This document shows positions 1 through 35,746 of a stretch of DNA of 35,746 bases, piece after piece. A model generated the notes under the pieces. That model ran no database searches. It was not told the DNA's origin and was given only the letters and a program-made list of their open reading frames with translations. The stretch's first letter is position 1; each line of letters begins with the position of its first letter. The position numbers and the translations under genes were made by a program. The DNA is from Candidatus Nanohalobium sp. (GTDB lineage: Archaea; Nanohalarchaeota; Nanosalinia; Nanosalinales; Nanosalinaceae), in assembly GCA_042216335.1 (NCBI GenBank), contig JBDGTY010000043.1:246-35991 (forward strand), in the 5' to 3' direction.

Positions 1-225
1 TCCAATATAGCCGTATCCACTACTACCAACACTACCGACCCACTCCCAACACGATTCCTTCGGGCAAATATTTACCTTCTCCCAAAAGTTGCCGAGGAAT
101 TTCGAGATGTAATCACTATCCGCTTGATTGAACATCTCGTGTATCGTAGTGGGGTCACGTCCTGCGGTTTTACCAGTTATGCTTGTAGGTAAGGGTTCTG
201 ACTGGTTAGTTGTTTTGCTTGGCAT
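1..225 (-). CDS. HNH-type endonuclease, N-terminal part (runs off the left edge; not in ORF track)
   Basis: ATG at 225 opens a frame to position 1: MPSKTTNQSEPLPTS...SKFLGNFWEKVNICPKESCWEWVGSVGSSGYGYIG. FWxKV...CWEWxG...GYG is the typical N-terminus of phage/intron HNH (HNH_3-type) endonucleases. Confidence 0.75.
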   Translation of the reverse strand, partial: MPSKTTNQSEPLPTSITGKTAGRDPTTIHEMFNQADSDYISKFLGNFWEKVNICPKESCWEWVGSVGSSGYGYIG

Positions 226-229
226 TGTA

Positions 230-1024
230 TCACGTTAGAGTGGTGTAATTACCACTATCGTCTTTTGCTACTATCTCGCCACTTGAACTGGAAGTAACAA
301 ACGGATTCTCACTACCATCAGCAACAGGCCACGATAATACGTTTGCAGTACCAGTGAATCTCGCTGATTCAGACATACGCAACTCCGCATTCGTCAGTAC
401 GAGCGTGCCGGGGGCGGAGGAGGAGGAGAGATACTTTACTGCATCAAAGACACCCGTAGCATCTCGGAGGACGAACTTTTGGTCAGACCAAGAATTAAGT
501 TGAACTACTCCTTGATAATCCGCCCCAAACACCATTCTACCCCCGCCATCATATATGTTTGTGGCATTTGTGTCGGGTATATTCAAACGCTTTTGCCCAC
601 TCCCATCCTCGATGGCCTGCCCCGTGGCGAGGCGGAGGTTGTTGCCGTCGCCGGTGAAGTCCAGGAATCCCTGTGTGGTGTCGGTTAGTGAGTTGCCTTG
701 TAGGTCGAAGTTTCCGGCGGCGGCTGTAGCCGTCTTTGCTTTTATGTCGCTGACTCCAGAGCTTTGAGGCTGCAGAATACTCCAGGCACCTGCCGCACTG
801 CTTGACAGTGCCAGTCCTCCTGCACCCAGGCCCAGCATCTTCATGAACTGTCTGCGGCTGAGTCCTTCCGAGTCTTCTTCGGTTTTTTCCTGCTGTTCTC
901 CATCTCCGAGGTGTCTCTCTACTTTGTCTTCCAGCTGCTGGTTTCTCTTCCTGAGCTGCCTGTTTTCTTCCTGGAGTTCGTCGACCTTTTCGGCCAGTTC
1001 CCCAACTTTTTCCTCTAGTTTCAT
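230..1024 (-). CDS. Membrane-anchored or exported protein: N-terminal coiled coil, internal twin-arginine-like motif, Gly/Asn/Thr/Asp-rich beta-type C-terminal region
   Basis: Heptad-like residues 1-38, then LSRRQFMKMLGLGAGGLALSSSAAGA (Tat-like motif plus hydrophobic segment), then a G/N/T/D-rich region resembling fibre or adhesin domains. Confidence 0.6.
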   Translation of the reverse strand: MKLEEKVGELAEKVDELQEENRQLRKRNQQLEDKVERHLGDGEQQEKTEEDSEGLSRRQFMKMLGLGAGGLALSSSAAGAWSILQPQSSGVSDIKAKTATAAAGNFDLQGNSLTDTTQGFLDFTGDGNNLRLATGQAIEDGSGQKRLNIPDTNATNIYDGGGRMVFGADYQGVVQLNSWSDQKFVLRDATGVFDAVKYLSSSSAPGTLVLTNAELRMSESARFTGTANVLSWPVADGSENPFVTSSSSGEIVAKDDSGNYTTLT

Positions 1025-1042
1025 TTTATCGTTTCTCCGTGT

Positions 1043-1300
1043 CTAGTCTTCGCGTACCATGTCTCTGTCCGCTGATCCGGGCAGATCAAGGTTTTCGTCT
1101 TCTGCATGTCGTTCAGGTACTTTGCGTGTCAGCTGAAGCCTTCCGCATTCCCTGCATTCGAATCCAACAGGTTTTTTGAGAGTGTTGCCCTGTTTCGGGT
1201 CGAGTTCGCCGTCTTCTACATCGTCTTCTTTATGCGTTACTGCCCATACTGCTGTGAAAAGCTGTGAGCCGCATTCACAGATGTCTGGATTGCTTGGCAT
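1043..1300 (-). CDS. Small Zn-ribbon hypothetical protein
   Basis: CECG ... CRECG pair; acidic composition; SD-like GAGGGTG just upstream. Confidence 0.65.
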   Translation of the reverse strand: MPSNPDICECGSQLFTAVWAVTHKEDDVEDGELDPKQGNTLKKPVGFECRECGRLQLTRKVPERHAEDENLDLPGSADRDMVRED

Positions 1301-1396
1301 CTAGCACACCCTCTTGGAAGCTTTTCTGGAGTTGAGTAATGGTTGTTTTAATGTTTTTCCGTTTCGAGCGGTTTCTGGAGAATCCTGCTGCTTCAT
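1301..1396 (-). CDS. Possible 31-aa peptide (MKQQDSPETARNGKTLKQPLLNSRKASKRVC)
   Basis: ATG at 1396; its TAG abuts the ATG of the Zn-ribbon gene; an AT-rich promoter-like stretch lies upstream. Confidence 0.3.
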   Translation of the reverse strand: MKQQDSPETARNGKTLKQPLLNSRKASKRVC

Positions 1397-1438
1397 GAGA
1401 AGTTTTTTGTTGTCTTGATGTTTAAGTTTTTGCCCTTT

Positions 1439-2002
1439 CTACCGCTGCTTGAGTTCACGGACTTTTTCCTGTATCCTCTGCTGGTAGACTGGCTCTCGAT
1501 CCTTCAGGTTGAGGAACCAGTAGGCCCAGATCGCGAGGACGAGGAATGTGAGGCTCCAGCTCCATAGTACGTCGTGTATTATATTGAAGCTGATTATGCC
1601 TTTTTCTGCCAGGAAGATCGTGGTGTAGACTCGTATTATGTTGGCGATCAGTATCACGGCGAATCCCTGGAGGATGAAGTTGAGGTGCTCCAGTGTTCTC
1701 TTCGATGATGCGTACATCAGTCCTGTGAAGGCTGCGAGGCTTTTCCATCCGAGGCAGTCCTGTGTTATGACGTACTGCATGCCTGAAAGAGTTATGTATG
1801 TGCCGTCGGCCGCGGATTGGAATCCCGTGGATTTCAGCATCGCCGAGATGATATCAGCCAAGAACGCCTGAAGAAGGTCAGTGTCGGGATAGATCCAGAG
1901 GATGCCGTGGAAGACTGCTCCAGCCAGCAGTAGCTTTCCGAGGAATACCAGTGTCTTGAACAGTTTCTGTTGAGTCTCCGTGAAGTCTTCCGTGTTTATC
2001 AT
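1439..2002 (-). CDS. Exosortase/archaeosortase family protein
   Basis: Multi-TM protein with the catalytic Cys (ITQDCLGW), Arg (ANIIRV) and His (IIHDV). Overlaps the upstream gene by 4 nt. Confidence 0.8.
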   Translation of the reverse strand: MINTEDFTETQQKLFKTLVFLGKLLLAGAVFHGILWIYPDTDLLQAFLADIISAMLKSTGFQSAADGTYITLSGMQYVITQDCLGWKSLAAFTGLMYASSKRTLEHLNFILQGFAVILIANIIRVYTTIFLAEKGIISFNIIHDVLWSWSLTFLVLAIWAYWFLNLKDREPVYQQRIQEKVRELKQR

Positions 2003-3009
2003 CGGGAATCCTGGTACTCTTTGATTATGGACTCGAAGTCGGTGCTGTCAGGGAGCTCATCGACCACGACGAAGTCCCTGAGTTCGACTCCTTCGACATC
2101 CTCTACATGGTGGATTTCGGCTCCCCGTTTTTGAAGCTTTTCAACCACCTCGTGATCCTTCGTCACCGCCTTCTCAGGAACCCTCTCGACCGAATCATCT
2201 ACCAGAGGCACGATATCATGGTCTTCCTCAAAGATTCGCCTCAACGCTTTCCTGTACTGCTGCTCCCTCACAGCAGCGTCCAGTATCTTTGATTCCAGGT
2301 CCTCGATCTCCCGGTTCTTGTCCCTTATAGTGGCCTCACGCTTCTTCACCTCACGTTCCTTCAATACCTCTTCACGGTCCGCCTCGTTGATCTCCTCTAT
2401 CTTATCCTCAAGAGACTCTATACGGGAGTTCTTCTGCCCGAGCTCTGACTTCAGCTCCTGGACATGTTGCTCGAGATTGTCGATCTTCTTCTCCAGTCTC
2501 TTCCTCTCGGCATCGACCCCCGAATCCTCAGTTTCGACACTTTCCTGTTTCCCGTCTCCCTCCTCAGTGTCTTCCTGACTCCTGACGGGTTCGTCCTTCA
2601 GAATCCTCTCCGCGATCTCATTCACCGGTTTATCAAGTTGCTCGTTGTATTTCCTGATCTTCCTGATGTCCCTCTGGAGCTGCCTCCGGGCGTTCACGGC
2701 AGAGGCCACCGCATCCAGTTCGTGAGAGTTCGCTCCCTTGCCCAGCTCCTTCTTCCTCTCGGAGGAAAGATCGCTCTCAGGCTCGAAGAGTCGGGCGCCG
2801 ACCGAGTTAGCAATCTTCTCCACCTTGCTCGGTGTCTTTCCCTTGTCGGATGCCACGACCACGGGTTTACCCACCTTAATTATTCTCTGGATGATGTCGC
2901 GGGGAGGAAAGTTCTTTCCAGACTCAAGGAGCTCTATTTCGCCGTCAAGGTCGACTGCCGCGACTGCAGAAGTGCTTCCCGGGTCGACGCCGACGATCAG
3001 CGGTTTCAT
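1999..3009 (-). CDS. DUF460 family protein (RNase H-like N-domain plus coiled coil)
   Basis: LIVGVDPGSTSAVAAVDLDG, GKPVVVASD and NSHELDAVASA motifs followed by a long coiled coil. ATGA overlap with hef. Confidence 0.85.
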   Translation of the reverse strand: MKPLIVGVDPGSTSAVAAVDLDGEIELLESGKNFPPRDIIQRIIKVGKPVVVASDKGKTPSKVEKIANSVGARLFEPESDLSSERKKELGKGANSHELDAVASAVNARRQLQRDIRKIRKYNEQLDKPVNEIAERILKDEPVRSQEDTEEGDGKQESVETEDSGVDAERKRLEKKIDNLEQHVQELKSELGQKNSRIESLEDKIEEINEADREEVLKEREVKKREATIRDKNREIEDLESKILDAAVREQQYRKALRRIFEEDHDIVPLVDDSVERVPEKAVTKDHEVVEKLQKRGAEIHHVEDVEGVELRDFVVVDELPDSTDFESIIKEYQDSR

Positions 3010-5174
3010 GAGTATTTCCTGGTTGCGTAGTCCACGATTTTGTCCGCGGTCTTCTCACCTACCCCCTCAACATCCTCCAGCTCCGAAGGGGAAGCCGTGA
3101 ATATATCTCTAACGGTTCCGAACTCCTCCAGCAGCCTCTCGGCGATCTTTGAGTTTATGTCCGGTATCCCGGCGACGATGAACTCCAGCGTTTCCTCATC
3201 AGTCATCCCAGATTTGGTGCCACGCACCTGAACCTCCCTATCCTCATCTTCCTGTTCTCGTCGAGCTAACGCTTTCAGCGTCTCAACTGTATCTTCCTCA
3301 TCATCTGTCCAGATGGTAGGTATCTGGTAGTCAAGCGCCAGGGATGAGATAGCTCCACGTATGGCGTTTGGGTCGATGTCTCTGTGAGTGTAGAGGTTCT
3401 CTCCCTCGATGATGATCACCGGGTTGTCGAACTGTGTCAGCTCTTGGAGCTGGTCGAATAATCTGTTGTCTATTATGGAGTCGACGAAGTCATCAGTCCT
3501 CTTCCTCTCAATCGCCGTCCTGTCCGAGACTATGAAGTCAGCCACGTCCAGCCTCTTCTTTTCGATCTTCAGGTCATCCCTCGAGAGCTCCTTCGCTATG
3601 CTGTTCTCCCTGTCGTCGACCACGATCTCGATCCTGTCATCTTCCTCTTCTTCTTTATTTTGTTTGTCTCCGTCTTTGACCTTGAAGCTCTCCAGCTTCT
3701 TCTGCTGCTTCTCCTGTATCTCGTCCGAGTTCTTCAGCTCCTTCAGCGTCTTCTTCATGTTCTTCTTCTTGTGGTGCGCGCTCCAGTAGTATCCCTCATC
3801 ACGTGTATCCTCAGCGATCAGTACTACAACTTCACCTTCTTCCTGCCTTCCTGTTCTACCTGCTCTCTGGATATCCCTGACTGCTGAGGGAACAGGCTCG
3901 TAGAAAACCACTTTGTCAACCGCTGGGATGTCGAGTCCTTCCTCACCGATCGACGTCGAGACGAGTACGTTGTGCTCACCGGAGTCGAACTCACCCAAGG
4001 TTTCGATCTGCTCCTTCTGACTCATGCCTTCATCTCCCTGCTGGCCGATGAACTTCACAGGATTCAAGCCTTCAGTCTCTAGCTCTTCCACTATTTTGTC
4101 GGCCGTGGCACGATACTCTGTGAAGACAATCGCCTTCTCATCGCCGGAGAGATCCGATAAAAGTTCACGGGTCTCGTCGATCTTCGGATGCTCCTCACCC
4201 TTCTTCCTCAGGTACTCTATCAGGCTCTTGGCCTTCTGGAAGTCCTCATCCTCCAGCGCCCGTCCTGCTGCCTTCGAATCATCGTTCTCCAGCCCTCTGA
4301 TGTAGTCGTAAGCCTGGCTCACTCCCTGTGTCTGAAGCAGTTCGATGGCCTGCGAGATTTTCAGCGCGGTCGCAACGTGTGATATGGCCGAGTAAAGCTT
4401 CGGATCATCGGTTGATGAAAGCTTGGAGCTTATCTGGCCGCGCAGCTTAAGCAGATCGGATTTCTGCTGGTTGACGGAGTCGATCTGATCCATCTTCTTC
4501 AGCTTCTTCAACTGAGTCCTCTTCGCATCCTCCATCTTCTTGTTCGCGGTCTGGAAACGGTTGTCCAGCGACACCCTTTTCCAGTCGACCTCCTTATCCT
4601 CGATATACGGCTCTACGTCCGGATCATCCTCGGTTCTAATCTCGAAGTTGGTTATCTCCAGGTTGTCGGCCACATTCATGATCTTCTCCTTTTCTCCTCC
4701 TGGAGAAGCCGTCAAGGCCAGTCTCTGGCACTGCATCTTCTCCGAGATAAAATTGTAGGCATAATCGCCTGTCGCTCTATGCGCTTCGTCGAATATGATG
4801 AGTGAGAAGTTCTCGGTCGGAATACTGCCGGAGATGAGGTCGTTTTCCACAATCTGTGGCGTGGCGAAGAATGCCTGTTTCTCCTGCCAGAGTTCCTCCC
4901 TTTTTGCGGGCCTGGTCTCGCCTGTCATCACCTGTAACTGGTCCTCGGAGATATCTATGAAGTCCCTGAAGCTTTTCTCGTGTTGCTGTACCAGTGGCTT
5001 GGTTGGTGCGAGGAAAAGTGTTTTTCCATCCGGCAGTTTCTGTGATGCTACCATCGCGGCGATGACTGTCTTTCCCAGGCCCGTTGGAAGAACGACGAGC
5101 GTGTTCTGGTCGCGTGCGGATGCGGCGATGACTTCCTGGTATGTCCTGGATTCGAGTTTTTCGGTCTTCAGCAC
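3006..5174 (-). CDS. hef: Hef: SF2 DEAH helicase fused to ERCC4 nuclease (FANCM/XPF homolog)
   Basis: LPTGLGKT, DEAH, LTASPG, QRAGRTGR; ERCC4 domain VDDRE...ERKRTDDF; C-terminal HhH2 (VEGVGEKTA). Confidence 0.95.
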   Translation of the reverse strand: MLKTEKLESRTYQEVIAASARDQNTLVVLPTGLGKTVIAAMVASQKLPDGKTLFLAPTKPLVQQHEKSFRDFIDISEDQLQVMTGETRPAKREELWQEKQAFFATPQIVENDLISGSIPTENFSLIIFDEAHRATGDYAYNFISEKMQCQRLALTASPGGEKEKIMNVADNLEITNFEIRTEDDPDVEPYIEDKEVDWKRVSLDNRFQTANKKMEDAKRTQLKKLKKMDQIDSVNQQKSDLLKLRGQISSKLSSTDDPKLYSAISHVATALKISQAIELLQTQGVSQAYDYIRGLENDDSKAAGRALEDEDFQKAKSLIEYLRKKGEEHPKIDETRELLSDLSGDEKAIVFTEYRATADKIVEELETEGLNPVKFIGQQGDEGMSQKEQIETLGEFDSGEHNVLVSTSIGEEGLDIPAVDKVVFYEPVPSAVRDIQRAGRTGRQEEGEVVVLIAEDTRDEGYYWSAHHKKKNMKKTLKELKNSDEIQEKQQKKLESFKVKDGDKQNKEEEEDDRIEIVVDDRENSIAKELSRDDLKIEKKRLDVADFIVSDRTAIERKRTDDFVDSIIDNRLFDQLQELTQFDNPVIIIEGENLYTHRDIDPNAIRGAISSLALDYQIPTIWTDDEEDTVETLKALARREQEDEDREVQVRGTKSGMTDEETLEFIVAGIPDINSKIAERLLEEFGTVRDIFTASPSELEDVEGVGEKTADKIVDYATRKYS

Positions 5175-5199
5175 GTTGAATTAATGTGTGGGAATCTTC

Positions 5200-5724
5200 T
5201 TAACGGTTCAAGTTTACGCCTCTGGCATCTCTCGGGACCTCCATCGCCTGGATCAGCTTGAAGACTACGTTGAACCCGATGAAGAACACGGCAGCACCTT
5301 TCAACGTGACCGTGTTGACCGGCATCGACGTCTTGATCATGATAACAGCGATATAGGCCAGTGAATAAACTATCCCGGAGGATGATACCACAAAGGCGAC
5401 TGTATCCGGCCATTTGTGGTTGAAGTCCATATACCCAACTAGACCACCAATTCCGACAAGTGCATAGGCCGCATATTTCTCCTGCTGTGTCATCTGGGTC
5501 GTCATCAGAAGCGTGATTCCCGTAGTGGCCCAGATTACCGCATTGCCGACAGACGTGTTCCACCCCAGCTCCTCCCTGCTGTATTTGCCGAAGTACAGCT
5601 CTATAACTATGGCGCCCAGCACTATTGGCAGTACAGTCGGCAGTATTTCCGGCTGGCGGAGAGGAGTGAACACGAAGGTCTCCACAGTCGATTTTATGGT
5701 TTCACCAGTAAGTGCTGTAGCCAT
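5200..5724 (-). CDS. Multi-pass membrane hypothetical protein
   Basis: About 5 hydrophobic segments; ELYFGKYSREELGWNTSVGN motif; 13 nt downstream of the ATPase stop. Confidence 0.75.
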   Translation of the reverse strand: MATALTGETIKSTVETFVFTPLRQPEILPTVLPIVLGAIVIELYFGKYSREELGWNTSVGNAVIWATTGITLLMTTQMTQQEKYAAYALVGIGGLVGYMDFNHKWPDTVAFVVSSSGIVYSLAYIAVIMIKTSMPVNTVTLKGAAVFFIGFNVVFKLIQAMEVPRDARGVNLNR

Positions 5725-5737
5725 ATCTTCCTATCAC

Positions 5738-8700
5738 CTAGTCGCTGAAGGCATCCGGTGTTCCACCGGCGTGCCAGCTTTTTCTCGGCCTCATCTGAAC
5801 GGGGAATATCCTCTCGGAGTTATCGTCCAGGATCAATCCCGTTCCTGTCCTGTCTGGAAGTGCATCGATGTAGTGCTGGATGTCGTGCCGCATATACGTC
5901 TGCATGATCTCACCCAGCGCATCTATATCCTGCTTTGCCGTCAAACGATGGGAAAGAACTATGTCGCACTGGGAAAGTGCGTTCGGATGGAGCTTGGCAG
6001 GCTGCTGCGTCGCAAGAACGAGCGAAACGCCCGGCTCCCTTCCTATCTTGACCCAGCGGAGCAGTGGATGTGTGGCCGGCGTTTCGCCCTCTGCCGGAAG
6101 GAACTGGTGGGCCTCGTCGATCATCATCCAGACTATAGGCATCTCGTTCGACGCGATCCCCTCCATCTCGTCCAGTTCCTCCACTCTTCGGGCCTCCATT
6201 CTCTGCCTGAGGATCCTCTTCGCCAAGAGTCCGACTACCAGTGAACGGATTGACCAGCCGGAGCTCATCTCGCCGAAGACCGAGACGTCGATGACCGAAA
6301 GCTCTCCTCTCTCTGTGAACTTCTCAAGCGAGGATTCTTCCCCGAAGATCCCCCAGTCCTTCGCGTTGCTCAAACGGTTTTCGAGGCCTTTCTCCACCTC
6401 TTCATCGAAGTCGAACTTCTCAGTACCTTTTATGACGTGATTCAGTGAGTAATCTACACCGAACCGGTCAGTCAGCTCCGTTATTATCTTGTCAAGCAGT
6501 ATACCCATCGTAGACGAAAGATCTATCTCCAGTGCCATGGCCCACTCCGAAGCCGTCAGCTCGCCCGGATTGATCGTGAAGGTGTCATCGTACGGCATCT
6601 CCTGCTCCTCGAACCTCTGGACCTTCCCCTCCGGGATGTAGACCTGAGGATCGAAGGTAGAGGGCTTGGTGCTCCACTCGTCGAGAAGTCCTGCCGCCCT
6701 ATCATTAGGATGCTTCATCGACCAGTAGATCCCCATGGAATCGATTATAATAGTCGAAGTGTTCTGGGAGATGTCAGAATCCTGTATCTCCTCCGCTATA
6801 GTGCCGAGAGAGTAGCTGTTGTGGCAGAGTATTCCTCCGAATCCTGCAGTAAACGAGTGATCTTCCTCGACTGTCAGGTCGTAGACCCATCCCTCATAAT
6901 TTATCTTTTCTATGTTTTTGACCTCATCCCAGTAAACGTCAGAGCTAGCCAGCTTATCAAGTTTCTCCAGCTTCTTTTCTGATTCAGATAGGTCGTGCTT
7001 TGCTTCGAAAAGCCTGAGAGCGATTTCGGAAAGCTTCTCCGGGTTTTCCTCATATTTCCTGTAGTTCAGGAATCTCTTGTCCGGCCGCGAGTATCCCAGT
7101 TCTTCATTCATCTCTTTCCAGAGGACGGCAGATTTATCGACAAGTTCTTCAACATTGTCTGTAGAGGGATTTTCCTCAACTTCTTCCCTGAGCTCCTTCA
7201 ATTCCGTGAGGAAGTTCCGAAGCTCTCCAGTTATCTCTGCCAGTTTCTGCCTGCCTGGATCGTATTCACCGTCTTCATAGGACTTCAGCGATTGCTTATA
7301 CTCCGCTACCTGGGTCCTGTCGGCTCCCATGAGCTCTCTGCATTCCTTGATCAGTTCACTGCATGGTACTGTATCGACATTAGTATTAGACTCCTTGATT
7401 ATATGCTCCAGTTTCTCCGATTTCCCCCCAATTGAGAAATCTATCCTCTCCTTGAACTTTCTGAGCTGGTCGCTGCCGGAAACTGTGACCTGGTAGTAGG
7501 TCCTGACTTTCTGCTCTTCAGTGTTGGAGGCATACTTCCGCTTCTCCGTCGTCCGCCCGATTATGCCGAACCTGAGAAGCATGTAGTTCACGGCTTCGGC
7601 TATCTCCTCACTAGCGGTAGAAAGCTCTATCTGCTGATCCGTGACGTTGCCCTCACAGTCATAGTAAATCTGGAGGAACCGGGAAACCACCTCATCGCTG
7701 GAGGAAAGAACGAAGTTCGGGATGCTTTTACCGAATGAGTTCTGTCCTGCATCGTAGCCATTCTGTTTCAGGAACTTCTCCAGAGCCCGCGAGTTGGAGT
7801 AGATAGAGTTCTGATCCATTTCCCTGAATTCCAGGTCGAAGAGTTCCTGGCCAAGTTCCTGGAAACGATCCAGGAAATTTTCGTTATTGTTTGTGAATAT
7901 TACTCTGTAGTTGCCTTCAGATATTTTCTGTTCGTGGCCTTCAGCTATCAGGAAGGCCATGAACTCTGCAAGCTCAGTTGTCACTTGTTCCGGAACTTTG
8001 ATCGGATCTGCTTTTCCTGTACTGTAGTGCTGTTCTGTTTCTCTCTGCCTCAATTCATATTCTACCTTCTCAGTTACCGAGACTGTATTCTCTTCAACCG
8101 AGACCAAGCCTTTACTTTCTGCTCTGTGAACCATTTTACGGAAAGAGCCGGTTCCATCGGACGCATCGGCGATAGTAATTTCTCCTTCCTCAAGAAGTTC
8201 CGACTCCCTCTGATTTAGACTTGAGTAGTCTGCTTTCTCGAAACTTTCCGGGAATTCAAGTTCAGAGTTCTCTGTAGAGATGTCGATTTTCCTGGGGACT
8301 CCTATCTTCACACCCTCTGAAAGGCTTTCGGCGTTCTCCCATCCTTCTACCGTGAAAAGCGGGTGCTCGGCTGTAACAGTTATCTCCCTTCCCGATCTGG
8401 TTTCTACCCGGTAGAGTTCTTCGTCAACCCTCTTTCTGTAAGCCGCGACCACCTCATTATCTGAAAGCTCGAAATCTTCCGCAACCGATAGTACTTCAGG
8501 ACCGTTAAACCGGTAAAGTTCCTCGTCTTCTTCCCTGATCTCCGCATCTCCCTTTTCTCTGGCTTCACCGAAAAGTTCTCTGATATCAGTTAAACCATCT
8601 TCAGTCAGTACTTTTTCATCCGGCATCAGGCACTTGCCCGTTCCTCTCTTCCCGAATATTCCCATGACGTGTGGCCGGGCGATGTCGAAGTATACCGGGT

Positions 8701-8815
8701 TGGCTTTGTGGGCTTCCTCGTTCTCACCTACAAGGTGTTTTCCGATCATCCCTGTTCCTTCCAGGCCGTGTTCCTCCTGGTCTTCCTCGTCCCTTCCGAC
8801 TACGATCTTCGGCAT
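5738..8815 (-). CDS. HerA/DUF87 (FtsK-HerA superfamily) ATPase, intein-containing
   Basis: Likely start MPKIVVG at 8815. Walker A GKRGTGK|S is split by an intein; Walker B WMMIDEAHQF; GREPGVSLVLATQQP. Mature protein is about 420 aa. Confidence 0.9.
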   Translation of the reverse strand: MPKIVVGRDEEDQEEHGLEGTGMIGKHLVGENEEAHKANPVYFDIARPHVMGIFGKRGTGKCLMPDEKVLTEDGLTDIRELFGEAREKGDAEIREEDEELYRFNGPEVLSVAEDFELSDNEVVAAYRKRVDEELYRVETRSGREITVTAEHPLFTVEGWENAESLSEGVKIGVPRKIDISTENSELEFPESFEKADYSSLNQRESELLEEGEITIADASDGTGSFRKMVHRAESKGLVSVEENTVSVTEKVEYELRQRETEQHYSTGKADPIKVPEQVTTELAEFMAFLIAEGHEQKISEGNYRVIFTNNNENFLDRFQELGQELFDLEFREMDQNSIYSNSRALEKFLKQNGYDAGQNSFGKSIPNFVLSSSDEVVSRFLQIYYDCEGNVTDQQIELSTASEEIAEAVNYMLLRFGIIGRTTEKRKYASNTEEQKVRTYYQVTVSGSDQLRKFKERIDFSIGGKSEKLEHIIKESNTNVDTVPCSELIKECRELMGADRTQVAEYKQSLKSYEDGEYDPGRQKLAEITGELRNFLTELKELREEVEENPSTDNVEELVDKSAVLWKEMNEELGYSRPDKRFLNYRKYEENPEKLSEIALRLFEAKHDLSESEKKLEKLDKLASSDVYWDEVKNIEKINYEGWVYDLTVEEDHSFTAGFGGILCHNSYSLGTIAEEIQDSDISQNTSTIIIDSMGIYWSMKHPNDRAAGLLDEWSTKPSTFDPQVYIPEGKVQRFEEQEMPYDDTFTINPGELTASEWAMALEIDLSSTMGILLDKIITELTDRFGVDYSLNHVIKGTEKFDFDEEVEKGLENRLSNAKDWGIFGEESSLEKFTERGELSVIDVSVFGEMSSGWSIRSLVVGLLAKRILRQRMEARRVEELDEMEGIASNEMPIVWMMIDEAHQFLPAEGETPATHPLLRWVKIGREPGVSLVLATQQPAKLHPNALSQCDIVLSHRLTAKQDIDALGEIMQTYMRHDIQHYIDALPDRTGTGLILDDNSERIFPVQMRPRKSWHAGGTPDAFSD
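6818..8632 (-). mobile_element. Intein (605 aa) with LAGLIDADG homing endonuclease and extra HTH-like insertions
   Basis: Begins CLMPDEKV; block B TAEHPLF; LAGLIDADG-like LAEFMAFLIAEG and FLQIYYDCEG; ends VYDLTVEEDHSF...ILCHN followed by Ser+1. Confidence 0.95.
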
Positions 8816-8850
8816 TGGTTCAAGCTTGGGCGCGGTCGGGTTTAAAGTTT

Positions 8851-9462
8851 TCAGAGCACCGACAGGATCATCGCGATGATGGTCGTGCCCATGAAGATCA
8901 GCCACATGAAGCCGGTCCACATGATGATGTACGCGCCGTCAAGTTGTCCACACAAGGGCTTCTCTTCGTCAAGAGGCAGCAACTGGAAGAACGTGAATAA
9001 TGCAGTAAGTTCGGCCAGGTTCTGGAAACCCAGAGAGTAGACTGTGAACCAGCCTAGAAGCAGTGTCGTTATTCCTGAGGCTGCCAGCCAGTACTCCCTC
9101 TTCGCCCAGATCGCATCGATACCTTTACCCCAGTGCTCATACCTCTTATTTGAGTATTCGGAGAAAACAGGTACGAGGAACGCAAGATTGAAGACCGAGA
9201 CGTAAGAAAACGCAGCGACCAGTATAGTCGCCACTGCTCCCTCCCGCGATAGCTCGGAACTTACGTCGGCCTCCATCCAGTGCGCAACCACTCTCTGACC
9301 CAGTTCACGGAAGAAAAGCGTGATCAAACCGAACAGTATGAATACTGCGAATGTTTTCGGCGCCGTAACCTGCTTATACGCGGAGAAAGCCGCCCCGACC
9401 GTGACACCTCCGATCAGGAAGTTCTGGATATCCTCTTTCCCGGGACGCAGCGCCTCGACCAT
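8851..9462 (-). CDS. Site-2 protease (M50)-like membrane protein with degenerate active site
   Basis: FFRELGQRVVAHW where HExxH is expected; FFQLLP...LDG matches the NLLP..LDG motif; multi-TM. Likely start MVEAL at 9462. Confidence 0.6.
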   Translation of the reverse strand: MVEALRPGKEDIQNFLIGGVTVGAAFSAYKQVTAPKTFAVFILFGLITLFFRELGQRVVAHWMEADVSSELSREGAVATILVAAFSYVSVFNLAFLVPVFSEYSNKRYEHWGKGIDAIWAKREYWLAASGITTLLLGWFTVYSLGFQNLAELTALFTFFQLLPLDEEKPLCGQLDGAYIIMWTGFMWLIFMGTTIIAMILSVL

Positions 9463-9493
9463 AAGGGAAAATAGCAACTCCCGGATTAAAAGA

Positions 9494-9973
9494 CTATGTA
9501 AACATCTCCATCATGTTCTCCGTAAGATCGTAGTCCTCGGAATCACGGAATATCTCCGGAAAATCCCTGATCTCATCCAGGTGCATACCGGTCTCACCCT
9601 GCTCATAACACTCTCTCAGGGCTGTCCACGGCACCATGTACGCCTTCCGGGCCTTGCCTCGTCCCCGCTTGAACTCGACGGCCAGAAAGCCCTTTCTCCC
9701 GCTTCTATCGATGAAGTCGGAGATACGCTCCACCTGATGGCCTCCGTTGCTCGTCGAGAAATGCTGTGAGAAGTACAGCTTGTTCGTTGAATCAGTCTTC
9801 ACCGACTTGTTCTCGATCGCCAGGTAGAACGTCTCATGCGGCGAATCAACCAGGACATCACATAACTGAGAGGAGAAGCGATGCTGCTTCTTCCTGTGCG
9901 CGATACCCTCGATCCCCTCCTCTTCGAAGAAATCGTTGAACGAATTGACTAGTGCGCGTTCGAAGTCTGTCAT
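9494..9973 (-). CDS. PD-(D/E)xK nuclease, Holliday-junction resolvase/RecU-like
   Basis: N-terminal FERAL helix, CDVLVD...AIENKS catalytic motif, and HQVERI segment resembling the RecU HQ motif. Confidence 0.65.
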   Translation of the reverse strand: MTDFERALVNSFNDFFEEEGIEGIAHRKKQHRFSSQLCDVLVDSPHETFYLAIENKSVKTDSTNKLYFSQHFSTSNGGHQVERISDFIDRSGRKGFLAVEFKRGRGKARKAYMVPWTALRECYEQGETGMHLDEIRDFPEIFRDSEDYDLTENMMEMFT

Positions 9974-10032
9974 GGTTTTTTCTTGGGATAGCAGAAATAA
10001 AAATTGTTAAGCGCCGAGAAGCAAACCGAAAT

Positions 10033-10134
10033 ATGAGCCTGGAAAAGATGAAGAAAGATGTCAAATCCTTCGCGAAGCGCTTGCTGGAGCTAGTGCCAGA
10101 GCCATTGATCGAAATTATGGGAGATATTTTCTAG
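10033..10134 (+). CDS. Possible 33-aa amphipathic peptide
   Basis: MSLEKMKKDVKSFAKRLLELVPEPLIEIMGDIF fills the gap between two genes; TTGTTAAG lies about 25 nt upstream. Confidence 0.35.
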   Translation: MSLEKMKKDVKSFAKRLLELVPEPLIEIMGDIF

Positions 10135-10877
10135 AAACTATCCAGACCCTTCTGGTCCGGCCGTTTCAGTGTCTTGCCGGAAGTCATCGCCATCGCCACC
10201 CTGCCATTCGAAACTATCTGACCCTTCACCGATTTTATCTCTCCTTCCAGCAACCCTTTTCTCCTGAAATCCCCTTCGATCCCGGGATAGACCGTCAGAC
10301 TCTGGACGTCAACTATTTCGGAATCGAAATCTTTCTCTTCCAGGATATCCCTCAGTTTTGACGGATTTTGGGGTGGAGATGTCTTGTACTCTTTTCTTAT
10401 CCTCTGTGTGATTTCTCCATCTGTCAACTCGTCTTCCTTCTCCAGTGCCTCGTTCGAGGTTACCCCGGAGAGTATCTCTGCCCCGTAGTCGGCTCCCTGT
10501 TCGATCCATCTGCGGGGGATCTTCTCCTTCCTTGTTACTCCGACTTTGACCTCTTCTCCAATCTGGGCGAGATAGACCGAAAACTCTCCGTCGAGGTCGT
10601 TTTCCTCGCCGCGGACGTAGCCGGAGTAAATGTCTTTTCCCCGGCACTCCGGACACTGCGATCCCGAGGAAATCTTCCTGAACCCGGGGCACGGCGCTCT
10701 TTCCCCCTTGCCTGGTGCGTAACCTGTGCACCGTCTCTCGTCAGTTATCTCCGCCGATATGCTTCTTCCCGGTTCCAGGCCTCTCTTCTCGAATCCGTTT
10801 TCAGTTGCGAGGAAGAGTTTGGCCTTCCAGCCTTCACTCTGCTGCCGCCACTGCACCTTGACTATCGACTTCATCAA
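10131..10877 (-). CDS. DUF2797 family Zn-binding protein
   Basis: CTG..CP..QCPEC cluster; VYLA..VKVGVTR...RWIEQGAD motif. Confidence 0.8.
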   Translation of the reverse strand: MMKSIVKVQWRQQSEGWKAKLFLATENGFEKRGLEPGRSISAEITDERRCTGYAPGKGERAPCPGFRKISSGSQCPECRGKDIYSGYVRGEENDLDGEFSVYLAQIGEEVKVGVTRKEKIPRRWIEQGADYGAEILSGVTSNEALEKEDELTDGEITQRIRKEYKTSPPQNPSKLRDILEEKDFDSEIVDVQSLTVYPGIEGDFRRKGLLEGEIKSVKGQIVSNGRVAMAMTSGKTLKRPDQKGLDSF

Positions 10878-11469
10878 GCATCCTCCTCACCGGTTTGACG
10901 TGGGCTGCACCCAGGAAAGCCACCACGTCGCCCTCGTTCTCCTCATCTACTTTCTGCAGCGCCTCCACTATATACCTGTTTCTCTCCTCCATCAGGACGC
11001 GGTAGATACCAGGGAATTCCTGCCTGAGTTCCTCGACAAGCTCGTCTATGACGTCATCTTCCGGGATACTGGATATGTCGAACCTCTCACCACCCAGGAA
11101 GCCCAGAACTATCGAGAAGGCGGCCTTCACCTTTTCCTTCCTCCTGACATCTTTCAGCCGCTGCATCGTAACTCTGATATCCTGGTCGACCAGCGCCACC
11201 TCCCTTTCCTGTTCCATCGATGCCTCGAATGCGTACTTCATCTCATCGCCCGGCATAACACCTGTTTTGGATCCGATGCTCTGCTGGAAGTGCCTGATGA
11301 GGCGCGGGAATAACCCTCCAGCTGCTTCATCCTCATCGTTCATAAGTGAGTTGAGTCTCGGATAGTCTAGTTCCAGTGCCACGACTTCCGGGTCATGCTC
11401 CTCAAGCGCCTCGTCTACCACGTTGAAGCTGTCTTCTGATACGTGGGAGGTTCCGTAGAGGTGTATCAA
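10834..11469 (-). CDS. TraB/GumN family protein
   Basis: GTSHVS, VALELD, PGDEM, LVDQDI, ERN and LGAAH motifs. Confidence 0.9.
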   Translation of the reverse strand: MIHLYGTSHVSEDSFNVVDEALEEHDPEVVALELDYPRLNSLMNDEDEAAGGLFPRLIRHFQQSIGSKTGVMPGDEMKYAFEASMEQEREVALVDQDIRVTMQRLKDVRRKEKVKAAFSIVLGFLGGERFDISSIPEDDVIDELVEELRQEFPGIYRVLMEERNRYIVEALQKVDEENEGDVVAFLGAAHVKPVRRMLDEVDSQGAVAAAE

Positions 11470-11533
11470 GACGGGATCACAGTTACATTTATGCTCCTAA
11501 ACGTTGTAAATCAAGGGTTGAAAACTATTTCTC

Positions 11534-12004
11534 ATGCTGGCACGGCATCCTTTGATCACCGAACCTATGCTGGCAGTAACGATGCTGGGAAGCCTAACAT
11601 TCGCGGTGATAACCGTCACAGCCCTCTACTCAGCCAGGAAAAAAGAGCTGGCCGGAGAAACCTTGTTAGGGCTTCTGATCGCGAACTCCATAGTTTATAT
11701 CTCCAAGGTTCTGGTATCAAGGCCGAGACCGGAACACATACTGCCGGAAGTAGCCAGATACTCGACAACATCCTCCTTCCCGTCAGGCCACACAGCCACG
11801 GCCTTCCTCCTCGCAGGAAGCCTCAGCAGCCAGATAAGCAGAAGAACAGCTTACACCATGGCCTCTCTAGTCGGGATTTCCCGGATCTACCTTGGAGCAC
11901 ACTTTCCCTCAGATGTAGTAGCTGGAGCAGCGATAGGAATTCTCACAGGAAGGCTAGTGGATTACCGGAAACTATTTGAGACGATCTCCTCTACTTCCTC
12001 CTGA
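11534..12004 (+). CDS. PAP2 family membrane phosphatase
   Basis: KVLVSRPRP, SFPSGH and SRIYLGAHFPSDV motifs. Confidence 0.9.
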   Translation: MLARHPLITEPMLAVTMLGSLTFAVITVTALYSARKKELAGETLLGLLIANSIVYISKVLVSRPRPEHILPEVARYSTTSSFPSGHTATAFLLAGSLSSQISRRTAYTMASLVGISRIYLGAHFPSDVVAGAAIGILTGRLVDYRKLFETISSTSS

Positions 12005-12792
12005 AGAACGCCGTTTGAAGACACCACTTCAGTACTGTCGGGGAACTTCGAATCACGGACCCTGACCTCTCCACCAGCTTCCTCAATAATTAGTTTGGCC
12101 GCGGCCCAGTCCCACTCCGTCACAATAGCATTTACTGCAAAATCAGCTTCTCCAGCCGCGACCCTGCACATCTCCAGCGCACAGCTACCGAGCTGTCGAT
12201 GAACTGCATCCCTCCTGGCCAGCTCTTCAAGTATATCCATCTCGGCCTCAAGCTCTCCCTCGTAGATATCGAACAACGTCAGGAAGAACAGAGAATCCTC
12301 GATACTGTCGTGGCTGCTGACCGTGATTGCTCCAGCATCAGACAGTTTTCCCGAATCAAGAGCATAGGCCCCGGCATCCTTCAAAGCAAAGTAACTCCTA
12401 TCAAGAGAAAATTCCGGAGAGTAGACAAGGCCGACAACTACTTCCCCGTCAACCTTCAACGCGATGGAAACACAGTAATGGCTGAAACCGTGGTCAAAGT
12501 TGAACGTGCCGTCTACCGGGTCAATCACCCAGACACGGTCCTCGCCATCGGGCCTCAAGTTCTGCTCCTCTCCCAGGAAACCGTCATCCGGAAACTCTTC
12601 CGAGATAATTTCAACGATCTTTTCCTGCGACCTTCTGTCCGCCTCAGTCACCTTGCTGCCATCCTCTTTACTGCCGGTTTCAAAGCCGTTCTCCGCATAG
12701 TCTTCGATCATATCTCCGGCATCTTCCGCGGCCCTGAAAGCAGTTCTGAGTTCACGCAAGTACTCCGAGCCTTCGAATTTAGCCACTGACAT
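11962..12792 (-). CDS. Inositol monophosphatase family protein
   Basis: VTEAD, GEE, WVIDPVDGT and WDWAAAKLIIEEAGG motifs. Likely start MSVAK at 12792; the ORF extension upstream overlaps the SRP RNA. Confidence 0.9.
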   Translation of the reverse strand: MSVAKFEGSEYLRELRTAFRAAEDAGDMIEDYAENGFETGSKEDGSKVTEADRRSQEKIVEIISEEFPDDGFLGEEQNLRPDGEDRVWVIDPVDGTFNFDHGFSHYCVSIALKVDGEVVVGLVYSPEFSLDRSYFALKDAGAYALDSGKLSDAGAITVSSHDSIEDSLFFLTLFDIYEGELEAEMDILEELARRDAVHRQLGSCALEMCRVAAGEADFAVNAIVTEWDWAAAKLIIEEAGGEVRVRDSKFPDSTEVVSSNGVLQEEVEEIVSNSFR

Positions 12793-12827
12793 GAGAAAAA
12801 TTTCCGATTTTAGAAGTGTTAAAACCA

Positions 12828-13097
12828 GTGGGTTCCCGGAGGTGGACGGCTCTATAGGACTGCCCGGGCGCCGGTTTCGGATCCGCCACCCTCCAAACAT
12901 GCGACTGACTGCTTAGAGCTGCTCCCGTCAGGGCCTGACCCGGTTCACAGCCCGCCGCATCCTGGAGGACGGATCGTCAAACAACCAGACAACCCGGAGA
13001 CAGCGACCCCACAGAGACCGCCGCCCAACCGGTTGACGGCTCCAGCATAACGAGGAATTTTCCGGAAAGAGGCGACCCCAAACCGCCCAACCTACCC
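12828..13097 (-). ncRNA. ffs: Signal recognition particle (7S) RNA
   Basis: Minus strand reads GGGUAGGUUGGGCGGUUUGG..., an archaeal Alu-like 5' end. Helix 8 GUCAGG-CCC-UGAC-GGG-AGCAG is present, long helix 5 pairing is visible, and the 5' GGGU pairs with 3' ACCC followed by a T-run. Ends are approximate. Confidence 0.9.
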
Positions 13098-13123
13098 ATG
13101 TTCACGATAAGTGGTTGGAAAGG

Positions 13124-13130
13124 TTAAAAA
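13124..13130 (-). promoter_or_regulatory. TATA-like box for SRP RNA
   Basis: TTTTTAA about 27 nt upstream of the predicted 5' end. Confidence 0.5.
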
Positions 13131-13198
13131 CCGGATGGATAGAAACAACTGCCTTTACAAGACCGAGAAATATTAAAATTCAGCTCCAATTAATCAGT

Positions 13199-13441
13199 AT
13201 GGCTATCAGCTTGGACCTTCCAAGTGAGCTAAAAAATATTGAGGAGGTTGACAACGGCAGGTATAAGTCGAATTCAGAGTTTCTACGTGATGCTATCCGG
13301 TTGAAGCTTATCGAGTCGGACCTTGAACTCCGTGTAATCTCGGATAATACTAGAGAAAAATTGATGGAGCGTGTCAGTAAGGCCAAAGATTCCGAGAAGT
13401 ATACTGTAGAAGAAGCAAGGGAAGAACTAGGGCTGGAATAA
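13199..13441 (+). CDS. Ribbon-helix-helix (CopG/Arc/MetJ, ParD-like) protein
   Basis: ISLDLP...GRYKSNSEFLRDAIR plus the antitoxin-like tail YTVEEAREELGL. Confidence 0.75.
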   Translation: MAISLDLPSELKNIEEVDNGRYKSNSEFLRDAIRLKLIESDLELRVISDNTREKLMERVSKAKDSEKYTVEEAREELGLE

Positions 13442-13556
13442 ATTAAGGGAACGACAGATTTCTGATGCTGACTATAAAACCTCCAGTAATTCCTGCTATA
13501 AGAGGCCGATAATAGTCTGCAGCCGCTTTTGCCAGATTTTCCTTACCCATGGAAAA

Positions 13557-14363
13557 TCAAAGCTCTATCTCCATTCCTTTCTCGGCTACCTTGAATCCTC
13601 TTTCCTCTACTTCTTTTCTTTCTTCAGATTCTTCCCTTAGTGCCGGGTTGGTGTGGTTGAGGTGTGTGAAGATTATTTCTGTATCGTAGTCCTCCATCAT
13701 GTCCATACTTTGTTTGATTGGCGGGTGTGGAACTTCTTCGAAGCGGTCAATCTCGTCCCGGGTCCAGAAGCATCCGTCCACTATGGCTATATCCGCTTCT
13801 CTGACGGATTTCAGAGCATCTTCGTTCCATTTGTCGAGGTCCGACACATAGTAGAGTTTCTTGTCTTCCCCGTGAATCATGAACGAGTATGCGTCAGCGT
13901 AGTCCCCTCTGTGGACTACTTCTCTTGTCTCAACGCTGCCACCCTGTAATTCCACCTTCTCCTTCCGTTCGACTACGTTAACTACTATGTTTTCCCTGTC
14001 GATCAGAAGTCTGTATGGATCGTTTTTCATCATGAAATTCTCTATGCCTTCAGAGCAGTAGACTGGCACTCCATCAGCTTCCATGGAGGATTCTCCCAAA
14101 TAAATCAGCCCTGTGATATCCCCAAGGTGGTTGTCAGCCACAAATATTCCATCCAGAAAGTCCCCAATAATTTGTTCTCTTATATCCGGACTCGGGCCTA
14201 TAAGGTACCTTGCCGAATTATCATCTTCACCATCCTTCAACATCATAGAATGAACATATTTCTTTCTTTCAGGGTTATTTCTCGCTGATTCACACAGATC
14301 ACACTCACATCCTAGGTGCGGTACCCCACCGTCTTGGACGCTTCCAAGTATCTCGGCTTTCAA
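13557..14363 (-). CDS. PqqB-like metallo-beta-lactamase-fold protein
   Basis: LGSVQDGGVPHLGCECDLC, AIVDG, EVPHP and FTHLNHTNP motifs; TTG start. Confidence 0.85.
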   Translation of the reverse strand: MKAEILGSVQDGGVPHLGCECDLCESARNNPERKKYVHSMMLKDGEDDNSARYLIGPSPDIREQIIGDFLDGIFVADNHLGDITGLIYLGESSMEADGVPVYCSEGIENFMMKNDPYRLLIDRENIVVNVVERKEKVELQGGSVETREVVHRGDYADAYSFMIHGEDKKLYYVSDLDKWNEDALKSVREADIAIVDGCFWTRDEIDRFEEVPHPPIKQSMDMMEDYDTEIIFTHLNHTNPALREESEERKEVEERGFKVAEKGMEIEL

Positions 14364-14473
14364 AATAAGATCCCCTTTAAGCCGTTAACGCTGATTCAAT
14401 AATTTAAACCTCCGCCTTTATCCATGACGAGTGTTTAAAACTTCAGTGCTCAAAACGTTTCTTACAGGTCTTC

Positions 14474-14596
14474 GCCGGAGTGGCAGAGGAGTTATGCGTC
14501 CGCCTGCAGTCGCAGATCGCAGATTTGCTGGCTACAAGAAAATCTCCGATTTTCGGCATTAAGCGGATTACCAGGGTGCAAATCCCTGCTCCGGCT
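14474..14596 (+). tRNA. tRNA-Cys(GCA) with 52-nt intron at 37/38 (14510-14561)
   Basis: Acceptor GCCGGAG/CTCCGGC with U73 discriminator; anticodon stem TCCGC/GCGGA; loop CT-GCA-G|A; T arm CAGGG-TGCAAAT-CCCTG; T-run downstream. Confidence 0.92.
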
Positions 14597-14608
14597 TTTC
14601 TGAATCAG

Positions 14609-15565
14609 TTACAGTATGTTGTGGATTGTATTGTTGTGAATCTGTTGGGCTGTAAAGAAGATGCCGTTGCCATCCTTTGACTCGAATATTTTCTTGAATC
14701 TCTTTTTGCCAAATATGCCTAGTCCGACTATGACATCATCTCTTAGTATAGTTTCTGGTAAATTGAATTTTTCTATATTCTCATTTTCAACCACTGAATC
14801 AATCTCGTCCTGTCTTAAACGCAAGGTATCTGAGTCTATGAAAATCGCTTCTTTATCCCCCATATCAAGCTTGAGTAGATCATCATACGAATCGCTTAGA
14901 GTATCAAAAACGTTCTCTGGCTCTACATCAGATAAGGCGAGGTTTGTTCTGACATCTTCGAGCATCGACCGGTATTTTTCAGGTCCTATGTCGAAGTTTT
15001 TCATCTCTTTTTCGATATCTCCGGCGTAGTAGAAATCGTAGAGCTCCTGTGTAGAGGGTTGAACCTGTTTCAGTGCGTTATCTATGAGTTCTATTCTCTG
15101 TGTTTCACGGCCTCCCTGATAGTTTTTCCAACCTTGCTCTGATGTTCTTCTTCCCTTGAGTTGGCCCGTTTCTTTGTCGTACTTGAGTTGTGCCACTTCT
15201 CTTTCCTGATATCCTACTTCGCCTAGAAGGAGCACCCTTTCGTCATCCGAGTGAATGATACGGTAGCGTCTTTTCTCCTCGCCATCCTGGAAGCTCAGCT
15301 TGAAATCTAGGCTCTCCGGGTTCATGAAAACGGACTCGACTTCCAGTTCTTCACTGCCTTTAACAGCCTCATATCCTTCATCGGAACAGTCCTCAAATCT
15401 GTAGTAATTTCCCTGCCTCCTTCTGGTATTCTTCCTGTCTTTCTCAAGTCTCAATGGATAGTCTGGATTTAAGCTCCAGCTCACAGAATCATTCAGTATC
15501 TCCTCACCGGATTCTTCGATGCCAAAATGCTTAAGTACAGATTCCCTACCAGGACTAGTCCCCAC
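14609..15565 (-). CDS. Hypothetical protein
   Basis: 318-aa acidic ORF, more AT-rich than its neighbours; no recognised motif; start uncertain. Confidence 0.6.
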   Translation of the reverse strand: MGTSPGRESVLKHFGIEESGEEILNDSVSWSLNPDYPLRLEKDRKNTRRRQGNYYRFEDCSDEGYEAVKGSEELEVESVFMNPESLDFKLSFQDGEEKRRYRIIHSDDERVLLLGEVGYQEREVAQLKYDKETGQLKGRRTSEQGWKNYQGGRETQRIELIDNALKQVQPSTQELYDFYYAGDIEKEMKNFDIGPEKYRSMLEDVRTNLALSDVEPENVFDTLSDSYDDLLKLDMGDKEAIFIDSDTLRLRQDEIDSVVENENIEKFNLPETILRDDVIVGLGIFGKKRFKKIFESKDGNGIFFTAQQIHNNTIHNIL

Positions 15566-15661
15566 ATCCTTTGTAACCAGAAGATAACATTAAAATATTG
15601 CGGTGAATGGCAACATTCGGTAGAAGTTAAAGGATTTCAAATCTTATGGGTTACTACACTC

Positions 15662-16453
15662 ATGGATTCCTCGGATACGTTCGATGTCGTCCAGACAGTG
15701 GTCAGGTCAGGTGGAGAGTACCTGCTGGCGAAGCGTTCAGAAGATAATTTCTGGGAGTTTATGGGCGGCAAGGTGAAAGAGGAGGAAGACCTGAAGCAGG
15801 CAGCTATCCGGGAGCTGAACGAGGAGACGGATCTGGAACTTTCGCAGGAAGAACTTCATGACTTCCGGAAAGGAGATTCATACCGTTCTGAGGACGATGA
15901 CCGTTTCCGGCTTAACCCGGTTTTCTTCGAGGTTTCGGAGAAAAAGAAAAGGGAGATGTCACCGGAAGGACTCTCGGAGGAGCACACCGATTTCGAGTGG
16001 ATAGAGTTGACGGAGTTCGACAGATATGATACATTGGGCCAGTACCCTGCGCTGGAGCATCTTGACGTTGTGAATGGCAGAGTGGCGCTGGCTCTGGTAG
16101 AAAAGGATGGAGAGTTTCTCGTGGTGAAGAGAAGCGAGGAAAACTCGACGCCGGGAAAATGGAGCACCGTATCGGGAGGTATCGAACCAGGAGAAACTCC
16201 TGAGGATGCGGCGAAGAGAGAACTGAGAGAAGAGACAGGTATGGAGGCAGAAGTAGTGGAAAAAGGAGGATACTACATCGGTGAAGGCGAGCAGGGGACC
16301 TGGCGGCTGGAACCAGTACTGATGGAGTACAAGTCAGGAGAAATCGATCTGAACTGGGAGCTTTCCAGGTACCGCTGGGTTGAACCCGGAGAAGTCGAAA
16401 ACCTTGACACTCTTGGAAAGCTGAAAGGATTCGATAAACTGGGGCTGAGATAG
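15662..16453 (+). CDS. Double-domain Nudix hydrolase
   Basis: Two Nudix boxes: [24 protein letters not shown] and [23 protein letters not shown]. Likely start MDSSD. Confidence 0.9.
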
Positions 16454-16454
16454 G

Positions 16455-16865
16455 ATGGATTTCAAGAAGAAGAAGGATTCGGGCGAGGTTGCGGCCGCAG
16501 TAGTGTATAACCCCGAAATCCAGAAGTTTTTGCTGGTGAAGAGGGCGGGGGAACGGGAGCGCTTCCCGGGGCACTGGGAGTTCCCATCCGGTTTCTTGGA
16601 GGATGGTGAAGACCCGGAGGACGCCGCACTGAGAGAGCTTGACGAGGAAACCGGTTTGAAGGGCGAGGTTGTCAGGAAGGGCGAAAGTTTCCCGATACAG
16701 ATCCCTCATGTCCACGTCCATCCTGTACTTGTGAGGGTCGACGGAGAAGACGTCAAGCTTTCTCGTGAGCACTCCGAGTACCGGTGGGTGGAGAGAAGTG
16801 ATCTGGACGTACTGAAGACGGTTCCGAAGCTGAAGCAGGATCTGGAGAAGGTCGGGGTGAAGTGA
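16455..16865 (+). CDS. Nudix hydrolase
   Basis: [38 protein letters not shown]. Confidence 0.9.
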
Positions 16866-16866
16866 C

Positions 16867-17298
16867 TTACCCCATCATGCTCTGTAACGTGTCCTGTATC
16901 TTTTCTCTGTTCTTTATGGTGTAGTCGCTGCATGAGAGATAGTACCTGCCCTCTCCCTTCTTCCACCTTCCTTCGATCTCGGCCCTAATGGTCAGCGAGC
17001 GGTAAGATGAGGCGCCGTCAGCGTAGACTCCAAGCCTCTTGCAACCCTTCACAAGTATCGACTTTCCCCCTGCGTGAAGCTCCAGGTCGTCAAGATCGGA
17101 GGTCATGAATCCTCCAAGCGGGCCCGAACGTGAGACATCACGTACCTTGCCCTCTACAGAGATATTCTCCGAAACAAAGCTCTCGGGATTTTCCGAAAGT
17201 GATGAAACCGTCGCCCCGCCAGAAGAACCAATAACAAGATACAGAACCGGCAGAACGAGAACTAGAGGAGCAACCAGCCATTTACTGTCCATATTCAT
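16867..17298 (-). CDS. Membrane-anchored hypothetical protein (OB-fold-like)
   Basis: N-terminal TM helix, then TVSSLSENPESFVSENISVEGKV, typical of extracytoplasmic OB-fold proteins. Confidence 0.6.
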   Translation of the reverse strand: MNMDSKWLVAPLVLVLPVLYLVIGSSGGATVSSLSENPESFVSENISVEGKVRDVSRSGPLGGFMTSDLDDLELHAGGKSILVKGCKRLGVYADGASSYRSLTIRAEIEGRWKKGEGRYYLSCSDYTIKNREKIQDTLQSMMG

Positions 17299-17380
17299 GG
17301 CTTAATAGAAACCAGTATAAAAAACTGCCGTGGACTCCGATGCAAAAACAGAGTTGAGAAAGATGATTGAAGGTAAAAAT

Positions 17381-17499
17381 AGTCAGGCAGCGTCCTGATG
17401 CTTCCGCCGCGAGGCAGTACTGATCAGATCGCTGAGGGACTTTACTTCCGTGTTCGGAATGGGTACGGGTGTTGCCCCCTCGCTCTGGCCGCCTGTACT
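17381..17499 (-). rRNA. rrf: 5S rRNA (unlinked)
   Basis: Minus strand CAGGCGGCCAGAGCG...ACACCCGUACCCAUUCCGAACACGGAAGUAAAG...AGUACU...GCUGCCUG; helix I closes; T-run downstream. Confidence 0.95.
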
Positions 17500-17519
17500 C
17501 TAACATACACACCTTACTC

Positions 17520-17526
17520 TTATAAA
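17520..17526 (-). promoter_or_regulatory. TATA box for 5S rRNA
   Basis: TTTATAA about 21-27 nt upstream of the 5S 5' end. Confidence 0.6.
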
Positions 17527-17581
17527 GGGTAAAGGGAAAGAGGGCGGCAGGTTTTTATCGAAGCGTCGAGAAGATAGATGT

Positions 17582-17827
17582 ATGGTCGGAAGAAGCAAAA
17601 GCTGGACGGAAAAGATGGAACACTCAACTATCCTTGATATACTCCAGATTACGGTGTACGCATACTTCGGCTGGATAGCCTATACAAACCTGGGCTACGG
17701 CCAGAGCGATATACTGGTTATAACCACCAACCCTACAGTCATCGCCGTCCAGCTCGCAGTCGTACTCATACTGATCAACCTGGCATTCCTACTACACGAC
17801 AGGATCTCAAGCAGCGGACACCGCTAG
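17582..17827 (+). CDS. Small 2-TM membrane protein
   Basis: Two hydrophobic segments; TTTTTAT about 25 nt upstream. Confidence 0.6.
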   Translation: MVGRSKSWTEKMEHSTILDILQITVYAYFGWIAYTNLGYGQSDILVITTNPTVIAVQLAVVLILINLAFLLHDRISSSGHR

Positions 17828-19149
17828 AAAGTATCGACAAGCTCCTCTAACCTGCCTTCAGGCACCCTGTTCGACACCAGTCCATCCATGTAGAACCCGC
17901 ATCCGATTATCCTGTCCTGGAACCTGAGCGTGACGTATCCCTTCTCAGATAAATCGGCCTCGATCATCCTATTTTCACTGAAATCTTCTAGGTCGCTCTC
18001 CGAAACAGCCACAATGTTTTCAGTTACCTCGTCCTGTAGAAGCTGCAGGAAGTAAGTAGTAGGCTTTAAACCGATATCCATGTCCCTGACAGCCCTGATA
18101 CCCCGAGTCTCCGACTCAAGCCCTGAAATTTCATCAGAACAGAGCCAGTAGTCGCCATTGATTTTCTCCAGATTGACTTTTTCTGGGTCCACACCAAAGC
18201 GTCCCTGCATGTATTCCTCCGCCTTATTTGACGAGCTTGACTCCGAACACTCAGATTCCTCTCTTTCCGGCAGACTACCTGTTTTCCGTAATTTGGCAAC
18301 GTAGATCATCCCGGATTCCATATGGTGCGGGTAGACCCGGACAGTCTTCTGCATCTCCTCTCCAAAGCATTCATCCTCGAAATTTTCTACTCCACGGACG
18401 TGTTCGGCCTCTGTCTCGATCATCTCGAGTTCCAAATCGGTTTCCTCGACTATCTCGGAGACTACTGCCTCGTTCTCCGTCGGTGTCAGAGTGCATGTGG
18501 AGTAGACGACGGTGCCACCCTCCTTCACAAGTCTTCCTGCCTTTTTCAGCAGGTCCTTCTGAAGACTTTGCAGTCCTTTACTCTCTCCTTCGTCCGCTGC
18601 CCTGAAGTTCCTGTAGTATCTGTCTCCCTCGCCTGAGCAGGGTGCGTCGACCAGGACTCTGTCGAACTTTTCATCCTCCGGGATGTTCCTGCCGTCGTAG
18701 TTCGTCGCTTCGATAATCTTGCTTCCGGTTCGGTAGACGTTGGCATGTAAGCTTTTCATCCTCTGCGCCGAGTCGTCGTTGGCCACGATCAAACCCTTGT
18801 TCTCCATCCTGGCCGCCATCTGCGTGCATTTACCTCCGGGCGCTGCACACATATCCAGTACCTTTTCTCCGGGCTGTGGGTCTAGAACTGTGACAGGTAA
18901 CGCGGCCGACTCCTCCTGGACGTAGTACTCTCCGCGCCAGTGCAACATGGATTTTCCGGGCGTCTCGTCGCTGACCCTGTAGACGTTACTGTTCCAGCCA
19001 GATTCTTCAAGGTCGAAAGTTTCCGAAAGTTTGTCCTCAAAATCACTTCGGGCTTTCAGCCGGTTCTTTCTCAGGCCCTGGAGCGGATGCTTTTCGGCCT
19101 GTTGTTTGAATGCCTGCCAGTCGTCGATCAGGGGTTTGTATTTTTCCAT
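17824..19149 (-). CDS. RsmB/NOP2/RsmF-family RNA (cytosine-C5) methyltransferase
   Basis: YYVQE, DMCAAPGGK, DAPCSGEG and YSTCT motifs; C-terminal PUA-like extension. Likely start MEKYKP. Confidence 0.93.
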   Translation of the reverse strand: MEKYKPLIDDWQAFKQQAEKHPLQGLRKNRLKARSDFEDKLSETFDLEESGWNSNVYRVSDETPGKSMLHWRGEYYVQEESAALPVTVLDPQPGEKVLDMCAAPGGKCTQMAARMENKGLIVANDDSAQRMKSLHANVYRTGSKIIEATNYDGRNIPEDEKFDRVLVDAPCSGEGDRYYRNFRAADEGESKGLQSLQKDLLKKAGRLVKEGGTVVYSTCTLTPTENEAVVSEIVEETDLELEMIETEAEHVRGVENFEDECFGEEMQKTVRVYPHHMESGMIYVAKLRKTGSLPEREESECSESSSSNKAEEYMQGRFGVDPEKVNLEKINGDYWLCSDEISGLESETRGIRAVRDMDIGLKPTTYFLQLLQDEVTENIVAVSESDLEDFSENRMIEADLSEKGYVTLRFQDRIIGCGFYMDGLVSNRVPEGRLEELVDTF

Positions 19150-19210
19150 GGATTTCTCTGGTGGAGTAAGGTTTTTAGCGATATAAGTTTTTACTGAAAC
19201 TCTCATAGGT

Positions 19211-19960
19211 ATGGCGAGCTGGCAGGACTGGAAGCCGGAGGCAGAAGTAGAGGCTGGAGACAGTGAAGACAGCGAGGAGTCAGAAGAGGACAAAGAGTTC
19301 AGTGATGTGGTCGAGGACGCCACCCAGGAACCAGGCAGGAGTGTTGAGAAGGTTTTGGAGGATATCGATAATGTAGGGGATGAGATCAACGGTGAGATGT
19401 CTATAAGCAGTGCAGATGTTACCTCCTTTGCAAGAGGTTTTCCTGGAAGCACTCAGAGAAGGAAGAAAGCGTTGATCACTGGTGCAGCAAGGAATGGAGG
19501 GAGAGGAGACCATGAGGAAGTCCTGGACTACTTCAGAGAGGAACTCGTGGAAGGAAGAGGTGTTTATGATGATGAAGAGGAGATGTTAGCATCGTTCAGA
19601 CAGGTGTTCACCGACCCTGACTTTGAGAAATACCAGGTCAAGTCTTCCTCAAACCCCGGGCTTGAGCACGAGTACGACAAACTGAAATCATTCTTCAGGG
19701 ATCCTCGCGAAAACGAATTCTTTGCTGATGAGGATGCAGTACTTCAGAGAGAAGAGGTTTTTGGCGAAAAATACCTGGTTTACAGGCTTGGAGGCCGACG
19801 CAACACAGGAGAGGAAGAAGCTTCCGAGTACAGCCAGTTCAAGCAGGAAATCGATGTTCAAGACATATACGAGGAAGGTCTGGCAGGAAAGCTAAGGCCG
19901 GACGGCAGAAGAAGCAAGGGAGAAGTCTACATATACATACCACAGTCAGAGCTCGAATAA
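19211..19960 (+). CDS. Acidic hypothetical protein
   Basis: 249-aa ORF with host-like codon usage and a D/E-rich N-terminus. Confidence 0.7.
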   Translation: MASWQDWKPEAEVEAGDSEDSEESEEDKEFSDVVEDATQEPGRSVEKVLEDIDNVGDEINGEMSISSADVTSFARGFPGSTQRRKKALITGAARNGGRGDHEEVLDYFREELVEGRGVYDDEEEMLASFRQVFTDPDFEKYQVKSSSNPGLEHEYDKLKSFFRDPRENEFFADEDAVLQREEVFGEKYLVYRLGGRRNTGEEEASEYSQFKQEIDVQDIYEEGLAGKLRPDGRRSKGEVYIYIPQSELE

Positions 19961-19964
19961 CCGG

Positions 19965-20531
19965 CTACAGATCACTCAGCTTCTGCTGGCCTGTATCCTC
20001 CTTCCCGAACGCCTTTCTTAAGTCTTTTTCCAGGTCCGGGGTCTTCGACCGGTCGTAGAGCGTGGCCGCAGGATGATATATCGGCATTATCTTCCTGCCT
20101 TCCCGTGTGAAGATCCTGCCGTGGATGCTGGTGATGCCTTTCTTCGTGTCCAGCATCTGCTTCGAGGCGAAGTTGCCGAGCGTCAGTATTATGTCCGGGT
20201 CGACGTTCTCTATCTCCTCTTCCAGTAGCGGTGCCCAGGCCTCGATCTCCTCCTTTTTCGGGTCCCGGTTGTCGGGAGGCCGGATCTTAACCAGGTTCGT
20301 GATGTATAGATCGGATCTGTCCACGCCGATGTCATGGAGAACATCGTTCATCTTCTCACCGGCTCTACCGACGAAAGGTTCTCCCTCCTCGACCTCGTTG
20401 GCTCCCGGCGCCTCACCTACCAGCATCACATCTGCGTCTTCCGGTCCGACAGCAGGGACAAAACGCTCCTCATCCATGTAGTTGGGATGCAGTGTCTCGA
20501 AGAAATCCGAGTATTTCTGTTTGAAGTCCAT
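19965..20531 (-). CDS. udg: Uracil-DNA glycosylase family 4 (no cysteines)
   Basis: GEAPG..E...GEPFVG, TNLVKIRPP and YHPAA motifs. Likely start MDFKQ. Confidence 0.9.
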   Translation of the reverse strand: MDFKQKYSDFFETLHPNYMDEERFVPAVGPEDADVMLVGEAPGANEVEEGEPFVGRAGEKMNDVLHDIGVDRSDLYITNLVKIRPPDNRDPKKEEIEAWAPLLEEEIENVDPDIILTLGNFASKQMLDTKKGITSIHGRIFTREGRKIMPIYHPAATLYDRSKTPDLEKDLRKAFGKEDTGQQKLSDL

Positions 20532-20582
20532 GGTTGAAGGTTTGTGGAAAGAGTTTTTAGATTTAGCCGGGGATTCCTGTCT

Positions 20583-21107
20583 ATGGACTCGGAGATTCTC
20601 GCGGGCCTGATGTCGCTCCTGACGGCAACCGCTGGTTTTCTCGGCATGCCTCTGGACGACGCACAGAAACAGAACCCGGTAGAAAAGGACAGCGACAACC
20701 TTGAACTTGGTTCGGCTCATGAGCACGCTCAGTTCTTCTTGAATGTTGACGGAAAGGAGGTCAACTTCACGCAGAGGAGATTCCAGGTGAGGTCTCAATA
20801 TGTACACCTTGAGAACTTCAAACCGCACATCGTGCACAAGCATAGCGAGAATGTGACCTGGAGCATGTTCATGAACACTATCAACGTTGGAGTCAACAGG
20901 AGCAGCGGATGCACCAGCTTCAAGGGCAGGGAGAGATGTGGAAATCTTTCAGTAGTTCTAAACGGGGAGGAAGCTAATCTTTCCAGTGAGATCCAGCAGG
21001 GCGATAACCTGGCGATCCTCGTCAACGCCAGCGAACTCTCCGAAGACTACATGAGTGAGAGGTTGCCGGATGATTACACGAAAAGAGTTCCAACCAAAGT
21101 CCTCTAA
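20583..21107 (+). CDS. Exported His-motif hypothetical protein
   Basis: N-terminal hydrophobic segment; HEHAQF...VHLE...VHKH; likely start MDSEIL. Confidence 0.65.
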   Translation: MDSEILAGLMSLLTATAGFLGMPLDDAQKQNPVEKDSDNLELGSAHEHAQFFLNVDGKEVNFTQRRFQVRSQYVHLENFKPHIVHKHSENVTWSMFMNTINVGVNRSSGCTSFKGRERCGNLSVVLNGEEANLSSEIQQGDNLAILVNASELSEDYMSERLPDDYTKRVPTKVL

Positions 21108-21148
21108 ACCCAGATAATTTTAAGTCGTGAAACCGGTAATTCTACTTC

Positions 21149-22504
21149 ATGAAAGAGTTTGACGCGATCGTGATAGGAGCAGGTTCAGGGCTGGACGTGG
21201 CATCCGGGTACGCAAATCAGGGTAAAGATGTAGCAGTGGTGGAGCCTGGGCCGCTCGGAGGCACATGCCTTAACCGTGGATGCATACCCTCGAAGATGCT
21301 GATACATCACGCAGATATAGTCGAGGAAGTGGAGAACTCGGAGAGGTTCCATATCGATGCCGAAGTCAACGGTATCAAGTTCGAAAAGATAATAGAAGAG
21401 GTCAACGAGGAAGTAAGTGGAGATGCGGAAAATATACGGAAAGGAGTCGAGGCATCCGAGAACCACACACTGTTCCGGGAGGAGGCACGGTTCGTCGACG
21501 AGAAGGTATTAGAGGTCGGAGATGAACAAATTTCCTCCGATACAATTGTGGTGGCGGCTGGCTCACGGCCGATGGTTCCTCCTGTCGACGGACTGGAGGA
21601 AGTCGACTATCTTACATCTAGGGATGCACTGGAACTCGAGGAACTTCCCGATGAGATGGTGATCATAGGCGGTGGCTACATCTCGATGGAGCTGGCCTAC
21701 TTCTACAGCAGGATGGGAACCGAGATAACCATACTCGAGATGCAGGACAGATTGCTGGCACGGGAAGACAGGGAGATTTCCGAAACAATAACAGAGATCG
21801 CCAGTGAAGAGTACGACGTCAACCTCGGGTTCGCCGCTTCCGAAGTAGAGCAGGACGGAGACAGAATAATAGTCAGGGCAGAGAACAAGAAAGGCGACAA
21901 GAGAACTTTTGAAGGAGACGAACTTCTCGTCGCAGCCGGAAGAAGACCGAACACCGACAAGCTCGAGGTCGAGAACGCAGGTATCGAGACGACGGAGAGA
22001 GGATTTATTGAGACAGATGAATACATGGAGACCTCCATAGACGGGATCTACGCCCTGGGAGATATCGCAGACAACTGGATGTTCAAACATTCCGCCAACC
22101 TTGAGGCAGAGGCCACTTTCAGGAACTCTAAAGGCGGAGAAGAGCCATTGGATGACTATGCAATGCCGCACGCCGTCTTCACACATCCTCAGATCGCCGG
22201 AGTAGGGAAGACCGAACAGGAACTGGAGGAGGAAGACAAAAGATACGTTTCAGCCACCTACGACTACAGCAACACAGGCATGGGTATGGCGATGAAGGAG
22301 GAAGACGGATTCGTCAAGGTGCTAGCCGATGCAGAAGGAGAGATAATGGGCTGCCACATCATAGGGCCGGAGGCCTCAACACTTATCCATGAGGTCCTGG
22401 TGGCGATGAGAGCCGGAGACTCTAATGTAGAAGATATTCGGGATACGATCCACATCCATCCTGCGTTGAACGAGGTAGTTCAGAGGGCTTTCAACCAGAT
22501 CTGA
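21149..22504 (+). CDS. Pyridine nucleotide-disulfide oxidoreductase (dihydrolipoamide dehydrogenase/mycothione reductase-like)
   Basis: GAGSG, GGTCLNRGCIPSK, GGGYI and HIHPALNE motifs. Confidence 0.92.
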   Translation: MKEFDAIVIGAGSGLDVASGYANQGKDVAVVEPGPLGGTCLNRGCIPSKMLIHHADIVEEVENSERFHIDAEVNGIKFEKIIEEVNEEVSGDAENIRKGVEASENHTLFREEARFVDEKVLEVGDEQISSDTIVVAAGSRPMVPPVDGLEEVDYLTSRDALELEELPDEMVIIGGGYISMELAYFYSRMGTEITILEMQDRLLAREDREISETITEIASEEYDVNLGFAASEVEQDGDRIIVRAENKKGDKRTFEGDELLVAAGRRPNTDKLEVENAGIETTERGFIETDEYMETSIDGIYALGDIADNWMFKHSANLEAEATFRNSKGGEEPLDDYAMPHAVFTHPQIAGVGKTEQELEEEDKRYVSATYDYSNTGMGMAMKEEDGFVKVLADAEGEIMGCHIIGPEASTLIHEVLVAMRAGDSNVEDIRDTIHIHPALNEVVQRAFNQI

Positions 22505-22509
22505 TAGTT

Positions 22510-23160
22510 ATGAAGGTTTCAGGCAGCGAGATGCGTGAGATGGATAGAAAAGCGATTGAGGAGTACGGGATAGATGCCTCGAAGCTGATGGAGAACGCAG
22601 GATTCCGTATCGCGGATTTCATGATTGAAAAGTTCGAGCGGGAGGACTCCATCTGCGTTTTTACCGGCAAGGGCAACAACGGAGGTGATGCGCTGGTCGC
22701 GGCGAGGAACCTGTCGAACCACGGGTTTGATGTCAGCGTGGTGCTGGCCGAGGAGCCGGAAAATCTGTGCCGGGGAGAGCTGGAGACTCTCAGAGAGATG
22801 GACTTCGATACCCATGGACCGGAGGATGTACCCGATTTTGAAGTGGCATTGGACGGCCTACTGGGCTACAGCATCGAAGGCGACCCCCGACCTCCGTACG
22901 ACGACCTGATCGAAAAGGTGAACTCGGCAGAAAAAGTTGTTTCAGTGGATATCCCTACAGGAGTGAATCCCAGCGGAGAGGTTTCAGAATCTTCAGTCGA
23001 ACCGGACTACACGGTGACGCTGGCAGCTCCCTTCATCGGCATGAACCAGGAGAACTCCGGAGACATCATCGTGGCCGATATATCTATCCCGAGAGAAGTA
23101 TACGAAGAGGAAAACGTGGATTACCCTTTCAAAGACCGCTGCCTCGTCGAGATCAACTAG
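22510..23160 (+). CDS. nnrE: NAD(P)H-hydrate epimerase (YjeF N-domain)
   Basis: LMENAG, GKGNNGGD, DGLLG and VDIPTG motifs. Confidence 0.92.
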   Translation: MKVSGSEMREMDRKAIEEYGIDASKLMENAGFRIADFMIEKFEREDSICVFTGKGNNGGDALVAARNLSNHGFDVSVVLAEEPENLCRGELETLREMDFDTHGPEDVPDFEVALDGLLGYSIEGDPRPPYDDLIEKVNSAEKVVSVDIPTGVNPSGEVSESSVEPDYTVTLAAPFIGMNQENSGDIIVADISIPREVYEEENVDYPFKDRCLVEIN

Positions 23161-23163
23161 GCT

Positions 23164-23514
23164 TCAATCCTGGAACTCCTCGTAGACCTCGTCAATCTTG
23201 GAGGCCATTATGAAGTCGTTTTCGTGTAACCCGTCAATCTTGTGGGTGTAGAGCCTGACTGTGGCTTTTCCCCAGGTGAAGTCGTTGATGACCGGGTGGT
23301 GCCCCTGCTCCTCGGCGATCCCTCCAACCCAGTTAACGAAGTCGAGCGCTTCCTGGAAGTCCTCGAACTCGAACTGGCGTTCGATATGATGGTTTTCCAC
23401 CATCTCCCACTCATCGTCGATTTCATCCATCTTTTCCAGTGCTTCAGTCGCCTTCAGTTTTTCCGCGTCGCCGCTGCATGCAGTACAGACCTGCTGGGAA
23501 AGATCATCTGACAT
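23164..23514 (-). CDS. Pterin-4-alpha-carbinolamine dehydratase
   Basis: FEDF..A..FVN, AEEQGHHP and THKIDGLHENDFIMA motifs. Confidence 0.92.
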   Translation of the reverse strand: MSDDLSQQVCTACSGDAEKLKATEALEKMDEIDDEWEMVENHHIERQFEFEDFQEALDFVNWVGGIAEEQGHHPVINDFTWGKATVRLYTHKIDGLHENDFIMASKIDEVYEEFQD

Positions 23515-23600
23515 GTTAAACTACATGTACTGGAGGAACTTGAAACTGGAGGTGTCATCAGACAGTGACACATTTATGCTTTGAGCTATGTTTACTGTGT

Positions 23601-24065
23601 ATGGTTGAGGAACTTATCAAGCAAGTTGAAAACCTGAACCTTGAAGTCGATATCTCGGGTATAGAGCCAGGAGAGGAGCTCTACCAGATAGAGAGGGAAG
23701 ATGTCGGGAAAGAGGTCGAAGTATCCCAGGACGAGAGGGAGGCCGCGGAGGCAGTCCTGGCTTTCCACTACTACGCAGAGCAGGAAGTTGACGGCGAGAA
23801 AACCCAGGAAGCCCTCGACAACATCAGCGATTTCAGAGACGAGGAGGTCATAGAACCAGAACTGGAGTTCCTCTACGATGAAAACTACCTTGAAGACATG
23901 ATGAGGAAGCTCGAGGACAGGAACATGAACAAGAAGATATCCGAGTTCCAGGAGGACGATGCAACAGAACGAGACGACTTCGTGGATATGGAGGAAGAAC
24001 TCATAAACTACCTGATAGGCGAGAAGTACAGCAGAGAAAGCTCAGAAAACAGCGGACTCTTCTAG
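23601..24065 (+). CDS. Acidic hypothetical protein
   Basis: Host-like codon usage; likely start MVEEL. Confidence 0.65.
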   Translation: MVEELIKQVENLNLEVDISGIEPGEELYQIEREDVGKEVEVSQDEREAAEAVLAFHYYAEQEVDGEKTQEALDNISDFRDEEVIEPELEFLYDENYLEDMMRKLEDRNMNKKISEFQEDDATERDDFVDMEEELINYLIGEKYSRESSENSGLF

Positions 24066-24788
24066 ATAATCGGACGCAACGGAAGGCCCGTAATCCACAC
24101 CTTTCTCGATCTCTCCCGTGAGGTAATCCTCGACCTGTCGAGGCCCTTTCTCCGGCGCATCCTCTCCCATAACCGCCACACTGTAGTCGAAATCGCCGAT
24201 AGAACCTTCCTCAAGGTATGAGTTCTCCTCGATCTCTATGTTGTCAATCTCACGGTACTCGTCAAGTATCTCCTCCGCCTCATCCTCTATCTCATCGGTT
24301 ATCTCCGAGTCGATATCCAGCCCCAGAGAATCCAGCTCGCGCTCCTTACTGCTCTCCGCGTATGGATAGCTGGAGTTCTCCTCTGGAAAGAAGCTGGAAA
24401 GTATCAACTCTGTCTCACCCTCAACCGATTTCACTCCTTCCCAGATGGTGCCATCCAGCTTCTCCGCGAACCTGTCGGACACATCGAACTCATCCTGAGC
24501 CCACTCATCCAGAGAGTTGTTGAACTGCTTGACATGGATAAGCTCGTGGAGAATCGTCCTCCTCTGCTCCTCCTCAGATTGTTTGAAGAAGTTCCGGAAG
24601 TCGAAGTCTATTCGTAGTTTGGAACCTGCCTTGCTGGTCCTTGCGTTGACGTAGGTGCCGAGGTACTTCACACCAACCTCGTCCAGCTCCTGCTCGATGT
24701 CCAGGCCATAGTCCTCCGCTACCTGGAAGACTCTCTCCCTTATCTTTTCTTCACGAGGTTTTGCTGTCTGGACAGGCGCGAGGGACAT
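24042..24788 (-). CDS. HExxH zincin-like putative metallopeptidase
   Basis: RTILHELIHVKQ with a downstream EG.TE. Likely start MSLAP. Confidence 0.7.
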   Translation of the reverse strand: MSLAPVQTAKPREEKIRERVFQVAEDYGLDIEQELDEVGVKYLGTYVNARTSKAGSKLRIDFDFRNFFKQSEEEQRRTILHELIHVKQFNNSLDEWAQDEFDVSDRFAEKLDGTIWEGVKSVEGETELILSSFFPEENSSYPYAESSKERELDSLGLDIDSEITDEIEDEAEEILDEYREIDNIEIEENSYLEEGSIGDFDYSVAVMGEDAPEKGPRQVEDYLTGEIEKGVDYGPSVASDYLEESAVF

Positions 24789-24860
24789 ATCTCGTTCATG
24801 GTTCGCAAATCTATTGAAACTACAGGCCAGTTGATCACACCTTGGCCGAATCAATCCTCC

Positions 24861-25380
24861 ATGAAGACCTGGCTCCTCGGGGTACTCGGTTATATCTCCG
24901 ATGTGAACCCAACTTCCTTCGACAAGACGATGATGAACCATTACGTGGATGCCCTGCGAATACGGTGGAAGATGTAGTGACGAGCGTAACGATCTTCATG
25001 GTCACATCTGACGACCCGTTCAATCTGCCCGGGATGAACCAAGGTGTCAAACTGCCTAGGCTTTCCACAGTCCTCGGCGTCACCTACAGCCTCCTTGTCA
25101 AGGTCTCCGTCGCTGATATATTAGTTATCGCGCTATCCTCGACCATAGACTTCTTCGCGGCAGGATCTTGATAGCCGCCGTCTTCGGCGCCTCAGGAACA
25201 TTTTTGCTGTACTCTGCTCTGAAGACAGGGAAAGCGTCACAGCTCTACCCTTTGAAAGGTACCAGTCCGTGTCCATACTGTTAATCGCGACAACGTTCCT
25301 AGACGAGAAGGCCACAAGGCGGAACATTCTCGGCATATCACCGGTTTTGTCGGCATTTACCGGTGCAGCTCTAGATCTTA
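24861..25380 (+). pseudogene. Decayed EamA/DMT-family transporter
   Basis: Fragments in shifting frames: MKTWLLGVLGY...FDKTMMNHY; VLGVTYSLLVKVSV; AAVFGASGTFLLYSALKTGKASQLYPL; FLDEKATRRNILGI. Confidence 0.65.
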
Positions 25381-25464
25381 GGTTTTACCAGGTAAGGTGT
25401 CCGTCCTATCTTTGAACAATCAAGATATCGACTTATTTATTGCTTATCGATAACTACAGTTACA

Positions 25465-26334
25465 GTGAATGACATACAATTGGCTGAGGAGTATGCAGAA
25501 ACCATAGTAAGTTTAGAGAAAGAAAGTGCCAAATATGGGTTTCTAAAAGAATACTGGCAAGAAGCCACAGGTATACTAGAGGAACAGATACAAAAAGGCA
25601 ATAGCTGGACTAAATCATCAGGTACAAATACCGGAGCAGTCTACAACTTATTTGAAGACGAATTCAAAATTCTAGATAGCAAGGGATTTGAGAAAAGTTA
25701 TCATATTGAAATAGGAATGGAAGAACTAAACATACTTAGAGAAAGAATCAGAAAACACTTCGAAAGAGGGTACGATGAGACCGAGCTTATAGCCATCCTT
25801 AAATCAAAGTCCGAAGAATCTCCCCTATCTTCCCGAGAACTAAGAGAAAGAGATGACACACCTACTGAGACACCCTATATCAACCAATTCGGAAGCCTAA
25901 ATAACGCATACTGGAGAGCAGGAATAGAGACGGAAGAAAGATACGATCGAGAAATATTAATCGAGGAATATCTAAAGAAGTTGCACGAGGAAAATATAGG
26001 AACAGATCTGTTACTTCACACTCCCTCCTTGGGCTCCGATAGTATGCCGTCCAACAGAACATATAGGAATCACTTTAAAGACATTGAGGAACTTAGAGTA
26101 GCAGCAAGTTCACAACTGATAGCAGATATTGATGAGGAACTTGAAAACTGGCACTTCATAATACACTCTCCATTGAATCTGGAGATAGGAGCATACAGTG
26201 GAAAAACACTGATAGACCAGGCGAACTACGCTCCGGAAAATCCGGAAGATCTGAAATCAGTTTATCCTAGACTGAAGGCAGAACATCCAAGGGTAAGAAA
26301 CAGAGATCGAGTACGTGAAAACCCAAATGACTAA
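25465..26334 (+). CDS. Protein with two homing-endonuclease-associated (HNH_repeat-like) repeats
   Basis: YDETELI...PTETPYINQFGSLNNAYWRAGI and YDREILI...PSNRTYRNHFKDIEELRVAA; AT-rich. Confidence 0.6.
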   Translation: MNDIQLAEEYAETIVSLEKESAKYGFLKEYWQEATGILEEQIQKGNSWTKSSGTNTGAVYNLFEDEFKILDSKGFEKSYHIEIGMEELNILRERIRKHFERGYDETELIAILKSKSEESPLSSRELRERDDTPTETPYINQFGSLNNAYWRAGIETEERYDREILIEEYLKKLHEENIGTDLLLHTPSLGSDSMPSNRTYRNHFKDIEELRVAASSQLIADIDEELENWHFIIHSPLNLEIGAYSGKTLIDQANYAPENPEDLKSVYPRLKAEHPRVRNRDRVRENPND

Positions 26335-26566
26335 ACTCACAAGACCGTAATCAATTAGTGAAAGCACATTAGGATTCTCTATCTCGGGGCCTCTGCCGTT
26401 CTTCATGAACGATGAGTGGGAGATGAGTATCCCACTCAAAATACATCAGGATAGATCGGAGGATGGGAAAGAGTCGTTGATTTCACCAAGAAGATGCAGT
26501 CAACGAATGGCAAGACCAGGGACTACCTGGACGGATATATAGTGAAGGAGTAAAGAGAAGGGGGGA

Positions 26567-28768
26567 TCAGGTCTCGACGACTGATTCCACGTCTTCTGCC
26601 AGTTCGTCGTACTTCTCCCGTTCTTCCTCGTCCAGTGATGCTCCTACTTTGTCCACTGCTTTCTCTAGATAGCTCTGCGTCAGTGTCAGATCGCCGAGAT
26701 TCTTCTCGATTTCCTCAGCCGGTGTGTCCTCCAAGTAGTCTCTCATCGCCAGCATTGAGGCTTCTCTGGACACTGCTTCCAGGTCGCTGCCTGTGAATCC
26801 TTCGGTTTCTTCTGCAAGCTGCTCTATGTCTACTTCTTCCGATGGCTTGCCCTCAAGGTGTATTCGGAGGATCTGTTCACGTGCTTCTTGATCTGGTACC
26901 GGCACCTCGACTATCCTGTCAAGTCTGCCGGGTCTGAGGAGTGCTTGGTCGATCATGTCGGGTCTGTTGGTCGTTGCGATGACAACTACATCCTCCAGCT
27001 CCTCTATACCGTCTAGCTCTGTCAGGAGCTGTGATACCACTCTCTGCTCTGATTCGCTGCCTATAGATCCGGCATCCCTTTCGCCTGCGATGGCGTCGAT
27101 CTCGTCGAAGAAGATTATGCTTGGAGAGTTCTCTCTTGCTTTCTCGAAGACTTCTCTTACTGCTTTTTCCGATTCCCCGACGTACTTGTTCAGTAGTTCA
27201 GGGCCTTTTACCGGTATGAAGTTGGAGTCGCTTGCGTTGGCCACCGCTTTTGCTAGAAGGGTTTTTCCTGTGCCTGGAGGGCCGTAGAGCAGTATTCCTT
27301 TGGGAGAGTCTGTATCCATGTGGTCGAACATCTCTCCGTGGTTCAATGGCCATTCGACAGCTTCAACCAGTTCCTGTTTTGCCTCTTCGAGCCCTCCGAC
27401 ATCTTCGTAGGATACGTCGGGAACTTCGACGAAGAACTCCCTCATTGCGGACGGCTCTACCAGGTTCATGGCCTGTTCGAAGTGCTCTTTCTTGACTTCA
27501 AGCTCCTCCAGCACTTCTGCTGGTACTTCTTCCTCGATGTCGATGTCTGAGCGTATTTCTCTAACTGCCCCCATGGCTGCCTCCTTCGTGAGGGATGCGA
27601 GGTCGGCGCCTACGAACCCGTGAGTTCTCTCCGCGTACTCTTCCAAGTCTACGTCGTCGCTGTATGGCATGCCGCGTGTATGGATCTGGAGTATCTCGTT
27701 TCTTCCCTCCTTGTCCGGTACGCCTATCTCGATCTCCCTATCGAAACGGCCTCCTCTTCTCAGCGCGGGATCGATGTCGTCGACGCGGTTGGTGGCCCCT
27801 ATGACTATGACGTCATCCCTGGCTTCTAGTCCATCCATGAGTGAGAGAAGCTGGGCTACGACCCTTCTCTCCATCTCGTCGGAGTCTTCTCTACCAGGTG
27901 CGATGGAGTCAAGTTCATCGAAGAAGATTATGCTCGGAGCGTTCTCCTCTGCTTCTTCGAATATCTCCCTGATCTCGCCTTCTGACTCTCCGTAGTACTT
28001 GCTCATTATTTCGGGGCCTGAGACGGAGATAAAGTTGGCATTGACTTCGTTGGCTACTGCTTTCGCGATCAAAGTCTTACCTGTTCCCGGAGGGCCGTGA
28101 AGGATAACGCCTTTAGGAGGTTCAATGGCCAGCTCCTCGAATATCTCCGGGTTTCTTAGCGGCATCTCGATCATCTCTCTTACCTGCTCAAGTTCTTCGT
28201 TCAGGCCTCCTATATCCTCATAGGTGACGTCAGGGACTTCTTCAGTTCCTGCCTCGCCTGTATCTCTTCCCTCTACTGATGCATCCTGAGAGATGCTTAC
28301 CCTGGTCCTGTTCGTCACAACTACAGGGCCTTCCGGGGAAGTTTCCGCAACCGCGAATGTCAGCGGCGAGCTGATGAACTTGACCCTGAAGCGGTCTCCC
28401 TGCATCAGCGGCTTGTTACTGAGTGCTTTCTTCAGGTAGTTCTGGCCTCCTTTCACTGCGAGCGACTGTGAGGTAGGTGTCAGGGTCACTTCCTTGGCCT
28501 CTGAGGCCTGAGCCTTAGAGACATCTACCTGATCTCCTATGCCTACACCGGCGTTCTTCCTAGTGTTACCGTCTATCCGGACTATGCCTAGCTGGCGGTC
28601 CTGCTTGTAGCCAGGCTGGGCCACAGCGACGGTGTCTTTATCTCCACTGATTTTGACTACATCGCCCTTCTCAATCCCTTCGGACTTCATCCTGTCGGGA
28701 TCGATGAGGGCTTTCTTCTTTCCAGCGTCACGTGGTTTAGCTTCCGCAACTTCAAGTTTTATTGACAT
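26567..28768 (-). CDS. cdc48: Cdc48/VCP family AAA+ ATPase
   Basis: N-domain plus two AAA modules (GPPGTGKT twice, [26 protein letters not shown]). Likely start MSIKL. Confidence 0.95.
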
Positions 28769-29035
28769 ACACAAAAAAAGTTAGAGGCTTTACCCTTTTA
28801 AATCTTTTCCCAAAGCGTTTCAATTTGAAATCCCAAAAGAATCGAAAAAGGGTTAAATCCTGTCCATCAACCCATCCTTATTCCCCTGGTACTACTTAAC
28901 GATTACATTGCCTCTCTCCTTCTCCAAGCCTATCTTTTCCAGCTGCTCGGCAGAGCCCTCCTCCTGCCAATCCTGCTCCTCTGAAACTCCGGAAAAGTTT
29001 AAAATCGTAATACTTCGTAATACTTTTCCGAGTGG

Positions 29036-29284
29036 ATGGAACTATCCGAATACCAAGAAAACGAACAACTATACAGCCAGGCGATCAGGGAGACAGGTCT
29101 AGAACCATTCCTCGAGGCATACCGTGAAGAGGAAAGTATTGAAAGTCCTTTCGACTATATGACAGAAGAAGAAAGAAAAAGAGTGGCAGACGCGGCTATG
29201 GAGCAGATTCTGGGACACAGACCAGCTGAGACCGGGATTGAGGACTCCACCATACTGGAAGCACCTCAGACTAGTAAGAACTGA
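29036..29284 (+). CDS. Small acidic hypothetical protein
   Basis: 82-aa ORF; TTTAAAA upstream. Confidence 0.55.
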   Translation: MELSEYQENEQLYSQAIRETGLEPFLEAYREEESIESPFDYMTEEERKRVADAAMEQILGHRPAETGIEDSTILEAPQTSKN

Positions 29285-29322
29285 AGTTTTCCTTAAAAAG
29301 CCAGAGAACCCAGTTTCTCAAC

Positions 29323-30066
29323 ATGCTTGGACGCCAGCACCTGATGCTTTCAGCAGCCACTGCAGCAGCACTGGCAGCACCTTTCATCGAACATACAGGA
29401 CTGGCGCTGACCTTCTTCACCGGAGCATGCATAGGCTCCCTGATACCGGACGTGGATGCACACGACGCCGCGATATTCCACAGAGACCTGAAAGGACTGA
29501 ACCACGGCACCGGCAGGATGCTCAACAACTTCATCGGTCCCGCATTACCGTTCTTCGGTTACACGACGAAATACCTGATCTACATACCAGCAGTAAAGTT
29601 CTACAACTTTCTGTTCAGCGACTACAGCTTCCACGGAGAGCACAGAAGCTTCTCCCATTCAGTACTCGGAATCTTTACGATGACAGCTTTGACAGGCGTC
29701 TACATCATCTCGACTCTGGCCGTACTGCAGGTCTTCATCCCTCTGTACGTCGGAGCTTTCCTGCTGGCGTATATGACCGGTGCTTTCCTCCACATGCTCC
29801 AGGACAGCTGCACAAAGACCGGTATCGCATGGAACTCGCCCTTCTCAAAGACAAAGCTGAAGGGAAGGCTTAAGACAGGGAAGTCCAGGTTAAAGCCCCG
29901 GATGTTCTTCACCTACCTTGCGACAGTCGCGGGAATAACATTCTACCTCGGAAGTATCCCAAGCTACACCTTAAGCTCGGTGGGACTGGCAGTCCAGACT
30001 GTTCTGCTTCTCGGAGCCAGCTGGCTGGTTTTCATGCATTTCTCAGGAGTGAAAAGAGAAAGATGA
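29323..30066 (+). CDS. YdjM-like membrane-bound metal-dependent hydrolase
   Basis: GRQH, GSLIPDVD, HRSFSHS and HMLQD motifs. Confidence 0.88.
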   Translation: MLGRQHLMLSAATAAALAAPFIEHTGLALTFFTGACIGSLIPDVDAHDAAIFHRDLKGLNHGTGRMLNNFIGPALPFFGYTTKYLIYIPAVKFYNFLFSDYSFHGEHRSFSHSVLGIFTMTALTGVYIISTLAVLQVFIPLYVGAFLLAYMTGAFLHMLQDSCTKTGIAWNSPFSKTKLKGRLKTGKSRLKPRMFFTYLATVAGITFYLGSIPSYTLSSVGLAVQTVLLLGASWLVFMHFSGVKRER

Positions 30067-30093
30067 GTTAAAAGGATTGTTCTCAGAGATAAC

Positions 30094-30447
30094 TCAGGGA
30101 TTATCTGGATCTTCCAGTTCCTCTAAAGCTTGTGATTTTACCTTGTCAAACTGTGTTCTCAAAATGTTTGAGCTGCTGTAACTCTCCACTATATCCTCAA
30201 TCCTGTCGGGTTCATAGAGCTCGGTTTTCTTCCAGTAGTGATTGCGATGTGCCGGATCGAACTCATCAGGGGCAAGCATTCCTTCCCTCGCCAGATCAAT
30301 CAGAAGACGGTTCAGAGGCTCAGTCGGAGATTCGTCTTCCTCAACAGAAAGCTTAACACGGACTTCCGCCGTTCTAAATTCATCACCCAGACCATCCAAA
30401 ACAGTACTCAGAACATCAGTATCCGGGCTGTAATCATAGTTAGGCAC
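30094..30447 (-). CDS. Hypothetical protein (possible winged helix)
   Basis: LNRLLIDLAREGML...YWK pattern; GTG start. Confidence 0.5.
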   Translation of the reverse strand: MPNYDYSPDTDVLSTVLDGLGDEFRTAEVRVKLSVEEDESPTEPLNRLLIDLAREGMLAPDEFDPAHRNHYWKKTELYEPDRIEDIVESYSSSNILRTQFDKVKSQALEELEDPDNP

Positions 30448-30530
30448 AGAATAAATCTACATCGAAAACTTATACAGATAACCCAGGAAAACAGGAAAAC
30501 GAAGATAAGGACCGAGAACCAAGTCTTTAC

Positions 30531-31442
30531 ATGACCTGGACAGCAGAAGACATGAGTTCTCTCGAAGAAAAAGTCGCTATCGTCACCGGCGCAAACTCCG
30601 GAATAGGCTTCGAAGCCACGAAGGAGCTGGCGAGGAAGGACTGTGAGGTGGTGATGGCATGCAGGGACAGGGAGAAGGCGAACGAAGCCCGAAACGAGGT
30701 AGAGAAGGAGCTGAGGGACCCGGACCTGAGGATCATAGAGCTGGATCTGGCGGATTTAAACTCCATAAATGACTTCGCCCGGCGTTTCAAGGAAAAGTAT
30801 GACAGACTCGATTTTATGGTGAACAACGCCGGAGTGATGCACCTGCCTTTCAAAAGGACGGAGTTCGGGTTCGAGTACCAGTTCGGAGTCAACCACCTCG
30901 GACACTTCTACCTCAACTCGAGGCTGATCGACATGATAGAGAAAACGGAGGATTCAAGGGTCGTCTGCGTAAGCTCTCTGTTGCACAGAGACGCGGAGCT
31001 CGACTTCGAGGAGATGAACAACAGGGAGAGTTACGACAAAAAAGTGGCGTACGGAGACAGCAAGATGGCCAACCTGATGTACGCAAAAGAACTAGACCAG
31101 AGATTCAAAGAAAAAGAGGTAGACTCGAAGGCAATCGCCGTACACCCCGGATACTCGGATACCAACCTACAGGCAAGGGCCGCAGGAGGAAGGATAAAGA
31201 CTGCAGGCATGAAACTCATGAACAAGGTAGCAGCCCAGTCAGCAGAGAAAGGTGCTTTACCTACTCTCTACGCATGCACCGCCGAACTCAAGGGCGGAGA
31301 GTTCATCGGCCCGGACGGCTTCAAACAGATGCGGGGCAACCCCACCAAGGTTCAACCGGACGAAAGAGCGGAAGACAGAGAATTGAGACAGAAGCTCTGG
31401 GAGTTCTCAGAGGACGAGCTGGGGATAAGTTTCGGGGTATAG
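30531..31442 (+). CDS. SDR oxidoreductase (retinol dehydrogenase-like)
   Basis: TGANSGIG, NNAG, NHLGHF and YGDSK motifs. Confidence 0.93.
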   Translation: MTWTAEDMSSLEEKVAIVTGANSGIGFEATKELARKDCEVVMACRDREKANEARNEVEKELRDPDLRIIELDLADLNSINDFARRFKEKYDRLDFMVNNAGVMHLPFKRTEFGFEYQFGVNHLGHFYLNSRLIDMIEKTEDSRVVCVSSLLHRDAELDFEEMNNRESYDKKVAYGDSKMANLMYAKELDQRFKEKEVDSKAIAVHPGYSDTNLQARAAGGRIKTAGMKLMNKVAAQSAEKGALPTLYACTAELKGGEFIGPDGFKQMRGNPTKVQPDERAEDRELRQKLWEFSEDELGISFGV

Positions 31443-31445
31443 AAA

Positions 31446-31751
31446 TCAGGCCTTTGCTGCCGGGTACTGACTCGAGATCACGTTGCGTGAGCTGTCGATC
31501 TGGAGAATTAGTTCGACCTTTATAGCCTCTTCCGTCCTTGAAAACTCTACATCAACCCCATCGATATTCCGTAGTTCTTCCTTTGACAACGGTGTCTTCT
31601 GCGAAGCATCGATTACCTCAAGCCCCAGAAAGTCACCACTGCAGTCCAAATCCACTATAAAGCCGTCAAGCTCCAGGTTCTCACCGAAGTCATCGAAATC
31701 TTCTCTCTCAACAACCAGGACATCGATATCCGGTTTATAATCAAATCTCAT
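31446..31751 (-). CDS. DUF2283 family protein
   Basis: FDYKPDIDVL...IVDLD..GDFLGLEVIDAS; GAGGT SD before the ATG at 31751. Confidence 0.8.
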   Translation of the reverse strand: MRFDYKPDIDVLVVEREDFDDFGENLELDGFIVDLDCSGDFLGLEVIDASQKTPLSKEELRNIDGVDVEFSRTEEAIKVELILQIDSSRNVISSQYPAAKA

Positions 31752-31840
31752 TTTCAACCTCTCCAGATACTCTTTACCAAAACCTTGGTGCCCGGAACAT
31801 TAAAGTATATCATAAATAGCTCAAACTAACTGAACATTCT

Positions 31841-32161
31841 ATGCAACAACTTGTCGAAAAACTCAGGGAAGTAGAGGGCGTGAAGGCTGTCAGGAAAAGA
31901 TCCAGTACTTTACGGATTGAGCTGTTCGCCCGGGAGAAATCAGAAGATATCTGGGAGATCAGAGGCGACCTCAGGAAGACAGGCCAGCAGATAAGACAGA
32001 GACTGGAGGAAGCCCGAGAAGAAGGCCTGATAGAGAACTGGAACTGGACGCAGAAACCGGAGAAAAAGTACGGGGACACGCCGATTGAGACGGAGAAGGT
32101 CAGCGACAGGAAACCCCTGGGCCACAGACCACCCTACTACACAGTCTCAGTACAGGAGTAA
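31841..32161 (+). CDS. Hypothetical protein
   Basis: 106-aa ORF with host-like codon usage. Confidence 0.65.
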   Translation: MQQLVEKLREVEGVKAVRKRSSTLRIELFAREKSEDIWEIRGDLRKTGQQIRQRLEEAREEGLIENWNWTQKPEKKYGDTPIETEKVSDRKPLGHRPPYYTVSVQE

Positions 32162-32165
32162 AAAC

Positions 32166-32300
32166 ATGGTTGAGACATCGCTCGAACTCGAGTGCCGTGG
32201 ATGCGGAAACAACTTCTGGTACAGCGGACAAAAACAGAATCCGGAAACAGTCGAATGCCCGGGATGCCACGGAAACGTCCGGATACCCGAAGAAGGATAG
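32166..32300 (+). CDS. 44-aa Zn-ribbon protein
   Basis: CRGC...CPGC; SD AGGAG lies in the end of the upstream gene. Confidence 0.7.
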   Translation: MVETSLELECRGCGNNFWYSGQKQNPETVECPGCHGNVRIPEEG

Positions 32301-32340
32301 CAGAAACGCTAAAAAGACTTAGGCCGGGATAGTGTAAGCA

Positions 32341-32655
32341 ATGGAAGAAAGCAACTTTGGCGAGGATTTCCAGCGATACAATTTTGAGACATACCAGGAA
32401 GCGTTTGAGAAACTGAGATCTTCTAGAGAGCATCGAACAGACATCGAGAAGATTTTTAAATCTCTCAAAGAAAGAGAAAAGACACCAGAAGAACTCTCAG
32501 ATGAACTTAACCGGCCCGAATCCAGTGTCAGGTCGGCAGCTAGCAAACTGAAGAAAGACGGGCTCGTATACTCCGTGGGCCCTGCAAAAGGCAAGTACTA
32601 CGGCCTAAGCGTAGAAGAGCTTCACGACGGCGACTACATCCAGGGAATCAACTGA
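32341..32655 (+). CDS. Winged-helix HTH protein
   Basis: TPEELSDELNRPESSVRSAASKLKKDGLV...GKYY. Confidence 0.8.
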   Translation: MEESNFGEDFQRYNFETYQEAFEKLRSSREHRTDIEKIFKSLKEREKTPEELSDELNRPESSVRSAASKLKKDGLVYSVGPAKGKYYGLSVEELHDGDYIQGIN

Positions 32656-32714
32656 AAAAACTGAGATACCGGGATAAAGGGAAATTTTTCAACCGAAAAA
32701 ACTAACCAGGAAGT

Positions 32715-32942
32715 ATGCACCTCGACAGACACACCTGCAGAAGAACCGTAGCAGCAGTATTCCCTGTAACAGTCCTGATCACCACATACATCCTCAAAAC
32801 ACTGCAGTTCTCCGACATACTCGCCGTCGCCTCCACACTGTTCTCCGCATCCATCACGGCAGGAATCTGCCTCGAAACCTCGTACCGGTTCCTCGTGAAA
32901 GAAGCCACCGCACCACTGGATAAACTGATCGAGAAGCTGTAG
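32715..32942 (+). CDS. Small 2-TM membrane protein
   Basis: Two hydrophobic segments. Confidence 0.5.
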   Translation: MHLDRHTCRRTVAAVFPVTVLITTYILKTLQFSDILAVASTLFSASITAGICLETSYRFLVKEATAPLDKLIEKL

Positions 32943-32976
32943 TTCAGAAGATCCGGTTCAACTGTTTAAGAGTTGG

Positions 32977-33507
32977 ATGTCAGAAACTTTCTCGATGAAC
33001 GATGCAGTAGACCCTTTCCACATACTTGAAGACACTTCCCCGGAACTGGAGAAGACGCTGGAAGACCCTCTCTCAATGAACTTCAGGGGAAGAGAAAGAG
33101 ACCTTGTGGAACTTTATCCAGACCACCTCTCGTTCAGGCAGGCGACCGTAGACCTCGGAAACCAGAACGTCGAACTCCAGACCAACCTCCAGAGCGAAAC
33201 AGAGGGATACACCACGGTTATGTACACCGACGGAGCCGCACTGGTCGAAAGCCAGGCCGAGATAAGAAAAGACAACAGGTTCGGCCTCTCAACAGCATAC
33301 TACCTCGTAACAGACCAGCACACACTCATCCACAACGGACACAACTGGGAAGAAACCTACAACCCCGGAGTAAGAGACGCCGCCCACCTCACACCACACC
33401 TCTACCAGAAAGCCCAGAATTATACTGGAAGTGGAAAAGAGGAAACAATCGAACAAAGCAAGGGAAGAACAGTACCACCACCCAGAAACGGAGACTTCAC
33501 GGAATAG
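32977..33507 (+). CDS. Hypothetical protein
   Basis: 176-aa ORF; TTTAAG upstream. Confidence 0.6.
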   Translation: MSETFSMNDAVDPFHILEDTSPELEKTLEDPLSMNFRGRERDLVELYPDHLSFRQATVDLGNQNVELQTNLQSETEGYTTVMYTDGAALVESQAEIRKDNRFGLSTAYYLVTDQHTLIHNGHNWEETYNPGVRDAAHLTPHLYQKAQNYTGSGKEETIEQSKGRTVPPPRNGDFTE

Positions 33508-33566
33508 CGACAAATCCAACGAAGTTACTAAAAACTTCTTTGAAGAAAACTTACACAGGTGTCTCA

Positions 33567-35746
33567 GTGACTCAGACCACACTCAGTAACTACAGAAACA
33601 ATCTTTTCTCAAACCACTTCCTAGAAGAAAGAATTCAAGACAGAGATGAATGGCAGGAAACAAAATTTGAGGAAAAATTCGACGACTTCAGAAGACTCTA
33701 CAGAGAGAAGAAAGATATTCTATCCGAGAACCTGAACGAGGATCAGACACAGGACAACTTTATCGATCCAATTCTTAGAAAGTTAGGCCATGACTGGGTA
33801 ACGGAGGCCAGCAAACGTGTAGGTTCAAGGACCGATGGAAAGACTCTGAATCCCGACTATGCATTCATGAATCCTGCTCAAACTCCAAAAGTTCATAGAG
33901 GACAGGAGGATGCACTGGAAGTTAACTATGCTGTCGGAGATGCAAAAAGCTGGAACCAGAAGCTTGACAAATCCTCACAGGATCACACAAACCCGGCCTT
34001 CCAGATCTACAACTACATCGACAGGCTTCGGGCCGACTGGGGAATACTGACAAACGGAAGGAAATGGAGGCTTTACAGCTACGAAAAATGCGCCGCAGAC
34101 ATCTACTTCGAAGTAGACCTGGAAGAAATACTGGCCGGAGAGAAGACAGAAGAGAAATTGGAGGCCTTCAAATACTTCTATCTGTTCTTCCAGGCCGAGA
34201 GCTTCGAAGGAGAGTTCCTGAAAGAAGTATACCAGGAATCAGTAAACTACTCTGAAGGCCTTGAAGACGATCTTGAAGACAAAGTTTACGATGCACTTGA
34301 AGTAGCAGTAGAAGGATTCTTCGAAACGAATGATATCGAGAAGACAGAGGAAAATATCGACCTCGTTCACCACGCATCACTGATCTTCCTCTACAGAATA
34401 CTGTTTATACTGAACGCAGAAAGCCGAGACCTTCTACCTGTAGAAAACGATATCTATCAGGATCAACTGAGCTTTGAATTTCTGAAAGAACAGCTCCTCT
34501 CAGATGAGGAAAACAACACTTTCCCGGAAAACACCTGGCTATGGCAGGAAAGAATATCCAACCTTTTCGAAGCAATAAACGATGGAAGAGACTACGGAGA
34601 CTTCGAAATACCTGCATACAACGGAGGCCTATTCGACAACGAAGAAACAGAAGAAAACAAGTTCCTAGCAGAAAACCAGCTACAAGGAAACCACCTCAAA
34701 GAAATACTGAATCTACTCGCCACTACAAAGGTGGAAGACGAAAAAGTCCTCGTAGACTACAAAGACCTCAACATAAGACACCTCGGATCAGTTTATGAGG
34801 GACTACTCGAACACGAATTCAAAGCAGCCGACGAAAGAAAAGTATTGAAAAACGGAGAATGGCAGGAAATCTCAGATCAAAACAAAGACTGGGAAGGCTT
34901 TGACGAAGAGAAGAGAGTAGAAGAAAATGAACTTTATTTGACAAACGAATCAGGCGAAAGAAAGGCCACAGGAAGCTACTACACGCCAGAATACATTGTC
35001 GAATACATAGTCGAAAACACTGTGGGGCCGAAAGTAGACGAGAAAATAGAAGAAGCAGAGGAAAACGGCAACAACGTCCTGACAAAAATTCTGGAGCTGA
35101 ACGTCTGCGACCCAGCGATGGGGTCAGGCCACTTCCTGACAGAAGCAACAGAGTTCATCGCAGAACACATAGTAGAACACGCAAACCTGGAAAAACAGAA
35201 CATAGACGAAAAAGAAGACGAACTGAACTGGGCGAAAAGACAAGTCGTACAGAACTGCATCTACGGCGTAGACGTGAATGAATTGGCAGTAGAACTCGGA
35301 AAACTAAGTCTCTGGATCGAAACAATGGCTGAAGGAAACCCACTGAACTTCCTCGACCACCACCTCAAACACGGAAACAGCTTGATCGGCTCAGACTTCG
35401 ACGAAATAATGTTCCATCCAGATGTAGAAAATGAGGAGGAAAAAGACCTGACAGAATTCCACGTCCAATTTGAAGACGCCAGAAACGTCCTGAAAACAAA
35501 ATATCAAAGCATAGAAAGAATGGACGAGGACACTGTAGAAAAAATCCACGAAAAAGAACAAGCCTACAGAAAATTCATAGAAGAAAACGAACAATACCAG
35601 ATAATCAAAGAACTCTCCAACATACACACCTATCAAAGCCTAAACGGAGACATCACACCAGAAAAATACAGCAGAGCAGTCCAAAACATCTACCAATCCA
35701 GCGAATTCTCCAAACAAGAATGGTTCCAAAACGCCCAACAAGACGC
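33567..35746 (+). CDS. Type IIG/IIL (Eco57I-like) fused restriction endonuclease-DNA methyltransferase, partial (runs off the right edge; not in ORF track)
   Basis: GTG start after AGGTG; frame open for 726 codons. Motifs: NPDYAF...GDAK (PD-DxK), WGILTNGRKWRLY, YNGGLF, LGSVYEGLL, RKATGSYYTP, DPAMGSGHFL (SAM motif I), IYGVD, HLKHGNSLIG. Confidence 0.92.
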   Translation, partial: MTQTTLSNYRNNLFSNHFLEERIQDRDEWQETKFEEKFDDFRRLYREKKDILSENLNEDQTQDNFIDPILRKLGHDWVTEASKRVGSRTDGKTLNPDYAFMNPAQTPKVHRGQEDALEVNYAVGDAKSWNQKLDKSSQDHTNPAFQIYNYIDRLRADWGILTNGRKWRLYSYEKCAADIYFEVDLEEILAGEKTEEKLEAFKYFYLFFQAESFEGEFLKEVYQESVNYSEGLEDDLEDKVYDALEVAVEGFFETNDIEKTEENIDLVHHASLIFLYRILFILNAESRDLLPVENDIYQDQLSFEFLKEQLLSDEENNTFPENTWLWQERISNLFEAINDGRDYGDFEIPAYNGGLFDNEETEENKFLAENQLQGNHLKEILNLLATTKVEDEKVLVDYKDLNIRHLGSVYEGLLEHEFKAADERKVLKNGEWQEISDQNKDWEGFDEEKRVEENELYLTNESGERKATGSYYTPEYIVEYIVENTVGPKVDEKIEEAEENGNNVLTKILELNVCDPAMGSGHFLTEATEFIAEHIVEHANLEKQNIDEKEDELNWAKRQVVQNCIYGVDVNELAVELGKLSLWIETMAEGNPLNFLDHHLKHGNSLIGSDFDEIMFHPDVENEEEKDLTEFHVQFEDARNVLKTKYQSIERMDEDTVEKIHEKEQAYRKFIEENEQYQIIKELSNIHTYQSLNGDITPEKYSRAVQNIYQSSEFSKQEWFQNAQQD

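Follow-up and report, generated by a model that had tools for sequence, protein, structure and literature searches.

FtsK-HerA ATPases serve as membrane-associated DNA pumps, and the closest described counterpart of the protein considered here is the HerA of the end-resecting HerA-NurA complexes of Sulfolobus (4d2i) and Thermococcus (9x1l/9x1m). Elsewhere in the same superfamily, the Ced import system of Crenarchaeota (CedA/CedB, CedD) combines an ATPase with nearby membrane-protein genes, and HerA-type defence systems dock their effectors through the HAS barrel. Inteins in P-loops are known in DnaB, MCM, RFC, and RecA. In the 35,746 nucleotides of Candidatus Nanohalobium sp. DNA analysed here (hereafter the window), a first-pass annotation had proposed that a HerA/DUF87-type ATPase, encoded among five co-oriented genes with short gaps, could form a membrane translocator comparable to CedA/CedB. 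The comparison instead tentatively favors a NurA-independent DNA motor that works with the helicase-nuclease Hef. The features concerned, listed in the order in which the genes are read, are as follows.

10834..11469, minus strand: TraB/PrgY/GumN-family protein, 211 aa, first in the conserved block (PF01963, 67.8 bits)
10131..10877, minus strand: DUF2797 protein of 248 aa with an uncertain start (PF10977, 46.2 bits; in 9 of 20 related loci)
9494..9973, minus strand: Hjc-like PD-(D/E)xK nuclease, 159 aa (PF01870, 20.7 bits, cut-off 21.1)
8851..9477, minus strand: small S2P (M50)-like membrane protein by structure match, 208 aa, or 203 aa from the probable ATG at 9462
8841..8846, minus strand: TTTAAA, resembling a TATA box, at 26-31 nt before the ATPase ATG (1 of 26 TTTAWA matches on both strands of the 35.7-kb window)
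5738..8815, minus strand: ATPase precursor, 1025 aa, a barrel-less member of the HerA clade; start MPKIVVGR at 8815, not GTG at 8920
8633..8815, minus strand: N-extein, 61 aa, with Walker A GKRGTGK at its end; 74-92% identical to the uninterrupted N-termini of relatives in family f1
6818..8632, minus strand: intein, 605 aa, with LAGLIDADG homing-endonuclease domain (PF14890, 87.5 bits; PF14528, 72.1 bits; TIGR01445, TIGR01443)
5738..6817, minus strand: C-extein of 359 aa and the stop codon; carries Walker B (IDEAH) plus a conserved RPRKSWHAGGTP tail; weak HerA matches
5200..5724, minus strand: 5-TM protein of 174 aa, an orphan; motif ELYFG...E.LGWN invariant (alignment A4); no family match
3006..5174, minus strand: Hef helicase-nuclease, 722 aa, with DEAD, Helicase_C, ERCC4, and HhH domains (NF010337, 868.8 bits, cut-off 610)
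1999..3009, minus strand: DUF460 protein of 336 aa containing a long coiled coil; 4-nt overlap with Hef (PF04312, 107.9 bits)
1439..2002, minus strand: small exosortase/archaeosortase-family membrane protein, 187 aa, with a 4-nt overlap with the DUF460 gene (TIGR04178, 39.6 bits, cut-off 23)

Like archaeal HerA, which it matches in full over the RecA-like core and the helical insertion, the ATPase family carries the DUF87 and HerA_C Pfam signatures and conserved Walker A and B motifs; it differs in lacking the HAS barrel, in belonging to a genome without NurA, in an identity of 16-20%, and in scoring 27-31 bits on NCBIfam HerA models whose cut-offs are 800-970. An AF2 model of an orthologue (P0006, 87% identical; pLDDT 92.1, pTM 0.91) has HerA 4d2i as its closest structure (Z 32.3, 344 aligned, rmsd 3.8), with further matches to DndH-C (Z 28.4), VirB4 (27.4), TrwB (19.7), and FtsK (17.7), and the best Foldseek matches of the ATPase model are HerA-NurA complexes (E 1.7e-20). 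The proposed HerA/DUF87 type is thus confirmed by the best structural match and by the precomputed DUF87 annotation of intein-free orthologues. The suspicion that the N-terminus is too short for a HAS barrel also proved sound: 54 residues precede GKRGTGK, and the model of the Nanohalobium orthologue begins at the equivalent of residue 110 of Sulfolobus HerA, so that the barrel is absent. As such, the models place the protein in the HerA clade with its HAS barrel lost. Orthologues measure 414-421 aa and every one starts MPKI.., the N-extein is 55-71% identical to N-termini in other families, and 43 diverse members show little or no variation at Walker A, DE(A)H, R321, and Q332; some relatives bear C-terminal wHTH fusions. 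A search of the ATPase for transmembrane segments returned none. The mature protein is most likely a hexameric, ATP-driven dsDNA translocase, where we infer both hexamer and DNA substrate, and read DNA binding from the fold alone.

The family occurs in all 41 genomes of the order (full-length orthologues in 40), at 54-87% identity in the related genomes (40% in G012). A scan of genome contigs matched 600 stretches, and 599 of these encode relatives, from Nanohalo-, Aenigmat-, Woese-, Nano-, and Undinarchaeota. Separately, 340 clusters at 50% identity have E <1e-30. The ATPase thus behaves as a core gene and is DPANN-wide; literature searches returned no functional characterisation of it. No NurA was found in the genome (96% complete) or in the remaining window; Rad50 matches in the genome amounted to coiled-coil noise, and the remaining window held none. 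Hence neither nurA nor rad50 is adjacent, and the view that this is not a canonical HerA-NurA module is sustained by the missing barrel, the NurA-free genome, and scores of 27-43 bits on NCBIfam HerA models, far below their cut-offs. The genome further encodes a second, barrel-type HerA paralogue (contig C28; ~140 aa before its P-loop), a Hel308-type helicase, RadA, and a RadB-like protein; with these present, the repair set shows no gap that would call for the barrel-less ATPase.

ORF coordinates and spacing bear out the five co-oriented genes: 16 nt separate the Hjc-like and S2P-like genes (31 nt from ATG 9462), followed by gaps of 35 nt to the ATPase, 13 nt to the 5-TM gene, and 25 nt to Hef. 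The proposed five-gene module, however, is part of a larger conserved block of nine genes, with TraB and DUF2797 upstream and DUF460 and the archaeosortase-like gene downstream. The TraB-like gene keeps its place in 14 of 20 related loci and adjoins the S2P-like gene in an Aenigmatarchaeota locus (L073), the DUF460 gene follows Hef in 17 of the 20 and in a further Aenigmatarchaeota locus (L111), and the archaeosortase-like gene lies downstream in 19. Indeed, the order from the ATPase through the 5-TM gene (where present), Hef, and DUF460 to the archaeosortase-like gene is kept from family to family within the order, also when the Hjc-like and S2P-like genes are displaced. From the 13-nt gap and the 4-nt overlaps, the genes downstream of the ATPase appear to be coupled as in an operon.

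Of these neighbors, Hef is unambiguously identified by its profile score. It was matched in 21 of 80 ATPase loci (13 nanohaloarchaeal, 8 of Aenigmatarchaeota type) and is the commonest neighbor family: a neighbor analysis of 78 loci gave 21 members, distributed over 20 loci. The loci are kin and not independent. The proposed link to junction or fork nucleases accordingly stands, in two phyla. As for the predicted RecU/Hjc-like nuclease, its Hjc-like character is supported by residues invariant in 11 orthologues (E5, D39, D43, E54, K56), but its profile score is only borderline; a PDB sequence search with it gave no match, it is the sole Hjc-type match in the genome, and an AT-rich TTTTTATTT lies ~26-34 nt upstream of its ATG. 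In other loci, DNA-related neighbors of the ATPase include gyrase A, a Toprim protein, Translin, and a KaiC/RadA-like ATPase beside XPF. The reading that we tentatively prefer, to which we would give somewhat less than even odds, sees in the ATPase a DNA motor that operates without NurA and in concert with Hef. Having lost the HAS barrel, the family would lack NurA-type docking; the mature ATPase and Hef, encoded two genes downstream, would jointly work on DNA that is branched or broken, in a helicase-nuclease partnership for processing stalled forks or junctions in which the Hjc-like resolvase and the DUF460 protein might also take part. What this proposal would not have led one to expect is the apparent bicistron with a membrane protein gene, which is odd for a purely soluble repair motor.

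Less probable, though still a serious competitor, is that the block reflects synteny of unrelated housekeeping genes, the ATPase then serving a purpose (replication, upkeep of the chromosome, or even work on a substrate other than DNA, for example) that is independent of Hef, Hjc, and the membrane genes. Outside the Nanohalo- and Aenigmatarchaeota its neighbors are mostly divergent (a SurA-like PPIase, tRNA synthetases, a CNNM transporter, and others), and Hef is absent beside it in loci labelled Woese-, Nano-, and Undinarchaeota; the link to Hef may thus reflect a gene order that two related phyla inherited, and not function. DNA enzymes also share the block with peptidase-like and sortase-like membrane genes, and promoter-like motifs of their own are apparent for the ATPase and, as a TTTATCAA-like motif in many loci, for Hef, so that co-transcription of the two is not assured. 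Weighing against mere synteny, the block order persists in at least 11 genera while its flanks recur in few others (the IMPase gene only in L031 and L042, the PAP2 gene only in L031, the gene for a 264-aa protein nowhere among related loci); Hef lies by the ATPase in 8 of ~67 non-nanohaloarchaeal loci, far above chance for a single-copy gene; and the tight spacing beyond the ATPase suggests operon-like coupling.

The membrane-anchored translocator of the first-pass annotation, in which the ATPase would be a cytoplasmic motor for segregation, uptake, or transfer, docked on the 5-TM protein, the S2P-like protein, or both and feeding junction nucleases, appears unlikely. In its favor, the 5-TM gene is the next gene after the ATPase in 15 of 19 nanohaloarchaeal loci (one genome has a tandem duplicate). 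The 13-nt gap contains an SD-like GGTGAT. Of 20 orthologous loci, 17 have a TTWWWW motif at -24..-40 before the ATPase, whereas 0 of 17 have one before the 5-TM gene; the pair thus looks bicistronic, and the 5-TM protein is probably translated from the ATPase's mRNA. The precedent of FtsK-HerA membrane pumps and the structural match to VirB4 (Z 27.4) are consistent with such a machine, as are S2P-like homologues upstream of the ATPase on the same strand in six further loci, Aenigmatarchaeota among them. A preprint also reports that HVO_1301, a HerA-domain protein of Haloferax and a possible relative, is found at mid-cell (10.64898/2026.07.16.738847).

Set against this, the ATPase has no TM segment and is DPANN-wide, whereas all named members of the 5-TM family (150 homologues; no family in a Pfam/NCBIfam search) come from Nanohaloarchaea, and six loci (L043, L045, L047, L066, L067, L068) have no such gene between ATPase and Hef. 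The supposed five-segment topology of the 5-TM protein is visible by eye, but a crude hydropathy count gives 2-4 segments in orthologues. The S2P-like gene lies upstream of the conserved TATA-like box and is hence parted from the ATPase; elsewhere it adjoins the ATPase only in some Aenigmatarchaeota, and in family f3, where three genes for surface proteins intervene ahead of the ATPase, it remains with TraB and Hjc. The likeness to the Ced system extends to the FtsK-HerA superfamily and to membrane-protein genes nearby; the membrane neighbors here are a probable S2P-like pseudoprotease and an orphan. The CedB (NF041017) and CedD (NF053655) models matched neither the ATPase at E<=1e-5 nor its C-extein at E<=1, but do match a VirB4-like ATPase on contig C31 (E 1.8e-8 and 3.2e-13), CedD also matching the C28-type paralogue (89 bits). 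The C31 protein (NF045971, 267 bits), encoded behind a PrgI-like membrane protein, belongs to a separate module that appears by its profile matches a better DNA-transfer candidate. The CedA/CedB comparison is consequently not supported, nor is the expectation that the membrane genes would be kept beside the ATPase across DPANN, most Woese-, Nano-, and Undinarchaeota loci having unrelated neighbors; these genes are local neighbors, not proven partners.

For the S2P-like protein, the fold emerges from Atlas, where a structure search gave clusters of small archaeal M50-type proteins at TM 0.79-0.85, with a marginal profile match to the S2P core 3b4r of MJ0392 (E 0.032) and no match in a Pfam search that included M50. 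Fold and both signature regions align with site-2 proteases, and four of five Aenigmatarchaeota orthologues retain HELxH and N..P...LDG (L075 has HHIGH; alignment A3). The membrane-protein assignment therefore holds for the fold, but the HExxH zinc site is lost: RELGQ replaces it in the window, and the window and ten nanohaloarchaeal copies of family f1 have RE(L/F/I/V/A)G(Q/V/F)R and Q..P...LDG (F..P in L041; KELLQR in L047), the LDG motif being kept. Loss of both zinc-binding histidines makes the protein a probable pseudoprotease. Under the Hef-partnered reading, the membrane genes would be lineage-level additions: a dead relative of an active small S2P travelling with the TraB-like gene, and a 5-TM orphan co-transcribed with the ATPase in most Nanohaloarchaeota and dispensable in some.

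A role in HerA-type anti-virus defence (SIR2-HerA, DUF4297-HerA, MADS) is highly improbable, since the best NCBIfam/PADLOC matches, to anti-phage HerA models and mad8 (43 bits; 70.1 and 65.7 bits), fall far under curated cut-offs of 800-850 bits, anti-phage HerA chains among the PDB sequence matches notwithstanding, 0 of 7 other block proteins scanned match defence models (DUF460 coiled-coil noise aside), presence in every related genome is core-gene behavior unlike that of patchy defence islands, and the barrel is missing.

The ATPase gene owes its 3-kb length to the intein that interrupts the Walker A loop between K61 and S, with Cys1, a TAEH block-B-type motif, a terminal HN, and Ser+1 read from the translation. 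The 1025-aa precursor would be made and the 605-aa intein spliced out, leaving a 420-aa enzyme. As in the P-loop inteins of other ring ATPases, a class-1 LAGLIDADG intein lies within Walker A and close relatives include intein-free alleles; the difference lies in the host, a HerA-clade ATPase that is uncharacterised. An intein at the same site occurs in 5 of 40 related genomes and is missing from 35, two alleles (L040 and L042) having an identical junction, and intein domains were found in all of the best 120 longer ATPase relatives; the family is an intein hot spot. Some NCBI records call such genes only “LAGLIDADG family homing endonuclease,” which hides the ATPase.

The evidence supports placing the ATPase encoded in this block among the HerA-type ring motors, as a form without the barrel, and its gene among the core genes of DPANN archaea, whose genomes are tiny, at about 1 Mb. 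The gene belongs to a string of genes that all lie on the minus strand of the window:

10834-11469, minus strand: TraB/PrgY-like protein (PF01963)
10131-10877, minus strand: DUF2797 protein (PF10977)
9494-9973, minus strand: Hjc-like nuclease (PF01870, borderline)
8851-9477 (probable start 9462), minus strand: S2P-like membrane protein (Atlas structure, 3b4r)
5738-8815, minus strand: ATPase (HerA-clade fold)
5200-5724, minus strand: five-transmembrane (5-TM) protein, no family
3006-5174, minus strand: Hef (NF010337, 868.8 bits versus a cut-off of 610)
1999-3009, minus strand: DUF460 protein (PF04312, 107.9 bits)
1439-2002, minus strand: small exosortase/archaeosortase-family protein, ArtL (TIGR04178, 39.6 bits versus a cut-off of 23)

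The first-pass annotation had reported narrow gaps between the five genes from the Hjc-like nuclease to Hef, and these measure 16 (or 31), 35, 13 and 25 nt, as it claimed. The DUF460 and ArtL genes each overlap their preceding neighbour by 4 nt, and thus the string extends past Hef. Hef itself carries its helicase, ERCC4 nuclease and HhH2 regions, all found by Pfam domains and the NCBIfam equivalog NF010337. The Hjc-like protein scores 20.7 bits against PF01870, where the cut-off is 21.1 (21.2 bits in a six-frame search), and the acidic and lysine residues of its catalytic E...D...ExK are invariant; its profile returned no match in the PDB. This is the only Hjc-type gene in the genome.

The same annotation had left the intein of the ATPase gene unreported. 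The ORF finder opens the frame at a GTG at 8920; the start is placed at 8815 because all orthologues begin MPKI..GR. Across its two splice junctions the 1025-aa product has the sequence GKRGTGK / C...(605 aa)...HN / SYSLG, and the insert matches Intein_splicing (PF14890, 87.5 bits versus 35.8), LAGLIDADG_3 (PF14528, 72.1 bits) and the intein N- and C-terminal models TIGR01445 (63.5 bits) and TIGR01443 (33.6 bits). Cys1, the block-B TAEH, the terminal His-Asn and the Ser+1 nucleophile can all be read from the sequence, and with every feature tested present the insert is predicted to be a class-1 intein with a LAGLIDADG endonuclease. Once joined, the N-terminal extein (61 aa) and the C-terminal extein (C-extein, 359 aa) give a protein of 420 aa, as long as most intein-free orthologues. 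Orthologue frames from 40 genomes fall into five of 967-1066 aa and 35 of 341-482 aa (two truncated by contig ends). Intein-free alleles occur at the identical site, the exteins being contiguous in loci L031-L039, and an intein occupies the exact same junction in L040 and L042 (intein identity 52-61%, exteins 66-82%). Intein domains were found in all 120 of the best 120 "longer" DPANN relatives, several of which bear the NCBI name LAGLIDADG endonuclease only, a naming that conceals the ATPase.

A Pfam scan of the split gene finds no ATPase family, and the C-extein gives weak HerA-type matches only; intein-free orthologues are recognised as DUF87, with or without HerA_C. An intein-free orthologue that is 87% identical was modelled (P0006; NCBI source name Candidatus Nanohalobium constans). 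AF2 reached only pLDDT 58 with 14 close orthologues as input, against pLDDT 92.1 for the model used, which was built on an alignment of 43 diverse members. In an all-against-representatives structure search, this model ranked Sulfolobus HerA first (4d2i, Z 32.3; 344 residues, rmsd 3.8, model residues 1-420 on chain residues 110-477), followed by the DndH C-domain (Z 28.4), VirB4 (Z 27.4), anti-phage and Deinococcus HerA (Z 26.5 and 26.4), TrwB (Z 19.7) and FtsK (2ius, Z 17.7). Foldseek gave the same order, with a HerA probability of 1.00. The ATPase shares with HerA of the HerA-NurA system the FtsK-HerA type RecA-like core with its helical insertion; unlike that HerA, it has no HAS barrel, and no NurA partner was found in the genome. 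Only 54 residues precede Walker A, and the first residue of the model falls on residue 110 of 4d2i. From the structural ranking and Foldseek we infer a HerA-clade core that starts where the HAS barrel ends, a class placement made by structural Z-scores and NCBIfam models. The NCBIfam HerA equivalogs score 27-43 bits, far under their cut-offs of 800-970 (NF040937, 31.4 versus 800; NF040819, 27.5 versus 970). The earlier view that this is not the canonical HerA repair module is thus borne out by the missing barrel, the failure to find NurA and the sub-cut-off HerA scores.

The CedB (NF041017) and CedD (NF053655) models match neither P0006 at E<=1e-5 nor the C-extein at E<=1, and in the same scan they do match other ATPases of the same genome lineage; the membrane genes beside the ATPase are S2P-like and of an orphan family. 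Likeness to VirB4 is limited to the core: Pfam finds no VirB4 N-terminal domain (CagE_TrbE_VirB / TraC) in the ATPase or its orthologues, and that domain, together with a VirB3/PrgI-like neighbour, is found instead on contig C31 of the same genome. The FtsK score is well under that of HerA, and the FtsK/SpoIIIE motor signature PF01580 has no match in the window ATPase.

The genome assembly is 96.2% complete. NurA (PF09376) has no match in it at E<=0.1, and the Rad50 model draws coiled-coil matches of 16-20 bits only; neither gene was found in the window. Genes for RadA, a RadB-like protein and a Hel308-like protein are present, as are three DUF87 genes besides the window ATPase. One of these, on contig C28 (8954-12367; positions 958-4368 of locus L146, minus strand), encodes a second HerA paralogue of 1137 aa, in which about 140 residues ahead of the P-loop would leave room for a barrel; its DUF87 region is split by a LAGLIDADG intein containing an HTH_3 domain, and a 620-aa intein-free orthologue scores 148 bits with a HerA model and 89 bits with CedD. 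At 1268-5384 of the 7.2-kb contig C31 (locus L147) lies a group of genes with a VirB4-like conjugation-type ATPase of 766 aa (NF045971, 267 bits), which also matches CedB and CedD and comes after a membrane protein of the PrgI family and a further membrane ORF. The group may be a mobile element or a module for DNA transfer, and as the DNA-transfer machine of the genome it is a better candidate than the window's ATPase block.

The barrel-less family is broadly distributed. The C-extein was matched in all 41 genomes of the order, with orthologue identities of 54-87% (40% in one genome, G012), and searching 1.84 billion representatives with a profile returned 340 clusters below 1e-30. Long-form relatives include a 925-aa Lokiarchaeota protein, a Diapherotrites protein of 707 aa that ends in a winged helix, DUF835-bearing forms and Theionarchaea proteins. 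A cluster of 402-aa proteins with 125 members, named as from the bacterial Candidatus Poribacteria (P0210/P0397, E 6e-78), also belongs to the barrel-less family and extends it outside Archaea. A pattern scan of the genome collection gave 600 matches, of which 599 encode relatives; the record titles of the best 80 name Nanohalo-, Aenigmat-, Woese-, Nano- and Undinarchaeota. No haloarchaeal member appeared among 20 representatives looked up by acidity screen and cluster name. Near the Asgard-type long relatives, no Snf7 or Vps4-type family was detected (Pfam, E<=1e-4; loci L149-L153 and L156) in 51 ORFs, 47 neighbours and four ATPase ORFs, scanned in six of the 22 metagenome loci fetched. Full-text searches of the literature, supplements apart, yielded no description of the family. 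Its retention in every related genome examined, at 40-87% identity across phyla, together with its standing as a favoured intein target, marks the protein as important, and the family shows that neither the HAS barrel nor NurA is indispensable to a HerA-type motor. A HerA-domain protein of Haloferax volcanii, HVO_1301, is described in a 2026 preprint as localising to mid-cell, with only minor effects of deletion (10.64898/2026.07.16.738847).

What the motor might work with is suggested by its neighbours. The order Hjc-S2P-ATPase-5TM-Hef-(DUF460)-ArtL is kept in 10 of 12 loci of family f1, the exceptions being one locus without the S2P-like gene (L042) and one that is not collinear (L048), and TraB and DUF2797 usually stand ahead (20 loci of the order). 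The outer flanks of the window rarely recur: the IMPase gene is found in L031 and L042 only, PAP2 in L031 only and the 264-aa protein in no other locus. The remaining families of the order retain ATPase-(5TM)-Hef-DUF460-ArtL, with Hjc and S2P some 4-5 kb off; in L070, three genes separate S2P from the ATPase, one of them a Laminin_G_3 surface-type gene, and S2P still sits beside TraB-Hjc. Among 80 wider loci, profiles built from nanohaloarchaeal proteins place Hef in 21 (13 nanohaloarchaeal, eight Aenigmatarchaeota-type) and, after one iteration, also detect same-strand homologues of the S2P-like protein lying upstream in L069, L073, L075, L092, L125 and L135. In L073, the S2P-like gene comes after TraB-like and Lon_C-like genes. 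When neighbours within three genes are clustered, Hef forms the largest family (20 loci) and S2P-like proteins the next (12 loci), counts that represent non-independent events, since the loci are mutually related. Neither family lies near the ATPase in loci labelled Woese-, Nano- or Undinarchaeota, where the genes that do recur encode a SurA-like PPIase (opposite strand), a Toprim protein, Translin, a Trp/Tyr-tRNA synthetase-family gene (PF00579) and a CNNM transporter, with gyrase A directly upstream of the ATPase in one locus.

The evidence supports Hef as the most persistent neighbour of the ATPase. The linkage to junction nucleases proposed earlier is supported by Hef, which recurs near the ATPase in two phyla. 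Our preferred reading, to which we give slightly less than even weight, is that the ATPase would be a NurA-independent DNA translocase that works with Hef on branched DNA. Hef/XPF would then be its candidate nuclease partner, and the pairing, if true, would constitute a new helicase-nuclease pair in archaeal fork repair. The strongest competitor is that the block reflects synteny of unrelated housekeeping genes, an explanation we consider unlikely yet weighty: the mutual relatedness of the loci and the different company kept in Woese-, Nano- and Undinarchaeota would suit it, and the recurrence of Hef in two phyla would suit the Hef-coupled translocase.

Promoter-like motifs bear on how the block may be expressed. 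TTTAWA is rare, with 26 matches on both strands of the window, one of which, at 8841-8846, precedes the ATPase ATG by 26-31 nt, the TATA-box position for leaderless archaeal mRNAs. A TTWWWW at -24 to -40 precedes the ATPase in 17 of 20 orthologous loci; elsewhere it occurs before Hjc in 12/18 and Hef in 3/20, and never before 5-TM (0/17), DUF460 (0/18) or ArtL (0/20). A string like TTTATCAA is common to many Hef upstream regions, outside the TTWWWW pattern count. The 13-nt spacer ahead of the 5-TM gene holds GGTGAT, and from this spacer and the motif counts we infer Hjc, S2P-like and ATPase plus 5-TM as probable transcription units, the last possibly reading through into Hef, DUF460 and ArtL. 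Elsewhere in the window, a TTTAAA box at 28797-28802, 23-28 nt upstream of a Cdc48-type AAA ATPase gene (26570-28774), like that of the ATPase, would fit leaderless transcription here.

A membrane-tethered translocator fares less well, and we regard it as distinctly unlikely. A crude hydropathy count finds no transmembrane segment in the ATPase, and the distribution of the membrane genes, proposed earlier as its partners, counts against that role: the 5-TM gene is confined to nanohaloarchaea and missing between the ATPase and Hef in six loci, and the S2P-like gene stays with TraB. The S2P-like protein resembles small archaeal M50 proteins in features and structure (TM 0.79-0.85, Atlas), the top PDB match of its profile being the S2P core 3b4r (E 0.032), and it is predicted to adopt the S2P membrane core fold. 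Where site-2 proteases have the zinc-binding HExxH, however, the window protein has RELGQ. In an alignment of S2P-like proteins, HELxH and N..P...LDG are found in four Aenigmatarchaeota orthologues (L073, L125, L135, L092; L075 has HHIGH), and RE.G(Q/V/F)R with Q..P...LDG in the window and ten other nanohaloarchaeal copies (F..P in L041); the deep-branching L047 has KELLQR and N..P...LDG. Both HExxH histidines are gone from the nanohaloarchaeal copies and kept in four of five Aenigmatarchaeota copies, a pattern from which we conclude that loss of the zinc site took place inside Nanohaloarchaeota and that the window protein is a probable pseudoprotease, and thus a clean case of a membrane protease turning pseudoenzyme inside one phylum. 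The evidence supports its gene as part of a separate unit paired with TraB.

The 5-TM protein matches no Pfam or NCBIfam family; it has 150 homologues, the named ones all nanohaloarchaeal, with an invariant ELYFG...E.LGWN..(V/E)(G/S)N loop. Its gene is absent between ATPase and Hef in L043, L045, L047, L066, L067 and L068. In another genome of the genus, it stands there as a tandem duplicate of 172 and 173 aa (G001, L032, 9084-10142). It is a lineage-specific and probably co-translated companion of the ATPase. A broader reading, close to the membrane translocator first proposed, would combine a DPANN-wide DNA motor, in which Hef/XPF replaces NurA docking, with membrane retention through this protein in Nanohaloarchaeota; we think it a long shot, albeit one that would amount to a new archaeal machine in which the resolution of branched DNA is coupled to membrane-located chromosome segregation or DNA passage. 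Membership of a defence system is scarcely credible, since the best PADLOC model (mad8, 70 bits) and the other PADLOC similarity are to generic HerA and mad8 only.

Intein-like insertions were also seen elsewhere. In L037 (G013, 9635-13354) the Hef gene is interrupted, its halves flanking a stretch that resembles the LAGLIDADG part of the window intein at 25% identity. The window itself holds a free-standing 289-aa ORF (25465-26331) with a weak match to the homing-endonuclease-associated HNH_repeat (28.3 bits) and no host gene around it. On contig C54 of the window's genome (about 7083-10850), the open frame of the Hel308-like helicase is 1284 aa long and is matched by the model in three separated pieces, which suggests that the frame holds one or more inteins; if so, a 1-Mb genome would carry at least three intein-bearing DNA-metabolism ATPases.
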